A DNA stretch of 64,000 bases, from assembly GCA_041742965.1 (NCBI GenBank), contig JBGTNQ010000004.1:70241-134240 (forward strand). Direction: 5' to 3'. The notes under the pieces were generated by a model. The model worked only from the letters and a program-made list of their open reading frames with translations, had not been told where the DNA came from and searched no databases. Positions 1-64,000 of this stretch are shown here, one piece after another. Position numbers and translations under genes: made by a program. Positions within the stretch are counted from its first letter, which is position 1. The number at the start of each line of letters is the position of its first letter. The stretch comes from Minisyncoccia bacterium. Lineage in GTDB: Bacteria > Patescibacteriota > Minisyncoccia > Phycocordibacterales > Zambryskibacteraceae.

Positions 1-151
1 AGGAGTTTTTCCACCTCCTGTCTTTATACATCTTTGTCCCTTCTGTCCACCACAAAACCAAGCCTAAAGTTTTTCTTAAATTATCATTCATCAAAAAATA
101 ATATCATTCACATGTTATATAGCCAGTGTAAGATTTCACAAGTCAAAAACT

Positions 152-180
152 TTGCTTTTTAGACCATAATCACATAATAT
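152..180 (+). promoter_or_regulatory. sigma70-like promoter for tRNA-Pro
   Basis: TTGCTT (152-157), 17-nt spacer, TAATAT (175-180), about 15 nt upstream of the tRNA 5' end. Confidence 0.35.
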
Positions 181-194
181 TACACTCAACTAAA

Positions 195-268
195 CGGGGC
201 GTAGTATATCGGTAGTATATATGTTTTGGGAACATAAGGGCCGGGTTCGATTCCCGGCGCCCCGACCA
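195..268 (+). tRNA. tRNA-Pro (anticodon TGG), CCA encoded
   Basis: Cloverleaf read by eye: acceptor CGGGGCG/CGCCCCG (C1:G72 as in bacterial tRNA-Pro), anticodon stem TATGT/ACATA with loop TTTGGGA, T-arm CCGGG-TTCGATT-CCCGG, discriminator A then CCA. Confidence 0.8.
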
Positions 269-285
269 TTAGTGGTCTTTTGTTA

Positions 286-672
286 TTAAAGGACATTCTC
301 AATATAAGTCACTTTCGCTCGCCTGCTATCTTCGCTAATCATTACAATCACCGCATCCACTTGTATATTTTCTTCATCAAGACCGTGTTCTAAACAATAA
401 GTCTCTATTGCCCTATACATCCTCTCTAACTTCTTTGGATGTATATTCTCCTCGGGCCTAATAGTTTCATATGTAACATTTTTACTCGTTTCATATGAAA
501 CAGAAGACTTAACTTCTATAAAATGAGTAACTTTCCCCTTCTTTACAATAAGATCTATTTCTCCCCAGGGACGAAGATAATTAGCCTCTAGAAACTCGAA
601 GCTATGTTTCATGAGAAACTTCTTAGCTATGTTTTCTCCGAAATCACCGAATTTTCTCTTTTCTGTCTTCAT
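286..672 (-). CDS. YraN/UPF0102 family endonuclease-like protein
   Basis: 128 aa; the GEIDLI...HFIEVK core is typical of the YraN (restriction-endonuclease-like fold) family. Confidence 0.6.
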   Translation of the reverse strand: MKTEKRKFGDFGENIAKKFLMKHSFEFLEANYLRPWGEIDLIVKKGKVTHFIEVKSSVSYETSKNVTYETIRPEENIHPKKLERMYRAIETYCLEHGLDEENIQVDAVIVMISEDSRRAKVTYIENVL

Positions 673-1074
673 TTCTGATAAAAAGATGAATATTTTGATT
701 AATTACAATGTTTCCCGTGTAACACACCTAAATTCAAATAAAGTGTTTCACGTGAAACATATTTAATATCATTTTTATTAAAATAAGGCTTAAATTAGCC
801 ATTTAACGGGCAAAACAAAGATATTACAAGGACAAGAAAAACATGTCTTTAACACAGCTTTCCACAAGGTTATCCACATTTTCGTTCATTTTTTTATAAT
901 TTATGGTCAAGTAAACTATAAAATTAGGGCTTTTTTACAAAAGATCCATTTTATTGCAAATGAACAAAAAGACTCTATAAGGACGTCTCAGTGACAATTG
1001 TACCAGAGAATTGAACTGCAGTTTACAGTAAAAACTTCATGAAAGATTGTCGAACACAAAATGGAGAATTTTGG

Positions 1075-1092
1075 TGCGGGTAGGGAGAATCG
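1075..1092. repeat. 18-nt direct duplicate of the tRNA-Gly 3' end (TGCGGGTAGGGAGAATCG)
   Basis: Identical to 1211-1228 (3' acceptor/T-stem strand of the minus-strand tRNA-Gly); lies 118 bp downstream of the tRNA. Confidence 0.8.
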
Positions 1093-1210
1093 GTCACAAC
1101 TACTAGCTCGTCGTCACTCGCCAATGTTGCGACCCCGCCTCGCGGTTTCGCCCACTGGCAAAACATCGCTCCGGCCTTCGATTCTCCACGCAAAATAAGA
1201 AGTTATTTTG
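1093..1210. repeat. tRNA-linked repeat, copy A (GC-rich core GCGACCCCGCCTCGCGGTTTCG)
   Basis: GC-rich insert between tRNA-Gly and its 3' duplicate; the core matches copies at 1391-1408, 46447-46465 and 51573-51596. Confidence 0.6.
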
Positions 1211-1281
1211 TGCGGGTAGGGAGAATCGAACTCCCGTATACTGCTTGGAAGGCAGTCATTCTACCACTAAACTATACCCGC
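1211..1281 (-). tRNA. tRNA-Gly (anticodon TCC)
   Basis: Reverse complement GCGGGTATAGTTTAGTGGTAGAATGACTGCCTTCCAAGCAGTATACGGGAGTTCGATTCTCCCTACCCGCA; anticodon stem ACTGC/GCAGT with loop CTTCCAA. Confidence 0.8.
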
Positions 1282-1384
1282 AAATGTTTATGTATTGTAT
1301 ATCACGTGATTGTGCAGTCAATTCAAATAAAATAAAGAGATTTATTAAATTGTGGTCAGGAGTATTTTTCTTGTCGCCACAAGA

Positions 1385-1448
1385 AAAATCTCACGACCCT
1401 GGCTCGCCATTTTTTCTACTGAAAAAATATGGCTCCGCCCTGCACAAA
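1385..1448. repeat. tRNA-linked repeat, copy D (core TCACGACCCTGGCTCGCC, 1391-1408)
   Basis: Downstream of tRNA-Arg(TCG) and its terminator; its reverse complement aligns with copy C (CGAGCC(A/G)GGGTCG(T/C)GAGATTTTTC). Confidence 0.5.
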
Positions 1449-1482
1449 CCCCAAAAAAGCAAAGAAATTTGCTTTTTTGGGG
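1449..1482. terminator. bidirectional intrinsic terminator after tRNA-Arg(TCG)
   Basis: Perfect 15-bp stem CCCCAAAAAAGCAAA/TTTGCTTTTTTGGGG with GAAA loop, U-runs on both sides. Confidence 0.6.
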
Positions 1483-1486
1483 TTTG

Positions 1487-1558
1487 TGCACCCGGAGGGA
1501 CTCGAACCCCCAACGACAGTTCCGAAGACTGTTGTGATATCCATTTCACTACGGGTGC
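1487..1558 (-). tRNA. tRNA-Arg (anticodon TCG)
   Basis: Reverse complement GCACCCGTAGTGAAATGGATATCACAACAGTCTTCGGAACTGTCGTTGGGGGTTCGAGTCCCTCCGGGTGCA; anticodon stem ACAGT/ACTGT with loop CTTCGGA. Confidence 0.75.
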
Positions 1559-1638
1559 AGTTGATACATCATACTGCTTTTCTCCCTTTATTCAAATTTT
1601 AAGCCATACATTATGAAAGAAAAGAGGGGAGTGATAGA

Positions 1639-3123
1639 ATGATATTCAAGATGAAAGACTTATTTCCCATACCAGAAACTGTTTCACGAGTAACAGAAAC
1701 CTTAGAAAAAGCGGGTTTTGAGGCATATCTCATAGGTGGATGTGTCCGTGACCTTTTTCTAGGTAAAACCCCAAAGGATTGGGATGTGACAACAAACGCC
1801 AAACCGGATGAAATAACAGGGTTGTTTCCAAAAACATTTTATGAAAATGAGTATGGGACAGTCGGGGTGGTAAACGAGGACGAAAAAGACCCAGCTTTAG
1901 AAATTGTTGAGGTAACCCCGTATCGCACAGAAAGTGAGTATAGCGACAGCCGAAGGCCAGATAGTGTATCCTTTGACGCCACCCTGGAAGACGACCTGAA
2001 GCGTAGGGATTTTACAATGAATGCCATAGCTTTAAACCTCTCAAAAAACAAGGTGGTGGATCCGTTTGGCGGGAGAGTAGACCTCCAAAAAGGGCTAATT
2101 AGGGCGGTGGGAGAGCCGAAAAAGCGTTTTAGTGAGGATGCGCTTAGAATGCTTCGGGCAATTAGACTTCACGCAGAACTTGGTTTTACTATAGAAGAAA
2201 AAACTAAAGAGGGAATAAAAGACAGTGCAGAGTTATTGAAAAAAATTGCAAAAGAAAGAATCAGGGATGAATTCATAAAAACCCTAATGTCGGAAAATCC
2301 AATGGAAGCCATCGCAGTGGCTCAAAATTTAGGTGTACTGGAGTTTGTGGTGCCTGAGCTACTAGATGCCATAGGCATAGAGCAAAATCAAGCTCATGCC
2401 TTTGATGTATGGACGCATCTTTTAAAATCCCTACAACATTCAGCGGATAAAAAATGGCCAATCCACATACGCTTAGCAGCTCTTTTCCATGATATTTCCA
2501 AACCAGAGACTCGTAGATGGTCAAAAGAGAAGGAAGAATGGACATTTTATGGCCACGAGGTTGTCGGTGCCAGAAAAACAGAGGCGATACTAAAAAATCT
2601 AAAATTTCCAAATGAACTTGTAACAACAGTAGTTAAACTCGTAAGGTGGCATATGTTTTTTTCCGACACTGAACAAATCACTCTTTCGGCAGTCAGGAGA
2701 CTAATATCAAATGTTGGTAAGGAAAATGTTTGGGACCTTATGAACCTACGAGTATGCGACCGTATAGGGACTGGAAGACCCAAAGAAAACCCATATCGCT
2801 TAAGAAAATACCAATCAATGGTGGAGGAGGCGATGAGAGACCCTGTTTCAGTAGGAATGCTAGCCATTGACGGCAAAGACATTATGGATATAGCCAAGAT
2901 ACCAGCAAGTCCCAAGATTGGCCAAATACTTCACGCACTTCTTGAAGAAGTTTTGGAAAACCCTGAGTTGAACAAAAAAGATATTTTATCCAAAAAAGCT
3001 ATAAAGCTGGCCATATTTTCAGAAGAAGAGCTAAAAGAAAGGGGGGATTCTGGGAAAGAAAAGAGGGAAGAGGAGGAGGAAAAGATACTCAAAACAATCA
3101 GAGGTAAGTACGGAGTTCAATAA
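1639..3123 (+). CDS. cca: CCA-adding tRNA nucleotidyltransferase (HD domain-containing)
   Basis: 494 aa; N-terminal GGCVRDLFLG...DWDVTT nucleotidyltransferase motif and HD-domain histidines; strong RBS AGAGGGGAG upstream. Confidence 0.85.
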   Translation: MIFKMKDLFPIPETVSRVTETLEKAGFEAYLIGGCVRDLFLGKTPKDWDVTTNAKPDEITGLFPKTFYENEYGTVGVVNEDEKDPALEIVEVTPYRTESEYSDSRRPDSVSFDATLEDDLKRRDFTMNAIALNLSKNKVVDPFGGRVDLQKGLIRAVGEPKKRFSEDALRMLRAIRLHAELGFTIEEKTKEGIKDSAELLKKIAKERIRDEFIKTLMSENPMEAIAVAQNLGVLEFVVPELLDAIGIEQNQAHAFDVWTHLLKSLQHSADKKWPIHIRLAALFHDISKPETRRWSKEKEEWTFYGHEVVGARKTEAILKNLKFPNELVTTVVKLVRWHMFFSDTEQITLSAVRRLISNVGKENVWDLMNLRVCDRIGTGRPKENPYRLRKYQSMVEEAMRDPVSVGMLAIDGKDIMDIAKIPASPKIGQILHALLEEVLENPELNKKDILSKKAIKLAIFSEEELKERGDSGKEKREEEEEKILKTIRGKYGVQ

Positions 3124-3183
3124 TCCGCACACCAACTTTCTCACGGTTTCTACAAAAATATAAGGACAAAGTTGGTGTGCGGA
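3124..3183. repeat. perfect 16-bp inverted repeat hairpin (TCCGCACACCAACTTT ... AAAGTTGGTGTGCGGA) right after the cca stop
   Basis: Read directly; 28-nt spacer; shares the CCGCACAC(C/T)AA(C/T)TT motif with 3471-3490, 3765-3784 and 5056-5068. Confidence 0.8.
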
Positions 3184-3470
3184 TAAACACAAAGACCGCA
3201 GAGCAGTTGCGGTGCTTGCGGCCTTAGGCGAAAGGGCCGCTCAGTTAGGAATGAAAAGGTGATATATCCGATAAAACAAAAAAATAACTAGGTTGGTGAT
3301 ATATGATTATCCTTCACGCTCCAGACCAAGCTGGTCTCTCGCAGAGTTCGAACTCTTGAAAGAACTATTGCTCAGAAATTTGTCCTTGAACTTCCTTCTG
3401 TGCTTCTGGTGAAAGTATATCACCTATAAAGGACATTGAAAATAAAACTGTGGATATCTAATTGTCCTTT

Positions 3471-3784
3471 ACCCGCACACTAACTTTATTCAAAGATACT
3501 TTTACTTTCTTTTATTCTCTCCATTAACTGCCTTCTGGCCTGCCCACGCAATTTAAGCATAGATTCCCTATGACGCGCATCATTTTCCGCAGAATAAGCT
3601 TCATAATAAACGAGGCAATACGGCCTTTTGTTTTTTGTAGAAACTACAAGCCCGCTGTTATGTTCTATTAATCGCCTTTTTAAGTTATTAGTTGAACCTA
3701 TATACAACTCGTTAACCTTTCTTGCTTTCAATACATATACATAGAACATAACAAAATAAAGTTAGTGTGCGGGTCAAGGCTATT
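3471..3784. mobile_element. GIY-YIG mini-element: 87-aa GIY-YIG gene bounded by perfect 20-bp inverted repeats ACCCGCACACTAACTTTATT (3471-3490) / AATAAAGTTAGTGTGCGGGT (3765-3784)
   Basis: The IRs are exact reverse complements and overlap the stop codons of the GIY-YIG gene and of xth. Confidence 0.5.
3486..3749 (-). CDS. GIY-YIG nuclease family protein (standalone, YhbQ-like)
   Basis: 87 aa; MFYVYVLKARKVNELYIGSTNNLKRRLIEHN is a canonical GIY-YIG motif. Confidence 0.8.
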   Translation of the reverse strand: MFYVYVLKARKVNELYIGSTNNLKRRLIEHNSGLVVSTKNKRPYCLVYYEAYSAENDARHRESMLKLRGQARRQLMERIKESKSIFE

Positions 3785-4541
3785 CAATTATAATCTCCAA
3801 AGGACAGTGGTCGGATCCGAAAACAGAGCTTAAAATATTGGCTTTTTTGAGCTTAGGGAGCATTTCTTTACTTATAAAAAAGTAGTCTATTCTCCAACCA
3901 ACATTCCTGTCTCTAGCAAATGTTTTCATATCCCAATATGTATATGCTTCTTTTTTTTCTGGGAAAAGGTGCCGAAAGGTGTCTATATATCCCTTATCAA
4001 CAACCTTATCAATCCAAGCTCTTTCCTCTGGCAAGAACCCAGTATTGGTCTCATTTTCTTTTGGTCTAGCTAGATCCATTTCCTGATGGGCAGTATTCAC
4101 ATCTCCACAAAATATAACTGGTTTATGTTTGCGTAGCTTTTCAATGAATTTTAAAAAATCGTCGTAAAACTTAAGTTTATAAGCCAGGCGCTCTGGTCCA
4201 CCGCCACCGTTAGGGAAATAGACATTTAATAGAAAAAAATTTTCAAACTCCAAACCCACGATTCTACCTTCTGGGTCTTTTTCTTTACCAATTCCATAAA
4301 AAACATCTAGTGGTTTCTCTTTTGTATAAATAGCTGTTCCGCTGTAGCCCTTTTTTACCTCTGAGTGATTGAAATATGAATAATAGCCTGCAGGGTTACG
4401 GACCTCCTCGGGCAACTGATCAGGATGTGCCTTGGTCTCTTGAATACAAAAGATATCTGAGCTGTCATTTACCAGCCACTCAAAGTGACCCTTTTTGTGC
4501 ACTGCTCGCAAGCCATTAACATTCCAACTGATGATACGCAT
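3780..4541 (-). CDS. xth: exodeoxyribonuclease III
   Basis: 253 aa; MRIISWNVNGLRA N-terminus and a C-terminal SDHCP motif typical of the ExoIII/APE family. Confidence 0.9.
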   Translation of the reverse strand: MRIISWNVNGLRAVHKKGHFEWLVNDSSDIFCIQETKAHPDQLPEEVRNPAGYYSYFNHSEVKKGYSGTAIYTKEKPLDVFYGIGKEKDPEGRIVGLEFENFFLLNVYFPNGGGGPERLAYKLKFYDDFLKFIEKLRKHKPVIFCGDVNTAHQEMDLARPKENETNTGFLPEERAWIDKVVDKGYIDTFRHLFPEKKEAYTYWDMKTFARDRNVGWRIDYFFISKEMLPKLKKANILSSVFGSDHCPLEIIIE

Positions 4542-4638
4542 TCCTATAGCTTATAGTCTTTGCTTATTGGATGCCAGCTACCGAAGCAAACAAAAAAACG
4601 CCCCTCGACAAGCTCAGGGCGTTTTTGAGAGAACCCTC

Positions 4639-4989
4639 TCAGGGGGCGGGAATCGAGGGGTTATAAGGAAGATACTTCCGGCCAATTGAGAACTCTTTCG
4701 TCTCAGCACTTGAATCAACCTCAGACAACAGGGAGACGAAAAACATTCTGAACCTACCACCCCGAGATGCGGGGACTCTTGGTTCGGTCTCCACTCGACA
4801 CCACCAAAAGTTGTGACCATCCTTGAGCATCCTCTCTTGGTGTGGAGTAAGTGAGTTCCGAAGAACAAGCAGGGTCTCACCATCTTCATCGTGGCACTTT
4901 GCTTGCCACTGCGTTTTGTTTGGGTGACTATGATTCACCCCGACCTCGAACTTCAGGGCGATGGTCATGCCTTTGTATACAATCGGCAT
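4639..4989 (-). CDS. hypothetical protein in a locally GC-elevated segment
   Basis: 116-aa ORF with no recognisable motifs; surrounding sequence (about 4560-4990) is visibly GC-richer than its neighbours. Confidence 0.3.
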   Translation of the reverse strand: MPIVYKGMTIALKFEVGVNHSHPNKTQWQAKCHDEDGETLLVLRNSLTPHQERMLKDGHNFWWCRVETEPRVPASRGGRFRMFFVSLLSEVDSSAETKEFSIGRKYLPYNPSIPAP

Positions 4990-5064
4990 AAATTAACTCC
5001 TCTGTATAGATGAACTGTCTCTACATAGAGACTCTCACGAAGAGACTATTTGTCAACCCGCACA

Positions 5065-5982
5065 CTAATTTCTCTTATTGTGAAATCTTTTGTGAACATC
5101 TTTCAAATGCCTGTCAGTGACATGCGTATAAATCTGAGTAGTAGCAATATTGGCGTGGCCTAAAAGCATTTGAACGGAGCGTAAATCGGCTCCATTTTGC
5201 AAAAGATCGGTGGCGAAGCTGTGACGAATAACATGTGGTGTAACTTTTTTTGAAATACCAGCCTTTATTGCGTATTTTGCCACCAATCGCTCAATCGAGC
5301 GTGGGGTGAGGCGCTTTTCTCCCTCTTGGTTTTTATTTTTGCCGAGATTTACAAACATCGGGTCATCCATATCTGTGCGTTTTGCCAAATATTCCCTAAT
5401 CGCTTCCTTGGCTTCTTCTGATAAAAATACAACCCTCACCTTGTCTCCTTTTCCTCGCACAGAAAATTCATCGCGAGAGAGGTCTAGCTCTCGGGATAGA
5501 GAACAGAGCTCTGAAACACGAAGTCCTGTCGAGAAAAAAAGTTCTAAAATAGCCCTATCTCTAAGACCCTGAATGGCTGTTGTATCTGGGGCCTTCATAA
5601 TACGAGAAAGTTCTTCAGAGGTAATGAGGTCCAGAGATCGCTCAGGCACTTTAGCAAGCTCAATTCTGTCTGGGGGAAGAGAGTCTATATTTCTTTTTGC
5701 CAAATATTTGAGAAAAGCGCGTAAAGCAATGAGATAGTAATTCTGAGTTCTTTTTTTTATGGTTTCTTTTCGTCCACCAATAAAAGCTCCTGACTCTTTA
5801 CGATTAAGCCATAGACGATACTCGCGAATACGGTCGTCGGTAATATCTTTTGGGTCAGTGAGCTCTGTATTATTGAGAAAAGTAGTGAGATATCTGTCGT
5901 AATTCTCAATTGTTTTGAGACTTCGCCCACGAGAAACCTCCATATCTTCTAAAAATTGACGTTTAAGTTCAGGAAGTTTCAT
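5065..5982 (-). CDS. xerC: tyrosine recombinase XerC/XerD family
   Basis: 305 aa; N-terminal core-binding domain and C-terminal HVIRHSFAT...LLGH...TQIYTH catalytic motifs (R..HxxR..Y). Confidence 0.8.
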   Translation of the reverse strand: MKLPELKRQFLEDMEVSRGRSLKTIENYDRYLTTFLNNTELTDPKDITDDRIREYRLWLNRKESGAFIGGRKETIKKRTQNYYLIALRAFLKYLAKRNIDSLPPDRIELAKVPERSLDLITSEELSRIMKAPDTTAIQGLRDRAILELFFSTGLRVSELCSLSRELDLSRDEFSVRGKGDKVRVVFLSEEAKEAIREYLAKRTDMDDPMFVNLGKNKNQEGEKRLTPRSIERLVAKYAIKAGISKKVTPHVIRHSFATDLLQNGADLRSVQMLLGHANIATTQIYTHVTDRHLKDVHKRFHNKRN

Positions 5983-6077
5983 AAAGTAGAGTTAAATACA
6001 GGGTCGCACAATATTATACCAGAAAAAGGCCTATTTATTGTCTTTATTTGGGTCTAAATGACGGTGGCCAAAATAGG

Positions 6078-6106
6078 TTGCAAAAATAAGGGTTTTGTGC
6101 TATTAT
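6078..6106 (+). promoter_or_regulatory. sigma70-like promoter for rpsO
   Basis: TTGCAA (6078-6083), 17-nt spacer, TATTAT (6101-6106). Confidence 0.4.
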
Positions 6107-6115
6107 TAAAGGATA

Positions 6116-6388
6116 ATGATAACGAAAACAAAGAAAACAAAAATTATAAAAGAAGCCAAGGTCCATGACGCTGATACAGGGTCACCGGAAGTTCAGATTT
6201 CACTTTTAACAAAAAGGATAGAGGAACTTGCTTCTCATTTGAAAAAAAACCAAAAAGACCATCATTCTAGGAGGGGACTTCTCGGCATGGTGTCTGACAG
6301 GCAGTCACATATGAACTATCTTCAGAAAAAAGACACCAAGCGTTTCAATGCTTTGATGAAAAAACTCAACCTGAAGAAAAGGGCGTAA
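6116..6388 (+). CDS. rpsO: 30S ribosomal protein S15
   Basis: 90 aa; TGSPEVQISLLTKRIEELASHLKKNQKDHHSRRGLLGMV matches the S15 consensus. Confidence 0.9.
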   Translation: MITKTKKTKIIKEAKVHDADTGSPEVQISLLTKRIEELASHLKKNQKDHHSRRGLLGMVSDRQSHMNYLQKKDTKRFNALMKKLNLKKRA

Positions 6389-6418
6389 TTTAGTAAGTAT
6401 CCTACCTCATTAACAACA

Positions 6419-6970
6419 ATGACAGTTATAAAACACAAAGATCAACGCGTCGGCATTTTTATTGATGCCCAAAATCTATACCATAGCGGTAAAAATCTAT
6501 ACCATTCAAGGGTAAACTTCGGTCAAATAGTCAAAGACGCTTTAGTAAATCGCTTTCTAATCCGTGCAGTTGCTTATGTCATAACCACAGAAGGTGGTGA
6601 AGAAAAAAGCTTTTTTGAGGCGCTAGAAAAGGCGGGGATTGAAACAAAAACAAAAAATCTTCAAATATTTTTGGGAGGCTCTAAAAAGGCCGACTGGGAT
6701 GTTGGTATGGCTATGGACGCTGTAAAAATGGCGCCAAAACTAGACACTATAATCCTAGTATCTGGGGACGGAGATTTTGTTCCACTAGTAGAATACCTGA
6801 AAAACACTCACGGATGCCAAGTAGAAGTGGTGGCCTTTGGAAAATCTTCATCAAGTAGACTAATTGAAATCGCTGACGACTTTTTAGATTTGGATAAAAA
6901 TCATAAAAAATATCTTTTAGGTAGATCTGCTCAACAAAAGACGGGCCGAAACACTAAGTCTAGGGAATAG
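6419..6970 (+). CDS. NYN domain (LabA-like/DUF88) protein
   Basis: 183 aa; GIFIDAQNLYHS ... ILVSGDGDF motifs of the NYN/LabA family. Confidence 0.65.
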   Translation: MTVIKHKDQRVGIFIDAQNLYHSGKNLYHSRVNFGQIVKDALVNRFLIRAVAYVITTEGGEEKSFFEALEKAGIETKTKNLQIFLGGSKKADWDVGMAMDAVKMAPKLDTIILVSGDGDFVPLVEYLKNTHGCQVEVVAFGKSSSSRLIEIADDFLDLDKNHKKYLLGRSAQQKTGRNTKSRE

Positions 6971-7001
6971 GTGCAAAGTATTTATATAAGCCAGAGTCTC
7001 T

Positions 7002-8399
7002 GTGATAGAATTAAATCGCAAACGCATTTTTCTTATGCCTGAAGAAAAAGAAACAAAAAACTATATTCCTGAAGAAGCCCTAAAAGGGGGGACGGAAAAT
7101 TTGGCTAACACTGAAAGTGGCGCCGTAGAAAGCCCGGAAGAAGCATTCGAGAGGATTAACGGAAAGGGTAGCCTCCCAACCCCCGAAGAAGAGCCTCAAG
7201 ATCCTGGGGTGGTGATCAAAAGTTTGCGCACATTTCAGGGCGATGTGGCTGAAGCCATAAAGAACCAGAATGAATCGGTTATTTCTATAGCTATAGCTGA
7301 ACAAAACAGACAACCTAGAACAGAGAGAAGTTTCGAGAAAAAAGAATCTATAGAAATACCTTCACACAGTATTGTAGACAGGGTTTTGGGTGCAAAAAAA
7401 CAAGAACGAATCAATGTCCCGACTTTCAACAGAACCCCCGCACCAAGGCAGGAAGAATCGGAACAAATTCGACCAAGACAAACCGAGCCAGAACAAGTTG
7501 AAAAGAAGGTAGAAAAAAAAGTCATAGAAAAAATTAGCATTCAGGAACAGCCGAAGATCAGCTCTAGAGTCGTCTTTAGTCCAGCAAAAAAAGATAAGCT
7601 CGGACCGGATTTCAAAAAAAATGCACTGACCATAGTTTTCAGCATTATTCTCATCCTCTCAGGTATTGGTGTTGTTATTGGGCTTTACATTATTCAAAGC
7701 AAGGAACCGACAATCATCGGCACACCATCAAATTCTCAAACACTATTGGCATTTAATAAACAGGAAAAAATCTCTGTAAATAACTTGGACAGAGATGGTC
7801 TAATAGGGCGTCTAAACGAAATCAAAAGAGGGGAATCTCTCTCAAGCAATGATCTCTTATTTATTTCTCTAGAGGAGACTTTGGTTGAAGAGGCTAGACC
7901 CATAGCAACCCAAAGATTTTTTGAAATTTTAAAAACCGAAATACCGCCGGCGACACTTAGATCATTTGATAGAGCTTTCATGCTTGGAATGTATGGTCTG
8001 AGCGGAAACCAACCATTCCTTATTATAAAAATATCTTCCTTTGGAAACGCTTTTGATGGGATGCTCCAGTGGGAAAAAACCCTGAACAGAGACCTTGGAT
8101 CAATCTTTTCTCCAAGAGCAGTAACCATTACTGAATTTGGATCAACAGAAAGCGGCCCCTCAAACCCAAATAGCACAAGTACCGCCACCACCAGAATAGT
8201 AAATGTGGATATAGGTATAAACGAAAACTTTGAAGACATAACGACAAGAAACAAAGATGCTAGAATCCTAAAAAATGCGAGGGGGGACACGATACTTCTT
8301 TATTCTTTTCTTGACCAACAAACACTACTCATAACCTCTGGTGAAGCTACTTTGAGAGAAATTATAAACAAGTTTAATGCCTCAAAACTCATACGATAG
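7002..8399 (+). CDS. hypothetical membrane-anchored protein
   Basis: 465 aa; low-complexity charged N-terminus, one TM helix (ALTIVFSIILILSGIGVVIGLYII), large C-terminal domain. Confidence 0.5.
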   Translation: MIELNRKRIFLMPEEKETKNYIPEEALKGGTENLANTESGAVESPEEAFERINGKGSLPTPEEEPQDPGVVIKSLRTFQGDVAEAIKNQNESVISIAIAEQNRQPRTERSFEKKESIEIPSHSIVDRVLGAKKQERINVPTFNRTPAPRQEESEQIRPRQTEPEQVEKKVEKKVIEKISIQEQPKISSRVVFSPAKKDKLGPDFKKNALTIVFSIILILSGIGVVIGLYIIQSKEPTIIGTPSNSQTLLAFNKQEKISVNNLDRDGLIGRLNEIKRGESLSSNDLLFISLEETLVEEARPIATQRFFEILKTEIPPATLRSFDRAFMLGMYGLSGNQPFLIIKISSFGNAFDGMLQWEKTLNRDLGSIFSPRAVTITEFGSTESGPSNPNSTSTATTRIVNVDIGINENFEDITTRNKDARILKNARGDTILLYSFLDQQTLLITSGEATLREIINKFNASKLIR

Positions 8400-8439
8400 G
8401 ACATATTGCATAACTTCCCTTGCCTGATATCATAAACAC

Positions 8440-8802
8440 ATGACACCAGAACAACTGAAAAAATTTGAGGAAAAACTGAAAACAGAGAAAGAGCTTTTAG
8501 AGAAAGAGCTTGGGACGATTGGTAGAAGGAACCCGGAAAACCCCGTTGATTGGGAAGCTGTTCCAGCAGATATGGGAGAGGCCAGTGCTGATGAAAACGA
8601 AGTGGCAGACACAATAGAGGAGTTCGAAGCCAACACTGCTGTACTTAAACAACTAGAGATTAGATATAACGAAGTATCTGAAGCCTTAAAAAGAATGGCC
8701 GACGGAACTTACGGAAAATGTGAAGTTGATGGTGAACCAATAGAAATAGACAGACTAGAAGCAAATCCTGCGTCAAAAACCTGCAAAGAACATATGAGTT
8801 AG
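8440..8802 (+). CDS. DksA/TraR family C4-type zinc-finger protein
   Basis: 120 aa; coiled-coil N-terminus and C-terminal C-x2-D...C-x2-H finger (GKCEVDGEPIE...KTCKEH). Confidence 0.6.
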   Translation: MTPEQLKKFEEKLKTEKELLEKELGTIGRRNPENPVDWEAVPADMGEASADENEVADTIEEFEANTAVLKQLEIRYNEVSEALKRMADGTYGKCEVDGEPIEIDRLEANPASKTCKEHMS

Positions 8803-8846
8803 AAAGTTTCGTGTGAGTGCTCAGTTGTAAGTTGTTAGTCATTTTC

Positions 8847-10379
8847 ATGGCATTCGCAAAAGTACATAGCGCCCAAACATCGCTTCTCTCTGCACATATA
8901 GTCGACATAGAAGTTGACCTTTCTAAAGGACTCAATGCTTTTACTTTAGTTGGACTTCCTGACAAAGCGGTGGAAGAATCGCGTGACAGAGTTTCTTCTG
9001 CTATTAAACATAGCGGTTTTACTTCTCCTAAAAGCACCAAACAAAAAATAGTGATTGCTCTGGCCCCAGCTGACCTGAAGAAAGAGGGGCCTATTTTTGA
9101 TTTGGGTATCGCTATTGCCTATCTAATCGCAGGTGAAAATGTAAAAGCTGATACAGAAAAAACTCTCTTTCTTGGAGAATTATCTCTCGATGGTAAACTT
9201 CGACCAATACGAGGAGCCCTACCTATAGTACTCGAAGCAAAAAAGAAAGGTTTTAATGAGGTGTTTCTGCCGAGAGAAAACGCGGAGGAGGGGGCACTCG
9301 TAGAGGGAATTGAAATATTTGGCGCAGGGTCACTGGGCGAAGTAGTGGAACATATACAAAAAGAAAGTGACAAAAAAATAGTGTCTCAACCAAAAACAGA
9401 ATTACCAAAAAATACCAACCACGAAGAGAGGGTGAGTTTCCAAGATGTTAGAGGTCAAGAACATGTAAAGAGGGGTTTGGAAATTGCCGCTGCTGGAGGT
9501 CACAATATTGCTCTTTACGGTCCACCGGGAACTGGGAAAACGATGCTTGCAAAGGCATTTGTGCATATTCTGCCTCCACTTTCTTTTGATGAAACATTAG
9601 AAGTAACTGCTATCCATTCCGTAGCCGGACTTTTGAAGGGGCCACTTGTTACAGACCCGCCCCTTCGCTCCCCACACCATACAGCTTCATATGTGGCTAT
9701 TGTTGGAGGTGGGGCGACTCCAAAACCGGGAGAAATTACTTTGGCACACAGGGGAGTTCTCTTTTTAGATGAATTTCCTGAATTTGAAAGACGGGTTATT
9801 GATTCTTTAAGACAGCCCCTCGAAGACAGAGTGGTTTCTGTTACCCGAGCAAAAGGAAGTGCTCATTTTCCTACAAATTTTATTCTTATAGCAGCCATGA
9901 ATCCATGTCCTTGCGGAAATTATGGCTTTAGAGGAAAAGAATGTGTCTGTAACCCCGCAGAGCTTTTGCGTTACCAAAAGAAAATTTCTGGACCAATACT
10001 AGAACGCATAGATCTCTGGCTAGATGTTCCGCGTATTGAACATGAGAAGCTCTCTGGAATGCCAACTGGTGAAAATTCAGAAGTGGTAAAAGAGAGGGTA
10101 ATAAAAGCTAGAAATATTCAACGCAAGAGATTAAAAAAACATGGAAGCAACTCAACATTCAACGGCGAAATGAATGTGCGTGATTTAGTCGCCACTGTAG
10201 ATATACCAGAAGAAGCAAAAGAGCTTCTCAATAGCTCAGCAAAATCTCTAGGCCTGTCTCCGCGTGTATATCATAAAGTTATAAAAGTGGCACGCACTAT
10301 TGCAGACTTAGCAGAAAGTGACACTCTCTTACCTGCTCACATACTTGAAGCACTGCAATACAGGCCAAAGAAACAATGA
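8847..10379 (+). CDS. comM: YifB/ComM family Mg-chelatase-like AAA+ ATPase
   Basis: Start taken at MAFAKVHS (ORF track extends to 8817); Lon-like N-domain, Walker A GPPGTGKT, Walker B LFLDEF, C-terminal ComM domain. Confidence 0.8.
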
Positions 10380-10391
10380 ACGGAGATTAAT

Positions 10392-10420
10392 AAAAAACCG
10401 CCCATAAGGGCAGTTTTTTA
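10392..10420. terminator. bidirectional intrinsic terminator between convergent comM and the M23 peptidase gene
   Basis: AAAAACCGCCCATAAGGGCAGTTTTTT: GC stem with flanking A/T runs. Confidence 0.5.
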
Positions 10421-10468
10421 TTGCGTCCCTCGACTTCGCTCGGGACATTCTAATAACACAAGGTGTTA

Positions 10469-11425
10469 TTAGAATGGATTCTTTGCTCCACGAATCTCAA
10501 AGTGTAGGTGGGCGCCAGTAGCTTTACCAGTAGAGCCAACATATCCGATAAGATCACCTTGATCTACAAACGAGCCCTGAGAAATCGCTGTGCTACTCAT
10601 ATGGGCGTAAAGAGTTTGCGTGTCGTTACCATGTTCAATAACCACATAACTTCCATATCCACCATTCCATCCACCATTTCGACTTATAATAACTTTTCCT
10701 GAAGCAGAGGCCACGATCGAAGTGCCAGCCGGCGGGGCAATATCAACAGCGTTATATCCATGAATTCCCTGAGTCTTCACACCGCTCGTAGGCCTAATAT
10801 AGTAACCACCAGATACTGAAACTTGGGTGACGGAGCCAGACGATGAACGAGCCGCGCTTTGAGAAGAGCTTGTTGGTTGAGCCAAAACAGAGCCATTTGG
10901 AACAATAATTATATCTCCAATGGAAAGAACGGAGCCCTCCGTAACGTCGTTATATTTCATAATCTCATCGATATCCCCTTTATATATTTTAGCGATGGAC
11001 TGAAGTGTATCCTTTGCTTTTACCGTATGACGAACACCTGATACTGGCAATATAACGAGTGTTTGGCCCGGACTAATCGTAGAGCCAGATATGTCATTGC
11101 TCCAACGAATCGTATTTATAGAAACATCAAACATGTCTGCAATTTGTGAAAGTGTGTCTCCTTCGCGAACGACATAAACACTAATTTGATCTGAAGAGAA
11201 ACTACTTTTACTACCGACAAGTTCACCAAAAGGACTGCTATCGGGCAAAAGGGCGCTACCCTCAACAATTGTAATTTCGGCCCCGCCTTGAAATGGGTTT
11301 GGGTCTACGCTCAAAGAAGCCTGTAAAAGGGGTATCGTCTGAGAGTTATAAACTTTAGGAGTAATTTGATTTTCTTTAGGAGAGGATATTCCTGAAACAA
11401 AAGACAATAAGCCCGCCTGAACCAA
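10469..11425 (-). CDS. LysM-domain M23 family metallopeptidase
   Basis: 318 aa; two LysM repeats (GDTLSQIADMF..., KDTLQSIAKIY...) and a C-terminal M23 motif (HMSS...GYVGSTGKATGAHLHFEI). Confidence 0.8.
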   Translation of the reverse strand: MVQAGLLSFVSGISSPKENQITPKVYNSQTIPLLQASLSVDPNPFQGGAEITIVEGSALLPDSSPFGELVGSKSSFSSDQISVYVVREGDTLSQIADMFDVSINTIRWSNDISGSTISPGQTLVILPVSGVRHTVKAKDTLQSIAKIYKGDIDEIMKYNDVTEGSVLSIGDIIIVPNGSVLAQPTSSSQSAARSSSGSVTQVSVSGGYYIRPTSGVKTQGIHGYNAVDIAPPAGTSIVASASGKVIISRNGGWNGGYGSYVVIEHGNDTQTLYAHMSSTAISQGSFVDQGDLIGYVGSTGKATGAHLHFEIRGAKNPF

Positions 11426-11752
11426 AATAGGGGTAGACAGAATAATGAGCGTAATTATGAGGTTTTTGACACGGAATCCGGTATGAATTTGGACGGTTCT
11501 GGGAAGACTTCTTAAGCTACGAAGTTTCGATGCTATCGATTTAAGTAAAATAGGCCTAAGATTAATGATAATTCTGGAGCTCTGAAGAAAATATGGCTCA
11601 ACAGAGCCAAAAATTTGTCTTCAGATAATCTGTAATATTTTTCGAGTACCCGATAAGTATATCAAAAATGACCTTGCGGTCAATCAACATTACATGGTCT
11701 TGTGGATACTGAAATGAGCTTAAAACAGAGCCTATTTTGACCTTGTGATATA

Positions 11753-13708
11753 GTGTTCTCAATGAATAAACTCCCTCAATTAAATCCCGCCCAAATGGAA
11801 GCGGTAACTTCAACCAACGGACCACTTTTAATACTGGCTGGAGCTGGAGCTGGAAAAACAAAAACGCTAACAGAGAGGGTTGTTGAGATTGTAAAAGGCG
11901 GAGTGTCTCCATCACAAATTTTGGCAATCACTTTTACCAATAAAGCTGCCAATGAAATGCGAGAAAGGATTTTTCAAAGACTTTCAGGTGAAGAGACGCT
12001 CAATAATCCAATTTCATCTGACGAAAGACCATTCGTAAGCACATTTCATTCACTTGGAGTACATATAATTAAAGAGAATTCCCATTTTCTTGGACTTCCG
12101 AGGTTTTTTGGAATTTTTGACAAGGGAGATTCAAAACGCGCAGTCAAAAAGGCCGTTCAAGACATTGGACTAGACCCCAAACAATACGATCCGGGTAAAA
12201 TCATGAACATAATATCTAAAGAAAAAGGCTCTGGTCAGACACTTGAAGAATTTGAATCTAAAACAGAAGGTGAATTTTTCCCAACAATAGTAGCGAAAGT
12301 ATGGAGAAAATATGAGGAAACCCTGAAAGAAGAAAAGGCCTTGGACTTTGATGATTTACTGTTGTACACCGTTAAACTTTTGGATAATGAAAAAATAAGA
12401 GAGCACTATCACGGGGTATGGAAATATATTCATATAGACGAGTATCAAGACACAAACGGTGCTCAGTATCACATTGCAAAAAGATTGGCCGAGGGGGGGC
12501 GTAATATTTGTGTTGTGGGAGACGCTGACCAAAATATTTATAGTTGGAGAGGGGCTCAAATAAAAAATATACTAAATTTCGAAAAGGACTATCCGGATGC
12601 AAAAATAATCATCCTAGAAGAAAACTATCGCTCAACCCAAAAGATTCTCCTTGCAGCTAATCAAATTATTGCAAAAAATACCTTCAGAAAAGAAAAAAAC
12701 TTATTCACAAAAAACGAAGAAGGAGAACATATTTCTCTCTTTGAAGGATTCGACGAAGCCAGTGAAGCTGAGTTTGTGGCAACTCAATCAGAAAAATTAA
12801 TTGCCGGTGGAGTAAAGCCAGAAGAAATCGCTGTTCTTTATAGAGCCAACTTTCAATCGAGGGCTATTGAGGAAGCTTTTTTGGCATATGATGTTTCATA
12901 CCAGCTTATCGGTACGAAGTTTTTTGAAAGAAAAGAAGTAAGAGACATACTCTCTTATATAAGAGCGGGACTTGAACCAGAATCACTTTCTGACATAAAA
13001 CGCATTATAAATGTTCCAGCCAGAGGAATCGGCAAAGTGACTATTTTAAAAATATTTGAAGGAAAGGCCCCCACTTTGCCGAAAGCCACTCTTCTAAAAT
13101 ATCAATCTTTCCAAAAGCTTCTTGAGAAAATAGGCGAATATGCCAGAGAAAAAAAGCCAAGTGAAACAGTAAAGTTCGTTATGAAAGAAGCGGGACTTGA
13201 AGAAATGTTAAAGAGCGGAGGAGAGGAGGATATAGAAAGATTGGAAAATATGCGCGAACTTGTCACCTTAGCCACCAGATATGATGGCTTACCTGTCCCA
13301 GAAGGAATAGAGCAATTCCTGACAAATGCGGCCCTACAAAGCGACCAAGACGAACTTGAAAAGCCGACAAATGGTGTAAAACTTATGACGGTCCACGCAT
13401 CAAAAGGTCTTGAATTTGACTATGTATTTATTACTGGTCTTGAGGATAATTTATTTCCACACAAAAGGATTGAGGAAAGTGCAATAGCAAATGAAGACGA
13501 CGAGGAGGAAAGAAGGCTTTTTTATGTCGCTCTTACTCGTGCAAGAAAAAAAATATTTCTCTCATATGCCCAAATGCGTACAATTTTCGGATCTAAACAA
13601 GTAAATATCCCTTCCGAATTTATCTTTGATATGCCAGAAGAAATTCTTGTCAGAGAAGAGGGGACTTATGGACTTCTGCGCAAACCACTGTTTAGCATTG
13701 ATTTTTAA
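11753..13708 (+). CDS. pcrA: ATP-dependent DNA helicase PcrA/UvrD family
   Basis: Motif I GAGAGKT, TFHS, DEYQDTN and the VHASKGLEFD motif; true start possibly at MNKLPQ (11762). Confidence 0.85.
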   Translation: MFSMNKLPQLNPAQMEAVTSTNGPLLILAGAGAGKTKTLTERVVEIVKGGVSPSQILAITFTNKAANEMRERIFQRLSGEETLNNPISSDERPFVSTFHSLGVHIIKENSHFLGLPRFFGIFDKGDSKRAVKKAVQDIGLDPKQYDPGKIMNIISKEKGSGQTLEEFESKTEGEFFPTIVAKVWRKYEETLKEEKALDFDDLLLYTVKLLDNEKIREHYHGVWKYIHIDEYQDTNGAQYHIAKRLAEGGRNICVVGDADQNIYSWRGAQIKNILNFEKDYPDAKIIILEENYRSTQKILLAANQIIAKNTFRKEKNLFTKNEEGEHISLFEGFDEASEAEFVATQSEKLIAGGVKPEEIAVLYRANFQSRAIEEAFLAYDVSYQLIGTKFFERKEVRDILSYIRAGLEPESLSDIKRIINVPARGIGKVTILKIFEGKAPTLPKATLLKYQSFQKLLEKIGEYAREKKPSETVKFVMKEAGLEEMLKSGGEEDIERLENMRELVTLATRYDGLPVPEGIEQFLTNAALQSDQDELEKPTNGVKLMTVHASKGLEFDYVFITGLEDNLFPHKRIEESAIANEDDEEERRLFYVALTRARKKIFLSYAQMRTIFGSKQVNIPSEFIFDMPEEILVREEGTYGLLRKPLFSIDF

Positions 13709-13720
13709 ATAAAAATAATT

Positions 13721-14551
13721 ATGGAAGGATATTTTAGAAAAAAGAAATCTCTCGGGCAAAATTTTTTGAAAAGCAGGGGCGCCGTAAAAAACATTGTGAT
13801 CTCTGGAGATATAAAAGATGGAGATATGGTGCTAGAAATCGGTCCCGGCAAGGGAGTGCTCACAGAGGCATTACTCGCAACTCCGGCCAAAGTTATTGCT
13901 GTTGAGAAAGACAATCGCTTAATACCAGTGCTTGAAAAAAAATTTGAAAAAGAAATTCAAGAAAAAAAACTTATTCTTTTACATGGAGATATATTAGAAA
14001 CGCCAATAGAGGACATCATAAAAGGAGGTGAGTACAAAGTTATTGCAAATATACCCTACTACATTACTGGGGCCTTGTTTAGGCTTTTTCTTGAGAATGA
14101 AAATCCTCCGTCAAGAATGGTGGTGCTTGTGCAAAAAGAGGTAGCCCAAAGAATCGTAGCCAAGGACAAAAAAGAAAGTCTACTTTCGCTCAGTATAAAA
14201 GCTTATGGAAAGCCGAAGATTATAGACAAGGTCAGTAAAAAAATGTTTAGTCCGCAACCAAAAGTTGACTCGGCAATACTGCTCGTATCTGATATAAACA
14301 AAAGCTTTTTTTCCACACAAAATAGATCTGTATCGGACGAACAAAGCTTAAGTGAACAAGAGTTTTTCAAATTGCTTCGCGCGGGTTTTTCTCAAAAAAG
14401 AAAAAAGTTAATACGCAATCTAGAAGCAGTTGCTCAAAAAGAAAATTTGGAGAGAATATTTCTAGAAAATAAACTAGACCCAAATTCTAGGGCCGAAGAT
14501 TTATCTTTAGAGCAGTGGAGAAATCTATATAATGTGACCAGGAAAACTTGA
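13721..14551 (+). CDS. rsmA: 16S rRNA (adenine1518/1519-N6)-dimethyltransferase
   Basis: 276 aa; SLGQNFL, EIGPGKG and NIPY motifs of KsgA. Confidence 0.9.
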   Translation: MEGYFRKKKSLGQNFLKSRGAVKNIVISGDIKDGDMVLEIGPGKGVLTEALLATPAKVIAVEKDNRLIPVLEKKFEKEIQEKKLILLHGDILETPIEDIIKGGEYKVIANIPYYITGALFRLFLENENPPSRMVVLVQKEVAQRIVAKDKKESLLSLSIKAYGKPKIIDKVSKKMFSPQPKVDSAILLVSDINKSFFSTQNRSVSDEQSLSEQEFFKLLRAGFSQKRKKLIRNLEAVAQKENLERIFLENKLDPNSRAEDLSLEQWRNLYNVTRKT

Positions 14552-14926
14552 ACCGACATCAAATATAACTCCGTCAGTAAAAAGGGGAACACATGCCGGT
14601 GGAACCCCAACCATACACGGCACTGGACCAGGAATAAACTTACCAAGATTCCACGCCGTTGGTGGCGGAAGAATTAAAAATTGCTGGTAAGCATATCTAA
14701 TAGTCACTGGAGTTAAAAGTAGGGCGTGGAAAACAAAAGGATACTGAACTGGATGAAGAATTATCGGCATATATTGCACCCTTACAGTACCAGGCAACAT
14801 ACAAGTACACGGAACTGAAAGCACAACATAACCACCAAATGGAAGACCGGCAAGCTGAGCAAACGAAAAAGCCGGTTGAAATAAAAAAGCCGCCAAAATT
14901 AAGAATGAAAATAAGATTTTTTTCAT
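14525..14926 (-). CDS. small secreted hypothetical protein (signal peptide, Cys/Pro-rich)
   Basis: 133 aa; N-terminal MKKILFSFLILAAFLFQPAFSFA signal-like segment. Confidence 0.4.
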   Translation of the reverse strand: MKKILFSFLILAAFLFQPAFSFAQLAGLPFGGYVVLSVPCTCMLPGTVRVQYMPIILHPVQYPFVFHALLLTPVTIRYAYQQFLILPPPTAWNLGKFIPGPVPCMVGVPPACVPLFTDGVIFDVGSSFPGHII

Positions 14927-14942
14927 ATATCTTTATACTAAC

Positions 14943-15986
14943 CTAAAACTCTAAACTTATTGGTTGGCCCTGTGAAGAGAGACCCACGCTCGTTTGAACA
15001 TTTAGAAAAATGTTCAATGAATAATTACTCGTTTTTATATTTCTATATATATTCTCTACTTGTGAAAATGATGGAAAATGCCTTAAATTTATTTTTATAG
15101 TTTTTCCATCTGTTGATGGAATATTCTCTATAAGACCTAGTTCAGAAAATACTCTGTTATTTTCTTTGTCAAAATTTTCTCCTTTTATAACTATAATCTG
15201 TTCGCTAGAAATACTTAGGGAGCTCGGCTCAACAGACATCACCTTCGGCAAATCTTTTGTTTTTTCTGAAACAGAAAAATAATTTCCAAAAGAGCGGTCA
15301 AAACTATTTCCATTTTTATTTAGAATAGACAAATTATATGAACCGTAAGGAAGCCACTCCGGAACCGTAAAAGAAAGTGTTGCCCCATCTTTACTAGAGA
15401 CAGAATCGATTGTTTTGGTGACCCCAAGAAAGTAAATAGAGTTATCAGAGTAATCAAAATTACTACCAAAGACAGTTACATCTGACCCCCTAGACACATT
15501 GTATCTAGAAAGTCCCAAAACCTTTGGGGCTGAATTATTTGTGGTTATGTTCGGAACGCTCATATCCAAAGCAGATATAGTAGATTGTGGAACCGCACCG
15601 TCTGGAATATCAGACGCAACTAAATTTATACTATTCTGAGGATTTGATACTACAGACTCAGAAATCTTATTTAACTTCGCCAAGGTGTATTGGCCAATAA
15701 AGCCCGTGCCCTTGTATAAACCTATAGGGAAAAGAACCTCTGGGGCATAAAGTTCTTGAAATTTAATAACTGCTGTTCTGGTCATTTGACCGAAGTAGTT
15801 TGTTTCACTCCCAAGGGAACCGGGGCCAGATACCGCCACACGAGTAATAGGATTTTTATTCAAAATCCTCTGAAGCTCTCTGACATCCTCACCCTGAAGA
15901 CCAAATGATAAATTCCTATCGAAAACGAGAGCGCTAACAAATAGTGGCAAAAATATGGTAATTATTAAAAAAAAAGACTTGTTCAT
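14943..15986 (-). CDS. secreted protein with peptidoglycan-binding (PG_binding_1-like) domain
   Basis: 347 aa; signal peptide, then GEDVRELQRILNK...TAVIKFQ as in PG-binding domain 1. Confidence 0.5.
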   Translation of the reverse strand: MNKSFFLIITIFLPLFVSALVFDRNLSFGLQGEDVRELQRILNKNPITRVAVSGPGSLGSETNYFGQMTRTAVIKFQELYAPEVLFPIGLYKGTGFIGQYTLAKLNKISESVVSNPQNSINLVASDIPDGAVPQSTISALDMSVPNITTNNSAPKVLGLSRYNVSRGSDVTVFGSNFDYSDNSIYFLGVTKTIDSVSSKDGATLSFTVPEWLPYGSYNLSILNKNGNSFDRSFGNYFSVSEKTKDLPKVMSVEPSSLSISSEQIIVIKGENFDKENNRVFSELGLIENIPSTDGKTIKINLRHFPSFSQVENIYRNIKTSNYSLNIFLNVQTSVGLSSQGQPISLEF

Positions 15987-16092
15987 TCATTACATTATAC
16001 ACGAATGCATTCTCGTATATTTTGTCCACACACTAAAAACAAAAGGTGGAGTAAATTAGCTTTATTTATTGCTATAATAAATCTACAAAACC

Positions 16093-17001
16093 TTGAATCT
16101 TCCTTCTAAAAAGCTTTTTTTGTTTGCTATGCCCATTATTATAATAATCGGAGTTTTTGTGTTGGTGAAAGAACCAACTACGGACAGCGGGCAACAGACA
16201 ACGAAGGCGGGTCCTGAGGTAGTGGATATACAAAACTCAATCATAAATGAAGTGGATACAGACGGAGATGGTTTGAAAGATTGGGAAGAATTAATATGGA
16301 AAACGGATCCAAATAATCCTAAAACTCATGAGGGTTACGAGAATGACTCTGCCTATGTTAGTGCACAACTCGCATTGATGAAAAATAATCCAAGCGTGTA
16401 TGCCGGAATGGGCCCGATTGAAACCACGGAAGACTTGAGCAAACAACTATTTGAAGAATATCTGTTATTAAAACAGACCGGCAATCTAACTCCGGATGAC
16501 ATAGCGAGATTAACCCAAAGGATCAGGCTGAATATAGAGTCTTCGACGGATATTTCTTTTTATTCTGCTGATAAGTTAAAAACTTTCCCATCATCAGACA
16601 AACAAAAACTCCAAAAATACGCAGACGAATTGTCTAATACTATCAACCAATATACAACTCTGTACATGCAACAAGTACAGAACAGCAACATAACAAACAC
16701 CACTGTATTAAATGAAATTGTAGGCCTGGGTGCCGATATCTACCTAAGACTGTCTGAATCAATTATGAAAATGGAAGTTCCGATTGAATTGGCGTCGACT
16801 CATACACAATACGCAAACGATCTCAGAAAAAGCTCCGTTTCATTGGACGGTTTGCTCAGCCAATCAAAAGACCCACTCCAATCAATAGTAGGCCTACAAA
16901 AACACACCGACGCACAAAATTCGAGACAGGGAACAGCGAATACGATAAGTAATTTTTTAATTCAAAATGGTATAATGTCTTTTAATATGTTAGCGCTCTA
17001 A
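16093..17001 (+). CDS. membrane-anchored hypothetical protein with a DxDGDG calcium-binding-like motif
   Basis: 302 aa; N-terminal TM helix; VDTDGDGLKDWEEL motif. Confidence 0.4.
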   Translation: MNLPSKKLFLFAMPIIIIIGVFVLVKEPTTDSGQQTTKAGPEVVDIQNSIINEVDTDGDGLKDWEELIWKTDPNNPKTHEGYENDSAYVSAQLALMKNNPSVYAGMGPIETTEDLSKQLFEEYLLLKQTGNLTPDDIARLTQRIRLNIESSTDISFYSADKLKTFPSSDKQKLQKYADELSNTINQYTTLYMQQVQNSNITNTTVLNEIVGLGADIYLRLSESIMKMEVPIELASTHTQYANDLRKSSVSLDGLLSQSKDPLQSIVGLQKHTDAQNSRQGTANTISNFLIQNGIMSFNMLAL

Positions 17002-17002
17002 T

Positions 17003-18613
17003 ATGAAAAAAATCAATCTGTTATTTAAGAAAATTTTTGCTGTAATTCTCCTCCTGTCTTTCATAATCCCGGTAAGTTTTGTGTCAGCGTTGGGTCCAAT
17101 TATACCAGGAATTGCAGGGGATATACTTCCTCCAGTTCCAACATCAGATGCAGCCATAAGAAACAAAGAAGTCGGTATAACAATATTAGGATTCACAATT
17201 CCGGGAGTCACACTAGATGGACTAATGATACTTTTCGTTCGAGAAATGATTGAAAAGCTTTCCGATGCCACTGTTGACTGGATAAATAACAGAGATACAG
17301 ATGAGGGGGGACCGGCCTTTGCAGTAGACCTTGAGGGATTTCTAAAAACCACGACGGATAAAATTGCAGGAAATATCATAGAAGGAGCTGGCCTTGGAGC
17401 GCTGTGTAGCCCTTTTCAAAACCAAGTAAGAGAAGCTTTGAGATTGTCTTATTCTTTCAACAAAAGAAACGCCGATGATATTGAACCTAGCTGTACACTC
17501 TCTCAAGTGACAAACAATATTGAAGGATTTTTTGCCGGAGACTTTATAGGGGGCGGAGGCTGGGACTCTTGGTTCGTGGTGAGCCAAGACCCAAACGGCA
17601 ACCCTTTTTCTGCAACACTCACCACCAAAGGCATAGTGGCTAGAAAGGTTTCTGAAGAATTAAATGTGGAAGACAAAAATTTAGCTTGGAGTGACGGGTT
17701 TTTCAACAGCAGAGACTGTATTAGATACCAAACATCAGATCCCACTGTTTGTGCCGAATTCGGTCCAACAAAAACCCCAGGAACACTTATAGAGGGGCAA
17801 TTGCAAAAAGTTTTGGGATCCGAAATAGACCAATTAAACTTGGCAGATGAGTTTGATGAAATCCTTGCTGCGTTGGCCGGAATGCTTATGAATAGCGTAT
17901 TTAATCGTGGAGGAATAATTGATAACAGTAGTTTATCGGGAAGAGCCACGACTGGTGGTATTAATAATCGACCCCTTGTCGGTGGATGTACGCCAAATAA
18001 GGCATCCACCGTTATTACTGATGCAGAAACGGTAATATGGGCTTATGTTGGCGGACAGAATGTATCTCTCGTTTGGAATGGAGAAGGAATAAGTGGATTA
18101 ACAGATAGAAGTGTCAGTGTCGTATACACAACCCCCGGAACAAAAACAGTTACTGTGCAAGTGACGAGACTAGATGCTAATGGAGCCCCTGTAGGGGCAC
18201 CAGAAACTATACAATGTAGTCAATCTGTGAGAGTTGATAAATTTGCACCACTTGCAGTAAGTTGTGCCATAAGTTCCCCACAGGTGAAAATTGGCGAAAT
18301 TGGCACTTGGACAATAACAATAACCGGCGGATCTGGAAGTATAGCCAATGTAATCTTGGGTGGCGATGTCCTGCACGATATCAACCCCCAACCCTATGAC
18401 GTTAAAATATTGCCTTGGCCAGTCCAAACTCAAGCAAACGGCGTAACAACATTGGTTTACAACATTAGATACTTTTTCCCTATTCCAGTTCTTGCTGACG
18501 GAGGAAATAGGATTGGCTCAAGAACATTTACTCTAACTGTCATAGACGCTGACACATCAGTTCCTGTATTAAATGAGTTTCGATGTCCATTCCAAATTGC
18601 AATTGTTCCATAA
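17003..18613 (+). CDS. large secreted hypothetical protein (first gene of the T4SS-like operon)
   Basis: 536 aa; cleavable-looking signal peptide, Gly/Thr-rich beta-type C-terminal half. Confidence 0.45.
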   Translation: MKKINLLFKKIFAVILLLSFIIPVSFVSALGPIIPGIAGDILPPVPTSDAAIRNKEVGITILGFTIPGVTLDGLMILFVREMIEKLSDATVDWINNRDTDEGGPAFAVDLEGFLKTTTDKIAGNIIEGAGLGALCSPFQNQVREALRLSYSFNKRNADDIEPSCTLSQVTNNIEGFFAGDFIGGGGWDSWFVVSQDPNGNPFSATLTTKGIVARKVSEELNVEDKNLAWSDGFFNSRDCIRYQTSDPTVCAEFGPTKTPGTLIEGQLQKVLGSEIDQLNLADEFDEILAALAGMLMNSVFNRGGIIDNSSLSGRATTGGINNRPLVGGCTPNKASTVITDAETVIWAYVGGQNVSLVWNGEGISGLTDRSVSVVYTTPGTKTVTVQVTRLDANGAPVGAPETIQCSQSVRVDKFAPLAVSCAISSPQVKIGEIGTWTITITGGSGSIANVILGGDVLHDINPQPYDVKILPWPVQTQANGVTTLVYNIRYFFPIPVLADGGNRIGSRTFTLTVIDADTSVPVLNEFRCPFQIAIVP

Positions 18614-18620
18614 AAATTAA

Positions 18621-21059
18621 ATGCTTCGAGGATTTTTACAAAAAAAGAAGTTTGTGTTTGTCGGACTTGGGGTATTGATATTACTTCTAACTTTCTTTTT
18701 TATTGCGCCAGATAAAGCAAGAGCTGGGGAAGTAAGTGGTTCTTGCACTGGAGTGGTTGGCAACGACGGTGCCTGCTATCCGTTAGGAAGTCCAATAAAC
18801 TCATCGAATTGCGAATCTGCCTTTGGTGGTTCTTGGAATGACAGAAATAGTGTTTGTAGAATTAGCGGTATGGTTGTCACGGTGGTTGAGGCGGGACAAC
18901 TAGGTTCTGACAGTCGAAGTGGAGTTGGGGTCACACCTGTTCAAGATCCTGGTGTATGTGGTATTCCAGTGTTTGGCAAGGTTATGTGTGGGATTGCGGC
19001 TTCACTCCTAATGCTACCACTTGGCTTTGCTTCTTTTCTCCTATTTGTCGCCGGCTCACTTCTTGATTTTGTTCTTCAATATACGGTCGTCTCTATGTCA
19101 AAAAATATCGGCTCAGTTTCGGGTATTAATATTGCCTGGGCTGTTATTCGTGACCTTGTAAATATATCCTTTATATTTATTCTCCTTTATTCTGCAATAA
19201 ATCTGATAATAGGTAGGGGCGGGGATATGAAAAGGGTGATTGTTGGAGTGGTGATGGCGGCGATACTTGTAAACTTCAGTTTGTTTTTTGCGAAAGTAAT
19301 CATAGACGCGTCCAACACAGTAGCGCTAACCTTTTATAACACAACCATACAAAGCTGTGACCCCGGTGGTAAAGCGAGACTTTCTGCCTGTTTTTCAAAC
19401 CCTCTTGGTGTATCAACTATTTTTAGCCCTACTGATAATCAACAATTTTTACAAGATATAGACTACAACTTCTTGAAGGTTATTGTTATATCGCTCGGCG
19501 GTTCAATATTTCTTCTAATCACTACATTTGTCTTCTTGGCAATAGCGGTAATGTTCATAATCCGTTTTATAACTATTATTTTTCTATTAATACTTTCGCC
19601 AATAATGGTGATGGGTAGCATAATTCCAAAGCTCTCCGAACATACGAACAAATGGTGGAAAGATATGACAGAACAGGCAATATTCGCTCCAATATTTATG
19701 GTGATGATATGGGTTGTTCTGTCTATATTAAATAGCCCTGGATTTATCACTAATAACCTGTCTCTCGTTGCTGGAGACCAACGCCTCTCTGCTCTATACG
19801 AGGGTGATTTTCCTGGATCACAGGCCTTACTCTTAAATTTTGTGGTTGCTATAGCGCTGATTATAGGTACACTCACAATTTCAAAAAGTTTTTCTTCAAA
19901 AGGTGGAGCTATGGGTGGAAAATTTGCTGGAGCTGTACTGGGTGGAGGGCTTGGACTAGCAGGAAGAAAGACTCTTGGAAGTTTTAGTCGTAAAGTTGCC
20001 GATAGTGAAACCTTGAAAGCGCAGGCAGCAAATGAGGGTGGAAAATATTCTAGACTCCAACAGATGAAAGCAAAAGCCTATTTGAAAACAGCTCAAGGTG
20101 GCGCAAAGTCTAGCTTTGATCTTCGGGGGGCAAATACCGGCTTAAGCAAAACACTCGGAGCAGGTTCTGCCACTGGTAAAGGAGGTTATGATGAAGCGGT
20201 CAAAAAGAAAACTGAAGCGTACAAAAAATTTGGAGAATCTTTAAAACCTTCTGATATCATTGTAGAAGACGCTGAACGAGAACTAAAGGCAGCAGAGAGT
20301 AGCGGTGATCCAGTAAGAATAGCTAAAGCCAAAGCAAAACTGTCAAATCTCAAAGGAAACAAAAAGGATGTTGACGCAGAAATAGCGAGACTAGAGGAGG
20401 AGAGGAAAACTGTATCTAATTCCAGAAAAGCAGCGACTAGCGAGGCAACGGCACTCAAGGAAGCCGAAACAAAGCTAGAGTCAGCAAAAAATGCCGAAAG
20501 GTCAGCTGAAGACACTTACAGAAGACTCGAAATTGAAGCTGACACCGCGGTTGGTACCGCTCGTATTGAAAAAATTAGGCAAGTTGTTTTGGCTAAAAAC
20601 AACTTGGACGCAGCAAAATTAGAAACTGGGGACGCCAGAAGAGCCCTTGAATCAGCGAAAGAGGTTCATAACGCAGTGAGTGCTAATATTGATAATGAGA
20701 CAACAAGAACTTACGATGGAATGAAAAGGGCGGCCAGAGACGCAGAAATTAAAAGTGCTGGAGAAAAAAGAAAGGCCGGTTATGCTGATGCTATTACGAA
20801 CCCCGGCTCATCCTTAAATGTATTGGGATATGACCTTGGTGTTGGGGTAAACAGGGTCGGTTTTGTTGGACCAATCTCAAGAGAGAGGAGGCAAGCAGCG
20901 ATTGAACTTAGAAAAACAGAAAATAAGAAAGACAAGTTAGCAAAAGCAGTTAAAGAATACACAGAAGAAGAGAGCCCAACACCGACCACAGCAGACCCTT
21001 CAACCACACAATCCGCCACCCCGCCGCCAGCAACGCCTACGCCGCCAGCAACACCATAA
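18621..21059 (+). CDS. VirB6/TrbL-like polytopic membrane protein with a C-terminal coiled-coil and Pro/Thr-rich tail
   Basis: 812 aa; Cys-rich secreted N-domain, at least 6 predicted TM helices (300-600), then about 330 aa Ala/Lys/Glu-rich coiled-coil ending PTPTTADPSTTQSATPPPATPTPPATP. Confidence 0.45.
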   Translation: MLRGFLQKKKFVFVGLGVLILLLTFFFIAPDKARAGEVSGSCTGVVGNDGACYPLGSPINSSNCESAFGGSWNDRNSVCRISGMVVTVVEAGQLGSDSRSGVGVTPVQDPGVCGIPVFGKVMCGIAASLLMLPLGFASFLLFVAGSLLDFVLQYTVVSMSKNIGSVSGINIAWAVIRDLVNISFIFILLYSAINLIIGRGGDMKRVIVGVVMAAILVNFSLFFAKVIIDASNTVALTFYNTTIQSCDPGGKARLSACFSNPLGVSTIFSPTDNQQFLQDIDYNFLKVIVISLGGSIFLLITTFVFLAIAVMFIIRFITIIFLLILSPIMVMGSIIPKLSEHTNKWWKDMTEQAIFAPIFMVMIWVVLSILNSPGFITNNLSLVAGDQRLSALYEGDFPGSQALLLNFVVAIALIIGTLTISKSFSSKGGAMGGKFAGAVLGGGLGLAGRKTLGSFSRKVADSETLKAQAANEGGKYSRLQQMKAKAYLKTAQGGAKSSFDLRGANTGLSKTLGAGSATGKGGYDEAVKKKTEAYKKFGESLKPSDIIVEDAERELKAAESSGDPVRIAKAKAKLSNLKGNKKDVDAEIARLEEERKTVSNSRKAATSEATALKEAETKLESAKNAERSAEDTYRRLEIEADTAVGTARIEKIRQVVLAKNNLDAAKLETGDARRALESAKEVHNAVSANIDNETTRTYDGMKRAARDAEIKSAGEKRKAGYADAITNPGSSLNVLGYDLGVGVNRVGFVGPISRERRQAAIELRKTENKKDKLAKAVKEYTEEESPTPTTADPSTTQSATPPPATPTPPATP

Positions 21060-21066
21060 AAATACA

Positions 21067-21621
21067 ATGGACACTAACCAAATAATAAAAGAACAGCTTT
21101 CATTGGCTCCCAAAGAGCTTAAAGCTTATATTTCTGAAGAAAAGTGGTCTCTTGCAACACAGGAAGTTGCAAGAAACATTAACTGTTCTCAGGAACAGAC
21201 TGAGGCCATACAAAACGAGGTAATAATTACTCTTCTTGGATTAGACTTAAGGACCAATATTCCTAACAACTTAAAAGAAGTAGGGTTAAATGATTTACAG
21301 ATAAGACAGATTGTCAGTGAGTTGGATGAAAAGGTTTTTAAACCTGTCATTGAATTTTTACCAACAGAAACAGAAGCGGAAAATCCGGAAAATCTTATAC
21401 CCCAAGGTGACCATTTGATTGAGGACTCAGCGGGAAACAAAGATAATGTTTTGCCACCCATTCCACAAAAAACAACGCTAGAAAAGAAAATCGGACCAAT
21501 AATGAATGGCTCACCAGAAATTGACGCTAATTGGGAAAAGAGAAAAGAAACCCTAGGAGAACACCAAGTGGTGACAGAGACATACAAGGGGAGTGACCCG
21601 TACAGAGAACCTCTTAGTTAG
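21067..21621 (+). CDS. hypothetical acidic protein (operon member)
   Basis: 184-aa ORF translationally coupled to the upstream gene. Confidence 0.4.
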   Translation: MDTNQIIKEQLSLAPKELKAYISEEKWSLATQEVARNINCSQEQTEAIQNEVIITLLGLDLRTNIPNNLKEVGLNDLQIRQIVSELDEKVFKPVIEFLPTETEAENPENLIPQGDHLIEDSAGNKDNVLPPIPQKTTLEKKIGPIMNGSPEIDANWEKRKETLGEHQVVTETYKGSDPYREPLS

Positions 21622-21633
21622 TTTTAAGTTTAG

Positions 21634-22037
21634 AGTTTTAAGTTTTTAGTAAATGCAAGAACAAAGATCAAAATCTTACAAAGATTTGGTGGTTTGGAAA
21701 AAATCTTGTGATTTGGTTATTTTGATTTATAAACTATGTTCTAATTTCCCGAAAGAAGAGTTGTACGGCATTACATCTCAAATAAAAAGATCAGCGATTT
21801 CTATTCCATCCAATATTGCAGAAGGGAGTAGGCGAGGAACCAAAAAAGATTTTCATCACTTTTTGAACATCTCACTCGGATCTGCCGCTGAATTGGAGAC
21901 TCAGATTGAAATATCTAAAAAATTATCATTTGGAGAAAAAAGAGACTATAATGAAACGGAATCAATATTATTAGAGGTGACAAAAATGCTGTATAAACTG
22001 TCATCAACTCTAAACTGACTACTAAAAACTTAAAACT
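21634..22037. mobile_element. four-helix-bundle gene cassette bounded by a 17-bp perfect inverted repeat AGTTTTAAGTTTTTAGT (21634-21650) / ACTAAAAACTTAAAACT (22021-22037)
   Basis: IRs are exact reverse complements; adjacent tandem AGTTTTAAGTTT(A) units extend the stem imperfectly to about 30 bp. Confidence 0.55.
21653..22018 (+). CDS. four-helix-bundle protein (23S rRNA intervening-sequence protein family)
   Basis: 121 aa; YKDLVVWKKS...FPKEELYGITSQIKRSAISIPSNIAEGS...FLNISLGSAAELETQ matches the TIGR02436-type family. Confidence 0.7.
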   Translation: MQEQRSKSYKDLVVWKKSCDLVILIYKLCSNFPKEELYGITSQIKRSAISIPSNIAEGSRRGTKKDFHHFLNISLGSAAELETQIEISKKLSFGEKRDYNETESILLEVTKMLYKLSSTLN

Positions 22038-22041
22038 AATT

Positions 22042-22476
22042 ATGCGCTTTCAAGTACCACAATTCATAGAAGTAGAGGACAAAATATTCGGACCGCTAAC
22101 ATTTAAGCAGTTCATATACCTTGCCGGAGCAGGCGGTATAGCGGTGGCGGCGTTTAGTTTTTTACCAAAATTTTTCGCACTTCTCATAAGCGCCCCCGTA
22201 GTTATACTCGGGCTAGCTTTGGCTTTTTATAAGATAAACAACAGGCCTTTTATATTTATGGTTGAATCTTTTTTCAAATATTTCAGCAAGGAAAGATTAT
22301 ATATTTGGAAAAAGGCAGACAAAAAACCAATAAGAACAAAAGACGGGGACACAGCTAACCCAATGGTCTATATTCCAAAACTTTCTAACAGCAAACTAAA
22401 AGATTTGTCTTGGGAACTTGGAGTAAAAAAGACAGGACTTCAGGAAGAAGAAAAGGTTGGAGAAGAAAAGGAATAG
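22042..22476 (+). CDS. PrgI-family (VirB3-like) T4SS membrane protein
   Basis: 144 aa; MRFQVPQFIEVEDKIFGPLTFKQFIYLAGAGG N-terminus followed by two TM helices as in PrgI. Confidence 0.55.
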   Translation: MRFQVPQFIEVEDKIFGPLTFKQFIYLAGAGGIAVAAFSFLPKFFALLISAPVVILGLALAFYKINNRPFIFMVESFFKYFSKERLYIWKKADKKPIRTKDGDTANPMVYIPKLSNSKLKDLSWELGVKKTGLQEEEKVGEEKE

Positions 22477-22579
22477 GGAATGAGGAATAGGAAAAAATAA
22501 TCGATAAAATATTACTGTTTTCCACTTTTCTAAATAAATTTCATTATTCCTTATTCATTATTCGGTGTAGAATATAACC

Positions 22580-23218
22580 ATGGCTATAAAAGCGAGGGCT
22601 ACACAGGAGTTTGTACCAATCCAAGAAGTTCGTGACGGTGTCGTAGTGATGAAAGATGGCAGTATGCGAGCCATTATCATAGCTTCGTCCCTTAACTTTT
22701 CTCTAAAATCAGAGGATGAAAAAACCGCTGTTCTTCTACAGTTTCAGGATTTTCTAAATTCTTTAGATTTTCCGATACAGATTTTTGTTGAATCCAGACG
22801 ACTAGACATTAGACCTTATCTGGCACTACTTGAAGAACAGAAAAAAATACAGACGAATGACCTCATGAAAATACAGGTTGAGGAGTATATAGGTTTTGTT
22901 AGAACCTTTACTGAAAATAACAATATAATGACAAAAAGTTTCTTTGTGGTTATACCTTACTCACCAGCAATGCTTCAGGGGAAAACGGGGTCATTGAGTA
23001 GTCTGTTAGGAAAGAAAAATACTTCTAATGAGAGAGAATCTGTGGGCCTTCTCTTTGAAGAAAATCGAACTCAGTTAGAGCAAAGATTGTCTGTAGTAGA
23101 ACAAGGTCTCATGAGGTGTGGAGTTCGTGTCCAGAGATTAGGAAACGATGAAGTTATTGAGCTTTTCTATAAATTATTTAATCCGGGAGAAACAGAAAGA
23201 CCGATTGTTCAGGAGTAA
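22580..23218 (+). CDS. VirB4/TrsE-like N-terminal domain protein (encoded as a separate gene)
   Basis: 212 aa; QEFVPIQEVRDGVVVMKDGSMRAIIIASSLNFSLKSEDEK resembles the VirB4 N-domain. Confidence 0.5.
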   Translation: MAIKARATQEFVPIQEVRDGVVVMKDGSMRAIIIASSLNFSLKSEDEKTAVLLQFQDFLNSLDFPIQIFVESRRLDIRPYLALLEEQKKIQTNDLMKIQVEEYIGFVRTFTENNNIMTKSFFVVIPYSPAMLQGKTGSLSSLLGKKNTSNERESVGLLFEENRTQLEQRLSVVEQGLMRCGVRVQRLGNDEVIELFYKLFNPGETERPIVQE

Positions 23219-23228
23219 TTTCACAAAA

Positions 23229-25049
23229 ATGTCTATCTTTAATTTTTTAAAAGGGAAAAAAGGGGTGGCCGAAGAGGCGCAGGGAGTTTCTATCCTTCCC
23301 CATGAAATATACGAAGCGAATACCTTAGATTTAAAGGATATTATTGCCCCCAGTGCCCTAAAAGTTAGCCCGAAAGACCTAAATCTCGGAGAAAAAATAG
23401 TCAGAAGCTTTTTTGTCATTTCTTATCCAAGGTTTTTGGCAGAAAGCTGGTTTGCCCCAATCATAAACTTAGATAGAGTTTTTGATATTTCCATCTTTGT
23501 CCATCCGGTTGAAACTTCTCGCGTCTTAAAACAATTCCAAAAGAAAGTAGCTGAAGTTCAAAGTCAAATACACGAAAGAGAAGCCAAGGGGTTGGTAAGA
23601 GATCCAATGCTTGATGTTGCATATCAAGACCTTGAAAATCTCCGAGACAACCTACAGCAGGCTCAAGAAAAGCTATTTGATGTTGGTCTATATATATCTA
23701 TATACGCTGACAGTGTAGGAGAACTAGATAAAATAGAGTCAGAGATAAAATCTATTCTTGAATCAAAACTTGTATATATAAAGCCGGCCCTTTTCCAACA
23801 AGAAGAAGGCTTCAGAAGTATAGTGCCTCTAGGAACAGATTTGCTAGAAGTTCACTCAAAACTGAATTCTTCTCCGCTATCAAGTTTGTTCCCATTTATC
23901 TCTTTTGACCTAACCCAAGAAAAGGGAATCCTCTATGGTATCAACAGACACAACTCAAGCCTTGTGCTCTTTGACCGCTTTTCACTTGAAAACTACAACT
24001 CCATAACCTTTGCAAAATCTGGGTCTGGGAAATCATATGCCACAAAATTAGAGATACTGAGAACCCTTATGTTTGATACTGACGTTATGGTTATTGACCC
24101 AGAACAAGAGTATGAATATATGTCTGAGGCGGTGGGAGGAAGGTCTCTGAAAATTTCTCTAAATTCTGAGCATCACATAAACCCGTTTGAACTTCCAATT
24201 CCCGGAGAAGATGAATCTGCTGCCAATGTGCTTCGTTCAAATATCATAAACCTCGTTGGTCTATTTAGATTAATGTTGGGAGGACTTACATCCGAAGAAG
24301 ACGCCATCATAGACAGGGCAATCACCGAGACATATGCCCTGAAAGACATCACCGCTGAATCAGATTTTAAAAATATCGAGCCCCCACTGCTTTCTGACTT
24401 TGAGCTTGTTCTCTCTGGACTTGAGGGAGGAGAATCCTTGGCTCAGAGACTAACAAAATACACCAGAGGCACTTGGGCAGGGTTCATAAACAGGCCTACA
24501 AATATAGACATAAATAAAAAATTTGTAGTCTTCTCTTTGCGTGATATGGAGGATGAACTCAAGCCGATTGCCATGTATATTGTCACGCACTATATATGGA
24601 GTGCCATAAGAAAAGAGAAGAAGAAAAGACTTTTGGTCATAGATGAAGCTTGGTGGATGATGAAGTCTGAAGACACGGCTTCTTTCCTGCTAAACCTCGC
24701 TAAGCGAGGTAGGAAATATGGTCTAGGACTTGCTACTATCACTCAAGATGTGGATGACTTTCTTAAGTCTCCATATGGAACACCTATTATCACGAACTCT
24801 TCGATACAAATTCTTCTAAAACAGTCCCCGACAACCATTGATAAACTTCAACAGGTCTTTAATCTGACAGACGAGGAGAAATATCTACTATTAGAATCTG
24901 GAGTGGGAGAAGGAATATTTTTTGCAGGACTCAAACATGTGGCAATCAAAATAGAAGCATCGTACACGGAAGACCAGATTATTACATCAGACCCATTTCA
25001 AATTCTGGCTATTCAGAAAGCCAAGAAAGAATTAAGTGACTCTACATAA
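23229..25049 (+). CDS. VirB4/TraE-like T4SS ATPase (C-terminal ATPase part)
   Basis: Own start MSIFNF preceded by AGGAG; Walker A AKSGSGKS, Walker B LLVIDEAWWMM; ORF track extends upstream to 23148 in this frame. Confidence 0.7.
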   Translation: MSIFNFLKGKKGVAEEAQGVSILPHEIYEANTLDLKDIIAPSALKVSPKDLNLGEKIVRSFFVISYPRFLAESWFAPIINLDRVFDISIFVHPVETSRVLKQFQKKVAEVQSQIHEREAKGLVRDPMLDVAYQDLENLRDNLQQAQEKLFDVGLYISIYADSVGELDKIESEIKSILESKLVYIKPALFQQEEGFRSIVPLGTDLLEVHSKLNSSPLSSLFPFISFDLTQEKGILYGINRHNSSLVLFDRFSLENYNSITFAKSGSGKSYATKLEILRTLMFDTDVMVIDPEQEYEYMSEAVGGRSLKISLNSEHHINPFELPIPGEDESAANVLRSNIINLVGLFRLMLGGLTSEEDAIIDRAITETYALKDITAESDFKNIEPPLLSDFELVLSGLEGGESLAQRLTKYTRGTWAGFINRPTNIDINKKFVVFSLRDMEDELKPIAMYIVTHYIWSAIRKEKKKRLLVIDEAWWMMKSEDTASFLLNLAKRGRKYGLGLATITQDVDDFLKSPYGTPIITNSSIQILLKQSPTTIDKLQQVFNLTDEEKYLLLESGVGEGIFFAGLKHVAIKIEASYTEDQIITSDPFQILAIQKAKKELSDST

Positions 25050-25055
25050 TAAATT

Positions 25056-25619
25056 ATGAGCAACCTGCTCGATTTAAAACAAAGGAAAGAAACCGAGGGG
25101 GGAAATCCTCAAAATATTAGGAGGATTGACCGCCCCCTGTCTTCGAATCAAAGGGAGTGGGTAGAGGATGAGGAAGAGATGACTCAAAAGCAAAACCTAT
25201 ACCAAAATAATTATACTGAAAATCGGAGTGGGCCCATAGAAAGCGAAACTGAGGAAGAGGGTATACCCAACACAACGCTTGGGTTAATGATTGGGACGGC
25301 CATTTTTTTTGACTTAACACAAGTTTTACTTGCATTTGTTGTTATGGACTGGCTTGTGAGCTGGTTTGCTTTTCTTACTTTCTGGCTTTGGTTCAAATTT
25401 CACAACAAAAGCTTCCTTAATCCCAAAAGATTGCCGGCAATAGGGGTGGGGGTGGTTATAGAAATGTTCCCGCTATTAGCAGCCCTTCCTGGATGGACAA
25501 TAGCTGTTATTTTGCTTGTTGGTATAGAAAGAGCGGAAAAAACAGCCAGAAAACTTTTGGGAGAAGGAACTTTGGGAAACAAGGCGATATCAAAAATCTC
25601 AAGATTTAGTAAGAAATAA
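25056..25619 (+). CDS. hypothetical membrane protein (acidic N-terminus, 3 TM helices)
   Basis: 187-aa ORF in the operon. Confidence 0.4.
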   Translation: MSNLLDLKQRKETEGGNPQNIRRIDRPLSSNQREWVEDEEEMTQKQNLYQNNYTENRSGPIESETEEEGIPNTTLGLMIGTAIFFDLTQVLLAFVVMDWLVSWFAFLTFWLWFKFHNKSFLNPKRLPAIGVGVVIEMFPLLAALPGWTIAVILLVGIERAEKTARKLLGEGTLGNKAISKISRFSKK

Positions 25620-25679
25620 GTTTGTGGAAATGTGACTTTGTCTGTTTTTTCTGAAGATAGGTGAGGTATAATAATAAAC

Positions 25680-26672
25680 ATGAGAACCTCTGTTTTTCTA
25701 ACAATACTTTCTTTTGTAATTTTTGGTTTACCGTTTTTTGCCATCGCTCAAATCTCTCCAAACGATTTGTCAAGCAATTTAACCGTTAGAATTATCCCCG
25801 AATTTCCAAAACCAAATGAATTTGTAAGTATCAGGATTAGTAGCTCATCATACAACCTAGACTCAGCATCAATAATTTGGACAGCAAATGGCCGAGAAGT
25901 GGCACGTGGCATAGGTCTAAAAGAGGCAACTTTGTTTTCTGGGGACATTGGTGAAACGACCAAACTTTTGATTTCGGTAAATCTGTTGAATGGGTCTTCA
26001 TTTGAAAGGGAAGTTGTAATCAGACCATCTTCGGTTAGCTTTGTGTGGGAAGCAAAAACATATACTCCTCCTTTTTACAAGGGGAAGTCCCTTTTCACCC
26101 CAGAATCTGAACTAGTGATTGTGGCCGTGCCAAATATGGTGGGCCCGAATGGTCCTATTAACCCAAATGATATTATTTATAAGTGGACCAGAAATAGACA
26201 GGTGTTAAATAATCAATCTGGGTATGGAAAACAAAGCCTATCCGTAATTGGTTCTTTTTGGGGAAGGGACGAGGTTGTCTCTGTAGAAGTAACCTCGCGT
26301 GAAGGTTCAATTAGCTCTAAAGGGGAACTGACCATACACCCGCAAAAACCAAAAGTATTTATATACGAAGACAGCCCCCTCTTGGGCATTCTCTTTAACA
26401 GAGCGGTTGGAATATTTAATATAAATCAGAACAATGAAGTATCATTTTTTGCCGCCCCCTTCTATTTTTCTTCTAATTCTTTGTCGGGCGGAAAAACACA
26501 ATATAACTGGAGTATGAATAGAAACCCGATTCAAGGAAATGAAAATGGAAACTCTATTACCTTCAGAGCAGAATCTGGCCAGTCTGGTACATCTCTGGTT
26601 GGAATCAAAATAGAACAAGACGGAAAAACCGACCAGCGTGGCGAAACACAGTTCTCTATAAACTTTAAATAA
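25680..26672 (+). CDS. secreted hypothetical protein
   Basis: 330 aa; signal peptide MRTSVFLTILSFVIFGLPFFAIAQ. Confidence 0.45.
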   Translation: MRTSVFLTILSFVIFGLPFFAIAQISPNDLSSNLTVRIIPEFPKPNEFVSIRISSSSYNLDSASIIWTANGREVARGIGLKEATLFSGDIGETTKLLISVNLLNGSSFEREVVIRPSSVSFVWEAKTYTPPFYKGKSLFTPESELVIVAVPNMVGPNGPINPNDIIYKWTRNRQVLNNQSGYGKQSLSVIGSFWGRDEVVSVEVTSREGSISSKGELTIHPQKPKVFIYEDSPLLGILFNRAVGIFNINQNNEVSFFAAPFYFSSNSLSGGKTQYNWSMNRNPIQGNENGNSITFRAESGQSGTSLVGIKIEQDGKTDQRGETQFSINFK

Positions 26673-27641
26673 ATGTCTTCAAAAACCTTAAAACAAAAGA
26701 GCGTGCTCGCTGTATTAGTCGGTTTCGTTTTTTGCTTTATGGTGGCGCCATCCACCCTTATGGCCGTCTATGAATACCAACCCTTAGCACCCATACCTGG
26801 AACAACGGTTGGAAACTGTGATCCGACAGTGGACCCGATGAATCCAAACTGCCGAATAGAAACGAGTTCTTATATACCAGCAATCGTAAAAATAATAATC
26901 CAAATAGCAGGAGGGTTAGCGGTCATTATGATAGTCATTGGCGGAATTCAATACATCACAACTGATGCCATACAAGGCAAAGAGGAGGGAAAAGATAAAA
27001 TACAAAAATCTGTATATGGACTACTGCTGGTCATTGCTAGTTTCATATTACTACAAACAATAAACCCGAAAACACTGGAACTAGAGCTAAGCATCACCCC
27101 AATAACGCCTATACAGATGGGGACAGGCACAAGCACAATCACTAGTGCGACAACAACTCCGACTGGCAACAATTCGCCTTGGCCCGACGACAGTGCGGAA
27201 AGAGCACAGCTTCAAGCAATAAGGGGGGTCTCCATAAACAGACCGGGAACCTGTACATTTGTGGGCGAACAATCGTGTACAAGTGTATATGGACTTGGAG
27301 CGAGGAGGCTGAATGGCATTACGGCATTATCAACTGCTTGTGGTGTTCAAAATTGCAGTATAGTCATAACCGGAGGAACGGAGTATTGGTTGCACGGAAA
27401 CAGAAGTACTTCAATACTTGCAAACAACACCTCGCACAAACCCGAAGCAAATGGAGGAAGGGCCTTGGATTTGTCAAAAAATAGTAATATTTTAAATAAT
27501 GTTATACAGAGCTTTCCTGAAATAGTGGGTGGAAGTAGTTGTGCTAATGGAAAGGCCTATCAAGGTCCTAATGGGGCTATATATGTTGATGAGGTTGGAT
27601 CGCTGGCATTTACTGGGGCACATTGGCATGTTTGCTTTTAA
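26673..27641 (+). CDS. TrbC/VirB2-like pilin domain fused to a LAS/M15-like zinc peptidase domain
   Basis: 322 aa; signal peptide, two hydrophobic helices (IIQIAGGLAVIMIVIGGIQYITT; VYGLLLVIASFILLQTI) split by a charged loop as in VirB2 pilins; C-terminal SHKPEANGGRALD and HWH motifs resemble the H..D / HxH zinc ligands of M15/LAS peptidases. Confidence 0.4.
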   Translation: MSSKTLKQKSVLAVLVGFVFCFMVAPSTLMAVYEYQPLAPIPGTTVGNCDPTVDPMNPNCRIETSSYIPAIVKIIIQIAGGLAVIMIVIGGIQYITTDAIQGKEEGKDKIQKSVYGLLLVIASFILLQTINPKTLELELSITPITPIQMGTGTSTITSATTTPTGNNSPWPDDSAERAQLQAIRGVSINRPGTCTFVGEQSCTSVYGLGARRLNGITALSTACGVQNCSIVITGGTEYWLHGNRSTSILANNTSHKPEANGGRALDLSKNSNILNNVIQSFPEIVGGSSCANGKAYQGPNGAIYVDEVGSLAFTGAHWHVCF

Positions 27642-27646
27642 ATAAA

Positions 27647-28879
27647 ATGAATAAAAAAATTCTAATCATCGCAGGAATTGTAACAATTTTAATAATCCTT
27701 GGGGGATTATTTATTGTCCTGTCAAAAAACACTGAGAGTGGTAGTGGTGGTTTTTGGGGAGGACTACCTTTTGGCAGTTCTGAAAATAGTAGTATACCGC
27801 CACCACAAACAAGTCCTGGCACAGTAGATCAAGTTGTGTTAACGGAACTTGATCCAAAAATAAGAGATGAAAACGGTCTCAAAAAAATAAGCGATGTTCC
27901 TGTCTCTGGCTCAACTTTTCTTCAATCTTCAACTTCTACTGAGCACAATGTTCGTTTTATAGAAAGAGCAACTGGTCACATATATGATGCAAATCTAGAA
28001 ACAGGAAACATCACTAGAGTTTCAAATACAACCATACCAAAAATTGAATTTGCTCTGTGGAGAGAGGGCGGTAATTCTTTCCTAGCTCAAACGATTGATT
28101 CTGGAATCCTCAAAACTAAAATTTATGAGATTGTAGAACCCACCGGGACAACAACCAGTGAAACTTTCGCAAGAATTGATGAATTTTCTCTTCAGGACAA
28201 TATTTTTTCTCCTACAATATCCTCACAAAATCAAATCTTCTACCTCGCACGAGGAATTAGTGGCATTGAAGGTTTCGTGGCAAATTCGCGAGGAGAAAAC
28301 CCTCGGAAAGTGTGGGAATTCCCAACATCGGAGTGGCTCTCACAAACTGCCACACAAAACATGATTGCTCTAACCAGTAAGGCGAGCAATTCTCTGGATG
28401 GGCTTTTGTATTTTGTTAACACCACGAATGGCGCGACATCTCTAATTATTTCTAATATTCCAGGATTAACGACTAAAGTATCGCCGTCTGGAGAAATTAT
28501 TCTATACAGTGGGTCTGAAGGAAGTTCTTCAGAAAATTATTTTTATAACCGCGTAGAAAAAACAGGATACAAAGCGCCGTTTGATACCCTTCCTGAAAAG
28601 TGCGTATGGACAGAAAATGAAACGGAATTATACTGCTTCCAACCAAAGACGCTCTTTTCGAATTTACCAGACTCTTGGTACCAAGGAGTAGTGAGTTTCA
28701 ATGACAGACTCTGGCAAACCAATGTGTCTACTGGGGAAACACGGCTGGTATCAGAGCTCCAAACATTATCTGGTCAATATGTTGATGCCATAAACCCGGC
28801 AATATCTTCGGATGGGAAATATATCTTATTTACAAACAAAAAAGATCTTACTTTGTGGGCAGTACCAACAGGGAAATAG
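27647..28879 (+). CDS. membrane-anchored beta-propeller-like (TolB/PD40-like) hypothetical protein
   Basis: Start taken at MNKKIL; N-terminal TM helix; C-terminal SSDGKYILFT PD40-like repeat signature. Confidence 0.35.
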   Translation: MNKKILIIAGIVTILIILGGLFIVLSKNTESGSGGFWGGLPFGSSENSSIPPPQTSPGTVDQVVLTELDPKIRDENGLKKISDVPVSGSTFLQSSTSTEHNVRFIERATGHIYDANLETGNITRVSNTTIPKIEFALWREGGNSFLAQTIDSGILKTKIYEIVEPTGTTTSETFARIDEFSLQDNIFSPTISSQNQIFYLARGISGIEGFVANSRGENPRKVWEFPTSEWLSQTATQNMIALTSKASNSLDGLLYFVNTTNGATSLIISNIPGLTTKVSPSGEIILYSGSEGSSSENYFYNRVEKTGYKAPFDTLPEKCVWTENETELYCFQPKTLFSNLPDSWYQGVVSFNDRLWQTNVSTGETRLVSELQTLSGQYVDAINPAISSDGKYILFTNKKDLTLWAVPTGK

Positions 28880-28927
28880 GAGGTGAGAAAGAATGAGGAG
28901 TAACGAATAGTAAATAAGGAATATCCT

Positions 28928-29659
28928 CTACTCGTTGTTTGCGACTTTATATTTTTTTCTGATTACCATTTCCTGGGCAAGGGTGAACAAGTTGCTGGTA
29001 GTCCAATATAGAGCGATAACTCCTGAAATAGAGAAGGAAATGAAGAAGACAATTACAGGGAAAACATATCTCATTTGCAAACTCATACTACGCGCCAAGT
29101 CATCCTTAAATGAAGGTGTAGCATTTTCCTTTTTTTTGTACGCGGGAACAGAAAATCTAATTTGAAAGAAACTAGAAATGCCAGCTAGCAAAGCCAAAGA
29201 AACGCTTTTACCTGTGATATTTAAAATGCCCAGAAAATCCATATTTATGTTTTCTGGCCTTGGCACAAAACTATATAAAAGTTCGCTATTGAGCTCTGGC
29301 AACCCTGACTTTAGGAAAACAAAGTATAGAGCAAATATAATTGGAAGTTGAATCAAGATAACCAAGAGACTAGAGAAGGGGTTAATCTTTTTCTCTTTAT
29401 AAAGATCCATCGTCTTCTTGGCCTGCTCTTGTTTATCATCCTTATATTTTTCACGAATGGCCGTCAGCTCTGGCTCAATCGCCTTGAGTTCCATTTGAGC
29501 GGTAACCGCCTTGCGAGAAAGAGGGAATATGGCGAATTTAATTATAATAGTGAAAAGTATGACAATTACCCCAGCGTCAAGCCAAGGCAGTAGGTCCATA
29601 AGCGCGATGAGCCCATTATACAGTGGCTTATAGAGGAATGTATTAAAAAGTCCAGACAT
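28928..29659 (-). CDS. yidC: membrane protein insertase YidC/Oxa1 family (short form)
   Basis: 243 aa; 5 TM helices; gene order rpmH-rnpA-yidC. Confidence 0.8.
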   Translation of the reverse strand: MSGLFNTFLYKPLYNGLIALMDLLPWLDAGVIVILFTIIIKFAIFPLSRKAVTAQMELKAIEPELTAIREKYKDDKQEQAKKTMDLYKEKKINPFSSLLVILIQLPIIFALYFVFLKSGLPELNSELLYSFVPRPENINMDFLGILNITGKSVSLALLAGISSFFQIRFSVPAYKKKENATPSFKDDLARSMSLQMRYVFPVIVFFISFSISGVIALYWTTSNLFTLAQEMVIRKKYKVANNE

Positions 29660-29703
29660 GGAAAATACTATATCTCTAAATTAAACACTTTGAAAGTCTT
29701 TTT

Positions 29704-30045
29704 CTATTTTGTTTTTATGGCACCAAAAACAACCTGCAAGGCTTCTTGAATTTCTTTCGGCTTACTTTCCAAGATTTCTTTTTTTGGATAAATAAAAAAC
29801 AAAAAACCAAAGCCCGAACCCTTGAGCCAAGTTGGATTTATTTGGCTATAAATTTTCCTTCTTATTTTATTTCGAGAGACAGCGGTTCGAGCTACTTTTT
29901 TTGAAACAATAATAGCAACACGACCTTCTTCTTGTAGTGAGTTATTTGTTATTCTCAGTGTAAAAATTGGGGTCGAAAAGTTTTTGCTTTCGCGCGAAAT
30001 ATTTTTGAAAGATCCCTTTGGTACTCTGTTCTTTCTTGGAAGCAT
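29704..30045 (-). CDS. rnpA: ribonuclease P protein component
   Basis: 113 aa; basic; KKVARTAVSRNKIRRKI RNR-type motif; immediately downstream of rpmH. Confidence 0.8.
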   Translation of the reverse strand: MLPRKNRVPKGSFKNISRESKNFSTPIFTLRITNNSLQEEGRVAIIVSKKVARTAVSRNKIRRKIYSQINPTWLKGSGFGFLFFIYPKKEILESKPKEIQEALQVVFGAIKTK

Positions 30046-30046
30046 T

Positions 30047-30181
30047 TTATAAGGCCACCTTTTTTCTACCCTTGGCTCGACGCCTTTTTAGAGTCTTCTT
30101 ACCTCCAGGGGAGCTGGACCGCTTTAAAAAACCGTGAGACCGTGCTCTCTTTCTTTTTTTTGGTTGATATGTTTGTGACAT
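30047..30181 (-). CDS. rpmH: 50S ribosomal protein L34
   Basis: Hand-translated (not in the 60-aa ORF track): [44 protein letters not shown], 44 aa, matches the L34 consensus. Confidence 0.85.
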
Positions 30182-30417
30182 GAGAAGCATTGTATATTAG
30201 TTTTGTTTTTTTTCAAGGGCGCATTGATTTTTAAATAACTTCAAACACACTATTCATAAAAATAATTTTTTATTTTGCAATAGACTTAAATGATAGTTTA
30301 TACACAAATAATCAACATTTTATCAACATAATTTCTGTTTTCTTTCAAGTTTTTTGACTTTGATTTAGGTATATACTACTTAACACAACCTTTATCCCTT
30401 TACCTCTTAAAACAACA
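30182..30417. other. AT-rich rpmH/dnaA intergenic region with DnaA-box-like 9-mers (candidate oriC part 1)
   Basis: TTATCAACA at about 30320, TTATCCCTT at about 30393, long A/T tracts. Confidence 0.4.
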
Positions 30418-31773
30418 ATGGATCTTAAACAACTTTGGGATAGCGTGCTGGTAGAAATGGAGTTAGCTGTGTCAAAGGCCAGTTTTAGTACCTGGTTTAG
30501 AGACACCTATATAGTAAAACATGAGGACGGGACCGCCCACCTTCATGTCCCGAACGCCTTTGTAAAGGAGTGGCTTATAAAGAAGTACCACGGGACAATT
30601 TTAAAGCATATAAGGGTGCATGCGCCAAATGTCCACTCCATTGAATACTCAGTCTCTAGGGACGACGGTAGGCCCAAGGAAAATCGCGATAGAGCCACAG
30701 ATGTCTCTTTGTCTTTACCAAACCACGAATTACCCCTCCAAGACTACTATATAAACAAAGAAGACAACCTTAATCCTCGTTACACCTTTGATACCATTGT
30801 TATTGGCCCCTTTAATGAGCTGGCCCACGCGGCGTCCCAAGCAATCATCAAAAAACCTGGAATTATATATAATCCTCTATTTATATACGGAAATACTGGG
30901 CATGGAAAAACGCACCTAATTCGAGCGATAGGGAACCACATAAAAAACACTAACAAAGAAAAGCGTGTCCTTTATGTGACATCAGAAAGGTTTGCGAACG
31001 ACATAATCAGTTCAATTCATAGTGGAAAAATAAGCCAAGTAAAAGAAAAGTACAGAAAATACGATGTTTTAATAATGGACGACATACAATTCCTTTCAAA
31101 CAAAGAAAAAACCCAGGAAGAGCTCTTTTTTCTATTCAACGCACTATATGAAAACAACAAACAAATTATCCTTTCTTCAGACAAGCACCCTAACCTCATT
31201 CCAAGCATTGAAGACCGCCTAAAGTCTCGTTTTGGGGCAGGAATGACCGTTGATATACCAGCGCCAGACCATGAATCCAGATCTGCGATTATAAAAGCCA
31301 AAGCATCTACACAGAATGTAGATTTAACACCAGAAATTATCGACTATATGGCAGAAACCATCGTAGGAAACATTAGAGACTTAGAAGGAGCATTGAACTC
31401 AGTCGTCTGCCAAATGCAACTGAAAGGAAAAGTTCTTTCTATAAATGAGATAAGGAACTTAATTAAACTGAGCACTAAGCCTAAAAAGGCCGTCTCTGTG
31501 AAAGAGGTGGTTAAGCTTGTTGCTGATTACTACAGAATAGAAGAAGAGAGCATTTACGAAAAAACGAGGAAAAAAGAGATTATAAAACCTAGGCAAGTCA
31601 CAATGTATATTCTTAGAGAAGACTTCGGTGTTTCTTATCCGTCCATAGGCCAAAAACTGGGAGGAAGAGACCACACGACAGTTATCCACTCGTGTGAAAA
31701 AATTAAAGAAGACATAAAACTCGACTCTCTTTTGGTCAGAGAGATTGGGGAAATACGGTCGATGCTTGTTTAA
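30418..31773 (+). CDS. dnaA: chromosomal replication initiator protein DnaA
   Basis: 451 aa; AAA+ Walker A GNTGHGKTHL and a C-terminal DNA-binding helix-turn-helix. Confidence 0.95.
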   Translation: MDLKQLWDSVLVEMELAVSKASFSTWFRDTYIVKHEDGTAHLHVPNAFVKEWLIKKYHGTILKHIRVHAPNVHSIEYSVSRDDGRPKENRDRATDVSLSLPNHELPLQDYYINKEDNLNPRYTFDTIVIGPFNELAHAASQAIIKKPGIIYNPLFIYGNTGHGKTHLIRAIGNHIKNTNKEKRVLYVTSERFANDIISSIHSGKISQVKEKYRKYDVLIMDDIQFLSNKEKTQEELFFLFNALYENNKQIILSSDKHPNLIPSIEDRLKSRFGAGMTVDIPAPDHESRSAIIKAKASTQNVDLTPEIIDYMAETIVGNIRDLEGALNSVVCQMQLKGKVLSINEIRNLIKLSTKPKKAVSVKEVVKLVADYYRIEEESIYEKTRKKEIIKPRQVTMYILREDFGVSYPSIGQKLGGRDHTTVIHSCEKIKEDIKLDSLLVREIGEIRSMLV

Positions 31774-32000
31774 AAGATGTTTATAACTCAAGGAAAACCC
31801 TGTGAACAAATGGCCCAAAACTCACCGTGTTATCAACACCCTCGAAACAGAAACTTCAATAGCCAACACTTTATGAAAAGCTATCCACAAAAAGAATGCT
31901 TAGCGAATGCCAAAAACACCTTATTATTCTTGGGTTTTTTAGCTTATCAACATTACCAACAGGCCTTATAATAATAATAATTTATATATAATAAAAACCT
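31774..32000. other. dnaA/dnaN intergenic region with a DnaA-box cluster (candidate oriC part 2)
   Basis: TGTTATCAACA (31838), CTATCCACA (31875), TTATCAACA (31939), followed by an AT-rich stretch. Confidence 0.45.
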
Positions 32001-33104
32001 ATGAAAATAGAATGTGTAAAAGAAAAATTTCTTGAGGCGGTACAAAAAGTAGAGAAAGTTACGGGTAAAAATGTTACCTTGCCAATCTTGTCCTGCATTC
32101 ACATAGAAGCGACTAATTCACAAGTTATTCTTAGAGCCACAAACTTGGACATAGGTATTGAAATATCTCTCCCAGTAAAAGTTATTGAACCAGGGTCAGT
32201 TGCGTTATCAGGAAATATTCTTTCTCAATTTCTTTTAAACCTACCAAAAAGCGAGAAGTGTACTTTGGAAACAGAAGAAGGGGTTGTTCTTGTTTCCACC
32301 GAACACACCACAGCAAAAATAAAAACACAAAACACAGAAGACTTTCCTCTCATACCAAAAACGTCCGATGGTGTATCAGTAAACATTGAGGCACAAAATT
32401 TTATTAAAGGACTTCGTTCGGTTTGGTACAGCGCAGCTGTTACAAGCATGAAGCCAGAGATTTCCAGCGTTTATGTTTATTATGATAATCAAGACTCTCT
32501 GTTTTTTGTGGCCACAGACTCGTTCAGGTTGGCAGAAAAGCAAATAAAAATAAAAAAAATAAAAGAATTCTCACCAATACTAATACCATTTAAAAATGTA
32601 ACAGAGATAATAAGGGCCTTAGAGGACGTTAGCTCTAGTATAGAGATTGTTATTGGACAAAACCAAATAGCTTTTTTGTGGGAGGGGGCATACATGGTTT
32701 CTCGTATAGTCGACGCTTCTTTCCCAGACTATAAACAGCTTATTTCTAAAGAAGAAAAAACAGAAGCCACTGTTTTGAAGCAAGATTTTTCTCAGGCACT
32801 AAAACTAGCCCATGTTTTTTCTGACTCATTTAATCAGGTAACTATAAAAATAGTTCCTGGGGACAAGGTTTTTGAAATTATTACCAGAAATAACGATGTT
32901 GGGGAAAACAAAAACAGTATAGACGCTGTTTTGAAGGGGGAAGATGTAACAATGAGCTTTAACCACAAGTATATAACTGACTGCCTACAATCTATCGCCG
33001 TTGACAGCCTAACCCTTTCTTTTAACGGCCAAGGGAGACCTTTGGTTATAAGGGGTGTTTCTGATACATCTTTTACATATATTGTTATGCCGATGAACAA
33101 ATAA
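32001..33104 (+). CDS. dnaN: DNA polymerase III subunit beta (sliding clamp)
   Basis: 367 aa; three-domain clamp architecture; sits directly after dnaA. Confidence 0.9.
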   Translation: MKIECVKEKFLEAVQKVEKVTGKNVTLPILSCIHIEATNSQVILRATNLDIGIEISLPVKVIEPGSVALSGNILSQFLLNLPKSEKCTLETEEGVVLVSTEHTTAKIKTQNTEDFPLIPKTSDGVSVNIEAQNFIKGLRSVWYSAAVTSMKPEISSVYVYYDNQDSLFFVATDSFRLAEKQIKIKKIKEFSPILIPFKNVTEIIRALEDVSSSIEIVIGQNQIAFLWEGAYMVSRIVDASFPDYKQLISKEEKTEATVLKQDFSQALKLAHVFSDSFNQVTIKIVPGDKVFEIITRNNDVGENKNSIDAVLKGEDVTMSFNHKYITDCLQSIAVDSLTLSFNGQGRPLVIRGVSDTSFTYIVMPMNK

Positions 33105-33356
33105 ATGGACAATCTTTCGTTTTTTCTAAAAAAGTTTCAAAAAATCATAGGCGATAAGTCCGAGGAAAAGATTGCCATAAAAGAGGCCGTAAAAACTTTT
33201 TGTAATCTAGATCTTGATATAAAAGGGATAAAGATTAGGGATGGAAACGTTTTATTGTCGGTTAGTCCGGTTTTTCGTAGCGAGATTTTTTTGAAAAAAC
33301 AAAAAATACTCCCATATTTAAAAAGCAGAGGCTTTATTTTTAGGGATTTTCAATAA
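33105..33356 (+). CDS. DUF721/DciA-like small protein
   Basis: 83 aa; immediately downstream of dnaN, the typical context for DUF721. Confidence 0.45.
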   Translation: MDNLSFFLKKFQKIIGDKSEEKIAIKEAVKTFCNLDLDIKGIKIRDGNVLLSVSPVFRSEIFLKKQKILPYLKSRGFIFRDFQ

Positions 33357-35883
33357 AAGTAAAATTTACCTCTGTTTCATTATTATTAAACACTGAGTCA
33401 TAAAGAACCACTTTCAAATTGTTTGATGACATTAGTGCTGGATTATCAGTTGCTATATTAAAATAGAAAGGCGGTTGTTCTGATTTGCCAATGTAGTTTC
33501 CATTTAAAAATACTCTAATTTCTTTCGCTGGGAAAGAGGTTGTGTATTCTACAGAAACATTAATGTTGTCGCCTTCATTGAAGGCGTCGCTTTCTTTTGG
33601 AGAGACGATTGCTATTAGTGGTTTTTCTCGTGCCGTGTGCACATCGTCGTATTCACTTGGAAGAGTGGGGTTTTCTGGCTGTGACATTCCTTGTGATCTC
33701 ATCCAGCGATCTATTCCGTATTCCCAATAACGAAATTGCGAATCCTCATTTGGATTGTTTGGAATTGGTCCTCTTGGGTTGCTACGGTCAACCCAGTAAA
33801 GTATTGAGTGAATGCCACCAGAAAGGTATTCAACCAATGTTTCTCTAGGTGTGTACTCAGTTGCCAGTTTTTGAGATACAGAGTCTACAAAATGAGAAAT
33901 GCCTCCCTGCCACTTTCCTCTCAAAGTTGGCTTAAGTTCGTACTGGTCTTCTGTTGCTGGAACGGGAAATTCCTCATTCGGAACACTTTTTAATATTTCA
34001 TCCATAAATGCTCGCCACATTGGCGCGACAATAAAACCAGCCACCCTTTTTTCCATAGGTGAATTATCATTGTTTCCTGCCCAGGCACCAAGGGCTACAG
34101 ACGGCGTATATCCTATAATCCAAGCGTCTCTGTAGTCGTTGGTCGTTCCTGTTTTTACGGCCACATCTCTATTTGAAAAATGTAGCTGTGAGGTTTGTCC
34201 AAAGGCAGGCGCTCGCGCAACGTTGTCAGAAAGTATGTCAGATATTTTTAAAGCAGTTTCTCTCGGTAAAACTTCTCGGGTTTCTTGTTTAATCTCCTCT
34301 AGAACCCTACCTGTTCTGTCTTTGATTTCTAATACTGCTGTATAAGGATTTCTTTGTCCTTCGTTTGCAAAAACACCATAAGAACTCACCATGTCTAAAA
34401 GAGAGACTTCTCCACCGCCCAAAACCAAAGTAAGACCATATTGTGCGGGATTTGTAAGACTTTTTATTCCCATATTTTCTGCTACCCCAATTGATTCTCT
34501 AATGCCGGCCAAATAAAGGGTTTTTACTGAGGTGATGTTTACTGACTGGGCTAGTGAGTTCCTCATGGTAATAGGCCCACGATAAGCACTGTCATAGTTT
34601 TCCGGAGAATAACATCCTCCGGTGCTCGTGGTGTTGTCTGGCGAGCACGATGTAGAAAACTGAGTTTTCACATCAAACAAAACTGTTTCCGGGGTGTATC
34701 CTTTATTAAACGCAGTTGCGTAAACAAAGGGCTTGAAGGTTGAACCTGGTTGTCTGTGTGCGGTAGCAATATTGAAGTTTCCCTCTATCTCTTCATCAAA
34801 ATAATCTCTAGACCCAATCATTGAAAGTATTTCTCCAGTTTTTGGATTAATGGCTACAAACGCAGCATTCTCTGCATTGAATTTCGTTTTATTTTCTTTG
34901 GCATACTTTTCTGCTATCTCCTGACCCTTTTCTTGCATCTCATAGTCAAGGGTTGTCTTTACCTTTAACCCCCCATTTCTTACTATTGATTCACCATATT
35001 TTTTTTCTAAATCTTCCAGAACGAAAAAGACAAAGTGCGGAGCTTTAATGCCACTCTCTTCTCTGGGTTTAAATGTTACAACCTCTTCTTTTGCCTGACG
35101 GTACTCTTCCTCAGTAATAAAATTGTTTTCTCTCATTTTATAAAGAACTAAGTTCTTTCTCTCCTCCAGCCTCTCTCTGTTTCTTCCATACGGAGAGTAG
35201 AAGGACGGAGCTTGGGGAAGGGCTGCTAGGTATGCAGACTCGGCAATTGATAGTTCGGATGAACTTTTGCCCAAGAACGTCTTACTGGCCTCTTCTACGC
35301 CATACAGGGCACCTCCATAAGGGATCTCGTTTAGATAAAGATTTAAAATTTCATCTTTTGATAAAAGCTTCTCAAGTTTAATGGCTAGAACCCACTCTTT
35401 CATTTTTCTAGATATTAATTTTTCAGAACTTAATACGGAGTTTTTTATAACTTGTTGGGTGATAGTGGATCCTCCCTGGCTAAAGCTCAAAGATAAAAGG
35501 TTTGCTAAAACAGCGCGAAGGAACGAGCTAGGTTTCACGCCTTTGTGTTCATAAAACCCCTCGTCTTCTATAGCAATGGTTGCGTTTTTTATATTCCTAG
35601 AGATTTCTTCAAAAGGAACCACTGTTCTTTTTGTCTCTTGGTTTACATCATAAAGGAGAATTTCTCCGGTTCGGTCATATATTTTTGTTGACTCCACCAC
35701 CTGTCTTTCACTGAATGAGTCTAAGGTTGGGATTTTGAAGGTGGAAATCCATATAATCATTGTCCCAAAGAGAAATATTCCTATTGCAAAGGCCAAAACG
35801 GCGTAATTTTTCCAGCGTTTTTTGCTAATAAGGCTTAATTTGGCGCCTAGTTTTCTGAGTGGTCTCAAAATTCGAGATTTCAT
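33340..35883 (-). CDS. mrcA: penicillin-binding protein 1A (bifunctional transglycosylase/transpeptidase)
   Basis: 847 aa; N-terminal TM helix, GT51 motifs (EDEGFYEHKG, GGSTITQQ), transpeptidase STFKP and KTGT motifs. Confidence 0.85.
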   Translation of the reverse strand: MKSRILRPLRKLGAKLSLISKKRWKNYAVLAFAIGIFLFGTMIIWISTFKIPTLDSFSERQVVESTKIYDRTGEILLYDVNQETKRTVVPFEEISRNIKNATIAIEDEGFYEHKGVKPSSFLRAVLANLLSLSFSQGGSTITQQVIKNSVLSSEKLISRKMKEWVLAIKLEKLLSKDEILNLYLNEIPYGGALYGVEEASKTFLGKSSSELSIAESAYLAALPQAPSFYSPYGRNRERLEERKNLVLYKMRENNFITEEEYRQAKEEVVTFKPREESGIKAPHFVFFVLEDLEKKYGESIVRNGGLKVKTTLDYEMQEKGQEIAEKYAKENKTKFNAENAAFVAINPKTGEILSMIGSRDYFDEEIEGNFNIATAHRQPGSTFKPFVYATAFNKGYTPETVLFDVKTQFSTSCSPDNTTSTGGCYSPENYDSAYRGPITMRNSLAQSVNITSVKTLYLAGIRESIGVAENMGIKSLTNPAQYGLTLVLGGGEVSLLDMVSSYGVFANEGQRNPYTAVLEIKDRTGRVLEEIKQETREVLPRETALKISDILSDNVARAPAFGQTSQLHFSNRDVAVKTGTTNDYRDAWIIGYTPSVALGAWAGNNDNSPMEKRVAGFIVAPMWRAFMDEILKSVPNEEFPVPATEDQYELKPTLRGKWQGGISHFVDSVSQKLATEYTPRETLVEYLSGGIHSILYWVDRSNPRGPIPNNPNEDSQFRYWEYGIDRWMRSQGMSQPENPTLPSEYDDVHTAREKPLIAIVSPKESDAFNEGDNINVSVEYTTSFPAKEIRVFLNGNYIGKSEQPPFYFNIATDNPALMSSNNLKVVLYDSVFNNNETEVNFTFIENP

Positions 35884-35968
35884 GGGTCAATCAGTTAATC
35901 ATACCATGACGAAGGAGTAAACTTTTTCTTTCTGTTCAGATTAGGGATAAGTATGTTAAATTAGTCTC

Positions 35969-37366
35969 ATGAGTAAAACCGAAAACGCCATATTAGAAGA
36001 TGATTTGCTCGTCAGGGGCGTAAAAGACCTAGTTGACCCGGAGGGGCATTTTAAGAAGAAACTTTCAGAAAACCCAAACCAAGTCGTTATTAAATTTGGT
36101 GTGGACCCCACTCGTCCAGATATTCACCTAGGGCACGCTGTGGTTTTTAGGAAGCTTAGAAAATTCCAAGATCTTGGGTGCAAGGTAATTTTTTTGGTGG
36201 GCGACTTCACCAGTCTCATAGGAGATCCAACAGGTAATAGTAAAGTCAGACCAGAGATTGAGCAAAAGGAGATAGAAGAGAATATGAAAACCTACCTCGA
36301 CCAAGTTGGCAAAATCCTTCTTACAGACCCAAAGGTTTTTGCTTGGATTAGAAATTCTGATTGGTATTACGGCGCCACCGATCTGGCTGAAGATCCGGAA
36401 AGAAAAGTAGAGATGAACATTGAGCAAGACGGGAAGTCATTGAAGGCCTCTCTTCCCGGTAATTCTTTTTTGGCGAAATCTATTGTTTACAACGAAACTA
36501 GAATGCAGAAAAAACTTTCTAGTTCCGGCAAAATTTGGGGCCTCACGGTTCTTGGGTTACTTTGGACCCTTAAACATGTTACACACAGTCGATTGATTGA
36601 AAGAGATATGTTTCAGGTTCGTATTAAGAATGGTGACGAACTTTATATGCACGAAATGCTATACCCCGTTCTACAAGGAGTAGATTCTTTCATGATTGCT
36701 AACATTTTTGGAGCATGTGATCTAGAGGTTGGGGGAAGTGACCAGACTTTCAACATGCTTATGGGCAGAGATGTTATGAAGATGAATAAGCAGGCCCCTC
36801 AAGCGGTTTTATCCTTTGAGATCCTTGAAGGCTTGGATGGTAAAGAGAAAATGAGCAAGAGCTTAGATAATTACATAGCTATTACCGACACCCCGGAAGA
36901 TATGTATGGAAAAATAATGTCCCTTCCAGACACTCTTATTTCCAAGTATTTTAAGCTTTGCACCTACACTCCAATGAGTGTTATTTCAGAAATAGAAAAA
37001 TCTATTGAAAGTGGAAAAGAAAATCCCAAGAATATAAAAATGAGATTGGCCAGAGAGATTGTGGAGATGTATCACGGCCGTGAAAAGGCAAATTTATCCG
37101 AAGAGTCTTTTGTAAAAACTTTTAGCGAGGGTGGTATACCGGACTCTATTACCGAGGTTTCTGTAAGCAAAGGGTCGTCACTGGTGGGTGTTTTGGTGGA
37201 ACAGGCCCTCGTTTCTTCAAAGAGTGACTTTAGAAGACTTGTTGAAGGTAAGGCGATTGAGCAAATGGAAAGAGGGGAGGTAGTGGAGTCAGTTGATAGT
37301 ATTATCAATGAATCTGGCACTTATCGTATTGGTAAAAAAAGATTTATAAAAATTACTGTCTTATAA
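35969..37366 (+). CDS. tyrS: tyrosine--tRNA ligase
   Basis: 465 aa; HIGH-type motif HLGH, KMSKS motif, C-terminal S4-like RNA-binding tail. Confidence 0.75.
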   Translation: MSKTENAILEDDLLVRGVKDLVDPEGHFKKKLSENPNQVVIKFGVDPTRPDIHLGHAVVFRKLRKFQDLGCKVIFLVGDFTSLIGDPTGNSKVRPEIEQKEIEENMKTYLDQVGKILLTDPKVFAWIRNSDWYYGATDLAEDPERKVEMNIEQDGKSLKASLPGNSFLAKSIVYNETRMQKKLSSSGKIWGLTVLGLLWTLKHVTHSRLIERDMFQVRIKNGDELYMHEMLYPVLQGVDSFMIANIFGACDLEVGGSDQTFNMLMGRDVMKMNKQAPQAVLSFEILEGLDGKEKMSKSLDNYIAITDTPEDMYGKIMSLPDTLISKYFKLCTYTPMSVISEIEKSIESGKENPKNIKMRLAREIVEMYHGREKANLSEESFVKTFSEGGIPDSITEVSVSKGSSLVGVLVEQALVSSKSDFRRLVEGKAIEQMERGEVVESVDSIINESGTYRIGKKRFIKITVL

Positions 37367-37369
37367 AAT

Positions 37370-37415
37370 AAAAACAGCCCCGCCCTGAGAAATTTCTCAG
37401 GGCGGGGCTGTTTTT
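37370..37415. terminator. strong bidirectional intrinsic terminator after tyrS
   Basis: AAAAACAGCCCCGCCCTGAGAAATTTCTCAGGGCGGGGCTGTTTTT: perfect 20-bp stem flanked by A5/T5. Confidence 0.8.
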
Positions 37416-37646
37416 ATTCATCCAAGTCTGCATCCACGCTATCATCTTCAAGCTCTTCTTCCACCGGACCGATCTCTCCGTCAAGAGAAGGCTCTACTTC
37501 ATCAAGGCCTTGTTCAAGGTCTCGCTCTTCATCTAACATATTTAGACTAAGGTTAAATTAGTAACAATCCTTTTTCAGGATTTTATATTTGTATCAAATC
37601 TTGTTTTGTTTGCAAAGCCCCCTAGTGCACCAGTGTGGATAACAAC

Positions 37647-38162
37647 TTATCTACCTTTCGTGCTTGCTAAGCAGGTTAGGGCTACGGCTATGGCATCGTA
37701 CTCATCGTCTATTAGTTTTTTTTCGTTTAACTTTATCAATCGAGGGATCATTGCCATCATTTGTTTCTTGTCCGCTCTGCCGTCGCCAGTCGTTGCCATT
37801 TTTATTTGGAGAGGCGTGTATTCATATACTGGAATGTTTTGTAGTGACGCCGATGTGATAATTACTCCGCGAGCCTCTGCTACAAGTAGGGCGGTTTTTT
37901 GATTAACATTAAAAAATAGAGTTTCGGCTGCAAACATTTTCGGTTTGTATTCCAAAATAACTCTTTGGAGTTCAATGGCGATCATTGCTAGGCGTTTTGA
38001 ATGAGGCAGTTTCTTATCTGTCCTTATGCAGTTAGAGTATAAAAGAGTTTCTTTTCCTTTTTCATCCTGCTCCACAACTGCCACACCAACTCTCTCATAC
38101 CCAGGGTCAACACCGAGCACCCTTGTTCCACTAGTAGGTTCTTTTGGTTTTTTTTTCATCAT
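37647..38162 (-). CDS. ruvC: crossover junction endodeoxyribonuclease RuvC
   Basis: 171 aa; LGVDPG...G N-terminal and DAIAVAL C-terminal motifs. Confidence 0.8.
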   Translation of the reverse strand: MMKKKPKEPTSGTRVLGVDPGYERVGVAVVEQDEKGKETLLYSNCIRTDKKLPHSKRLAMIAIELQRVILEYKPKMFAAETLFFNVNQKTALLVAEARGVIITSASLQNIPVYEYTPLQIKMATTGDGRADKKQMMAMIPRLIKLNEKKLIDDEYDAIAVALTCLASTKGR

Positions 38163-38686
38163 TCTGCATTAGTAAAAACATCCTGAACCTCATCATTTTC
38201 TTCTAAGTCGTCAATAAGCTGGGAGAGTTTCTCTCCATCTTCTTCTGAAATTGAAATGCTGGTTTTCGGTATCCATCCATCTAGGGTTTTTTCAAATGCC
38301 CAAGTGGCACTGCCAATTTGAGCCAAAGTTAAATTATGTTTTGAAAGAATATGCTTAACTTCCTGAGCAGCTTTATTGCGATTTGATGTCAATGATTCAA
38401 TTATTAAAGCACTACCTCCAGGTCCATACGCTTCATAGGTTATTGATTCCATAGCGCCATCAGCCTCACTAGCTTTTTTCACAGCTCTCTCTATATTGTC
38501 GCTTGGAACATTTGCTGTGCGCGCTTTTTCTATGGCGGTTCTGAGGTTTGGCGATGAAACATCCCCGTTGGCTTTACGAGCCTCAACACTTATTGAACGC
38601 AAAAGCTTTCCAAAAATTTTACTTTTCTGGGAATCAGTTTTTTCTTTTTGCCTTTTTATTTTTGACCATTTATTGTGTCCAGCCAT
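38159..38686 (-). CDS. YebC/PmpR family DNA-binding regulator (short form)
   Basis: 175 aa; MAGHNKWSKIKRQKE N-terminus and acidic C-terminus as in YebC; about 70 aa shorter than typical. Confidence 0.7.
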   Translation of the reverse strand: MAGHNKWSKIKRQKEKTDSQKSKIFGKLLRSISVEARKANGDVSSPNLRTAIEKARTANVPSDNIERAVKKASEADGAMESITYEAYGPGGSALIIESLTSNRNKAAQEVKHILSKHNLTLAQIGSATWAFEKTLDGWIPKTSISISEEDGEKLSQLIDDLEENDEVQDVFTNAE

Positions 38687-38701
38687 TGTTCTTTCTAATT
38701 T

Positions 38702-39745
38702 TTATAAAAGACTTTCTTGGGAATCTTTCGGTGGCTTTAGGCCCAGATGAGAGTATCCGTGGACAGTCACCGTTCTTCCCCTCGGCGTTCGCTCTATAAA
38801 CCCTATTTGTAATAAATATGGTTCATTAAATTCTTCTATTGTCCCTTCTTCCTCAGAAAGGGCGGCAGCTAAGGTGTTTAAACCAACAGGTCCTCCAGAA
38901 AACTTTTCAATAATGGTTTCTAAAATAGCCCTGTCAGAAGGGGCGAGCCCTTCTTTGTCTATACCAAGAAGATCTAGGGCCTCCGTAACGCTTTCTTGTT
39001 CAAATGTTTTTTTATGTACCTGAACATAGTCCCTAGCTCTCTTTAGAAGGTAATTTGCCGTTCTCGGTGTTCTTCGGCTTCTTTTGGCTATTTCTTTTAT
39101 GGCCCCCTCCTCTGCGCTTATGCCAAGTATTTTTGCGGAACGCAAAAGTATTTTTTCTATTTCATCAACAGAATAAAACTCTAATCGAAAAACTCCACCG
39201 GAAAATCTTGAACGGAGAGGAGAGGAAACGAGCCCGATCTTTGTGGTAGCAGCTAGCAAGGTAAACTGGGGGAGTTCAAGCTGTATGGTTCTTGCAGACG
39301 GACCTTTACCTATAATAATATCTAGAACGCCAGATTCCATAGCAGGATAAAGAACTTCCTCAATGGCCTTGTTTAGTCTGTGTATTTCATCCACAAAGAG
39401 AATATCTCCAGAAGAAAGGTTTGTGAGGATTGATGCGAGGTCACCAACTTTTTCTATGGCGGGCCCCGAAGTTATTTTTATTTGTGCACCCGTCTCTTTT
39501 GCTATCAAATGTGCAAGGGTTGTTTTGCCAAGTCCAGGTGGTCCATAAAAAAGAACATGTTCTGGGGGATGTTCTCTTTCTTTGGCGGCAGTAATAAGAA
39601 TGTGGAGATTATCTTTTATGTTTTTTTGACCCACATACTCATCCCAGCGAGAAGGTCTCAGTGTTTGATCAAGAAAACCAAAATCCTTCTCTTCCGTTTC
39701 TGATTTTTCAACATCCCCCTCTTTTTTTAGATGCTTTTTTGGCAT
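38702..39745 (-). CDS. ruvB: Holliday junction branch migration helicase RuvB
   Basis: 347 aa; LRPSRWDEYVGQ, GPPGLGKTTLA, DEIHRL. Confidence 0.9.
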   Translation of the reverse strand: MPKKHLKKEGDVEKSETEEKDFGFLDQTLRPSRWDEYVGQKNIKDNLHILITAAKEREHPPEHVLFYGPPGLGKTTLAHLIAKETGAQIKITSGPAIEKVGDLASILTNLSSGDILFVDEIHRLNKAIEEVLYPAMESGVLDIIIGKGPSARTIQLELPQFTLLAATTKIGLVSSPLRSRFSGGVFRLEFYSVDEIEKILLRSAKILGISAEEGAIKEIAKRSRRTPRTANYLLKRARDYVQVHKKTFEQESVTEALDLLGIDKEGLAPSDRAILETIIEKFSGGPVGLNTLAAALSEEEGTIEEFNEPYLLQIGFIERTPRGRTVTVHGYSHLGLKPPKDSQESLL

Positions 39746-39850
39746 ATTTCTTAGGTTTAGTATATCCCAAAACAGGGCTTCTCAAAGTAAAATTTTCTGT
39801 TATGATGATTGACCCCCGAAATCTATGTAAAAAGGAGAGTCTGGGCGGGA

Positions 39851-39879
39851 TTGACAAAAAAAGAATTATGTGCTAGACT
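39851..39879 (+). promoter_or_regulatory. sigma70-like promoter of the candidate ncRNA
   Basis: TTGACA (39851-39856), 17-nt spacer, TAGACT (39874-39879). Confidence 0.35.
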
Positions 39880-39885
39880 CTTTAT

Positions 39886-40111
39886 GTTCTAAATTTCTTT
39901 GGAATCAAAGATATAAATCTCTAAGCAACGAGGCTCTCCGGGCCTGTCAAGCGCTTCATCGAAGACGTTCTGGATGGATTTATTCCATTCTGGGACTATC
40001 TTTAGAGAATCGCGGAACTTTTGGTACGATTATTAAAAGTGTTGCTTAGAGATTTATGTTTTCGATTCCTACACCCTCCCCGACCCCCAAAGGTCGGGGA
40101 GGGTTCGTTTA
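39886..40111 (+). ncRNA. candidate structured ncRNA (about 225 nt) between ruvB and pilB
   Basis: 17-bp perfect long-range stem (39913-39929 with 40041-40057), internal hairpins, terminal 12-bp GC hairpin CCCTCCCCGACC/GGTCGGGGAGGG (40075-40104) followed by a T-rich run; the 410-bp gap has no ORF. Confidence 0.35.
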
Positions 40112-40159
40112 AATCTCTCTTCCCATTATTCATACTTATCGTTTCGTTGCAAGAATGGA

Positions 40160-41857
40160 CTAATCTGCTTTTTCAAGTTCTATTACACGACGCAATTCTG
40201 TGATAGAAGTAACACCTTGAAGCACTTTTATTATTCCATCTTGTTTCATATCTAATATATTTTGATCTCTGGCAGCGGTTTTTATCTCTCTTTCACTAGG
40301 ATTTTCTCTAACTATTTTTTCAATTTTCTCATCAGTGATTATCGCCTCATAAAGACCGATTCTTCCTAGGTATCCAGTCATATTGCATTTCTCACAACCA
40401 CCAGAAATCCAAACTTTTTCGGTTTGTAGGCCTTCTGTGTAACTTTTATCACTAATTTCATTTAGAGTTTCATCAATTATTTCTTTTTCCTTCACTTCAG
40501 GCGCCATTTCTTTTTTGCAGTGAGGACAAAGTGTTCTGACTAGTCTTTGTGCAATCGCCACATTAATCGCAGAGGTGATAATTTTTGGATTTACGCCAAG
40601 ATCAATGAGTCTGGGGAATGCACCAGCAGCATTGTTGGTGTGAAGTGTCGAGAAAACTAGATGTCCAGTCAAAGCAGAATTAATAGCAATTTCTGCTGTT
40701 TCATCATCTCTGATTTCTCCAACCATGATTACATCAGGGTCTTGTCTCAAAGCTGAGCGAAGTCCTTCGAGGAATGTATATCCTTTGTCTGGATCTGTTT
40801 GTGTCTGGACTATGCCGGGGAGGTGGTATTCTATCGGGTTTTCAATAGTTATGATTTTGATTTCTGGGGTATGGATTTTTTTCAAAAAAGCATAGAGAGT
40901 TGTGGTTTTTCCTGAACCTGTTGGGCCTGTGGTTAATATCATTCCTGTTGGCTTGGTTATTTCCTGCATAAGAATGTTTAAAAGTCTTGGGTGAATACCT
41001 AGTTTTTCTAGAGGAACAGAAATTGCATCCGGATTTAAGACACGAAGAACAATAGACTCATTGTAGGCGCCTGGTAGAAGCGATGTTCTTATTTCAGTAT
41101 CTCCTTCTTGAAGTTTAATTGAGAATCTCCCATCCTGTGCGCCCTTGAGGTTTAATTTTAAGTTTGAGATGAGTTTTACTCTTGAGAGAAGCAAAGAGTA
41201 TGTTTCTGTATCAAAAGAGAGAATGTCTGTTAAAACACCATCAAGTCGATATCTAAGACGAACATAAGATTCTTCTGGTTCAAGGTGTATGTCTGATGCT
41301 CCTGTGGCCAAAGCTCCCGCCACAATAATCTCAAGTATTTTTGATATGCGATATTGTTTTTTGAGAGATAGAACTGTTTGTATTTTTTCTTTTACTGCGT
41401 CAAGACTTTGAACTTCTTTGAGAAGGTCAGTAATTTCTTCGTTTGATATATCAAGCGCCCCACCCTTTGTTTCAAATGAGTAAGACAGTTCTTTATATAG
41501 GTTCCATACTTTGTTTAAGCTGTCGTGCGAAACCATAAAGATATTTGGGATAAATCCTTTTTTCTTTAAATCTTCTATTGCTTCAATAGTTTTTTCACTT
41601 TGTGGAGAGAGCACAGCTACATCAATTTTTTTATTTACTATATTAAAAACAGCCACACCAGAGCTTCTGGCGTCTTCTTCTTTTATGATTCGTATGGCGT
41701 CTATGTTTATAGGTACAGCACCGAGGTCAAGGTAGCCAACCCCGTATTTTTTTGAGAGTACCTTTGCCAAGTCTTCCTCCTCATGTCTTCTAAGCACATC
41801 CATTTTTTTATCCTGTTTTTCTTCGTTGAACTGTGTCATATGTATTGAAATGTTCAT
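40160..41857 (-). CDS. pilB: type IV pilus assembly ATPase PilB (GspE family)
   Basis: 565 aa; Walker A GPTGSGKTTT; Asp box, His box and tetracysteine motif of GspE/PilB. Confidence 0.85.
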   Translation of the reverse strand: MNISIHMTQFNEEKQDKKMDVLRRHEEEDLAKVLSKKYGVGYLDLGAVPINIDAIRIIKEEDARSSGVAVFNIVNKKIDVAVLSPQSEKTIEAIEDLKKKGFIPNIFMVSHDSLNKVWNLYKELSYSFETKGGALDISNEEITDLLKEVQSLDAVKEKIQTVLSLKKQYRISKILEIIVAGALATGASDIHLEPEESYVRLRYRLDGVLTDILSFDTETYSLLLSRVKLISNLKLNLKGAQDGRFSIKLQEGDTEIRTSLLPGAYNESIVLRVLNPDAISVPLEKLGIHPRLLNILMQEITKPTGMILTTGPTGSGKTTTLYAFLKKIHTPEIKIITIENPIEYHLPGIVQTQTDPDKGYTFLEGLRSALRQDPDVIMVGEIRDDETAEIAINSALTGHLVFSTLHTNNAAGAFPRLIDLGVNPKIITSAINVAIAQRLVRTLCPHCKKEMAPEVKEKEIIDETLNEISDKSYTEGLQTEKVWISGGCEKCNMTGYLGRIGLYEAIITDEKIEKIVRENPSEREIKTAARDQNILDMKQDGIIKVLQGVTSITELRRVIELEKAD

Positions 41858-41925
41858 TTATTGTAGCATTTCGCTATGTTTTTGGAGAGGGGAAAAGGGG
41901 GCTAAATAGGGCTCTATTTTACCTA

Positions 41926-41955
41926 TTGACAAATGGCTATCAAGTATGATATAAT
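41926..41955 (+). promoter_or_regulatory. sigma70-like promoter reading into the high-GC lipoprotein gene
   Basis: TTGACA (41926-41931), 18-nt spacer, TATAAT (41950-41955); a GGTGAAC/GTTCACC hairpin follows. Confidence 0.4.
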
Positions 41956-42023
41956 TAAGATAGAAGGGTGAACATTCGGTTCACCTCGACAAACATCGGT
42001 TTTCTTCTTCCGCGAGGTGTGCC

Positions 42024-42473
42024 ATGTTCCGGAATTCGCTCTTTGTCAGTCTGCTAGTGACTTTGACGGCTTGTCAGCCGTCGGTCACTCTCGCGCCGGT
42101 ACCGTGCCAGCCAAACACTGACTGCGTGGAAACCCCGCGCACGTCGGCGCGGATCTCCGGGATTCCCTCTCGGGGGATCCTGGATACCCGCACCTTCGTC
42201 ACCTTTGCCCATTTGGATGGGCAGGCGGTGACGATCGAAGTGTTGGCGAACGGGCGACCGTTCCTGACCCTTCGTCAAGGCGAGATTGCCCGTGCCCCCA
42301 TCTGGCCCGCAATGTACATGGGTCAGAGTGTGGAAACCGTGTTTTTCGCTCGCGGATACGATGCGAGCGGGAAGCTGGTGGGTACGGACAGTTGGTCCGT
42401 ACACATCTATGGCGGTGACCGGAGGGGTCGTGAGGAGGTTTGGGAGATTCGTAGACTCCAACCTCTGCGGTAG
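42024..42473 (+). CDS. lipoprotein of foreign (high-GC) origin, function unknown
   Basis: 149 aa; lipobox LTAC after a hydrophobic signal; GC-rich codon usage (GCC, CCG, GTG, CGC) unlike the rest of the window. Confidence 0.5.
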   Translation: MFRNSLFVSLLVTLTACQPSVTLAPVPCQPNTDCVETPRTSARISGIPSRGILDTRTFVTFAHLDGQAVTIEVLANGRPFLTLRQGEIARAPIWPAMYMGQSVETVFFARGYDASGKLVGTDSWSVHIYGGDRRGREEVWEIRRLQPLR

Positions 42474-42556
42474 TAGCAGACTGAGGAACGCGTCCATTGA
42501 TTTGGGCGCGTTTTTCTTTTGTCTGAATAGTTCTTGAAATAAGGTAAAATGGGGAA

Positions 42557-43018
42557 ATGGAAAAAGTCACCTCCCGAAGCATAGAAGAAACAGCTGGTTT
42601 CGCCAAAGACTTTATTTCCTCACTTGTCCCTGAGGACAAAGCGACCGTGGTGGCTTTGTCTGGAGACCTTGGTTCTGGTAAGACAGCTTTTACAAAAGAG
42701 ACAGCAAATATTTTGGGTATAAATCGAGACGAGGTAACCAGTCCAACATTTGTGATAATGAAAATGTATAAACTTAAATCCGCATCTGCTAACAAAAACT
42801 TTAAACATTTAGTTCACATTGACGCTTATAGACTTGAGTCAGAAAGTGAATTAGAAAAACTTGGTTGGGAAACACTCCTTGAAGATCAGGGTAATTTAAT
42901 ATTAATTGAGTGGCCAGAGATGGTGCCTCAATGTATTCCAAAAAGCGCATACAAGATAAATTTTAAATTTGTAGACGAAGAGACAAGGGAGATTGAGGTG
43001 GAGAGGGGAAAAGAATGA
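42557..43018 (+). CDS. tsaE: tRNA threonylcarbamoyladenosine biosynthesis protein TsaE
   Basis: 153 aa; GDLGSGKTAFTKE Walker A, SPTF and HIDAYRL motifs. Confidence 0.8.
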   Translation: MEKVTSRSIEETAGFAKDFISSLVPEDKATVVALSGDLGSGKTAFTKETANILGINRDEVTSPTFVIMKMYKLKSASANKNFKHLVHIDAYRLESESELEKLGWETLLEDQGNLILIEWPEMVPQCIPKSAYKINFKFVDEETREIEVERGKE

Positions 43019-43037
43019 GGAATGAGGAATAACGATT

Positions 43038-45461
43038 ATGGTAAAGACTAAAGAAAAAAAATCTGAAAAAGAAACGAAGAAGCTAGTGCTCTTAGATGCA
43101 CACGCCATACTTCATCGTGCTTATCACGCTCTTCCAGACTTCGCATCATCAAAAGGCGAGCCAACGGGGGCTTTATATGGTTTAGTGACAATGCTTATAA
43201 AGATAATTAGTGATTTAAAGCCAGACTATGTTGTGGCTTGCTACGACCTTGAGGGGAAGACTTATAGGCACGAAGCTTATGATGGCTATAAGGCCCAAAG
43301 AAAGAAAACAGACGACGATTTGGTAGCTCAGATTATTCGCTCCCAAGATATTTTCAGAGCATTTCATATTCCGATTTATTCTCATCCGGGATTTGAGGCA
43401 GATGACATGCTCGGCACTATTGTTGAACAGGTCAAAGGTGATAAGGGTACAGAAATTGTTATTGCTTCGGGTGACATGGATACACTGCAACTCGTAGATA
43501 ATGAAAAGGTAAAAGTTTACACACTTAAGAAAGGTATAAACGATACGGTCCTATATGATGAAAAGGCGGTTTTTTCTCGTTTTGGTTTTTCTCCAATCCT
43601 TCTCCCTGATTACAAAGGTCTTCGCGGTGACCCTTCTGACAATATTATCGGCATAAAGGGTATAGGGGAAAAAACGGCCACGACCCTTATACAAACATTC
43701 GGCTCCATTGAAGACATATATAAAGGATTAAAGAAAAATGATGAGCCGTTTACAAAGGCCGGTCTTTCTCCACGCATTATCGCTCTTCTCAAAGACAATG
43801 AAGAAGAGGCGGTATTTTCTAAAATGCTCGCCACTATTAGGAGAGATGCTCCTATAGAATTTTCATTACCCCAGAAGCCATGGAAGGAAGCCCTAGTTCT
43901 ATCGGATGTGGAGAATCTTTTTTTGGAATTAGACTTTAGAACTTTAAGCCAGAGACTCAAAGGGGTTTTGACTGGGAAAGAGATTTTGAAAGAAACTTCT
44001 AGGTCTAAAGAAACAAATCAGGCCTCTTTGAATATGGCATCAAATGATCCGATAGACGAGATTGAGCTCGAAGAAACATCTCTCGCTCTTTGGGTGGTGG
44101 ATTCCAATATTACAAATCCAACACTTGATGATATTTTGCGCTTTGCAAAAACAAGAGATTTTAAAAAGGCAAAAAATATTATTTTTGATGAACTAAAGAA
44201 AAGAAATGGCACATTTGTTTATGAAGAAATAGAAAAACCACTTTTACCTATAGTTAAGTCAATGGATGAAATTGGAGTCAAGATTGATAAGGCGTATCTC
44301 AAGGAGATTTCTAGAGACTACCACAAGACTCTTTCTCAGTTGGAGAAAGATATTTGGAAGGAAGTTGGAGAGGAGTTCAATATTAATTCGCCGAAACAAC
44401 TCGGCGTGGTCCTTTTTGACAAACTTAGTCTAGCTGGAAAGAATATGAAAAAAACCGCCGGCGGAGCGCAGTCAACACGAGAGTCTGAGCTTGAAAAAAT
44501 CCGTGACCTACATCCGGTGGTGCCTTTGGTACTTGAATATCGCGAATTTCAAAAGCTCCTCTCTACATACATAGATCCAATACCGACACTTTTAGATATA
44601 AATGATCGGCTACACACCAACCTTCGTCAGATGGGCACTACTACTGGGAGGATGTCTTCTACTAACCCAAATATTCAAAATATTCCGATTAAAACAGAGA
44701 GAGGAAGGGCCATTAGGAACGCTTTTATAGCTGAGAAAGGCTTTGCTTTTGTTTCTTTTGATTACTCTCAAATTGAACTTAGGGTCGCCGCTATTTTGTC
44801 AGGAGATGAAAAGTTGCTTGAAATTTTCAGGAAAGACGAAGATGTTCACGCTTCAGTGGCGTCTTATGTTTTTAATGTGCCACTGGAGTCAGTAGATAAA
44901 GAAATGCGCAGAAAGGCCAAAGTCATTAACTTCGGCATCCTCTACGGTATGGGGGTCAATGCTTTAAGGCAAAATTTGGGTGGAACCAGAGAAGAAGCTC
45001 AAAAGTTTTATAACGAATATTTTTCTGAATTCACTGGAATTACAGAATATCTAAATCAAACAAAAGCTAGCGCCTTGAGAAGTGGATATACAGAAACTCT
45101 TTTCAGTAGACGACGATATATGGAAGGCATAAAATCAAAAATTCCTTATATTAGGGCAGCCGCTGAAAGGATGGCGATCAATGCGCCGGTTCAGGGGACA
45201 GCCGCTGATATTATGAAGTTGGCAATGAAAAATATTTACCAATTTATTGAAAATAAAAAACTAAAGAAAGATGTTCGGATGTTGCTTCAGGTTCATGATG
45301 AATTGGTATTTGAAATCAAAGAAGAAAAACTCAAAACAGTTTTGCCTGAAATACAGAAAATAATGGAATCCGTTTTAACAGAGGAGCAGGCAAAGGGTGT
45401 AAAATTATCCACTAACGCTGTAGTGGGCACAAATTGGGGGGATGGTAAAGAAGTTAAATAA
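43038..45461 (+). CDS. polA: DNA polymerase I
   Basis: 807 aa; 5'-3' exonuclease domain and polymerase motifs (DYSQIELR, QVHDELVFE). Confidence 0.9.
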   Translation: MVKTKEKKSEKETKKLVLLDAHAILHRAYHALPDFASSKGEPTGALYGLVTMLIKIISDLKPDYVVACYDLEGKTYRHEAYDGYKAQRKKTDDDLVAQIIRSQDIFRAFHIPIYSHPGFEADDMLGTIVEQVKGDKGTEIVIASGDMDTLQLVDNEKVKVYTLKKGINDTVLYDEKAVFSRFGFSPILLPDYKGLRGDPSDNIIGIKGIGEKTATTLIQTFGSIEDIYKGLKKNDEPFTKAGLSPRIIALLKDNEEEAVFSKMLATIRRDAPIEFSLPQKPWKEALVLSDVENLFLELDFRTLSQRLKGVLTGKEILKETSRSKETNQASLNMASNDPIDEIELEETSLALWVVDSNITNPTLDDILRFAKTRDFKKAKNIIFDELKKRNGTFVYEEIEKPLLPIVKSMDEIGVKIDKAYLKEISRDYHKTLSQLEKDIWKEVGEEFNINSPKQLGVVLFDKLSLAGKNMKKTAGGAQSTRESELEKIRDLHPVVPLVLEYREFQKLLSTYIDPIPTLLDINDRLHTNLRQMGTTTGRMSSTNPNIQNIPIKTERGRAIRNAFIAEKGFAFVSFDYSQIELRVAAILSGDEKLLEIFRKDEDVHASVASYVFNVPLESVDKEMRRKAKVINFGILYGMGVNALRQNLGGTREEAQKFYNEYFSEFTGITEYLNQTKASALRSGYTETLFSRRRYMEGIKSKIPYIRAAAERMAINAPVQGTAADIMKLAMKNIYQFIENKKLKKDVRMLLQVHDELVFEIKEEKLKTVLPEIQKIMESVLTEEQAKGVKLSTNAVVGTNWGDGKEVK

Positions 45462-45463
45462 AA

Positions 45464-46180
45464 ATGATTTACCTTATTTATGGCAATAATAGTGACAAGG
45501 CTCGCGAAAAAGTTCGCTCTTTAGTTGATGCTCAAATTGCTAAAAAACCAGATGCTCTTCACTTTAGAATTAATTCTCAAAATTGGGCGAATACGAATTT
45601 AGAAGAACTCATACAAAGCCAAGGGCTATTTGTAAATAAATATATTGTTGTTTTTGACCATCTTCTTCGGGATAAAGAGGCTGGAGAAATTTTGATTTCT
45701 TCATTGTTAGAACTCGGGGAATCAGAGCATATATTTATTTTTTTAGAGGGAGAGCTAACAAAAGAGATTCTCAAAAAAGTAGAAAAAAGAGCTGAAAAAG
45801 TTCAAGAGATTTCTCAAGCAGAGAAACAGTCAGTAAAAGAATTTAATATTTTTGTTTTGACAGACGCCTTAGGTATGAAGAATAAGAAAGACTTATGGGT
45901 GCTTTATCAGAGGGCTATTGAAGAAGGTAGTGAGCCGGAAGAAATTCACGGTATTTTGTTTTGGCAGGTTAAGGCAATGCTCGCTTCTTTAAACGCATCT
46001 TCTCCGGAGGAGGCAGGACTCAAACCCTTTGTTTATCAAAAGTCCTCTAGGTTTGCCAAGAATTTTAAAAAAGAAGAACTGCACGCTATGGCATCTCGTC
46101 TTGTAGAAATTTATCACGATGCTCGGCGAGGGATTGTCGAGTTCGACACTGCTCTTGAGAGATTTATTCTGACTATTTAG
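45464..46180 (+). CDS. holA: DNA polymerase III delta subunit-like protein
   Basis: 238 aa; MIYLIYGNNS start typical of HolA; short for the family, so tentative. Confidence 0.5.
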   Translation: MIYLIYGNNSDKAREKVRSLVDAQIAKKPDALHFRINSQNWANTNLEELIQSQGLFVNKYIVVFDHLLRDKEAGEILISSLLELGESEHIFIFLEGELTKEILKKVEKRAEKVQEISQAEKQSVKEFNIFVLTDALGMKNKKDLWVLYQRAIEEGSEPEEIHGILFWQVKAMLASLNASSPEEAGLKPFVYQKSSRFAKNFKKEELHAMASRLVEIYHDARRGIVEFDTALERFILTI

Positions 46181-46282
46181 ATCTAGTTTGTTTGTTGTCC
46201 TGAATACAGTAATATCGACAAACACAACCATTTTCGCTATAGTTTCCTGCAGTTTTCGATTTAGTTTTTAGATAAATGATAT

Positions 46283-46355
46283 GCGCCCATAGCTCAGTTG
46301 GTAGAGCACCTGCCTTTTAAGCAGAGGGTCGTAGGTTCAATTCCTACTGGGCGCA
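46283..46355 (+). tRNA. tRNA-Lys (anticodon TTT)
   Basis: GCGCCCATAGCTCAGTTGGTAGAGCACCTGCCTTTTAAGCAGAGGGTCGTAGGTTCAATTCCTACTGGGCGCA; anticodon loop CTTTTAA. Confidence 0.85.
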
Positions 46356-46368
46356 CAAAGCGTGAAGA

Positions 46369-46393
46369 AAATCTCCCCTGCGGGAGATTTTTA
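46369..46393 (+). terminator. intrinsic terminator after tRNA-Lys
   Basis: AAAATCTCCC-CTGC-GGGAGATTTT: perfect 10-bp stem with A/T flanks. Confidence 0.7.
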
Positions 46394-46475
46394 GCTTTTG
46401 CGAGGCGCAGTGATGTTTTTGTTTGAGCGAAGCTCAAGGCAAAAACCACGAGCCGGGGTCGCGAGATTTTTCCGT
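46394..46475. repeat. tRNA-linked repeat, copy C (core CACGAGCCGGGGTCGCGAG, 46447-46465)
   Basis: Its reverse complement aligns over about 100 nt with copy B (51540-51668), including the terminator-proximal part. Confidence 0.6.
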
Positions 46476-46564
46476 TAGGAAAAATACTTGTGACCACACT
46501 TCGACTCGTTTCTCCGAAACTCGCTCAGTGTAAACAGTGTGGACCAGAGTTACGTTACTCACAC

Positions 46565-46969
46565 TTAAAGAGGAAGGTCAAAGGCGAAAAATCCCGCTCC
46601 AGAGAAAAGAAGTGAAAGGGCAATCACAAACATTACCGTGTAGAACACAATGTCACGCTTCATTAGGGTCGCCTCTCTTTTTTCTATAAAAAACTCAATT
46701 CCAAAGAGGATAACAAATACCAGAGCTGCGATTTGTGTATAGAATCCCGCTATAAGAGCGATACCGCCAACTATTTCTACTGAAGCAAGGATTTTAGTAG
46801 CCAGAGATTTTTCTTTGACATGAAGCATTTCAAAGATAATTTCCCATCTAGATTTTTCTGATTTGAATTTTAGATACCCGAGATTTACTAGTATAAAACC
46901 CAAGGTTACTCGCAGTATAAATGGGGCGAGAAGGGAATATGTTAAAAGCTCTGGAAATGGATTAAGCAT
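46565..46969 (-). CDS. DoxX family membrane protein
   Basis: 134 aa; 4 TM helices; DoxX-like pattern. Confidence 0.5.
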   Translation of the reverse strand: MLNPFPELLTYSLLAPFILRVTLGFILVNLGYLKFKSEKSRWEIIFEMLHVKEKSLATKILASVEIVGGIALIAGFYTQIAALVFVILFGIEFFIEKREATLMKRDIVFYTVMFVIALSLLFSGAGFFAFDLPL

Positions 46970-47174
46970 CTCGTTAGAAGCAGGTCGCGATCAAAATGAT
47001 CTGCCTTAAACTATTCGAGTAATCGATTGTTTTCATATTGTAAATACATTCTCAGCAAGAAACCGTGACTGCAGCTTCTAACGGAAAGCATGGGAAAAGA
47101 ATAGCATATGAATAACGAATAATGAATATGGAATAAGACCCATTCTATATTCGCCATTCGACATTCAGGCCACC

Positions 47175-47663
47175 TTGCTATATATTCAAAAAATGAAGAA
47201 AGATATTCAACTCATTCTCCACGATATTCGTAGCGCCCAGAATGTGGGGTCGATTTTTCGGACCGCAGACGCTTGTGGCGTATCCAAAATTTATCTTACT
47301 GGATATACCCCGGCGCCATTGGATAGATTTAATAGACCTGTAAAAGAGATTGCCAAAACAGCACTTGGGGCGGAGAAAAATATTCTCTGGGAGAAGGTCA
47401 CAATCGGAAAGTGCTTAGAAAAACTGAAAAGTGATGGGTTTTATATTATTGCCCTTGAGCAAAATAAAAAATCAGTTGATTACAAAAAAATAAAACCCAA
47501 ATCCAAAACAGCCATCTTGGTGGGCAATGAAGTGCTCGGTATTTCGGAGGCGGTACTTAAGCGGGTGGATATAATTGGGGAGATACCAATGAAAGGGAAA
47601 AAAGAATCTCTCAATGTTTCTGTTGCTCTGGGGGTAGCCCTGTTTCGGATTCTTGATCTTTAG
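47175..47663 (+). CDS. SpoU/TrmH family RNA 2'-O-methyltransferase
   Basis: 162 aa; HDIRSAQNVGSIFRTADACG, LVGNEVLGIS and NVSVALGVAL (SPOUT) motifs. Confidence 0.7.
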   Translation: MLYIQKMKKDIQLILHDIRSAQNVGSIFRTADACGVSKIYLTGYTPAPLDRFNRPVKEIAKTALGAEKNILWEKVTIGKCLEKLKSDGFYIIALEQNKKSVDYKKIKPKSKTAILVGNEVLGISEAVLKRVDIIGEIPMKGKKESLNVSVALGVALFRILDL

Positions 47664-48207
47664 ACCCAAGGAATTTTTTTATATATTTTTTTGCCCAGAT
47701 TTCAAAAAACAAGACGATACCAAAAAAGACCAAGAACACAATTTCACCCCTGAATACATATAGCCTTAATTCTTCTGCGGAGACATCAAGGGTAAATGCC
47801 AGTCCAGATATCAGCATAAGCCATATGGCTGATCCCAATATATTTATATTTATAAATGTTCGAAATGGTAAACCTTCCATGCCGTAAAGCACTCTTACCG
47901 GCACACGGATGCCGTATAGAAATTTTGATAAAAAAAGTATTTTGTCAGCTTTTTGGCGAAAAGAGATAAAAAACTCAGGGTTTTTTTGTTGCAGTTTGTC
48001 TATTTTGAAAAAACGATATACTGATCCTTTTCCAAAAATTTTTCCTGTCCAATACCACATTGTGTCTGCGACTGTGCTTCCTAGAAACCCCACAAGAAGA
48101 ACGCTTGGTAAGGACAGTGAATTTGTAACAGCAAAGTAAATCAGGGGCACCAACATAATGTCCCCGAGGAGGACAATGCCGATGAAAAATAAAAAATATT
48201 CAATCAT
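47611..48207 (-). CDS. DedA/SNARE-associated family membrane protein
   Basis: Start taken at MIEYF just after the mutM stop; GSTVADTMWYWTGKIFGK motif. Confidence 0.5.
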   Translation of the reverse strand: MIEYFLFFIGIVLLGDIMLVPLIYFAVTNSLSLPSVLLVGFLGSTVADTMWYWTGKIFGKGSVYRFFKIDKLQQKNPEFFISFRQKADKILFLSKFLYGIRVPVRVLYGMEGLPFRTFININILGSAIWLMLISGLAFTLDVSAEELRLYVFRGEIVFLVFFGIVLFFEIWAKKYIKKFLGSKDQESETGLPPEQQKH

Positions 48208-49112
48208 AGAAAAATTTGGTGTGTGGGGCAGTAGTGGGCACTCCGTCCACCGACGACCGTCCTCTCTATAGTACCCCCGCAACCTTTCTTTGGACAAGGT
48301 TTGCCCTTTTGTCTATACGCCTTGTGGTGGTATTGAAATTCACCTCTTAGGCCGTCTATATTTCTATAGTCTGACATTGAGTCGCCACCGAAATCGATGC
48401 CTTTATAGAGCAGTAGTTTGGTATTTTTCCATAGAGTTTTCATTTTGGATTCGGATATGTTGGAAACGATTGTGAGCGGATGGATATTTGAAGCCCAAAG
48501 GATTTCATCAGAGTAGATGTTTCCTATTCCAGCTACGAGCGTCTGGTCCAAGAGCGCTTGTTTGATTTTCGCTCTCGGCCTTTTCCGGAGTCTTGCAGAA
48601 AAAATTTTAGCCGAAAAGCTTTTTGTCAGAGGTTCCGGCCCTAGATGTGAAATTTCAGGACTGCTCCTTATTTCTTCTGATGGTATTAAGGTTACTTTGG
48701 CAAATTTTCTCATATCTGAGAGGACCAAATGTTTTTTGTTAGAAAGAGAAAAGACCAATCTTATGTGTTGGTTGAATGGGTCTTCTAATGCTTTGTTTGA
48801 GCTGTCTGAAATCCACTTTGAACCCGATTTTTTATATTTTCCATACAAAACATGCCCAGTCATTTTCATGTGAATCAAAATACTCTCTCCATTTGATAGA
48901 TGAATGATAATGTTTTTTCCTCGTCTTTCTGCTTTTAGTATTTTTGCTTCGACGACACTCCTTTTGAATTTTTTAAAGAATGCTGGATTTTTTATTTGAT
49001 TTTTATTGTGTTTTGTCGATTTGTAATTTGTCCACACATCAACAATGGAGAGATTTTTAACTCTCTTGTTTATACCGTTTACAGTTGTTTGCACCTCTGG
49101 AAGTTCAGGCAT
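48204..49112 (-). CDS. mutM: formamidopyrimidine-DNA glycosylase (Fpg/Nei family)
   Basis: 302 aa; MPELPEV N-terminus; C-terminal zinc finger CPKKGCGG...CPTHQ. Confidence 0.85.
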   Translation of the reverse strand: MPELPEVQTTVNGINKRVKNLSIVDVWTNYKSTKHNKNQIKNPAFFKKFKRSVVEAKILKAERRGKNIIIHLSNGESILIHMKMTGHVLYGKYKKSGSKWISDSSNKALEDPFNQHIRLVFSLSNKKHLVLSDMRKFAKVTLIPSEEIRSSPEISHLGPEPLTKSFSAKIFSARLRKRPRAKIKQALLDQTLVAGIGNIYSDEILWASNIHPLTIVSNISESKMKTLWKNTKLLLYKGIDFGGDSMSDYRNIDGLRGEFQYHHKAYRQKGKPCPKKGCGGTIERTVVGGRSAHYCPTHQIFL

Positions 49113-49130
49113 ACAAACAGCTTATAGCTT

Positions 49131-50420
49131 TTAGCTTTTAGGTGCTAGCCTCCTTTCAATCTCCTCACGCATCACACCTGCGTCGTCCCAGGGGATTTTT
49201 TTGCCACCCGTGATACACATATATTGTTGAGAGCCCATGCCTGTGGCTAAGATAACATCACCGTCTTTTGCATTCCTTATAGCCTCGCGCATTGCTTCTC
49301 TTCTGTCCACGACCACTTTCGGTGTGTGTTTTTTGATACCTTCTTTCATATCTTCAATTATTTTCATTGGGTCCTCGTCATAGGGGTCCTCTGTTGTGAG
49401 GATTATCTCGTCACAGTGCGTGTCAGCCACTTCGGCCATACCTGCTCTTTTCCAAGTGTCTCTGCCTCCTCCGGTATTTCCTAACACACAAATTTTTCTT
49501 TGATTAGGAAATGTTCTATAGAGTGCTTCAAGTGATTCTATGGTGTGAGCATAGTCGACTATGGCAGTAAATTTCTGCTTGTCGTGAAGCGGGTGATTTT
49601 GAGGGAGGGTAATATGTTCCACTCTACCTCTAATAGAAGAAAGTTTGGAAAACGCCCTTACAATGACTGGGGTTTCTATGCCGAAACTTTGCGCGAAGGC
49701 ACAGGCCTCAAGGGCGTTTATGATATTAAATTCTCCTTTGAGGGGCGAATGTATTGTTGCTCCGTTAAATGAAAAAGTTATTCCATTGTTGTCGGAAGTC
49801 CAAGGTTCTCCATCTTTGAGACTCACCTTTATAACCCCCGTGGCTTTTTTGGGTATAAAATTTGAAAAGTTTTTATCATCCGCATTTACCACAGCAACTT
49901 TTCTCTTTTTAGGAGAGTCGCTAAGTAGTTTGGCTATTCTTTTTTTGTGAGCAAGATATTTTTCAAATGAGCCGTGTGATTCAATGTGTTCTGGTGCTAA
50001 GTTTGTAAATATCAAAGCATCTAAAAAAACAAATTTATGTCTAAACTGTTTTGCCCCTTCGGATGTCATCTCAAGTATTACCCAGTCGCATCCCTTTTTT
50101 ACAGCTTTCCTTATAAAAGATTGAATAAATGCACGCCCAGGCATACTCATACCATAGGGGTTCAGTTTTGACTCATCTGCGATTTTAAAACGAAGCGAAC
50201 CACCGAGGGCTGTTTTTTGCCCAGCTTCTTCGAGGATAGCATTTACCATTTCTGATGTGCTTGTTTTTCCTTTGGTTCCAGTAATGGCCACCACGCGAAT
50301 GTTTCGTGAAGGTAGTCCATATATCAATGCTCCTACTATAGCTAAAAGAAAGTGATATATCGGTTGTCCGGCTCGATATAATTTCTTTGGAATTATTTTT
50401 TCTATTTTTCTAAGAATCAT
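49131..50420 (-). CDS. Mur ligase family protein (MurE-like)
   Basis: 429 aa; ATP-binding AITGTKGKTST and Mur ligase middle/C-terminal domains; exact specificity not determinable. Confidence 0.55.
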   Translation of the reverse strand: MILRKIEKIIPKKLYRAGQPIYHFLLAIVGALIYGLPSRNIRVVAITGTKGKTSTSEMVNAILEEAGQKTALGGSLRFKIADESKLNPYGMSMPGRAFIQSFIRKAVKKGCDWVILEMTSEGAKQFRHKFVFLDALIFTNLAPEHIESHGSFEKYLAHKKRIAKLLSDSPKKRKVAVVNADDKNFSNFIPKKATGVIKVSLKDGEPWTSDNNGITFSFNGATIHSPLKGEFNIINALEACAFAQSFGIETPVIVRAFSKLSSIRGRVEHITLPQNHPLHDKQKFTAIVDYAHTIESLEALYRTFPNQRKICVLGNTGGGRDTWKRAGMAEVADTHCDEIILTTEDPYDEDPMKIIEDMKEGIKKHTPKVVVDRREAMREAIRNAKDGDVILATGMGSQQYMCITGGKKIPWDDAGVMREEIERRLAPKS

Positions 50421-50993
50421 TTAATTATTATTTCCGAGAATCTTTAGTGCTTGTTTGACCCTGTCTGATGGGGAAGTAAGTTCTGTTGGAACTTTCTTCA
50501 GAGCATCCCTAGCTTCTTTTTGAGAATACCCAAGAGAAGTTAGGGCCTCTATCGCGTCGCTGTCGTTTGGGACACCGTCAACTTCCTCATATTCACCCAC
50601 GAGCTTCCCGCGAAGTTCAATAACTATTTTTTCCGCATTCTTTTTTCCAATTCCAGCGACTTTTGTCAGGTGTGCGGTGTTTTCTGTAAAGACGGCTTGC
50701 CTGAGGAGTGATACGGGGGCGACATTCAATATTCCAAGAGCTGTTTTTGGACCAATGCCGGATATGGTGATGAGGAGCTCGAAAAAAGAAAGCTCATCTT
50801 GGCTTTTAAAGCCATATAGGTCCAAGGCGTTTTCTCTGACGGCTAAATGGGTGAAGACTGAAGCAGAAGTACCTTCTCTTAGTTCTGCCAAATTTTGTCC
50901 GGTCATAAAAACTTTATATCCAATTCCTCCTACATCAATAAGAGCGTACATTTCAGAAATTGCTATAACTTTGCCCGAAAGATGAGAAATCAT
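50421..50993 (-). CDS. ruvA: Holliday junction DNA helicase RuvA
   Basis: 190 aa; MISHLSGKV N-terminus and helix-hairpin-helix motifs (ISGIGPKTA, VAGIGKKNAEKI). Confidence 0.85.
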   Translation of the reverse strand: MISHLSGKVIAISEMYALIDVGGIGYKVFMTGQNLAELREGTSASVFTHLAVRENALDLYGFKSQDELSFFELLITISGIGPKTALGILNVAPVSLLRQAVFTENTAHLTKVAGIGKKNAEKIVIELRGKLVGEYEEVDGVPNDSDAIEALTSLGYSQKEARDALKKVPTELTSPSDRVKQALKILGNNN

Positions 50994-51141
50994 AAGGATA
51001 TAATACCAGAATAGCGGATAGTATGTAGCATGCGGAATATGTATATATAAACCCGTTTTCCTAATCGGCTAATTCGCACGAATTAGCCGATTAGGAAAAG
51101 AAACCTTGCGTGTTTGTGAGGTTTAAGCTAGTATACGCCTC

Positions 51142-51405
51142 ATGCCAATAACCAAATCAGCCAAAAAGGCCCTGAGAGGATCTCGCCGAAAACGAGAGGT
51201 TAATCTAGTTCAGAAAAAGACCATAACTGACACAATTAAAAAGTTTAGAAAGTTAGTTGCTGAGAAAAATGTTAAGGAAGCAAGCGCTCTTCTCCCGCAG
51301 GTTCAGAAAGTTTTGGACAAAGGTGCCAAGCGTGGAATTATGAAAAAGAATACTGCTTCTCGGAAAAAGTCTCGTTTTGTGAAAATGATTAAGGGTGCGA
51401 AATAA
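51142..51405 (+). CDS. rpsT: 30S ribosomal protein S20
   Basis: 87 aa; MPITKSAKKALRGSRRKREVN matches S20. Confidence 0.85.
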   Translation: MPITKSAKKALRGSRRKREVNLVQKKTITDTIKKFRKLVAEKNVKEASALLPQVQKVLDKGAKRGIMKKNTASRKKSRFVKMIKGAK

Positions 51406-51406
51406 C

Positions 51407-51437
51407 AAAACCCCCGCCTAGGCGGGGGTTTTGTTTT
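51407..51437. terminator. intrinsic terminator after rpsT
   Basis: AAAACCCCCGCC-TA-GGCGGGGGTTTTGTTTT. Confidence 0.8.
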
Positions 51438-51539
51438 AGCACTGGGAGTCTTTTTCTTCAATCTTTTTGTGGCCACAAATATTTTACTCCGCTCAAATTG
51501 TGCTTCCAGTAGGAACCTTTCCCTACGGGAACAGTAGAC

Positions 51540-51668
51540 CTTTTGGCTAAAATTTTCGCAAGGGGTGGGGTTTCGCGACCCCGGCTCGCGGTTTCGTGTG
51601 CTCACGAAACAACGCTCCGCCCAGCACAAAAGCAAAAAATCCCGCGCAGGCGGAATGTTTTACTTTTG
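51540..51668. repeat. tRNA-linked repeat, copy B (core TCGCGACCCCGGCTCGCGGTTTCG, 51573-51596) plus a terminator-like hairpin next to the tRNA
   Basis: Downstream of the minus-strand tRNA-Arg(GCG); aligns with reverse-complemented copy C. Confidence 0.6.
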
Positions 51669-51740
51669 TGCTCCCAGTAGGAATCGAACCTACATTTTAA
51701 CTTCCGCAAAGTTATGTCCTATCCATTGAACGATGGGAGC
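51669..51740 (-). tRNA. tRNA-Arg (anticodon GCG)
   Basis: Reverse complement GCTCCCATCGTTCAATGGATAGGACATAACTTTGCGGAAGTTAAAATGTAGGTTCGATTCCTACTGGGAGCA; anticodon stem TAACT/AGTTA with loop TTGCGGA. Confidence 0.65.
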
Positions 51741-51745
51741 GAAGT

Positions 51746-52009
51746 TTACTTGGCTATTTTAACATAACCATCTAAAATCATTTTTTCTATATAATCCTTC
51801 CTTTTCAGCTTTTTAAGGCGGTTTTCAATTTGTCTAGCAACCCCAAGGGAGGCGACTTCTTGTTTTAATACTAATCTTGGTTCGTGCATATTTCTTGTTG
51901 TTTGCGTGTGTCCGTTTAGGTGTTGTTTTAATCTTCGTTCCAAATTAGAGGTGCTTCCAATATAAAGCTTACCACTCTTGTCTCTAAGTATATAAATGTA
52001 TGACTTCAT
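51746..52009 (-). CDS. GIY-YIG nuclease family protein (second copy)
   Basis: MKSYIYILRDKSGKLYIGSTSNLERRLKQH; the ORF track extends to an upstream in-frame Met at 52027. Confidence 0.75.
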   Translation of the reverse strand: MKSYIYILRDKSGKLYIGSTSNLERRLKQHLNGHTQTTRNMHEPRLVLKQEVASLGVARQIENRLKKLKRKDYIEKMILDGYVKIAK

Positions 52010-52017
52010 GTTTGTTA

Positions 52018-52081
52018 TCCTATCCACCCCGACGTTAAAGTCGGGGAGCCGACCACGGCGTCGGCTTTGAACGATGGGAGC
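52018..52081. repeat. degenerate duplicate of the tRNA-Arg(GCG) 5' segment, interrupted by a 39-nt GC-rich double hairpin
   Basis: TCCTATCCA + [CCCCGACGTTAAAGTCGGGG AGCCGACCACGGCGTCGGC] + TTTGAACGATGGGAGC versus the tRNA region TCCTATCCATTGAACGATGGGAGC (51717-51740). Confidence 0.7.
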
Positions 52082-52171
52082 AATTTGGTGAACTAAAACT
52101 TATCTTACTTATGACAAAAATACAATCGCATCAAAAAAGCTACAAGCTAACAGCTGTAAGCTGAAAGCTAA

Positions 52172-52630
52172 CTAAAATCCCAATCTATCCATCAATTTGT
52201 GCAGATTTGATTCCACATGAAATACTTCTTGAAGATGTCGAGAAAGGTATTGATGAACTTTTTCAAGATCCGCATCTCCAAGAGGAACTATGATATAGGG
52301 CATAATAAAGCGTGCTGATTTTATAATAATCTTATGTTCGTCTTCATCAATCCAAAATGATTCTAAGCTATGAAATGGGTAAAAGGTTTTATCAGTTCTT
52401 ATTCCTCGGTTGTCTATGATGACATCAATTTCCTTTGGTGGCCTGGCGGCATAGAGTGAAAGCACAAAGCCAGACAAAATTATGACAAAGGCGAACAGTA
52501 CATTGTTTAAAATAATAGCTGTGACAGAGAGAGCTACAGTGATGATTCCAACAGCCCAAAACCAGTCGGGAGTTTGTTCTCTATGTTCATACTCGTGTGT
52601 TTGCCAGTGAAGAGGAGAAATTTGTTTCAT
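52172..52630 (-). CDS. hypothetical membrane protein
   Basis: 152 aa; two TM helices. Confidence 0.4.
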   Translation of the reverse strand: MKQISPLHWQTHEYEHREQTPDWFWAVGIITVALSVTAIILNNVLFAFVIILSGFVLSLYAARPPKEIDVIIDNRGIRTDKTFYPFHSLESFWIDEDEHKIIIKSARFIMPYIIVPLGDADLEKVHQYLSRHLQEVFHVESNLHKLMDRLGF

Positions 52631-52670
52631 ATTTCTACTTTTATCCTATCACGAAAATAAAGCAGAGTGT

Positions 52671-53120
52671 CTAGAGAAGTGAACTCAAAAGTTCTACTGC
52701 TTTCGCGTTTGCTATAAGAAAAGCTAGTATAAAAATAATTGTACATATTCCTGCTGAAAATAGGCACCATGTACACCACTGTTTCAGTACTAGCGCTTGA
52801 ATAGCTGTGAGGTAAACAGAAAACAAGAAGGCTGTAATCGTGAGGCCCAAGACTGCATATGAGGCGAAAATTGGCAAAACAAGTGGGAAAAATGCAAAGC
52901 AAACATAAAGAACAACCATTATTCCGTAATAAAGAAGCCCCAATATTTCTACGGGGATACCAAGTAGCTTTGAATAATCACTGTGCACCACTTGTTCACA
53001 ATTTCCTTCTAGTGGACATACGAGCGGGGTAGCGTTTCTTTTGGTCCTGTATATATAGAGGGCGAGCATAAACCCAGTGCCAGCAAACAGCGCAACGAAT
53101 ATTTTAAGTATTAGAATCAT
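52671..53120 (-). CDS. vitamin K epoxide reductase (VKOR)/DsbB-like family membrane protein
   Basis: 149 aa; 4-5 TM helices; CPLEGNC and CTWC cysteine pairs resembling the VKOR CxxC active site. Confidence 0.45.
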   Translation of the reverse strand: MILILKIFVALFAGTGFMLALYIYRTKRNATPLVCPLEGNCEQVVHSDYSKLLGIPVEILGLLYYGIMVVLYVCFAFFPLVLPIFASYAVLGLTITAFLFSVYLTAIQALVLKQWCTWCLFSAGICTIIFILAFLIANAKAVELLSSLL

Positions 53121-53142
53121 AAATAAATTGTATCACGAAGCA

Positions 53143-53688
53143 TTAAATAACAATGTTTCTTGCAAGTAACACCATAATAAATATTCCTATTGAGTGAATA
53201 ATAAATAAAAGCGGAGCAAGTTTTTTGTAAGAGGTATTGGAAAATCCTAACAAAAATAAACCAGCTTCATCAGGTAGTGGGGTGGCTATCATTATAGTCC
53301 CGATAATGGGGTTAAGAAACTTCAATGTTTCAAGGTGTAAAAATCCCCAAGGTTTTTTCTTTACTTCCGAGAGTGTTAACTGTACCTCTCTTACTATCCT
53401 TTTTTTGATAAACAAGAGAATAAAAAGGTCACTCACTACAGCACCCAGTCCTGCAACAAGGCCGATAAGTATGGGAGACTCTGTGACCGCCATTTCTCCG
53501 AGCACAGCAGCTGCGGGGACAATCGTGAATATTGAAGTGAAGAAAAATCCCGCAATAAAAATACCTAGTATCTCAAGGTTTTGAGTTTCTTCTAACAAAA
53601 GTTCTATGACCCCGATTTTTGAAAGCCATACAGTGATTCCGATTGCTAGAATCAATATTGCAAGGTCTCTTAGTAGGTTATATTTCAC
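53143..53688 (-). CDS. hypothetical polytopic membrane protein
   Basis: 181 aa; 5-6 TM helices. Confidence 0.4.
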   Translation of the reverse strand: MKYNLLRDLAILILAIGITVWLSKIGVIELLLEETQNLEILGIFIAGFFFTSIFTIVPAAAVLGEMAVTESPILIGLVAGLGAVVSDLFILLFIKKRIVREVQLTLSEVKKKPWGFLHLETLKFLNPIIGTIMIATPLPDEAGLFLLGFSNTSYKKLAPLLFIIHSIGIFIMVLLARNIVI

Positions 53689-53792
53689 TATTTATCATTA
53701 TATCGAACTCGCAGAATTATTGTTCGTAATAATGTGGTAAATCTGGCAATAAAGGAATATTCTGCTAGTATGGTCAGGTAGGAAATATTAAC

Positions 53793-53879
53793 GGAGAGGT
53801 GGCAGAGTGGTCGATTGCACCAGTCTTGAAAACTGGAGGGCTCGTAAGGGTCCCGAGAGTTCGAATCTCTCCCTCTCCG
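53793..53879 (+). tRNA. tRNA-Ser (anticodon TGA)
   Basis: GGAGAGGTGGCAGAGTGGTCGATTGCACCAGTCTTGAAAACTGGAGGGCTCGTAAGGGTCCCGAGAGTTCGAATCTCTCCCTCTCCG; long variable arm; anticodon loop CTTGAAA. Confidence 0.85.
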
Positions 53880-53958
53880 CAAAATAATGAACCTGTGAAT
53901 ATATTTTTCGATAGTGCTGAGCATTTGGCGAAGTGCCCCGCAACGATTTTAAGTTAGG

Positions 53959-54708
53959 TTATCTTATCTCCTCTATTTTTATTATTGAACCAAGTTCAGT
54001 AAATGGAATCTGGACATCTACAGTACCGATAGCATAAGGTCCAACCGCATAGGAAGAAAATACGAAGCCGATAGCTGTATCGGTGAGATAGAAGTTTTCT
54101 ATATAATCTTCAAGAGCTGTTCCACCCTCTATGGCGTTTTTTGTGGAGTTGTCCCCCAGCTTTTCCGTGAGTTTAGCTCGAAGTTCTTCACGAAGGTTTG
54201 TAAAAAATTCAGGGACGAAGATATCCCTCAATCTTAGCTGTTCTCCTGTCTCAATATCATAAACTCTCGTGACCATACTGGTCACTCCGTGAGCTCCGCC
54301 ACTATATGAATAGATACTAAAAACATATGAAACTGTTTTCTGTGATTCAGTCACTGAATAATTAATACCCAAAGTGCTTTGAAACCCATCTTCTAAAACA
54401 ATTCCAAAATCGTTTTCTTTAAAATCAGTGATAATTTTTCGGACCGTATCTTCCACCGATGAAGATATAGTCACATTACTTGAAACAGGATATGTTGCAT
54501 TGATAAGCCACCCGTCTTCATTTTCTGTGATTGTGCGTTCTGATTCCTTGGCATTAAAAGTTCTCTCTTTGGTTTCTTCGACCATTTCTTCTGTTGGTGG
54601 GGGAATATTTTTATCCTCAGATTTTTTAGATAATAAAAAAGCCAGAATGATAACTAATATAATGACAGCTAAAATCAGGATTTTTCTCATATTTTCATTA
54701 TATCTCAT
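53959..54708 (-). CDS. membrane-anchored DUF3298/DUF4163-like (RsiV-like) protein
   Basis: 249 aa; N-terminal TM helix; GGAHGVTSMVTRVYDIETGEQL motif typical of DUF3298. Confidence 0.45.
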   Translation of the reverse strand: MRYNENMRKILILAVIILVIILAFLLSKKSEDKNIPPPTEEMVEETKERTFNAKESERTITENEDGWLINATYPVSSNVTISSSVEDTVRKIITDFKENDFGIVLEDGFQSTLGINYSVTESQKTVSYVFSIYSYSGGAHGVTSMVTRVYDIETGEQLRLRDIFVPEFFTNLREELRAKLTEKLGDNSTKNAIEGGTALEDYIENFYLTDTAIGFVFSSYAVGPYAIGTVDVQIPFTELGSIIKIEEIR

Positions 54709-54747
54709 TGGTTTCTCAAAAACCGCCCTTTCCCGTATAGTAGGTGT

Positions 54748-55143
54748 ATGAAATATATGGGGATCGATTTTGGCTTGAAACGCACTGGCATAGCCCTTTC
54801 TGACGAAGAAGGCAAAATAGCTTTTCCTAAGGCCGTTCTTCTCTCTAAGAAAGATCTTTTAGAAGAGGTGGTAGATATCTTTAAAACAGAAGGGGTAAGC
54901 ATTATCATTTTAGGAGAATCAAAAGATTTTCTGGGCAAAGATAATCCAGTAATGTCAGAAATAAATATATTTAAAAAAAAATTAGAAGATGAACTTGGTA
55001 TAAATGTGATTTTGGAACCAGAGTTTATGACCAGTATGGAAGCGGAGCATATACAAGGAAAAGGGAATATGCATGATGCCTCTGCGGCCACGATAATATT
55101 ACAAAGCTATTTAGATAAAAAACAAAATGAGCATACCTTATGA
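54748..55143 (+). CDS. ruvX: Holliday junction resolvase-like protein RuvX/YqgF
   Basis: 131 aa; MKYMGIDFGLKRTGIALSD. Confidence 0.8.
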   Translation: MKYMGIDFGLKRTGIALSDEEGKIAFPKAVLLSKKDLLEEVVDIFKTEGVSIIILGESKDFLGKDNPVMSEINIFKKKLEDELGINVILEPEFMTSMEAEHIQGKGNMHDASAATIILQSYLDKKQNEHTL

Positions 55144-55453
55144 GGATTTTAAAAAAGTAGAAATGCGCGTTGGGAAAGTTGTTTCCGCGGAACGCGTTGA
55201 GGGTTCGGATAAGCTACTAAAATTATCTGTTGATTTTGGTGAGGACTCACCTCGTCAGGTGGTCTCTGGTATCGGAAAATATTTTTCTGATTTGAATGAT
55301 TTGGTCAATCACAAGTACGTTTTTGTAACAAACCTTGAATCTAGGGAAATTTTTGGCTTAGAGAGTCAGGCCATGATTATTGCCACAGGGGATGAAGAGA
55401 TAGCTTTCTTTTCTGTACCAGACAATATTTCTGTCGGCTCTCTGGTTAGGTAG
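55127..55453 (+). CDS. csaA: tRNA-binding domain protein (CsaA/Trbp111-like, EMAP fold)
   Basis: 108 aa; DFKKVEMRVGKVVSAERVEGSDKLLKLSVDFGE is the MetRS-C/EMAP tRNA-binding signature. Confidence 0.7.
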   Translation: MSIPYEDFKKVEMRVGKVVSAERVEGSDKLLKLSVDFGEDSPRQVVSGIGKYFSDLNDLVNHKYVFVTNLESREIFGLESQAMIIATGDEEIAFFSVPDNISVGSLVR

Positions 55454-55608
55454 TTATATCAATATTTTTTTATATATCTGATGGTATATAATAAATATAA
55501 TGAATCCCGTTAGAAGTTCACTTAAACCCAATGGACGTTATTTTGGTCGAAAACATCCTCGCCTAACGGATTTTTGTTTGCTATTTAATTCAGTTAACTT
55601 ATAACGGG

Positions 55609-56640
55609 ATGAAGCATAAAAGTTTCTTTGACTTTTTTCCAACTCCAAAGTTTATGGATATGCCGGCACCCGGTCTGTCCCTTAACGACTCTGGCCTTCG
55701 TTATGTTGAGTTTACTCCAAGTGCTCACGGAATATCTATAGGTCACTACGGAAAAGCTATTTTACCATCGGGTATTATTGAAGCTGGAATAATAAAGGAC
55801 CCAGAGAGCTTAATGCACGCCCTTGAAAATTTTCGTAAGAGTTTTAACTTGAGGTATATTCGCACATCACTTCCAGAAGAAAGGGCCTATTTGTTTAATA
55901 CTAAAATTGCCAAAGTTGCCGAGAAAGAACTTAGAACGGCAGTAGAGTTTACCATCGAGGAAAATGTACCGCTGTCTGTGTCAGAGGTGGTGTTTGACTA
56001 TGTCGTTCTTCCCAAAAAGGAAAACAATAGAGATGAGATAGAGGTTTCGGTGTCCGTGGTTCCGGAGGCGGTGGTTCTTGAATACTTAGAAATTTTTCGT
56101 AAGGCGGGATTTGTACCACTTCATTTTGATGTTGAGTCTCAGGCTATAACAAAATCGCTTATATCAAGGCGCGATCATGGGGTATCTCTGGTGGTTAATT
56201 GGGATTTGTCCAAGGTTGGTTTGTATATTTCATCTTTCAATTCTGTCCACTTTACATCTACCATTCCCATTTCTTCTCAGCGTAATAAAGATATGCCAGC
56301 AGGTGGAATAAATGAAGAGTGGTTAAAATCACCAGATATCCTATTTCTTAAAGATGAGATAAAAAAAGTTTTGCTTTATTGGCAGACACAAGCAGATAAG
56401 ACAGGGAAGGTGGCGGAGTCAATAGAGAGAATTGTTTTATGTGGGGAGGGGGTTGGGAAAAAAGAGCTGGCTGTAGAACTTTCTCGAACTTTTAGTATTA
56501 AAGCTGAGCTTGGTAATGTTTGGGCTAATGCTTTTTCTTTTGATGACTATATTCCTGAGATATCAATAGAAGAGTCTTTGGCTTATGCTGGAGCAGTAGG
56601 CCTCGCTATTCCTCAGCAGATGTTAGATTTAAATATATAA
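55609..56640 (+). CDS. pilM: type IV pilus assembly protein PilM (actin-like ATPase fold)
   Basis: 343 aa; PilM-like segments (AVVLEYLEIFRKAGFVPLHFDVESQAI); followed by pilN/pilO-like genes. Confidence 0.6.
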   Translation: MKHKSFFDFFPTPKFMDMPAPGLSLNDSGLRYVEFTPSAHGISIGHYGKAILPSGIIEAGIIKDPESLMHALENFRKSFNLRYIRTSLPEERAYLFNTKIAKVAEKELRTAVEFTIEENVPLSVSEVVFDYVVLPKKENNRDEIEVSVSVVPEAVVLEYLEIFRKAGFVPLHFDVESQAITKSLISRRDHGVSLVVNWDLSKVGLYISSFNSVHFTSTIPISSQRNKDMPAGGINEEWLKSPDILFLKDEIKKVLLYWQTQADKTGKVAESIERIVLCGEGVGKKELAVELSRTFSIKAELGNVWANAFSFDDYIPEISIEESLAYAGAVGLAIPQQMLDLNI

Positions 56641-56642
56641 CA

Positions 56643-57179
56643 ATGTTTAACCTACTTCCAGAAATTGAAAAAAAGCAAATTATGAGCGAATACAATATTC
56701 GACGTACGATTGTCGCTCTAATTTTTCTTTTTATCGCAGGGCTCTTTTCTGTTATTTCTATAATTCCTTCTTTCATACTCTCGTCTTTTAAGATTTCTCA
56801 AGTATCAGAAGATATATTAGCGATACAACAGTCAGATATTTTTAGAGAAGAGGCCGAGCTTATGGCGTCCCTTTCGAATACAAATTCAAAGATTTCTACG
56901 CTTCTTCCTAAAGAACAAAATATATATATAGCAGACCTTTTCGATAAACTTCTTTCTCATAGAACTTCCAATATCAGGATAAATGGCATTGCTTATCGTG
57001 CCAGTGAAACGGGGGGTAGTGTGGCTGTAAATGGGGTTGCTCAGAGTCGGGAAAATTTATCCTCTTTTGTGGAAGATTTGAGAAAAAATCCTCTATTTAC
57101 AGAAGTTAATTTGCCGGTTTCCAATTTTGCCAAAGACCGAAACGCCGATTTCACTCTAAATATAAAGGGTAATTTTTAA
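56643..57179 (+). CDS. pilN: type IV pilus assembly protein PilN-like
   Basis: 178 aa; MFNLLPE N-terminus (PilN INLLP signature) followed by one TM helix. Confidence 0.55.
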   Translation: MFNLLPEIEKKQIMSEYNIRRTIVALIFLFIAGLFSVISIIPSFILSSFKISQVSEDILAIQQSDIFREEAELMASLSNTNSKISTLLPKEQNIYIADLFDKLLSHRTSNIRINGIAYRASETGGSVAVNGVAQSRENLSSFVEDLRKNPLFTEVNLPVSNFAKDRNADFTLNIKGNF

Positions 57180-57182
57180 GAG

Positions 57183-57767
57183 ATGAAAAAAATCACCAGA
57201 ATAAAAAAAATATTTATCTTGTGTGTCATCATGAATGTGGTTGTGTTTGGTGTTTACACCTTTCTCTTTTTGGATATCAAGGCGAAAAACGAGAAAGTGT
57301 ATGATCTCTTGTCAGAGGCTGATCGGGATATCAAAAAAGACGAAACTTTGAGGGCTGTGAAGTATTCTCTCAGTGAAAATAAGAACTTCATTTCTCAAAT
57401 AGATTCATTTTTTGTACCTCAAGACGGAGTCGTCTCTTTTATAGATACTCTAGAAAGATTGGAACTCAATAGTGGTATTGATCTTGGAATAAGCTATGTA
57501 TCGGTAGAGACTAATACGAAAAATAAGAATGATTTTAAAGAAGTTCTTAACTTAAGATTAGATGGGGAAGGTTCATGGCAGAATCTTTTTCACTTCCTTT
57601 CTTTGCTTGAAAACTTACCGTATCGTATTGAGTTTAATTCAGTTTCTTTTGTTCTTTCTGGGGCTTCAGATTCTATTTTGTTTTCGGGATCTGATGGTTT
57701 AAGGGTGAGAGCTCCCAGTGAATTCTGGAAAGGGTCATTTGAAGTCCTTGTGTATAAACTCAAATAA
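57183..57767 (+). CDS. PilO-like membrane-anchored protein
   Basis: 194 aa; TM helix then coiled-coil/periplasmic domain; position after pilN. Confidence 0.4.
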   Translation: MKKITRIKKIFILCVIMNVVVFGVYTFLFLDIKAKNEKVYDLLSEADRDIKKDETLRAVKYSLSENKNFISQIDSFFVPQDGVVSFIDTLERLELNSGIDLGISYVSVETNTKNKNDFKEVLNLRLDGEGSWQNLFHFLSLLENLPYRIEFNSVSFVLSGASDSILFSGSDGLRVRAPSEFWKGSFEVLVYKLK

Positions 57768-57770
57768 AAT

Positions 57771-58103
57771 ATGAAATCGATAGATTTTAAAAAAATATTT
57801 TTAAAAATAAAAGCGCCCAAGAGAAAGGAGTTTCGCACAATAAGCTCAAAGGCGCACCATGATTGGAAGTTCATTCTTATTTCTTTTTTCATCCTCTCTA
57901 CACTTGTTGTTTCTTTAAATACCTATATTTTTTTTGAAATAAGTAAGGGTGAAATTTTTGTAAAAGAAATCGAGAGTGGTTTAGGTAGTGAGGTTATAAG
58001 TGAAAAGAATCTTGAAAATGCAGTAAGGTTTTTCGAAGAAAGACAAATTCGCTTTGACAGGCTACAAATAGAAAAGCCGGTGATCCCCGATCCATCTCTT
58101 TAG
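57771..58103 (+). CDS. small membrane-anchored protein (PilP-like position)
   Basis: 110 aa; one TM helix. Confidence 0.3.
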   Translation: MKSIDFKKIFLKIKAPKRKEFRTISSKAHHDWKFILISFFILSTLVVSLNTYIFFEISKGEIFVKEIESGLGSEVISEKNLENAVRFFEERQIRFDRLQIEKPVIPDPSL

Positions 58104-58107
58104 TCTT

Positions 58108-58129
58108 TTTTGTGCCCTCGCGAGGAATC
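58108..58129. repeat. 22-nt direct duplicate of the tRNA-Arg(TCT) 3' end (TTTTGTGCCCTCGCGAGGAATC)
   Basis: Identical to 58269-58290; lies about 140 bp downstream of the tRNA. Confidence 0.8.
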
Positions 58130-58273
58130 AAAACTTACAGTTTCAGTACCCGTTGCGGATATTTTATTTGGCTTCGCCTCTAAAGTACCTCGCAACAGCT
58201 TCGATTCTTCTCTCAGGCCAAAACAATAGTCAGCAAAAAGCTCCAGGTCTTCGCTTTTACTTCGTTTATTTTG

Positions 58274-58345
58274 TGCCCTCGCGAGGAATCGAACCTCGAA
58301 TAGCGGCTTAGAAGTCCGCAGTTATATCCATTTAACTACAAGGGC
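58274..58345 (-). tRNA. tRNA-Arg (anticodon TCT)
   Basis: Reverse complement GCCCTTGTAGTTAAATGGATATAACTGCGGACTTCTAAGCCGCTATTCGAGGTTCGATTCCTCGCGAGGGCA; loop CTTCTAA; A31:G39 mismatch at the base of the anticodon stem. Confidence 0.65.
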
Positions 58346-58401
58346 AATTCATACATATTACCTCGCTCTTTTGGTTTTGTCTTAACTAAAAACTCAGACT
58401 C

Positions 58402-58477
58402 TGGTGCGCGATACAGGACTCGAACCTATGACCTTCCCGGTGTAAACGGGTTGCTCTACCAACTGAGCTAATCGCGC
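58402..58477 (-). tRNA. tRNA-Val (anticodon TAC), CCA encoded
   Basis: Reverse complement GCGCGATTAGCTCAGTTGGTAGAGCAACCCGTTTACACCGGGAAGGTCATAGGTTCGAGTCCTGTATCGCGCACCA. Confidence 0.8.
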
Positions 58478-58540
58478 AAAATATATAAACTGACAACTAA
58501 CAACCCGCAACTAACTAACCGGCCCAATACCTACCAAGAC

Positions 58541-58553
58541 AGCTAATCGCGCA
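58541..58553. repeat. 13-nt duplicate of the tRNA-Val 5' end (AGCTAATCGCGCA) about 65 bp upstream of the tRNA
   Basis: Identical to 58465-58477. Confidence 0.6.
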
Positions 58554-58603
58554 TGTGTATTACAACCTACAACAAATAGGAAATAAATTCCAGTGATAAA
58601 GGG

Positions 58604-59380
58604 ATGCCAAAATATTGCTCAAATCCACCTTTCTTATATAGTGGAGCTGTGTCTATACTTAAAGATATTTCAATTATATATGAAGATGAGCATATCCTGG
58701 TGATTAACAAGCCGGCAGGTATTGCCGTCCACCCAGATGGTCGGACCACGGAAGAAACTTTGGTTGACTGGATTTTGTCCAAATATCCTGAGATTAAGGG
58801 AGTAGGTGAACCCCTAACCCTTAGTTCTGGGGTTTTGATAGAGAGGCCGGGTATAGTGCACCGTCTTGATAGGGAAACCACAGGGGCTCTCATTATTACT
58901 AAAACAGCAAAATCTTTTAAATATTTTAAAAAACTTTTTAGCGATAGGAAAATCTTAAAGGAATATCACGCCTTTGTTTATGGGAGTTTACCTAGGGACT
59001 TTGGAACTATAGATAGGCCAATTGGTCGTAGCCGTACAGATTTTAGAAAGTGGTCTGCCGAACCAAAGGCGAGGGGAGAGCTGAGAGAAGCAAAGACATA
59101 TTATGAAGTTATGGGCCGTGGCGAAGACTCTACTTTTGTAAGGGCTCTTCCAAAGACAGGAAGGACACACCAGATACGAGTTCATTTTAAAGCTATTAGT
59201 CACCCCATTGTTTCTGATCCACTGTATGCCCCTAAAAGGGAAAAGATTTTAGGATTCAAGCGTACGGCTTTGCATGCTTTTTCTCTAGAATTTATCCATA
59301 TAAATGGAGAAACTCTGGTTTTGAAGGCGTCTTATCCGCAAGATTTTGAAAGTGCCATAAAGGTTTTTAAATCTAGTTAA
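58604..59380 (+). CDS. RluA family pseudouridine synthase
   Basis: 258 aa; HRLDRETTGALIITKT catalytic motif. Confidence 0.8.
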   Translation: MPKYCSNPPFLYSGAVSILKDISIIYEDEHILVINKPAGIAVHPDGRTTEETLVDWILSKYPEIKGVGEPLTLSSGVLIERPGIVHRLDRETTGALIITKTAKSFKYFKKLFSDRKILKEYHAFVYGSLPRDFGTIDRPIGRSRTDFRKWSAEPKARGELREAKTYYEVMGRGEDSTFVRALPKTGRTHQIRVHFKAISHPIVSDPLYAPKREKILGFKRTALHAFSLEFIHINGETLVLKASYPQDFESAIKVFKSS

Positions 59381-59426
59381 TATTGCGGTTTTTTACTCCC
59401 TATGATAGAGTTTTTGGCACTCTATT

Positions 59427-59882
59427 ATGAATACAAAAGCTATAGCATATACTCCTGTTGATATGACCGAGCGAAAAAAGCTCGGTATTCGTGCTGGTGA
59501 TACTGTGAAAGTTTGGCAAAAGATTCAAGAGAAAGGCAAAACTCGCCTTCAGGTATTTGAAGGTCTCGTCCTAGCTGTTAAGCATGGAGGTGAACCAGGT
59601 GCAACTTTTACTGTTCGTCGTGTGGCTAGTGGTGTAGGTGTAGAGAAAATATTCCCCCTTTATTCTCCTATGATTGATAAGATTTCTATTACAAAAAGTG
59701 CTAAGGTTCGTCGAGCTAAGCTTTACCACATTCGTGACAAAGCCGCCAAGGAGATCAAGCGTCAAATGAGAAATACTCGGCTTGTCTCAGCTAAGGATGA
59801 GACACCAGCAGAGTCCGACCCAGTCCCAGAGACAGACGACAAAGTAGAAGTGGCAGAAGAGACAGAAAAAGCAGAAGCATAA
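59427..59882 (+). CDS. rplS: 50S ribosomal protein L19 (with acidic C-terminal extension)
   Basis: 151 aa; GDTVKVWQKIQEKGKTRLQVFEGLVLAVKHGG...FTVRRV matches L19. Confidence 0.85.
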   Translation: MNTKAIAYTPVDMTERKKLGIRAGDTVKVWQKIQEKGKTRLQVFEGLVLAVKHGGEPGATFTVRRVASGVGVEKIFPLYSPMIDKISITKSAKVRRAKLYHIRDKAAKEIKRQMRNTRLVSAKDETPAESDPVPETDDKVEVAEETEKAEA

Positions 59883-59971
59883 AAAAGATCCTCCACATAT
59901 CGAAGGATCTTTTTTCTTAGGCTTGGTTGAAAATAGGTATAGCTTTAGCTATAGTGGGTGAGCATTTTAAT

Positions 59972-60053
59972 GCCCGGGTGGAGAAATTGGTAGACTTACT
60001 ACCTTGAGGTGGTAGCGCCGAAAGGCATGCAGGTTCAAATCCTGTCCCGGGCA
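59972..60053 (+). tRNA. tRNA-Leu (anticodon GAG)
   Basis: GCCCGGGTGGAGAAATTGGTAGACTTACTACCTTGAGGTGGTAGCGCCGAAAGGCATGCAGGTTCAAATCCTGTCCCGGGCA; long variable arm. Confidence 0.8.
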
Positions 60054-60084
60054 CAAGATAAAAATGAAAGTTTTTATTTTACAT

Positions 60085-60160
60085 GGTGCCTATGGTGTAA
60101 TGGTTAGCACTGAAGTTTGTGGAACTTCCAGTTCGGGTTCAAATCCCGATAGGCACCCCA
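60085..60160 (+). tRNA. tRNA-His (anticodon GTG) with genome-encoded G-1 and CCA
   Basis: G-1 then GTGCCTA...TAGGCAC, discriminator C, CCA; anticodon stem GAAGT/ACTTC with loop TTGTGGA. Confidence 0.8.
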
Positions 60161-61735
60161 TTCGAGAATCAGTTGTTGAAAAGCGACATTTCGCGCGTCA
60201 ACAGAACTGTATTCTCTCAGTCCTAACCTCTCAAATTCAGCCCTAAATTCAGGGTATGCTTCTTTGATTGGCTGGAGCCATTCGTTGGCTGTGATAAAGA
60301 CTTTCCCATGTTTTATGTAGAAGTTCTGACCGAGTGCCGAGAATATCTCACGTTTTCTTTGAAGATTACCCATAACGAATTCCTTTCTAGCAAAGCATGC
60401 AAAGCTAAATACCTGCTCTGTAAGATCTAGCCACTTTGAAGCACGTCCCTCGGTTTCCCGGAGTTTCGCTTGTAATCGGGCGATTTTATCTTTGAGTACG
60501 TCGCGCTCTTTAACAAAGCCCTCATCATCGATAAGATCGCGGTAGCGCATCTTTGTCAGGTTATCGAGCTCGGTCTGTGACTCGACGACAGTCTTGTGCT
60601 GCATTTCGTAAATCTTGGTACGTTCCTCAATTTCTTTATCATTGTTGCGATTCAAAGCTTCAATAGCCCAAGTTTGAAACTCGGGGAGGATGGTGTACTC
60701 CTCAAGCAAAAGCTCGATCTGCTGTTCGAGATCAATGAGGTTGATTGGGTTTCGCTTAGGACATGGCACACCTTTCTTGTGGCCTGAACAATGGTAGTAA
60801 GTATATGTTTTTAAGTTGCCAGTTTTCTTTATGGTTTTGGTCTTTTCCGTTCCGGTATACATCGCACCACATAAGCCGCAGCGAATAAGTCCAGTGAATG
60901 CGAACTCGTGTGTTTGACCTCTCGGCTTTCCAGTCCTGCCGAAGATAGCCTGGACCCGATCGTACTCCTCGAGGGTGATCATCGGCTTATGATTTCCTTT
61001 ATAGACTTTCTTACCCCACTCGAACATTCCTGTATAGAAAATATTCTTAAACATTTTATAAATCACGCTCGAAGCCATTTCAACTCCACCGCTTCGCTTA
61101 CTTTTCAAGGACCGATAGCCCCATTCCTTACTTGCAATCTCGGCGATACTTACCGGTGTATAGTTTCCGGTAAGCATAAGGTCCCACATCTTTCGGATGA
61201 GGTCGAAGCGTTCAGGATCAGGTTGAATCGTATGTTCAAGTCTCTCGTTGATATAACCAGCCGGAGCCTTTGAGGGAAACCATCCGCGATCAGCTTTGCC
61301 ATGCATGCCGCGCTTTGTGTTCTTGCGAAGCTCGATGATGAACTGATTTGCCATTCCGCTCTCAACACTGAACAAGAGAACATTGTCGTCAGGCAGATAC
61401 TCACGCTCCATTGTTTGAATGGATTCGATGATTCCTTTCTGAAGCATCCAGCTTAACTTTCCACTATCGATAGGATTACGCGCTAAGCGATTGATTTGCC
61501 AACAAAGGATTCCTTTCGCTTCGCCTTTCTCAATGCGCTTGAGCATGTCATTGAAGATAGGACGGCCCGGCTGTTTTGCCGACTTTGCTTCGGTCAGGAT
61601 TTCTTTGACTGAAATACCTAGGGAATTAGCTCGCTCTTTGAGGCGGTTTATCTGGTCTTCGATTGACTGCTCCTGTCGATCCTCGGACCCAGAGGATTTG
61701 CGGGCGTACATGAAATATTCAACGTTTGTAGCCAT
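60104..61735 (-). CDS. large serine recombinase (resolvase/invertase N-domain, recombinase domain, zinc ribbon)
   Basis: 543 aa; N-terminal YARKSSGSEDRQEQSIEDQ catalytic-serine motif; C-terminal CGLCG...HCSGHKKGVPCPK zinc ribbon; last 14 codons lie inside tRNA-His. Confidence 0.85.
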   Translation of the reverse strand: MATNVEYFMYARKSSGSEDRQEQSIEDQINRLKERANSLGISVKEILTEAKSAKQPGRPIFNDMLKRIEKGEAKGILCWQINRLARNPIDSGKLSWMLQKGIIESIQTMEREYLPDDNVLLFSVESGMANQFIIELRKNTKRGMHGKADRGWFPSKAPAGYINERLEHTIQPDPERFDLIRKMWDLMLTGNYTPVSIAEIASKEWGYRSLKSKRSGGVEMASSVIYKMFKNIFYTGMFEWGKKVYKGNHKPMITLEEYDRVQAIFGRTGKPRGQTHEFAFTGLIRCGLCGAMYTGTEKTKTIKKTGNLKTYTYYHCSGHKKGVPCPKRNPINLIDLEQQIELLLEEYTILPEFQTWAIEALNRNNDKEIEERTKIYEMQHKTVVESQTELDNLTKMRYRDLIDDEGFVKERDVLKDKIARLQAKLRETEGRASKWLDLTEQVFSFACFARKEFVMGNLQRKREIFSALGQNFYIKHGKVFITANEWLQPIKEAYPEFRAEFERLGLREYSSVDARNVAFQQLILEWGAYRDLNPNWKFHKLQC

Positions 61736-61804
61736 ATAATTGGGTAATGTTAATGCTAAGGGGTGTTGCTGTGTTACCTTCTTCGTGGGGTAATTGCAAG
61801 TCCC

Positions 61805-63166
61805 TTAGAACGGAACATCCTCAGCCTTTATCTCGTTTTCATTGTTAGTAACATTTACCCCCGGTTCGTATGCACTATTTATTTCTTCCGTTTTCTCAAG
61901 CCTTTTAGCTGCGATAGTCGGGTACGTCAGGAGTTGTCGCCGATCGTTAGAGTCAGGTTCCTGGAAGATAAGGCCAGCAGATTCGATGTTCGGCAGGTAG
62001 TCATAGCGAAGCCTGAACATGCCGAGGTTTCCGCCATAGATGTGGGCATATTGTTTGAGCATGTCTTGTCTAGTAACGCCTATTTTCTTTTCTTCAGGCA
62101 CAGGATCGCCAAACTCATCGGTTTGGTCCCGATTCCAGAGGGGAAGAATGATCTGCGAGTAGAATTCATAAAGGTATGGCGAAATCTCAAGCTCCTGAAA
62201 GAGTGATATCTTATCCCAAATCTCAAAGCCGGTATCGATGTCTAATTCAGATGCGTAGAGTGTTGTGCCTTGGCGCTTGCGATGCCAGACATTCAAAAGA
62301 GCAACTGATTTGATGATTGAATAAATGCGTTTGATGTCTCGCTGATTTCTCGGTTGCGGATTTTGTATGTGAGCGAGAAATCTTTGCTGAACGCCTTTCT
62401 CGTCCTCAATGATAATCTCGTCGACACCGGCAGCCTTGATTAAAGCGATGCGCTCGATCAGCGCTTTACGCAGAGGATTCTCATTGAGCTCTTTATAATA
62501 CTTCTTCTTGTCGGATTCCTTGCGAGAGGACTGGTGGATTCCGGCAAGTATCTTCTCCTGATTTATTTCAGGACTGAGAAGCAGGAAGCGGGTCATTTCT
62601 TGCTGGTCCATTTTTGCATTGGCTGAGCAGAATATGACTGATGGGAAGCCTCTGATGACGGCGGTCTTTGTGCGTGTGCCGCCTTTCTCCGTTTTGTCAG
62701 TTATTTTGTGCCTCGTTTCTTTCTCGTCGTGAGACAAGAGAGATCGGAGCTTTGTTAAAAGCGTTGCATGCGGCATATCAAGAAAGATAATAATTTTCCT
62801 TGATAGGTCGATAAAGCGTTCGTTCGTTTCCTTTTTGTACACGCCGCTCTCGTGGAGAAATGACGTAGGCGATGCCCCGGCGAGCTTCATTACATCTTCC
62901 TGTGGAAAGAGATTTGAGATCTCGAGAGGGATGAAGCTCTTGCCGGATGACGATGGAGCATTAAAACTGATATTAAATTGCGCGTTGTCGGTGTACGCAG
63001 CAAGCATGGCGAGAAACGTAATGATTTTATTTCCATCATCTTTTTTGATGGTGAGGTCCAGGACCTGCCGGACCTGATCAAGGGTAATAGGTTCAGGCGG
63101 GGTGATCCGCTCCTTAATTTTGTCGAGCTCTTCTTTGATCGTAAGTGACTCTAGATTCTGATTCAT
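61805..63166 (-). CDS. P-loop NTPase of the element (possible replication/helicase-type protein)
   Basis: 453 aa; Walker A APSSSGKSF; Walker B-like IIIFLDM. Confidence 0.35.
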   Translation of the reverse strand: MNQNLESLTIKEELDKIKERITPPEPITLDQVRQVLDLTIKKDDGNKIITFLAMLAAYTDNAQFNISFNAPSSSGKSFIPLEISNLFPQEDVMKLAGASPTSFLHESGVYKKETNERFIDLSRKIIIFLDMPHATLLTKLRSLLSHDEKETRHKITDKTEKGGTRTKTAVIRGFPSVIFCSANAKMDQQEMTRFLLLSPEINQEKILAGIHQSSRKESDKKKYYKELNENPLRKALIERIALIKAAGVDEIIIEDEKGVQQRFLAHIQNPQPRNQRDIKRIYSIIKSVALLNVWHRKRQGTTLYASELDIDTGFEIWDKISLFQELEISPYLYEFYSQIILPLWNRDQTDEFGDPVPEEKKIGVTRQDMLKQYAHIYGGNLGMFRLRYDYLPNIESAGLIFQEPDSNDRRQLLTYPTIAAKRLEKTEEINSAYEPGVNVTNNENEIKAEDVPF

Positions 63167-63380
63167 GATTTTGTAATTTATGTGCTAGTAAGGGAAGCGT
63201 TTCGTGACGACGCTTTTGAATGAGTTCATGTTCTTCTTGAGACATCGGCTTGTAGACGAGCTCCATCAGGCGCAGAAGTTTTGTCCCTTTATCAAGGGCT
63301 TCCTTCTGGTTTATGTCTATTCCAAAGCGACTCTTGTAGAGAGATTGGAACTTCTTGATGTCCTCGTCTAAGAGCTGCAT
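63114..63380 (-). CDS. hypothetical small protein of the element
   Basis: 88 aa ORF. Confidence 0.3.
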   Translation of the reverse strand: MQLLDEDIKKFQSLYKSRFGIDINQKEALDKGTKLLRLMELVYKPMSQEEHELIQKRRHETLPLLAHKLQNHESESRVTYDQRRARQN

Positions 63381-63382
63381 GG

Positions 63383-63661
63383 CTACTCGGAATAAAGCTT
63401 ATTCTTGAGCGCCTTGATGCTGTCAAAGAACGACCGAGCTTTGACTTTCAGCTGATCTGAAAAGTATTGATTGGCGTGACCATCTATTTCCGCATCTTTT
63501 TTGAATACGAAAAGAGCCTTGCGAGGATCGTTACGGTCCAAGCGTATTAGCTTGTACCCGAGGCACAAGAGTGCCGCCGATACTCCAAGGTCATAGGTTG
63601 TGAACACTTCGGACGGCTTATCAGTCTCGGACTGTGGCCATCCCTGTTTTTTCTTGATCAT
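63383..63661 (-). CDS. small phage-associated protein (DUF5659-like, from memory)
   Basis: 92 aa; TTYDLGVSAALLCLGYKLIRLDRNDPRKALFVFK resembles small phage proteins with a (S/T)xDL(Y/G)LAAFL...G.KL motif. Confidence 0.35.
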   Translation of the reverse strand: MIKKKQGWPQSETDKPSEVFTTYDLGVSAALLCLGYKLIRLDRNDPRKALFVFKKDAEIDGHANQYFSDQLKVKARSFFDSIKALKNKLYSE

Positions 63662-63798
63662 GGGTAATGATAATTATTGGTAATGAATGCTCTAAACAAA
63701 AAAGCCAAAGCATCGTGCTCTGACTTTATTCGTTTGCGACCGAGAAGTGGACGGAACGATTATGGGTTTAATGTGGCATCAGTGTGCCGAGTGTGCGC

Positions 63799-64000
63799 TC
63801 ATGTAATCAGTTTGTAGCCCAAACCTTTGATGTTCTTGATTATGTCCTTATTCTTGGCTTTCTTTGCAGGCAGAATAGAAAGTGCTTCTTTGAGATTGCG
63901 GATAACAAAAGTGAGATTTCGCTTTGTTGTTTTTGAAAGAGACTCGCCGAGAATACTGGTGTAGGTGATCTGATGGTTTTTTGCAGTAGCGAGTTTTGAA
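63799..64000 (-). CDS. C-terminal part of a winged-helix (OmpR/PhoB trans_reg_C-like) DNA-binding protein, truncated by the window edge
   Basis: Hand-translated: ...LTFVIRNLKEALSILPAKKAKNKDIIKNIKGLGYKLIT*; a (I/V)xGxGY(K/R)(L/F) ending is typical of OmpR-family winged helices. Confidence 0.4.
   Translation of the reverse strand, partial: SKLATAKNHQITYTSILGESLSKTTKRNLTFVIRNLKEALSILPAKKAKNKDIIKNIKGLGYKLIT

What the first reader, a model, noticed from the sequence alone, without database searches (positions are those of the whole stretch)
1075..1281. tRNA-Gly followed 118 bp downstream by an exact 18-nt copy of its own 3' end with a foreign GC-rich insert between them
tRNA 3' halves duplicated as direct repeats are the classic attL/attR signature of integrase-mediated insertion into tRNA genes. 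Here the repeats are only about 120 bp apart and enclose copy A of the tRNA-linked repeat. This is consistent with a decayed or miniature integrative element, or a recombination scar left by one.
Basis: seen in the sequence. Interest (0 to 1): 0.55.

Follow-up and report, generated by a model that had tools for sequence, protein, structure and literature searches.

The report
Tiny structured insert copying tRNA end
The repeated tRNA-Gly 3' end is real: it marks the two edges of a roughly 135-bp gene-less, strongly folded insert, one member of a large and apparently undescribed family that sits behind tRNA, tmRNA and a few other genes across Patescibacteria and always ends in a copy of the host gene's 3' end.

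Summary
Observation confirmed. tRNA-Gly(UCC) lies on the minus strand (1281..1211). Its last 18-19 nt recur exactly at 1092..1075, 118 nt downstream, where 0 matches are expected by chance.

The repeat does bound an insertion: a 77%-identity relative has the empty site, and an 88% relative has a truncated copy. It is not a decayed integrase island.

The insert is an intact member of a family with at least 119 loci in Patescibacteria and no Rfam match. Five copies lie in this window.
- The fold is a three-way junction specific to the tRNA strand. 96% of cells are paired, against 77% after shuffling, with 561 compensatory cells.
- The closing helix pairs an internal anti-target strand with the duplicated host segment, which starts at T-loop C56.
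- Members lie 11-82 nt behind a same-strand tRNA in 22 of 22 independent hits. Others follow tmRNA, lie in tandem, or sit inside the 3' end of a topA-like gene. There the copy upstream of the element is a diverged replacement that appears imported.
- No ORF or recombinase is associated.

Best reading (about 0.5): a non-autonomous, structured integrative element that supplies a replacement 3' end. Its mobilising enzyme is unknown. The main rival (about 0.25) is a host-selected RNA module attached to tRNA transcripts.

The parts
1211..1281 (-). tRNA-Gly(UCC), complete; no encoded CCA (followed by CAAAA)
   Evidence: ARAGORN; Rfam tRNA 74 bits
1294..1321 (-). promoter-like TTGACT-16-TACAAT upstream of tRNA-Gly. 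No promoter-like site was found between the tRNA and the insert, so the insert would be transcribed by read-through.
   Evidence: consensus match only
1211..1228 (-). repeat copy 1 (X): tRNA positions 56-73, the 3' part of the functional tRNA. Inferred to have arrived with the element.
   Evidence: inference by analogy with the topA loci
1191..1210 (-). A/U trailer hairpin CAAAAUAACUUCUUAUUUUG. It occupies the position of the terminator-like CUGC-loop hairpin seen in other family members.
   Evidence: not scored as a terminator
1179..1192 (-). anti-target strand: UGCG (pairs with CGCA of copy 2), then U, then GGAGAAUCG (pairs with CGAUUCUCC, tRNA positions 56-64, of copy 2). This is the 5' strand of closing helix P1.
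   Evidence: MFE fold; CM alignment; family P1 statistics
1137..1175 (-). P2: GCC[GGA]GCG-AU-GUUUUGCC-AGUG-GGCGAAAC-CGC[GA]GGC, with conserved internal loops
1093..1133 (-). P3: GGUCGC...GUUGUGAC, containing a G.U wobble that is invariant in the family. It ends directly against copy 2 (GUGAC|C).
   Evidence: col 84/141 is G.U in 110/111
1075..1092 (-). repeat copy 2 (X'): the displaced 3' end of the tRNA and the 3' strand of P1
1072..1074 (-). encoded CCA after copy 2. An encoded CCA is also present in the empty-site relative L124, so this is read as the ancestral state.
1057..1073 (-). second A/U hairpin CAAAAUUCUCCAUUUUG, the partner of hairpin 1191-1210 in the 38-nt extended repeat
   Evidence: (D2)
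993..1005 (-). flank motif TGGTACAATTGTC, shared with L120 and L124; it anchors the orthology of the locus
1343..1486 (-). family copy D behind tRNA-Arg(UCG): perfect 23-bp hairpin (1445-1486) plus a short-form core (1343-1452)
   Evidence: CM 92.0 bits; (I1)
46356..46506 (+). family copy C behind tRNA-Lys(UUU): CUGC-loop terminator-like hairpin plus a short-form core
   Evidence: CM 86.8 bits
51460..51668 (-). family copy B behind tRNA-Arg(GCG): short form with an 89-nt insert in the P3 loop. That insert holds a near-copy of the tRNA 3' end at 51500-51515.
   Evidence: CM 69.4 bits
58112..58272 (-). 'type-2' element behind tRNA-Arg(UCU): a different core (..GAG..GUAC-hairpin-UGUAAG..) with the same architecture and an exact 18-nt terminal copy GAUUCCUCGCGAGGGCAC (58112-58129)

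Best explanation
The two 18-nt copies are the edges of a roughly 135-bp ORF-less insertion, window 1093-1228 or equivalently 1075-1210. It belongs to a large Patescibacteria family of non-autonomous, structured integrative elements.

The family layout is: host gene ...X-tail (copy 1) | hairpin | anti-X strand | conserved three-way-junction core ending in GUGAC | X'-tail (copy 2) | host flank.

The element enters the 3' end of a conserved, highly expressed gene (tRNA, tmRNA, occasionally a protein gene) and brings its own replacement 3' end (copy 1), so the host gene stays intact. The original 3' end (copy 2, here still carrying its CCA and ancestral flank) is displaced to the far side.

The element's anti-X strand pairs with the displaced copy. 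That closes the core fold and, in full-length 'long forms', makes a tRNA-shaped module (acceptor-like stem, hairpin, extended T-stem). The window copy is a long form that has lost the acceptor-5'/CUGC-hairpin segment.

Shown here:
- the repeat, the fold and its covariation;
- the strict co-orientation behind tRNAs;
- occupancy differences between relatives;
- tandem and truncated copies;
- an apparently imported copy 1 at the topA loci;
- absence of any associated ORF.

Inferred:
- it is transcribed by read-through from the tRNA promoter and folds as RNA;
- the tRNA-like closure lets RNase P and RNase Z trim it without harming the tRNA;
- insertion and excision occur by recombination at the left edge of X, with anti-X acting as a target-matching strand;
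- the enzyme acts in trans and is unidentified;
- the direct repeats also allow precise loss or tandem amplification by host recombination.
For: Repeat: exact, with 0 expected by chance.

Fold: on the tRNA strand -57.5 kcal/mol, z = -4.4; on the opposite strand z = -0.6.

Family size: the 20-nt core pattern hit at least 119 loci, about 116 of them genuine family members (3 look like chance hits), nearly all Patescibacteria MAGs. By my own estimate about 4 hits are expected by chance. There were none in viral contigs.

Covariation on 111 members:
- 96.4% of cells paired, against 76.9% after shuffling and 34-43% with partners slid;
- 561 double-change cells against 167;
- covariation score 0.522 against 0.164, reached by 0 of 500 shuffles.
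G.U alternates with G-C and A-U in P3, and one G.U is invariant (110/111), which marks the tRNA-sense strand as the folded one.

Association with host genes:
- 76 of 116 members have a same-strand tRNA just upstream;
- 22 of 22 CM hits in an independent contig set lie 11-82 nt behind a same-strand tRNA;
- others follow tmRNA or another element.

Closing helix: P1 is longer than partner-shuffled controls, with 21 members at 7 bp or more against about 4 expected. Its 5' strand tracks the T-loop variants: CGAUU with AAUCG, CGAGU with ACUCG, CGAAU with AUUCG.

This locus:
- empty site in L124, truncated copy in L120;
- the same element, with an identical 5' strand, behind tRNA-Gly(GCC) in L124, whose 3' end is identical to the one here.

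Other turnover: at tRNA-Pro(UGG) and tRNA-Arg(UCG) the window and L120 differ in occupant.

topA loci:
- both copies of the last roughly 25 codons keep their frame;
- within a genome they differ at 8-11 synonymous against 1-4 nonsynonymous codons out of 18;
- between the close relatives L074 and L090, copy 1 is 91% identical but copy 2 only 76%.
Copy 2 is therefore decaying, and copy 1 diverged while functional elsewhere.

No ORF lies in the insert and no recurrent recombinase, RT or transposase lies near the 119 loci.

A full long form folds as an acceptor-like stem, a hairpin and a T-like stem carrying the junction core: -74.2 kcal/mol, z = -8.1.
Against: - No mobilising enzyme was found, and no excised or circular form was observed.
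- The four type-1 copies in this window are strongly diverged from each other, yet all keep the fold through compensatory changes. That looks like purifying selection on every copy rather than a recent burst.
- The element behind tRNA-Arg(GCG) sits in the same S20/RuvA/Mur-ligase synteny in at least 12 species, which suggests long vertical persistence.
- An element that carries a fixed replacement 3' end cannot easily hop to a different tRNA species, yet at least 15 tRNA species are occupied.
- Precise loss by recombination between the repeats would also produce 'empty' sites, so the direction of events at this locus is inferred rather than shown.
Confidence: 0.5

Rival explanations
1. Host-selected RNA module. 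The element is a cis-encoded structured RNA appended to tRNA or tmRNA transcription units and inherited vertically with sporadic loss. X (in the tRNA), anti-X and X' would form a three-strand switch or decoy. It could insulate tRNA folding in read-through transcripts, offer an RNase P/Z entry site, or regulate 3' maturation, with the conserved core binding a protein or ligand.
For: - All four diverged paralogues in the window retain the fold.
- Covariation is strong and strand-specific.
- 22 of 22 hits lie immediately behind same-strand tRNAs.
- The position behind tRNA-Arg(GCG) is conserved in at least 12 species.
- In silico, the tRNA 5' acceptor strand can mispair with the distal copy unless P1 forms.
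- In short forms, anti-X is complementary to 5 nt of the real tRNA end but to only 3 nt of the copy.
Against: - The topA loci duplicate about 25 codons, far more than any pairing needs, and the upstream copy appears imported.
- A truncated copy is tolerated in L120.
- About 85% of tRNA-Gly genes with the identical 3' half have no downstream copy.
- Different core types occupy the same scaffold at the same tRNA.
- Occupants differ between genomes only 12% apart in a housekeeping enzyme.
Confidence: 0.25
2. Classical integrase scar. On this reading the copies are attL/attR left by a phage or island that integrated into the T-loop region through a tyrosine integrase and then lost almost all of its DNA.
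For: - Exact direct repeat from the T-loop to the 3' end.
- Empty site in a relative.
- tRNA, tmRNA and gene 3' ends are classical integrase targets (my own knowledge).
- Tandem arrays occur.
- A real recombinase-bearing element sits at tRNA-His in this same window.
Against: - Independent decay would not converge on the same roughly 110-nt covarying core in at least 119 loci.
- No integrase remnant lies in the insert or nearby.
- The Xer-like gene at 5065-5982 is syntenic in relatives that lack the insert.
- The anti-X strand covaries with the target, which a protein-read att site does not require.
Confidence: 0.1
3. Guide-bearing catalytic RNA. The three-way-junction core would be a small ribozyme, or the scaffold of a guide RNA. 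Anti-X would play the part of an internal guide sequence that aligns both junctions. The 5' end of X and the 3' end ..GUGAC abut like a nick in the coaxial P3-P1 stack, so the element could cut, circularise or reverse-splice itself at the edge of X.
For: - Zero unpaired nucleotides lie between P3 and P1.
- An invariant G.U and invariant junction residues (the GGG linker, the CGAG and GAUGUUU tracts) go beyond what pairing alone needs.
- The same guide can pair with either copy.
- Two unrelated cores share the same junction geometry.
- No protein partner was found.
Against: - No similarity to any ribozyme or intron in Rfam 15, even at E up to 10 or up to 1.
- The core is small.
- The host gene does not need splicing.
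- There is no RNA-level evidence at all.
Confidence: 0.1
4. Chance repeat, or the remnant of a tandem tRNA-Gly duplication.
For: The distal copy looks like the 3' end of a second tRNA-Gly gene.
Against: - 0 matches expected by chance.
- The sequence between the copies is a family-wide core that is also found behind other tRNAs, tmRNA and topA.
Confidence: 0.02

Closest known systems
Integrative elements (phages, ICEs, genomic islands) that target the T-loop region of tRNA/tmRNA genes with a tyrosine integrase
   Same: - Direct repeat running from the T-loop to the 3' end.
- The host gene is kept intact by a replacement 3' end carried on the element.
- Targets are tRNA, tmRNA and the 3' ends of protein genes.
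- Occupancy varies between relatives and tandem arrays occur.
   Different: - Only 100-250 nt long, with no integrase or any other ORF.
- Conserved single-strand fold with covariation.
- An internal strand complementary to the target.
- Many diverged copies per genome.
Non-autonomous derivatives of mobile elements (CIMEs, MITEs, REPINs, IS200/IS605-derived PATEs)
   Same: Short, ORF-less, multicopy and hairpin-rich. They must rely on functions supplied in trans.
   Different: - No terminal inverted repeats.
- The duplicated segment runs from X to the end of the gene (3-6, 18-25 or about 75 nt), not a fixed short target-site duplication.
- Copies within one genome are highly diverged.
- Strict orientation behind stable-RNA genes.
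Group I / group II introns (internal guide or exon-binding sequences)
   Same: A structured core, a strand that base-pairs with flanking host sequence and covaries with it, and frequent residence in tRNA genes.
   Different: - No Rfam intron match.
- The core is about 100 nt.
- The host tRNA is complete without splicing.
- The paired host segment lies 3' of the junction and is duplicated.
TnpB/IscB omega-RNAs (OMEGA systems)
   Same: A conserved scaffold followed directly by about 18-21 nt identical to the flanking target.
   Different: No nuclease gene lies nearby. The 'guide' is base-paired in cis with an anti-strand. The intact tRNA copy would itself be a target.
tRNA-like structures (tmRNA tRNA-like domain, mascRNA, viral TLS, bacterial YrlA)
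   Same: Acceptor-like and T-stem-like helices ending in N-CCA, which could recruit RNase P, RNase Z or the CCA-adding enzyme.
   Different: The T-loop is replaced by a three-way junction. The sequences copy the neighbouring tRNA rather than following a general consensus. No Rfam match.

Membership tests
tRNA-targeting tyrosine-integrase integrative element (attL/attR) | Direct repeat of the tRNA 3' segment (T-loop to 3' end) flanking the insert | tested here: met
   18-19 nt exact at 1211-1228 and 1075-1092; 0 expected by chance
tRNA-targeting tyrosine-integrase integrative element (attL/attR) | Integrase gene (or its remnant) inside the element next to an att site | tested here: not met
   Only spurious ORFs of 56 aa or less overlap 1023-1198. 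No recurrent recombinase family turned up among the 119 family loci. The Xer-like gene at 5065-5982 is syntenic in relatives without the insert.
tRNA-targeting tyrosine-integrase integrative element (attL/attR) | Occupancy varies among related genomes (empty sites exist) | tested here: met
   L124 empty, L120 truncated, L125 none
tRNA-targeting tyrosine-integrase integrative element (attL/attR) | Element carries a replacement 3' end derived from another lineage | tested here: inconclusive
   Met at the topA loci of the family. At this locus the two copies are identical, so their origin cannot be read; only the CCA and flank argue that copy 2 is ancestral.
MITE / DDE-transposon derivative | Terminal inverted repeats at the element ends | tested here: not met
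   No TIR at the boundaries. The only inverted pairing is the internal anti-X strand against the copy.
MITE / DDE-transposon derivative | Short target-site duplication of fixed length | tested here: not met
   The duplicated segment is 18-19 nt here, 3-6 nt in short forms and about 75 nt at topA
MITE / DDE-transposon derivative | Several near-identical copies per genome | tested here: not met
   BLAST of the locus against the window finds only 20-22-nt core matches to the other copies
Group I intron | Conserved catalytic core recognised by the Rfam intron models | tested here: not met
   No intron hit at E up to 10 on 1-3000 or E up to 1 on 46200-58500
Group I intron | Interrupts a gene that needs splicing to function | tested here: not met
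   The tRNA upstream of the insert is complete (74 bits)
IS200/IS605 PATE or TnpB omega-RNA | TnpA/TnpB encoded in or near the element | tested here: not met
   None among the clustered ORFs of the 119 loci. By eye, none among the 60 ORFs of the window (only 13 were checked with Pfam).
IS200/IS605 PATE or TnpB omega-RNA | Scaffold followed by a free guide derived from the flank | tested here: inconclusive
   GUGAC| is followed by 18-21 nt of target sequence, but that stretch is paired in cis with anti-X
Any Rfam 15 family | Match to a covariance model | tested here: not met
   Only tRNAs reach gathering score in the whole window. Nothing overlaps the five elements at E up to 1-10.
tRNA-like structure (acceptor/T-arm mimic) | Acceptor-like and T-stem-like helices ending in N-CCA | tested here: met
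   Full long form in L147: 8-bp acceptor-like stem, hairpin and 8-bp T-like stem, z = -8.1. The window copy has 4 + 8 bp and an encoded CCA.
tRNA-like structure (acceptor/T-arm mimic) | T-loop/elbow consensus | tested here: not met
   Positions 54-55 are replaced by the three-way-junction core
tRNA-like structure (acceptor/T-arm mimic) | Processing by RNase P, RNase Z or the CCA-adding enzyme | not testable with these tools
   Needs enzymology or RNA end mapping

The most novel reading that the evidence does not exclude
The conserved three-way-junction core is the active part of a new class of ORF-less, nucleic-acid-guided mobile element. Its anti-target strand would act as a programmable guide that aligns both junctions at the edge of X. 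The element would insert and excise either by its own catalysis (a small ribozyme, possibly through a circular RNA) or as the guide-RNA cassette of an unidentified trans-acting enzyme, using tRNA/tmRNA 3' ends as safe, highly transcribed landing sites.
Probability: 0.2. Interest if true: 0.9.

Novelty: new variant of a known kind. Interest (0 to 1): 0.72.

Why it matters
If the best reading holds, Patescibacteria genomes of about 1 Mb carry many copies of a gene-less element; half of the ten tRNA genes in this window have one. The element behaves like an integrative island, with a replacement 3' end, a displaced original end, and tRNA/tmRNA targets. Yet it consists only of a roughly 110-nt folded core and a target-matching strand.

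That would be a minimal form of site-specific integration, and it raises the question of what moves it.

Three further consequences follow:
- it would explain why the element-bearing tRNA genes here lack an encoded CCA while the unoccupied ones keep it;
- it adds an apparently unrecorded, strongly covarying RNA structure family to a phylum with few known RNAs;
- it warns annotators that partial tRNA 3' ends in these genomes are not pseudogenes.

If the host-function rival holds instead, this would be a new kind of cis module attached to tRNA transcripts.

Tried and rejected
- **Rfam:** gathering mode on the whole window, plus E-value mode on 1-3000, 4450-5150 and 46200-58500. Only tRNAs reach threshold and nothing overlaps the elements.
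- **LOOT RNA (RF03000):** it lies next to tmRNA plus element in L026 and L018 but is a different motif.
- **Viral contigs:** 0 hits for the core pattern.
- **Exact-protein lookups** of the window's CCA-adding enzyme, to find near-identical strains: not on record.
- **ORF clustering** around the 119 loci, looking for an integrase, RT or transposase: only housekeeping synteny groups came out.
- **LAGLIDADG guess:** I guessed that the two extra ORFs in L120 were LAGLIDADG homing endonucleases. Pfam did not support this, giving only weak HTH hits.
- **By-eye mapping** of the junction onto hammerhead, HDV-like, kink-turn and purine-riboswitch consensus did not fit. These are my own comparisons, not tool tests.
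- **CCA asymmetry:** I asked whether copy 1 consistently lacks and copy 2 consistently keeps CCA. Across loci the pattern is mixed, so it is not a rule.
- **Literature:** seven successful full-text searches on Patescibacteria tRNA-linked RNAs or miniature tRNA-targeting elements found nothing relevant. One further query was rejected for syntax.
- **tRNA-His:** no second copy of its 3' end lies in the window.

Full report
**1. The observation**

tRNA-Gly(UCC) is on the minus strand, at 1281..1211 (ARAGORN; Rfam 74 bits). Read on that strand, its last 18 nt are CGAUUCUCCCUACCCGCA, which is positions 56-73. They recur exactly 118 nt downstream at 1092..1075.
- The 18-mer occurs twice in the window, with 0 expected even when 2 mismatches are allowed.
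- BLAST gives 19 identical nt.
- Weaker similarity (38 nt at 79%) extends into a small A/U hairpin after each copy.
- The distal copy is followed by CCA; the tRNA gene itself is not.
- The intervening core is 60% G+C in a 39.8% window.

**2. Anatomy of the insert**

On the tRNA strand, the segment 1196..1072 folds at -57.5 kcal/mol (z = -4.4). The opposite strand does not (z = -0.6). The fold has four parts.
- An A/U hairpin (1210..1191).
- A closing helix P1, in which UGCG-U-GGAGAAUCG (1192..1179) pairs with the distal copy.
- Two hairpins, P2 (1175..1137) and P3 (1133..1093), in a three-way junction.
- P3 ends in ..GUUGUGAC directly against the first base (C56) of the distal copy.

A promoter-like site precedes the tRNA and none separates tRNA from insert.

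**3. The insert belongs to a family**

The same core follows three other tRNAs in this window: Arg-UCG, Lys-UUU and Arg-GCG. Nearly all are Patescibacteria MAGs, including Paceibacterota, Saccharibacteria and Nomurabacteria. By my estimate about 4 hits are expected by chance, and three hits do look like chance. None occur in viral contigs.

An alignment of 111 members gives a 27-pair consensus.
- 96.4% of cells are paired, against 76.9% after shuffling and 34-43% with partners slid.
- There are 561 double-change cells against 167.
- The covariation score is 0.522 against 0.164, reached by 0 of 500 shuffles.
- One G.U in P3 is invariant (110/111). Its neighbour alternates between G.U, G-C and A-U.

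So the tRNA-sense strand is the one that folds. A covariance model scores the window copies at 92.7, 92.0, 86.8 and 69.4 bits. No Rfam 15 family matches any of them.

**4. Where members sit**

- 76 of 116 real loci have a same-strand tRNA of any isotype just upstream.
- In an independent contig set fetched through a tRNA-Gly pattern, 22 of 22 model hits lie 11-82 nt behind a same-strand tRNA.
- Among the remaining loci, some follow tmRNA.
- Others follow another element, in tandem.
- Five sit inside the 3' end of a topA-like ORF.

**5. The general layout**

host ...X-tail (copy 1) | hairpin, often with a CUGC loop and a U-tract | anti-X | core ..GUGAC | X'-tail (copy 2).

In 'long forms' X starts at T-loop C56. 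Anti-X follows the T-loop variants (CGAUU with AAUCG, CGAGU with ACUCG, CGAAU with AUUCG). P1 reaches 7-12 bp in 21 members, against about 4 expected when partners are shuffled. In the commoner 'short forms' X is only the last 3 nt of the tRNA plus the A-rich trailer.

Full long forms also carry the complement of the acceptor 3' strand and a CAAACUGCUUUG hairpin. The RNA then folds as an acceptor-like stem, a hairpin and an extended T-like stem holding the junction core (L147: -74.2 kcal/mol, z = -8.1). The window copy, like its L120 homologue, lacks that segment (UGCG|UGGAGAAUCG) and is a deletion derivative.

The same scaffold behind tRNA-Gly genes with the identical 3' half carries different cores in different metagenome contigs: type 1, a diverged type 1b, a 'type 2', minimal versions and a bare minihelix. 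Type 2 (..GAG..GUAC-hairpin-UGUAAG..) also occurs in this window behind tRNA-Arg(UCU), with an exact 18-nt terminal copy.

**6. This locus in relatives**

I recovered synteny through homologues of the adjacent CCA-adding enzyme.
- L124 (77% identity): tRNA-Gly(UCC) with encoded CCA runs into the shared flank motif TGGTACAATTGTC. This is an empty site.
- L120 (88%): it keeps the hairpin and the first roughly 30 nt of the element, then jumps to the flank and has no distal copy.
- L125: it has neither.
- In L124 the same element, with an identical 5' strand, follows tRNA-Gly(GCC), whose 3' end is identical to the one here.
- The window and L120 also differ at two other tRNAs. At tRNA-Pro(UGG), L120 has a type-2 element and the window is empty with CCA. 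At tRNA-Arg(UCG), L120 has type 2 and the window has type 1.

About 85% of tRNA-Gly genes with this exact 3' half have no downstream copy.

**7. Direction of events**

In the window, copy 2 keeps the CCA and the ancestral flank, so I take it to be the displaced original end. This is inference: precise deletion between the repeats would regenerate the same 'empty' site.

The topA loci are more informative.
- Both copies of the last roughly 25 codons keep their frame.
- Within a genome they are only 57-76% identical, with 8-11 synonymous against 1-4 nonsynonymous codon differences out of 18.
- Between the close relatives L074 and L090, copy 1 is 91% identical but copy 2 only 76%.

Copy 2 is therefore under relaxed constraint. 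Most of the divergence between copy 1 and copy 2 built up while both were functional in different lineages. So copy 1 arrived with the element.

**8. Mechanism**

My best reading, at about 0.5, is a non-autonomous structured integrative element that supplies a replacement 3' end. It would be transcribed by read-through, and its anti-target strand would sequester the displaced copy.
- Insertion and excision at the edge of X, and trimming by RNase P/Z, are inferred.
- The enzyme is unknown.
- The direct repeats also explain precise loss and tandem amplification; L154 has two identical 134-nt units.

Two points argue against this reading and for a host-selected RNA module (about 0.25). Every diverged paralogue keeps the fold. 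The position behind tRNA-Arg(GCG) is conserved in at least 12 species.

The other readings score lower.
- A classical integrase scar (about 0.1) fails on the absent integrase and on the conserved core.
- A guide-bearing ribozyme (about 0.1) fits the geometry: no unpaired bases between P3 and P1, invariant junction residues, and two unrelated cores sharing one architecture. It has no direct support.

**9. Comparison and novelty**

The element works most like a T-loop-targeting integrative element, but it fails that family's defining integrase test. It also fails the MITE, intron, omega-RNA and Rfam membership tests (see the membership table). Seven successful literature searches found no description of it.

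I rate it a new variant of a known kind. There is about a 0.2 chance that it is a categorically new guided or catalytic element.

**10. Caveats**

- All of the evidence is comparative.
- The loci come from MAGs, and a few are labelled as non-Patescibacteria, which may reflect mis-binning.
- The covariance model's E-values are rough.
- No RNA or excision data exist.

Noticed in passing
window 60104-61735 (-), next to tRNA-His 60086-60160 (+): Large serine recombinase ORF (Pfam Resolvase + Recombinase + Zn_ribbon_recom) whose 3' end overlaps the tRNA-His gene. It is followed by a 453-aa ORF (61805-63166) with no Pfam hit. This may be an integrated element that runs off the window. No second copy of the tRNA-His 3' end lies in the window.
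   Followed up: partly
window 58112-58272 (-): A second core type ('type 2') behind tRNA-Arg(UCU), with an exact 18-nt terminal copy of that tRNA's 3' end. At least 13 distinct further type-2 loci behind various tRNAs were found among the fetched loci, including two identical tandem units in L154.
   Followed up: partly
window tRNA genes: The three tRNAs with an encoded CCA (Pro, Val, His) have no element. All five with an element (Gly, Arg x3, Lys) lack CCA and end ..N73-C-AAA. Ser and Leu also lack CCA and have A-rich trailers, but I recognised no element behind them.
   Followed up: partly
window 3486-3749 (-) and 51746-52027 (-): Two small stand-alone GIY-YIG nuclease-domain ORFs of 87 and 93 aa. 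The second ends 6 nt upstream of tRNA-Arg(GCG). GIY-YIG ORFs were not recurrent near the 119 family loci.
   Followed up: partly
window 4542-5064: About 520 bp lie between the Exo_endo_phos gene and the Xer-like recombinase gene; L124 and L125 have a gap of only about 20 nt there. The stretch holds a 116-aa ORF (4639-4989, minus strand) with its own terminator and no Pfam or Rfam match. L120 has a 113-aa ORF in the same place.
   Followed up: partly
L120 1334-1999 and 2257-2940 (-): Two paralogous ORFs of 221 and 227 aa flank tRNA-Arg(UCG) in the 88% relative and are absent from the window. Pfam gives only weak HTH hits, and my LAGLIDADG guess was not supported.
   Followed up: partly
L026 2057-2175 (-), L018 6513-6628 (+): LOOT RNA (RF03000). 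In L026 it lies just downstream of a tmRNA gene plus type-1 element; L018 also carries one on the same contig.
   Followed up: no
L029, L063, L074, L079, L090: A type-1 element lies inside the 3' end of a topA-like gene, with its last roughly 25 codons duplicated in frame on both sides.
   Followed up: yes
window 21653-22018 (+) and 16-29 kb: An ORF for a 23S_rRNA_IVP / bAvd-like four-helix-bundle protein, next to a block of large membrane or secreted proteins that includes a TraG/VirB4-like ATPase (23148-25049).
   Followed up: no
L020, L039, L042, L094, L108 (upstream of their type-1 elements): These elements follow sequences that are neither tRNA nor tmRNA and that Rfam does not name. They may be other stable RNA genes.
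   Followed up: no

What the first reader, a model, noticed from the sequence alone, without database searches (positions are those of the whole stretch)
3124..5074. GIY-YIG gene bounded by perfect 20-bp inverted repeats; the same 13-nt motif recurs at the 3' ends of cca, xth and xerC
ACCCGCACACTAA(C/T)TT occurs at 3471-3490, inverted at 3765-3784, and again at 5056-5068. A related perfect 16-bp hairpin (TCCGCACACCAACTTT) sits at 3124-3183. The 87-aa GIY-YIG gene lies exactly between the perfect IR pair, and every motif copy overlaps or abuts a stop codon. The adjacent tyrosine recombinase (5065-5982) raises the possibility of Xer-recombined dif-like modules (as described for pdif modules on Acinetobacter plasmids). 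Alternatively the motif is a REP-like terminator element and the GIY-YIG gene a homing-nuclease-type passenger. The region 3190-3470 is additionally rich in hairpins and short inverted repeats.
Basis: partly seen in the sequence, partly recalled or inferred. Interest (0 to 1): 0.65.

Follow-up and report, generated by a model that had tools for sequence, protein, structure and literature searches.

The report
GIY-YIG nuclease gene inside its hairpin repeat
A 300-bp insertion carries a tiny GIY-YIG nuclease gene enclosed by an inverted repeat that recurs around hundreds of related genes in candidate-phyla-radiation (CPR) bacteria; it looks like a new variant of the recently described Ssn nuclease/hairpin-repeat systems and has nothing to do with the neighbouring Xer recombinase.

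Summary
The repeats are real and non-random: 5 copies against 0.15 expected, all within window 3123-5072. One copy was misplaced by 10 nt in the finding.

- **Module.** An 87-aa single-domain GIY-YIG gene (3486-3749, minus strand) lies inside a 25-nt inverted repeat.
- **Insertion.** The closest syntenic relative lacks a 300-bp block, CCGCACAC...GTGTGCGG (3473-3772). In its place is the apex of a small hairpin just after xth. The 58-bp gene-less hairpin (3125-3182) is also specific to this genome.
- **Family.** In 54 of 78 homologous loci, mostly Patescibacteria, the gene is flanked by an inverted repeat; most arms share the outer core ACCC(G/C)CACAC(C/T)AA. Other loci carry the hairpin just downstream of the gene.
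- **Gene-less copies.** Hairpins with the same core are scattered in metagenomes. One sits in frame inside a cca ortholog.
- **Closest known system.** This is the Ssn family (Chenal 2025): small GIY-YIG single-stranded-DNA nucleases flanked by their own hairpin repeats. The catalytic cores are homologous (hhalign 99%), but the canonical Ssn motif is absent and the C-terminal tail differs.
- **Xer/dif idea.** Not supported. xerC keeps its place in relatives that lack the motif, and only 3 of 81 loci have a Xer nearby.

Verdict: a new variant of a known kind. The mechanism is inferred, not shown.

The parts
3473..3772 (-). Inserted module: GIY-YIG gene plus its inverted repeat, bounded by CCGCACAC...GTGTGCGG
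   Evidence: It is absent from the syntenic relative L086 (Xth 86% identical). There, a perfect 9-bp hairpin CTTGACAGA-TTT-TCTGTCAAG follows the xth stop. Flanking non-coding DNA is about 95% identical on the right side (boundaries set by eye).
3486..3749 (-). 87-aa single-domain GIY-YIG nuclease ORF
   Evidence: Pfam PF01541, E 1.6e-13. AlphaFold2 pLDDT 95.4 with a GIY-YIG fold, nearest to UPF0213, the SLX1 nuclease domain and the I-TevI catalytic domain. The residues invariant across the family (Y3, Y5, Y16, G18, R26, H30, E62) are all present.
3755..3779 (.). Repeat arm on the 5' side of the gene (on the gene strand CCTTGACCCGCACACTAACTTTATT). The outer 7 nt are the old host hairpin stem.
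   Evidence: 25 nt, 96% complementary to 3466-3490. The single-stranded-DNA minimum-energy fold of 3460-3785 pairs the two arms, z -6.95.
3466..3490 (.). Repeat arm on the 3' side of the gene. It contains the GIY stop codon (3486-3488).
3123..3184 (.). Gene-less hairpin copy. The element proper is 3125-3182 (CCGCACACCAACTTT...AAAGTTGGTGTGCGG), with 17-20-bp arms and a 22-28-nt loop.
   Evidence: L086 has an unrelated AT-rich spacer of about 40 bp at this spot, and L087, L089 and L090 have essentially nothing. Near-identical arms occur as gene-less hairpins in metagenomes, for example L094 and L123.
5056..5072 (+). Solo arm (ACCCGCACACTAATTTC) overlapping the xerC stop codon. Probably a relic terminus.
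   Evidence: 15 of 17 matches to the arm. The TGTGCGGG part is absent at the same junction in the relatives with Xth 89% and 75% identical (L175, L090). No partner arm is present and the local fold is no better than shuffled sequence.

Best explanation
Window 3473-3772 is a small, insertion-type module. It consists of an 87-aa GIY-YIG nuclease gene enclosed in the loop of a long hairpin formed by its own inverted repeat. The outer core of that repeat, (A)CCCGCACAC(T/C)AA, is the motif shared across this nuclease family.

The module belongs to a very large, mainly Patescibacteria family. That family is a divergent relative of the Ssn system (SsnA plus NTS/SRM repeats).

Most likely mechanism, which is inferred:
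1. When the DNA is single-stranded (replication, repair or uptake), the two arms pair.
2. The nuclease recognises the conserved base of the stem and nicks nearby.
3. Host repair or recombination then copies the module, or gene-less hairpin derivatives, into other single-stranded structured sites. These sites include hairpin apexes after genes, tRNA gene ends and gene 3' ends.

The gene-less hairpin 3123-3184 and the solo arm 5056-5072 are non-autonomous or relic copies of the same repeat. The neighbouring XerC is an unrelated housekeeping gene.
For: **Shown**
1. The repeat is real and confined to 3123-5072.
2. The closest syntenic relatives lack both the module and the hairpin. In L086 the insertion point is the apex of a pre-existing hairpin.
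3. In 78 testable homolog loci from different species genomes, 54 have flanking inverted repeats scoring at least 12 and 41 score at least 16. Arms paired across different loci reach those scores in 9% and 2.3% of cases.
4. The outer core is conserved in most of those arms, while inner arm sequence varies between loci yet stays complementary within a locus.
5. Core density is 2.22 per kb within 100 bp of the gene and 0.059 per kb elsewhere.
6. At least eight further loci carry one or more MITE-like hairpins with the same core directly downstream of the gene.
7. Metagenomes hold 54 distinct gene-less short-loop hairpins with this core, and none has a GIY gene in the fetched flank. One is read through in frame inside a 512-aa cca ortholog.
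8. In other loci the module sits at a gene end that has been duplicated: tRNA 3' ends in L007, L052, L055, L068 and L071, and about 80 bp of the xerC 3' end in L067.
9. The protein core is homologous to proteobacterial proteins flanked by canonical Ssn repeats: BLASTP 38% identity, E 2e-14, and hhalign 99.1%.

**From the literature.** Ssn proteins are site-specific nucleases that cut only single-stranded DNA, and their genes are flanked by their own hairpin repeats (PMC11893778).
Against: - No biochemistry exists for this clade. Single-stranded-DNA cleavage and motif recognition are extrapolated from proteins that are only 38% identical in the core and have a different C-terminal third.
- The published Ssn-related motif pattern is absent: 0 hits in the window, and 3 non-adjacent hits in 436 kb of family loci.
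- Each arm here is not a hairpin by itself, unlike NTS.
- A GIY-YIG domain cannot rejoin DNA, so any mobility must be indirect. No target-site duplication is seen at either window insertion.
- In one lineage the identical protein is always at the same def-fmt site in all 10 places shown (18 contigs carry it), which looks like stable vertical inheritance rather than mobility.
- In this 64-kb window there are only 5 copies, all within 2 kb, so the repeat is not an abundant REP-like element in this genome as far as can be seen.
- Protein clade and core variant co-vary only weakly: 61.7% against 57.4% identity, with 14 of 500 permutations reaching the observed difference, not corrected for phylogeny.
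Confidence: 0.6

Rival explanations
1. Free-standing homing endonuclease gene. The nuclease cuts a palindromic or structured target in genomes that lack it. Double-strand-break repair then copies the gene plus flanks, and the inverted repeat is the split recognition site.
For: - The module shows presence/absence at a conserved site.
- Displaced, diverged copies of the target gene's end lie next to the module in L067 (xerC) and at tRNA ends, which looks like co-conversion.
- There are weak hits to GIY-YIG homing endonuclease families.
- T4 SegB is a GIY-YIG homing enzyme located in a tRNA gene cluster (PMC2330249, from the listing).
Against: - The empty site in L086 has no CCGCACAC motif, so the repeat arrived with the element rather than being a pre-existing target.
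- The protein is only the 87-aa catalytic core, without the DNA-binding domain that homing GIY-YIG enzymes need.
- Gene-less hairpins with intact paired arms persist, including one inside a coding sequence.
Confidence: 0.2
2. RNA-level element. The arms form a long double-stranded RNA stem around the mRNA, or a post-gene hairpin. The stem serves RNase III processing, transcript stabilisation or termination, and the GIY-YIG gene is a passenger.
For: - Copies sit right after stop codons.
- Arm complementarity is maintained although the inner sequence varies.
- A second conserved pairing sequesters the start codon in about a third of family members.
- Other tRNA genes in the window are followed by long trailer hairpins that re-pair with the tRNA 3' end.
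Against: - There is no T-run and no terminator call at these hairpins.
- The outer core is conserved in sequence across phyla, which pure structure does not require.
- The motif is specifically enriched around this one gene family.
- The in-frame copy inside cca cannot be a terminator.
- The insertion polymorphism needs a DNA-level process.
Confidence: 0.12
3. Xer-recombined dif-like (pdif-type) module mobilised by the adjacent tyrosine recombinase.
For: - A Xer-type recombinase (TIGR02225/TIGR02224 at about 1e-72; the archaeal XerA/integron-integrase model passes its curated cut-off) lies 1.3 kb away, with a motif copy at its stop codon.
- The module is flanked by inverted sites.
Against: - xerC occupies the same syntenic position in relatives that lack the motif between xerC and cca.
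- 78 of 81 family loci have no Xer within 3 kb.
- The arms lack the 11-6-11 dyad architecture (inspection).
- Part of the xerC-side copy is simply xerC's own conserved last codons.
Confidence: 0.03

Closest known systems
Ssn family: SsnA with NTS/SRM repeats (Chenal et al. 2025, Nat Commun, PMC11893778)
   Same: - The protein is a single-domain GIY-YIG of about 90 aa, and its catalytic core is clearly homologous.
- The gene is flanked on both sides by its own inverted, hairpin-forming repeat.
- Gene-less copies of the repeat occur elsewhere, mostly between genes.
- The architecture resembles an insertion sequence. A homolog flanked by canonical repeats (Azospirillum, between sufB and sufC) was verified here.
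   Different: - The motif is different, ACCC(G/C)CACAC(C/T)AA, and the published Ssn-related motif pattern gives no hit.
- Each flank is one arm of a single long hairpin with the gene in its loop, rather than a complete short hairpin.
- The C-terminal third is a long K/R-rich helix instead of the W-rich KKWxRxWK tail.
- The hosts are Patescibacteria and other uncultured phyla, whereas the paper reports that family mainly in Pseudomonadati.
- There is a strong association with tRNA gene ends.
- Cleavage of single-stranded DNA has not been tested for this clade.
REP/REPIN-RAYT systems
   Same: - One enzyme gene is bracketed by inverted copies of a repeat.
- The repeat also exists as gene-less hairpin doublets.
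- In at least one lineage the gene is stably held at a single site.
   Different: - The enzyme is a GIY-YIG nuclease, not an HUH Y1 transposase, and it has no known strand-transfer chemistry.
- Copy number is low in this window, with 5 copies in 64 kb.
Free-standing GIY-YIG homing endonucleases (T4 Seg proteins, I-TevI)
   Same: - The catalytic fold is shared.
- The gene shows presence/absence polymorphism.
- The neighbourhood often includes tRNA genes.
- Target ends are duplicated or replaced in some loci.
   Different: - There is no DNA-binding domain.
- The element carries its own inverted repeat.
- Gene-less hairpin derivatives exist.
Rickettsia palindromic elements and bacterial MITEs
   Same: The elements are short palindromic insertions found between genes and, in L123, in frame inside an essential gene.
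   Different: - No target-site duplication was seen.
- A cognate small nuclease gene carries the same termini.

Membership tests
Ssn (SsnA/NTS; cd10448) | Single-domain GIY-YIG protein of about 90-100 aa | tested here: met
   The protein is 87 aa and PF01541 is the only substantial domain. The AlphaFold2 model has pLDDT 95 and a GIY-YIG fold.
Ssn (SsnA/NTS; cd10448) | Placement in the cd10448 clade, or homology to SsnA | tested here: inconclusive
Against proteobacterial proteins flanked by canonical repeats, BLASTP gives 38% identity over 66 aa (E 2e-14) and hhalign gives 99.1%. However, the conserved W-rich C-terminal tail is missing. The nearest solved sequences are UPF0213 proteins, at E 3e-4.
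Ssn (SsnA/NTS; cd10448) | Gene flanked 5' and 3' by the cognate inverted, hairpin-forming repeat | tested here: met
   The window has a 25-nt inverted repeat. 54 of 78 homolog loci have one as well.
Ssn (SsnA/NTS; cd10448) | Repeat matches the published Ssn-related motif pattern HGTCWYN(0-2)YYVSBRHN(0-5)WNVSBRGN(0-2)RNCYNB | tested here: not met
   There are 0 hits in the window. In 436 kb of family loci there are 3 hits, none adjacent to the gene. The positive-control Azospirillum gene has 4 flanking hits.
Ssn (SsnA/NTS; cd10448) | Site-specific cleavage of single-stranded DNA only | not testable with these tools
   This needs purified protein and oligonucleotide assays.
Ssn (SsnA/NTS; cd10448) | Motif present in many copies in the host genome | tested here: inconclusive
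   The window has 5 copies in 64 kb, all within 2 kb, and the rest of the genome was not available. Other metagenomic populations show many dispersed gene-less copies.
pdif / Xer-dif module | 28-bp sites with two 11-bp Xer-binding arms around a 6-bp spacer | tested here: not met
   The arm plus its inner sequence shows 4 of 11 dyad matches. Only the copy inside the xerC coding end has partial symmetry, and that comes from coding sequence (inspection).
pdif / Xer-dif module | Association with a Xer recombinase | tested here: not met
   Only 3 of 81 loci have a Xer within 3 kb. xerC is syntenic in relatives without the motif.
REP/RAYT | HUH (Y1) transposase gene flanked by REP sequences | tested here: not met
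   The enclosed gene is a GIY-YIG nuclease. Only the architecture is analogous.
GIY-YIG homing endonuclease | Catalytic domain joined to a separate DNA-binding domain, cutting a double-stranded homing site | tested here: not met
   The 87 aa cover only the catalytic core. The empty site lacks the motif. Cleavage itself is not testable here.
MITE / IS element | Terminal inverted repeats plus a target-site duplication | tested here: inconclusive
   Terminal inverted repeats are present. No direct duplication flanks 3473-3772 or 3125-3182 when compared with L086. At tRNA sites, 4-12-nt duplications of the tRNA end are seen.

The most novel reading that the evidence does not exclude
These modules may be a distinct, nuclease-only class of bacterial mobile element. 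An Ssn-like GIY-YIG enzyme would recognise its own long hairpin, and tRNA-acceptor-like stems, in single-stranded DNA. Host repair would then drive copying of the gene, or of gene-less hairpins, into hairpin apexes, tRNA gene ends and even coding sequences. The repair would also replace the target gene's end so that the host gene stays intact. That would give the Ssn-type systems a demonstrated mobility mode, and would give the candidate phyla radiation (CPR) its own REPIN-like repeat system.
Probability: 0.3. Interest if true: 0.8.

Novelty: new variant of a known kind. Interest (0 to 1): 0.6.

Why it matters
Ssn nucleases were described only in 2025. Their role outside Neisseria, and whether the repeat-gene-repeat unit is mobile, are open questions.

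This locus and its family contribute four things:
- a second, sequence-distinct pairing of nuclease and repeat, spread across the candidate phyla radiation (CPR);
- clean filled-versus-empty sites;
- gene-less derivatives, including an in-frame insertion in an essential gene;
- an unexpected link to tRNA gene ends.

Together these give concrete substrates for testing specificity and mobility. They could also add a new recognition sequence to the toolbox of single-stranded-DNA nucleases.

For annotation, the result warns against reading such inverted repeats next to a Xer gene as dif-like modules.

Tried and rejected
- **Rfam.** Gathering and permissive scans found only tRNAs. The hairpin gave meaningless sub-threshold microRNA hits.
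- **Terminator scan.** No call was made at the motif hairpins.
- **Published Ssn motif pattern.** Absent from the window and from positions next to family genes.
- **Defence and phage libraries.** No meaningful hits in PADLOC or PHROGs. Only one relative was found in IMG/VR, so there is no sign of a phage vehicle.
- **Exact-protein look-ups of window ORFs.** These failed until the database identifier was used.
- **Possible decayed GIY gene at 1149-1211.** A weak tblastn hit (E 0.002) suggested a remnant beside tRNA-Gly. It overlaps a different GC-rich repeat and lies on the opposite strand, so I treat it as spurious.
- **L175, the relative with the most similar Xth (89% identical).** Its contig ends in Nextera adapter sequence just inside xth, so it says nothing about the GIY site.
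- **MAFFT alignment of filled against empty site.** The large gap was misplaced, so the insertion boundaries were set by eye.
- **Identical GIY protein in different contexts.** The one cluster tested (P0028) was at the same site in all 10 places shown.
Full report
**Observation**

The window looks like a Patescibacteria (candidate phyla radiation, CPR) genome: about 40% GC, compact genes, and best protein hits to Paceibacteria-type genome bins.

The 17-mer ACCCGCACACTAACTTT, with up to 3 mismatches, occurs five times against 0.15 expected, all between 3123 and 5072. The sites are:
- 3123-3139(+) and 3168-3184(-), which form one hairpin;
- 3471-3487(+) and 3758-3774(-), which flank the GIY-YIG ORF;
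- 5056-5072(+), at the xerC stop codon.

The flanking repeat is 25 nt at 96% complementarity (3466-3490 / 3755-3779), with a perfect 20-nt core. The finding placed one arm 10 nt too far right. The ORF (3486-3749, minus strand, 87 aa) ends inside one arm and starts 5 nt from the other. A second assembly of the same organism (L001) is identical over this stretch. As single-stranded DNA, the module folds with its two arms paired (z -6.95), and the short hairpin is very stable (z -7.7 and -9.2).

**The gene**

The ORF matches Pfam GIY-YIG (E 1.6e-13) and nothing else of substance. The AlphaFold2 model is confident (pLDDT 95.4). It resembles UPF0213 proteins, the SLX1 nuclease domain and the I-TevI catalytic domain. 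The family is highly conserved, and the residues invariant across it (Y3, Y5, Y16, G18, R26, H30, E62) are all present in the window protein. There are no defence-system or phage-family hits of note.

**The repeat belongs to the gene family, not to this locus**

Their depositor labels are mostly Patescibacteria groups, plus Omnitrophota, Elusimicrobia, Margulisiibacteriota and a few others.
- In 54 of 78 testable loci the gene is flanked by an inverted repeat scoring at least 12, and 41 score at least 16. Arms paired across different loci reach those scores in 9% and 2.3% of cases.
- Most arms share an outer core, ACCC(G/C)CACAC(C/T)AA. The inner arm sequence differs widely between loci but is complementary within each locus.
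- The 3' arm usually overlaps the stop codon, and in several loci the 5' arm runs into the ATG.
- The core is about 38 times denser within 100 bp of the gene than in the rest of the 436 kb fetched. The remote copies number 23 against 4.5 expected.
- At least eight further loci lack flanking arms and instead carry one to three hairpin elements of about 100-170 bp with the same core directly downstream of the gene.
- A 73%-identical homolog between def and fmt in another genome has the same architecture.

**It is an insertion**

Relatives sharing the block rpsO-xerC-xth-cca lack the GIY gene. These are L086 (Xth 86% identical), L087/L088, L089 and L090/L091 (74-75%).

In L086 the xth stop is followed by a perfect 9-bp hairpin, CTTGACAGA-TTT-TCTGTCAAG, and then by non-coding DNA about 95% identical to the window. 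In the window the same stem bases (CCTTGAC...GTAAAGG) enclose 300 bp running from CCGCACAC to GTGTGCGG (3473-3772). The motif is therefore not part of the empty site. It arrived with the gene, at the apex of an existing hairpin.

The short hairpin has the same termini (3125-3182). It stands where L086 has an unrelated AT-rich spacer of about 40 bp and where other relatives have almost nothing. I saw no target-site duplication at either site.

The solo copy at the xerC stop consists of xerC's own last codons plus TGTGCGGG. That 8-mer is absent at the same junction in L175 and L090. I read it as a relic terminus, with less confidence than the other parts.

**Gene-less copies elsewhere**

A metagenome scan for CCGCACACYAA-N(6-36)-TTRGTGTGCGG returned 72 loci with 54 distinct hairpins.
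- Many belong to a GTATAC-CCGCACACTAACTTT subfamily recovered repeatedly from a few samples.
- Most are not inside a long ORF.
- None has a GIY homolog in the fetched flank, which averages 6.4 kb.
- In L123 a hairpin with arms nearly identical to the window's short hairpin lies inside a cca ortholog, and the 512-aa ORF reads through it. This shows that the hairpin alone can be inserted, in the manner of Rickettsia palindromic elements.

**Other insertion contexts**

About 21 of 81 loci have a tRNA or tmRNA gene within about 90 nt of the GIY gene. My rough expectation is near 1%.
- In L007, L052 and L055 (tRNA-Gly), L068 (tRNA-Trp) and L071 (tRNA-Phe), the last bases of the tRNA form the outer part of the 5' arm. 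A displaced copy of the tRNA 3' end follows the 3' arm.
- In L067 the module follows xerC, and a diverged copy of xerC's last 80 bp or so lies downstream.

These look like replacements of the target end, as expected from repair-mediated copying. In contrast, one identical protein (P0028) sits at the same def-fmt site in all 10 places shown, so some copies are stably inherited.

**What is known**

Chenal et al. 2025 (PMC11893778) described the Ssn family.
- The proteins are about 94-aa single-domain GIY-YIG enzymes (cd10448) that bind and cut a hairpin repeat (NTS, or more generally SRM) only when it is single-stranded DNA.
- Their genes are typically flanked by that repeat.
- The authors note the insertion-sequence-like repeat-gene-repeat layout and the analogy with REP/RAYT systems.

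I verified one canonical example. An Azospirillum plasmid gene between sufB and sufC is flanked by four exact matches to the published motif pattern. The window protein is 38% identical to it over the catalytic core (E 2e-14). Profiles of the two families align with 99.1% probability over 66 columns.

The differences are clear:
- The motif pattern has no hit in the window and none next to any of the 81 family genes.
- The C-terminal third of the proteobacterial proteins is a conserved W-rich tail, which the CPR proteins replace with a long basic helix.
- Each flank here is one arm of a single long hairpin, rather than a hairpin of its own.

I could not assign CDD families, so strict membership in cd10448 remains open.

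**Interpretation**

The best-supported reading is a divergent Ssn-like nuclease with its own cognate hairpin repeat, present here as one gene-bearing copy, one gene-less hairpin and one relic arm.
- Shown: the anatomy, the family-wide association, the insertion polymorphism, the gene-less derivatives and the protein homology.
- Inferred: recognition of the repeat by the protein, specificity for single-stranded DNA, and repair-driven spread.
- Classical homing (rival 1) explains the duplicated target ends. It does not explain the motif-free empty site or the missing DNA-binding domain.
- A purely RNA-level role (rival 2) does not explain the conserved core sequence, the association with this one gene family or the in-frame copy inside cca.
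- The Xer/dif idea fails on synteny, on family-wide co-occurrence (3 of 81) and on site architecture.

Protein subclade and core variant co-vary only weakly.

**Verdict**

This is a new variant of a recently described kind of system, with features that make its mobility and specificity directly testable: the gene in the hairpin loop, a distinct motif, the link to tRNA ends and clean empty sites.

Noticed in passing
window 3187-3442 (minus strand): The xth-cca spacer is conserved non-coding DNA in all syntenic relatives. It has a promoter-like site with a TG-extended -10 (3442->3414) and a terminator (3213->3195 plus a T-run). A consensus fold of 5 sequences gives 57 pairs, 24 of them with compensatory changes. 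No Rfam family matches, so this is a candidate unannotated small RNA of about 220 nt.
   Followed up: partly
window 1130-1173(-), 1394-1437(-), 51576-51619(-), ~46400-46462(+): A GC-rich structured element, CGGAGC-[variable hairpin]-GCGAGSCRGGGTCG, lies within about 120 nt downstream of 4 of the 10 tRNA genes, on the tRNA strand. The hairpin arms differ between copies but stay paired. No Rfam hit covered the two copies that were scanned.
   Followed up: partly
window 1075-1093 and 1210-1228: The last 19 nt of tRNA-Gly(tcc) are repeated 136 bp downstream, and the two copies bracket one copy of the GC-rich element. This looks like an insertion at the tRNA 3' end with duplication of the target.
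   Followed up: no
window 51746-52080: A second, distant GIY-YIG ORF (51746-52009, minus strand; 40% identical to the first and closer to homing-enzyme N-terminal domains) ends 5 nt before an intact tRNA-Arg(gcg). It is preceded by a duplicated 5' part of that tRNA, which carries a 39-nt GC-rich insert in the D-loop.
   Followed up: partly
window 4639-4989 (minus strand): A 116-aa ORF with 50% GC and no family hit has homologs at the same place in L090/L091 and L175, but is absent from L086, L087 and L089. It is a small variable gene between xerC and xth.
   Followed up: partly
window 3738-3752 with 3655-3668; also L002, L008, L015 and others: The start-codon region (GTTATGTTCTAT) is perfectly complementary to the codons of the conserved E-H-N motif about 85 nt downstream. 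The match is 9-16 nt in 24 of 76 family members, and the untranslated leader and the Asn codon change together. This may be a structure that sequesters the start codon.
   Followed up: partly
L052 1147-1158: The GIY homolog has an in-frame TGA exactly at the near-invariant Gly33 (EHNS-TGA-KV against EHNSGKV). This suggests a host that reads TGA as glycine (genetic code 25).
   Followed up: no
L123 1395-1440: A hairpin, ATCCGCACACCAATCC...GGATTGGTGTGCGGAT, is inserted in frame in a cca ortholog and adds about 19 residues. The 512-aa ORF is intact.
   Followed up: yes
window 1441-1490, 51630-51668, 46357-46400: tRNA genes are followed by CAAA... and a long hairpin whose 3' arm pairs again with the last 4-5 nt of the tRNA. 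One example is a 23-bp perfect stem at 1441-1490. The layout resembles GIY modules that use a tRNA 3' end as their outer arm.
   Followed up: no
L175 1165-1234: The contig of the relative with the most similar Xth ends in Nextera adapter sequence (CTGTCTCTTATACACATCT...). This is an assembly contaminant in the public record.
   Followed up: no

What the first reader, a model, noticed from the sequence alone, without database searches (positions are those of the whole stretch)
17003..28879. Compact Gram-positive-style T4SS/conjugation-like operon (PrgI, two-gene VirB4, VirB6-like, VirB2-like pilin) in an otherwise housekeeping-dense, reduced genome
Eleven co-directional, tightly packed genes encode: secreted proteins; a VirB6/TrbL-like polytopic protein with a 330-aa coiled-coil tail; a PrgI/VirB3-like protein; VirB4 encoded as two adjacent genes; further membrane and secreted proteins; and a VirB2/TrbC-like pilin fused to a peptidase-like domain. 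No relaxase, coupling protein (VirD4) or oriT is visible, so this looks like a minimal VirB3/4/6/2 core, more likely DNA uptake or a contact-dependent surface apparatus than classic conjugation. It coexists with a separate type IV pilus set (pilB, pilMNO) in the same window. The exact gene set, the peptidase fusion and the IVS-type insertion appear atypical.
Basis: partly seen in the sequence, partly recalled or inferred. Interest (0 to 1): 0.8.

Follow-up and report, generated by a model that had tools for sequence, protein, structure and literature searches.

The report
Patescibacterial type IV secretion gene cluster

Summary
Eleven tightly packed + strand genes (17003-28879), plus a twelfth at 16093, include PrgI/VirB3, a VirB4 split into TrsD-like and ATPase genes, an extended VirB6-like protein and a VirB2-like pilin. 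The window has no relaxase or coupling protein.

The genome is a Paceibacteria/Parcubacteria (CPR) MAG. Gene content, the missing relaxase and the position (ksgA ... yidC-rnpA-dnaA-dnaN) match the "Patescibacteria T4SS" described by Wang 2023 and Quinonero-Coronel 2025. The order is colinear in 47 of 49 related species that have all core genes. VirB4 (78-90% identity) is better conserved than DnaA. The "two-gene VirB4" is real: a stop codon separates the genes in 77/77 relatives.

The gene set is therefore typical, not atypical.

Points beyond the papers I read:
- The pilin carries a conserved ~160-aa Cys/His-rich C-terminal domain found almost only on T4SS pilins. Its peptidase nature could not be confirmed.
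- Four accessory envelope proteins are conserved in this lineage and have no known relatives.
- The four-helix-bundle "IVS protein" gene is an optional stem-flanked cassette that sits at different intergenic sites in relatives.

Verdict: already known system, function open, modest interest.

The parts
16093..17001 (+). Probable first gene of the operon. N-terminally membrane-anchored protein with a bacterial TSP3 (calcium-binding) repeat. Variable among relatives.
   Evidence: PF18884 TSP3_bac, 7.9e-7. One N-terminal hydrophobic segment. Its stop lies 1 nt before the next gene. Found at the same position in 21/80 related loci at 21-35% identity.
17003..18613 (+). Conserved accessory envelope protein (536 aa). 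Signal/anchor sequence, a Cys-containing N-terminal domain and an Ig/PKD-like C-terminal part. No known family.
   Evidence: Only a sub-threshold PKD hit. 8 Cys and an N-terminal hydrophobic segment. Present in 56/80 loci at the same position. A profile search of the PDB found nothing.
18621..21059 (+). Extended VirB6/TrbL-like polytopic membrane protein. Cys-rich N-terminal loop, helical membrane core (aa ~118-440), then a ~330-aa coiled-coil tail ending in a Pro/Thr-rich stretch.
   Evidence: 102 homologues. 6 of 10 tested pass the Pfam TrbL/VirB6 gathering score. AF2 core pLDDT >90. The Foldseek PDB top 7 are all R388 TrwI/VirB6: prob 0.96-1.0, E 0.025-0.2, TM 0.37-0.49. There is no direct Pfam hit and no PDB sequence hit.
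21067..21621 (+). Small soluble protein (184 aa), poorly conserved, role unknown.
   Evidence: No Pfam or NCBIfam hit. No hydrophobic segment. Detected in only 9/80 loci.
21634..22037 (+). IVS-like cassette: a four-helix-bundle '23S rRNA intervening sequence protein' ORF (21653-22018) bracketed by a perfect 18-nt inverted repeat. An optional insertion, not a T4SS component.
   Evidence: PF05635, 1.5e-39; TIGR02436, 3.9e-38. The inverted repeat is 21634-21651 / 22020-22037 and is longer than in any of 200 shuffles. The RNA fold pairs the two arms. Present in 12/80 relatives, at differing intergenic sites.
22042..22476 (+). PrgI/VirB3-like small membrane protein with a hydrophobic hairpin. Expected to tether VirB4 to the membrane.
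   Evidence: PF12666 PrgI, 1.1e-11, above the cut-off. Hydrophobic segments at aa 23-66. Present in 76/80 loci, median 54% identity.
22580..23218 (+). TrsD-like protein: the N-terminal domain of VirB4 encoded as a separate gene.
   Evidence: NF041427 TrsD/TraD, 2.8e-6. Aligns to positions 2-119 of CD1110 VirB4 and 102-280 of VirB4_plasma. It is a separate ORF in 77/77 relatives, in a different reading frame in 62. Median 63% identity.
23229..25049 (+). VirB4 ATPase (606 aa) of the monoderm MPF-FATA type, with intact Walker A (AKSGSGKS) and Walker B (LLVIDE).
   Evidence: NF045971, 1.5e-113, 380.6 bits against a cut-off of 325. PF19044 and AAA_10. PDB 4AG5, 4e-41; TrwK, 4.6e-8. The start at 23229 comes from relatives. 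Motifs were read from the sequence. 78-90% identity to 80 species representatives.
25056..25619 (+). Polytopic membrane protein (187 aa) with an acidic cytoplasmic N-terminus and ~4 hydrophobic helices. Accessory, unknown family.
   Evidence: No family hit. Hydrophobic segments at aa 74-159. Same position in 31/80 loci.
25680..26672 (+). Conserved secreted protein (330 aa), probably beta-rich/Ig-like. Accessory, unknown family.
   Evidence: N-terminal signal-like segment. Present in 74/80 loci with 96% median coverage. No Pfam or PDB sequence hit.
26673..27641 (+). VirB2/TrbC-like T4SS pilin hairpin (aa ~64-130), fused through a low-confidence linker to a conserved ~160-aa Cys/His-rich extracellular C-terminal domain (aa 160-322) of unassigned fold.
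   Evidence: PF18895, 2.4e-8. AF2 pLDDT 83.7, C-terminal domain mostly >90. About 50 homologues span the full length. Invariant or near-invariant residues: E237, W239, H241, H254, D266, E307, H317, W318, H319 and cysteines. In the searches run, the domain occurs almost only together with PF18895.
27647..28879 (+). Membrane-anchored protein (410 aa), possibly a beta-propeller. Last gene of the cluster.
   Evidence: Weak PD40 hit, 0.0047. N-terminal hydrophobic segment. The start at 27647 is as called in a public assembly. Present in 62/80 loci. No PDB sequence hit.

Best explanation
[quoted passage not shown] It derives from the monoderm (MPF-FATA) conjugation machinery.

Shown here:
- A split VirB4 (TrsD-like N-domain plus ATPase), PrgI/VirB3, an extended VirB6 and a VirB2-like pilin lie in one tightly packed gene string with conserved order.
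- The string sits between ksgA and yidC-rnpA-dnaA-dnaN.
- There is no relaxase or coupling protein in 64 kb.

Inferred mechanism:
- PrgI and the TrsD-like protein dock the VirB4 hexamer onto the VirB6 membrane platform.
- VirB4 uses ATP to extract the pilin from the membrane and polymerise it, or hand it on, into a short pilus or stalk.
- The lineage-specific secreted and anchored proteins (17003, 25056, 25680, 27647) carry this structure through the cell wall.
- The pilin's extracellular C-terminal domain, possibly a metal-dependent hydrolase, acts on peptidoglycan or another surface polymer of the cell itself or its host.
- The apparatus serves contact-dependent exchange with a host cell rather than plasmid conjugation. 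Neither the substrate nor the direction of transport is known.
For: Taxon: the 80 best of more than 550 VirB4 relatives are all Patescibacteria MAGs, labelled Zambryskibacteria, Paceibacterota, Parcubacteria or Taylorbacteria, with some labelled Saccharibacteria.

Synteny:
- 47 of 49 loci that have all seven core genes are colinear.
- dnaA lies a median 5.2 kb after virB4.

Conservation:
- VirB4 has a median 81% identity against DnaA 61% and UvrD 57% in the same loci. The loci were chosen by VirB4 similarity, which biases this comparison.
- Walker motifs are intact.
- GC content of the cluster (0.37-0.41) equals the background.
- TrsD and VirB4 are separate genes in 77/77 relatives.

No relaxase or VirD4 was found among the window's ORFs.

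Literature:
- The same component set, the lack of a relaxase and the position near dnaA/dnaN/rnpA/ksgA are reported for 2,417 of 3,035 Patescibacteria genomes (PMC12102498).
- The homologous Southlakia cluster, including its pilins, is essential for epibiotic growth, whereas ComEC is dispensable (PMC10633639; PMC12857230).

That VirB4 with VirB3/VirB6/VirB2 suffices for pilus biogenesis, while substrate transfer needs a coupling protein, is established T4SS knowledge. This is my own knowledge and was not tested here.
Against: - No experiment exists for any Paceibacteria system. The function is described as 'completely unknown' even in Saccharibacteria (PMC11665869).
- A coupling protein or relaxase could lie elsewhere in the genome. 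VirD4 homologues are common in Patescibacteria but far from virB4 (PMC12102498).
- No VirB8-like or VirB1-like protein was recognised in the cluster.
- The VirB6 assignment rests on weak Foldseek E-values (0.025-0.2) and on transitive Pfam hits.
- The hydrolase idea for the pilin C-terminal domain has no statistical support.
- A 190-aa globular fusion may prevent pilin polymerisation. In that case the hairpin would be only a membrane anchor.
- Co-transcription was not shown.
Confidence: 0.85

Rival explanations
1. It is the mating-pair-formation module of an integrated conjugative element (or its relic). It would export DNA with a relaxase and coupling protein encoded elsewhere.
For: - VirB4 is closest to the CD1110/CTn2 conjugative family, and to the VirB4 C-terminal domain 4AG5 among solved structures; that 4AG5 comes from a Firmicute is from my own knowledge, the search output gives no organism.
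- TrsD and PrgI are components of pGO1 and pCF10.
- A few Patescibacteria do carry relaxases.
- VirD4 homologues are usually distant from virB4.
Against: - There is no relaxase, coupling protein or integrase in or beside the cluster.
- GC content matches the chromosome.
- The same housekeeping flanks and gene order occur in dozens of species. This indicates vertical inheritance rather than mobility.
- VirB4 is more conserved than DnaA.
- Only 109 relaxases were found in 3,035 genomes.
Confidence: 0.04
2. It is a dedicated import machine, functionally like H. pylori ComB or the archaeal Ced system. It would pull DNA, nucleotides or other macromolecules from the host into the nutrient-dependent cell.
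For: - CPR cells lack nucleotide and amino-acid synthesis.
- ComEC is dispensable while the T4SS is essential in Southlakia.
- The authors of PMC12102498 favour import.
- VirB4 gives a weak partial match to the CedB DNA-import ATPase model (2.3e-10, far below the cut-off).
- There is no coupling protein, as in ComB.
Against: - No DNA-binding or translocase partner (a ComEC-like or CedA-like channel) is in the cluster.
- The CedB similarity covers only the shared P-loop region.
- There is no experimental evidence for import in any Patescibacterium.
Confidence: 0.25
3. It exports protein effectors or toxins into or onto the host without a coupling protein, as the Bordetella Ptl and Brucella VirB systems do. 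Sec-exported neighbours would be its cargo or its surface parts.
For: - Several cluster proteins carry signal sequences.
- T4SSs that lack a coupling protein exist.
- Effector delivery is the speculation quoted in PMC11665869 and PMC10633639.
Against: - No recognisable toxin or effector domains are in the cluster.
- The secreted proteins are conserved and syntenic like structural parts, not variable like effectors.
Confidence: 0.2
4. The pilin-like protein is not a polymerising pilin. It would be a membrane-anchored cell-wall enzyme that merely uses a VirB2-like hairpin as its anchor, and the machine would build no pilus.
For: - A ~160-aa globular domain follows the hairpin.
- Relatives add further Ig/FN3 domains before the hairpin.
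- One relative carries a genuine VanY/LdcB peptidase in the same position.
- Monoderm T4SSs normally lack pili.
Against: - The hairpin matches the T4SS pilin family above its cut-off.
- The pilins of the Southlakia system are essential.
- Both termini of conjugative pilins face the outside of the filament, so a fusion could be displayed. This last point is my own knowledge and was not tested.
Confidence: 0.3

Closest known systems
T4SS of Ca. Southlakia epibionticum ML1 (SEML1_0006-0019), and the Patescibacteria-clade T4SS surveyed by Quinonero-Coronel et al. 2025
   Same: Chromosomal and origin-proximal. VirB4 plus a separate TrsD, PrgI/VirB3, VirB6 and VirB2-like pilin. No relaxase or coupling protein adjacent. 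Monoderm envelope.
   Different: - This locus has one pilin gene rather than an array of six.
- The pilin carries a conserved extra C-terminal domain.
- The peptidase and lysozyme genes downstream of virB4 in Southlakia are replaced by lineage-specific proteins of unknown family (25056, 25680, 27647).
- An IVS-like cassette is inserted.
MPF-FATA conjugative T4SSs of Firmicutes: pGO1/pSK41 Trs (TrsC, TrsD, TrsE), pCF10 Prg/Pcf, C. difficile CTn2 (CD1110)
   Same: VirB4 passes the CD1110-family cut-off. The TrsD-like split of the VirB4 N-domain is as in pGO1. A PrgI-type VirB3 is present.
   Different: - No relaxase and no PcfC/VirD4 coupling protein.
- No PrgK/TrsG-type VirB1 hydrolase, no PrgL/PrgD VirB8-like proteins and no PrgB adhesin were detected.
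- It has a VirB2-like pilin, which Gram-positive systems lack.
- It is not on a mobile element.
R388 Trw / Agrobacterium VirB (MPF-T) systems
   Same: The VirB6-like membrane core is the best structural match (TrwI). The VirB4 ATPase domain is homologous to TrwK. A VirB2/TrbC-type pilin hairpin is present.
   Different: No outer-membrane core (VirB7/9/10), no VirB5, VirB8 or VirB11, and no VirD4. The VirB6 carries a 330-aa coiled-coil tail ('extended VirB6'; PMC12857230).
T4SS-derived DNA importers (H. pylori ComB, Sulfolobales Ced), and coupling-protein-less exporters (Bordetella Ptl)
   Same: They operate without a relaxase, and ComB and Ptl operate without a coupling protein. They show that a VirB4 machine can be repurposed.
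   Different: No homology beyond the VirB4 P-loop was found (CedB model far below its cut-off). The partner proteins of those systems are absent.

Membership tests
Patescibacteria-clade T4SS (MPF-FATA-derived; PMC12102498) | VirB4 ATPase of MPF-FATA type | tested here: met
   NF045971 CD1110 family, 380.6 bits against a cut-off of 325. PDB 4AG5, 4e-41. Walker A and B motifs intact.
Patescibacteria-clade T4SS (MPF-FATA-derived; PMC12102498) | VirB4 falls inside the monophyletic Patescibacteria VirB4 clade | tested here: inconclusive
   The 80 best of more than 550 relatives are all Patescibacteria MAGs at 78-90% identity. No tree with outgroups was built.
Patescibacteria-clade T4SS (MPF-FATA-derived; PMC12102498) | Separate TrsD-like gene (VirB4 N-domain) next to virB4 | tested here: met
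   NF041427, 2.8e-6, and tiling of the VirB4 models. A stop codon separates the two genes in 77/77 relatives.
Patescibacteria-clade T4SS (MPF-FATA-derived; PMC12102498) | PrgI/VirB3 homologue near virB4 | tested here: met
   PF12666, 45.6 bits against a cut-off of 27. It lies 104 nt upstream of the TrsD-like gene.
Patescibacteria-clade T4SS (MPF-FATA-derived; PMC12102498) | VirB6/TrbL homologue near virB4 | tested here: met
   The window protein itself is below Pfam detection. 6 of 10 homologues pass PF04610. The top 7 PDB fold matches are TrwI/VirB6.
Patescibacteria-clade T4SS (MPF-FATA-derived; PMC12102498) | VirB2-like pilin near virB4 | tested here: met
   PF18895, 34.3 bits against a cut-off of 26.6. 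It is three genes downstream of virB4.
Patescibacteria-clade T4SS (MPF-FATA-derived; PMC12102498) | No relaxase or coupling protein associated; chromosomal position near dnaA/dnaN/rnpA/ksgA | tested here: met
   None found in the 64-kb window. KsgA lies upstream and YidC-RnpA-DnaA-DnaN downstream. DnaA-box-like sites cluster at 31830-31952. The rest of the genome was not available.
Patescibacteria-clade T4SS (MPF-FATA-derived; PMC12102498) | Required for host-dependent growth | not testable with these tools
   Shown only for Southlakia, by Tn-seq (PMC10633639).
Conjugative T4SS / integrative conjugative element | Relaxase with oriT, and a VirD4/TcpA-type coupling protein | tested here: not met
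   No such Pfam domains occur in any large ORF of the window. This cannot be excluded for the rest of the genome.
Conjugative T4SS / integrative conjugative element | Mobile-element context: integrase, att sites, atypical composition, patchy distribution | tested here: not met
   GC content equals the background. The housekeeping flanks are identical across species. The only recombinases lie 11 kb or more away (5065-5982 and 60104-61735).
LAS-type zinc peptidase (M15/VanY/LdcB) for the pilin C-terminal domain | Significant sequence or profile similarity to M15/VanY models or structures | tested here: not met
   No Pfam, PHROG or PDB-sequence hit. hhalign against P0182 gave prob 1.7%. Against a 7-sequence VanY alignment it gave prob 0.3%, E 0.19.
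LAS-type zinc peptidase (M15/VanY/LdcB) for the pilin C-terminal domain | H-x(n)-D ... E ... H-x-H metal-site motif in conserved order; Hedgehog/DD-peptidase fold | tested here: inconclusive
   H254...D266, E307 and H317-W-H319 are invariant or nearly so. They align co-linearly with the SEH / AxD / EPWH motifs of a VanY-bearing pilin in MAFFT and in the relaxed hhalign path. Fold searches with the whole model returned only helical-hairpin matches.
23S rRNA intervening sequence (IVS) element, for 21634-22037 | PF05635 ORF enclosed by a long stem | tested here: met
   PF05635, 1.5e-39. Perfect 18-nt inverted repeat. The fold pairs the two arms. In relatives, 6 of 7 cassettes are flanked by 20-46-nt imperfect repeats.
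23S rRNA intervening sequence (IVS) element, for 21634-22037 | Located inside a 23S (or 16S) rRNA gene and excised by RNase III | tested here: not met
   It lies between two protein-coding genes. There is no rRNA in the window. Cleavage cannot be tested with these tools.

The most novel reading that the evidence does not exclude
In Paceibacteria the T4SS pilin is a bifunctional protein. Its VirB2-like hairpin is polymerised, or held at the machine, by VirB4. A conserved and so far undescribed extracellular metal-dependent hydrolase domain rides on it. That domain cuts the peptidoglycan or surface polymer of the bacterium itself or of its host. It would thereby replace the missing VirB1 and open the host envelope for exchange. 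This would be an enzyme-decorated conjugative-type pilus in a monoderm.
Probability: 0.25. Interest if true: 0.6.

Novelty: already known. Interest (0 to 1): 0.3.

Why it matters
Patescibacteria are a large share of bacterial diversity and appear to live off other cells. This T4SS is one of the few machines they all keep, and in the one species tested it is essential. A recent review calls it 'perhaps the most exciting newcomer' to the T4SS superfamily (PMC12857230).

This window adds no new system. It gives a clean, complete Paceibacteria example and a short list of testable parts:
- four conserved accessory envelope proteins with no known relatives;
- a pilin with a conserved enzyme-like C-terminal domain.

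These are the natural candidates for what contacts or opens the host.

Tried and rejected
- **Frameshift in VirB4.** I asked whether the two-gene VirB4 was a frameshift or assembly error. Rejected: a stop codon separates the genes in 77/77 relatives, which are in different frames in 62, and an IVP gene lies between them in two loci.
- **VirB6 by sequence.** There is no direct Pfam hit. A profile search of PDB sequences returned only coiled-coil noise. Transitive Pfam hits and the fold search resolved the question.
- **Pilin C-terminal domain.** The following all gave nothing significant, so 'peptidase' stays a motif-level guess:
  - a PDB sequence profile;
  - Pfam and PHROGs scans of 24 members;
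  - hhalign against a VanY-bearing pilin;
  - hhalign against a 7-sequence VanY alignment built from plasmid and phage records.
- **Accessory proteins and TrsD.** PDB profile searches for 17003, 25680, 27647 and TrsD found no informative hit.
- **Operon boundaries.** Promoter and terminator scans were at chance level.
- **Mobile element.** Rejected on composition and synteny.
- **Serine-recombinase element.** No att repeat was found within the window.
- **Tool errors.** A Pfam scan of alignment A1 failed because it was too large. One alignment attempt failed on an in-frame stop codon.


Full report
**Observation.**
- Gaps between consecutive genes are 0-103 nt.
- A twelfth co-directional gene (16093-17001) ends 1 nt before the first. 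The gene upstream of that one is divergent.
- Two start codons need correction:
  - VirB4 begins at 23229. Relatives align from that methionine, which removes the apparent overlap with the preceding gene.
  - The last gene begins at ATG 27647, as called in a public assembly.

**Identity of the parts.**
- PrgI: 22042-22476 matches PF12666 above its cut-off.
- Split VirB4: 22580-23218 matches the TrsD/TraD family and the N-terminal ~120-280 positions of full-length VirB4 models. 23229-25049 matches the remainder: CD1110-family VirB4, 380.6 bits against a cut-off of 325. Together the two products tile one VirB4.
- VirB4 has Walker A (AKSGSGKS) and Walker B (LLVIDE) motifs. Its closest solved relative is the VirB4 C-terminal domain 4AG5 (4e-41), followed by R388 TrwK.
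- Pilin: 26673-27641 matches T4SS_pilin PF18895 at aa 70-129.
- VirB6-like: 18621-21059 has no direct family hit. However:
  - six of ten of its homologues pass the Pfam TrbL/VirB6 cut-off;
  - its AlphaFold model has a membrane core with pLDDT >90;
  - the seven best PDB matches of that model are all TrwI/VirB6 chains of the R388 T4SS, with weak E-values (0.025-0.2) but probabilities of 0.96-1.0.
- With its 330-aa coiled-coil tail this protein fits the 'extended VirB6' type described in PMC12857230.
- 21653-22018 is a 23S_rRNA_IVP four-helix-bundle protein.
- The remaining five products (17003, 21067, 25056, 25680, 27647) have no family or PDB-sequence match. Four of them carry signal or membrane segments.

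**Context.**
- The flanks are housekeeping genes: UvrD and KsgA upstream, YidC, RnpA, DnaA and DnaN downstream.
- DnaA-box-like sites cluster in the dnaA-dnaN spacer.
- None of the window's large ORFs is a relaxase or a coupling protein.
- PilB, PilM and PilN lie elsewhere in the window.
- GC content of the cluster equals the background.

**Relatives.** A scan of one genome per species found more than 550 VirB4 relatives. The best 80 (78-90% identity) are all Patescibacteria MAGs, labelled Zambryskibacteria, Paceibacterota, Parcubacteria or Taylorbacteria, with some labelled Saccharibacteria.
- The gene order in these loci is the same: ksgA, the 17003-type gene, VirB6, PrgI, TrsD, VirB4, the 25056, 25680, pilin and 27647 types, then yidC, rnpA, dnaA and dnaN.
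- 47 of 49 loci that have all seven core genes are colinear. dnaA lies a median 5.2 kb after virB4.
- TrsD and VirB4 are separate ORFs in 77/77 loci, so the split is ancestral and not an error.
- Median identities in the same loci are VirB4 81%, TrsD 63%, DnaA 61%, UvrD 57%, PrgI 54% and about 30% for the envelope proteins. The loci were chosen by VirB4 similarity, which inflates its rank somewhat.
- This pattern indicates vertical inheritance under strong constraint, not a mobile element.

**What is known.** The system is published.
- Wang et al. 2023 (PMC10633639) found an unusual Gram-positive-like T4SS with pilins, and without coupling protein or relaxase, in Southlakia epibionticum. They showed by Tn-seq that it is essential.
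- Quinonero-Coronel et al. 2025 (PMC12102498) found VirB4 in 2,417 of 3,035 Patescibacteria genomes. These form a monophyletic clade nested in MPF-FATA.
  - TrsD, PrgI/VirB3, VirB6 and VirB2-like pilins lie nearby, and relaxases are almost absent.
  - In Paceibacteria and Microgenomatia the cluster lies near dnaA, dnaN, rnpA, ksgA and rpmH.
- A 2025 review lists the system as a new T4SS type (PMC12857230).
- The function is stated to be unknown. Effector export or import of host material is speculated (PMC11665869).
- Every headline point of the finding therefore matches the published description. The gene set is typical rather than atypical.

**Mechanism (inferred).**
- PrgI and TrsD dock VirB4 to the VirB6 platform.
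- VirB4 extracts the pilin from the membrane and builds a short pilus or stalk.
- The conserved secreted and anchored proteins carry this structure through the wall.
- The absence of a coupling protein and a relaxase argues against conjugation and for a pilus-building, host-contact role.
- Import, export and an anchor-only pilin remain open rivals.

**Details I did not find in the papers read.**
1. The pilin's C-terminal ~160 residues form a confidently modelled domain.
   - It conserves Cys, E237, H241, H254, D266, E307 and H317-W-H319.
   - Searches found 187 clusters at 90% identity and 354 representatives at 50% identity. Almost every protein whose domains were listed or checked also has the pilin hairpin, sometimes with extra N-terminal Ig/FN3 domains.
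   - One relative instead carries a genuine VanY/LdcB peptidase at that position.
   - The motif order resembles LAS zinc peptidases, but every statistical test failed.
2. The IVP gene is bracketed by a perfect 18-nt inverted repeat.
   - It is present in only 12/80 relatives.
   - It sits at different intergenic sites of the same operon, including between TrsD and VirB4.
   - It is usually flanked by imperfect inverted repeats of unrelated sequence.
   - It looks like an rRNA-type IVS cassette living in an mRNA operon. IVP ORFs in CPR rRNA insertions are already known (PMC11270868).

**Verdict.** This is a real, correctly interpreted and already described system. Interest is modest. The pilin C-terminal domain and the lineage-specific accessory proteins are the parts worth follow-up.

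Noticed in passing
window 21634-22037; also L006, L013, L014, L022, L038, L053, L068: The four-helix-bundle '23S rRNA IVS protein' ORF is bracketed by a perfect 18-nt inverted repeat, and RNA folding pairs the two arms. In relatives such ORFs occur in only 12/80 loci. They sit at different intergenic sites of the same T4SS operon, twice between TrsD and VirB4. Six of seven checked are flanked by 20-46-nt imperfect inverted repeats of unrelated, simple-repeat-like sequence. This looks like an rRNA-type IVS cassette (a possible RNase III site) inserted in an mRNA operon.
   Followed up: partly
window 26673-27641 (aa 160-322) and homologues P0104-P0382: An orphan domain of ~160 aa, rich in Cys and His (motifs GGTEYWLH, H..PGG..VDL, YVxE, HWHVCY), was found in 354 50%-identity clusters. 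Almost every hit whose domains were listed or checked also has the T4SS_pilin hairpin. No Pfam, PHROG or PDB relative was detected.
   Followed up: yes
window 60104-61735 (-), tRNA-Leu/His 59972-60160, 60-64 kb: A large serine recombinase gene ends inside or abutting tRNA-His. GC content rises from ~0.38 to ~0.45 from there to the window end. This is probably an integrated element that continues past the window. No att repeat was found within the window.
   Followed up: partly
window 30298-30328 and 31830-31952: DnaA-box-like 9-mers (at most 1 mismatch) cluster upstream of dnaA (2 sites) and in the dnaA-dnaN spacer (3 sites), so oriC is probably here. The T4SS operon, uvrD and ksgA are transcribed towards it, head-on to a leftward replication fork. 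GC skew follows the coding strand and shows no minimum at dnaA.
   Followed up: partly
window 10469-11425 (-): A LysM plus Peptidase_M23 protein lies 4.7 kb upstream of the operon's first gene (16093). The 2025 survey reports domains of this type in VirB1-like proteins of Patescibacteria. It is a candidate wall hydrolase for the system.
   Followed up: no
window 14525-14926 (-) and 14943-15986 (-): Two surface proteins are transcribed divergently from the operon: a small Cys-containing secreted protein and a TIG/Ig plus PG_binding_1 protein. They recur at the same place in some relatives (10 and 18 of 80 loci) and may belong functionally to the envelope apparatus.
   Followed up: no
loci L001-L080 against the window: Within the same set of genomes VirB4 (median 81% identity) and TrsD (63%) are as conserved as, or more conserved than, DnaA (61%), UvrD (57%) and DnaN (50%). 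The extracellular parts are at about 30%. The loci were selected by VirB4 similarity, so the ranking is biased.
   Followed up: partly
window 5065-5982 (-): A XerC/D-like tyrosine recombinase (Phage_integrase with SAM-like N-domain). It is probably the chromosome dimer resolvase rather than an element integrase.
   Followed up: no
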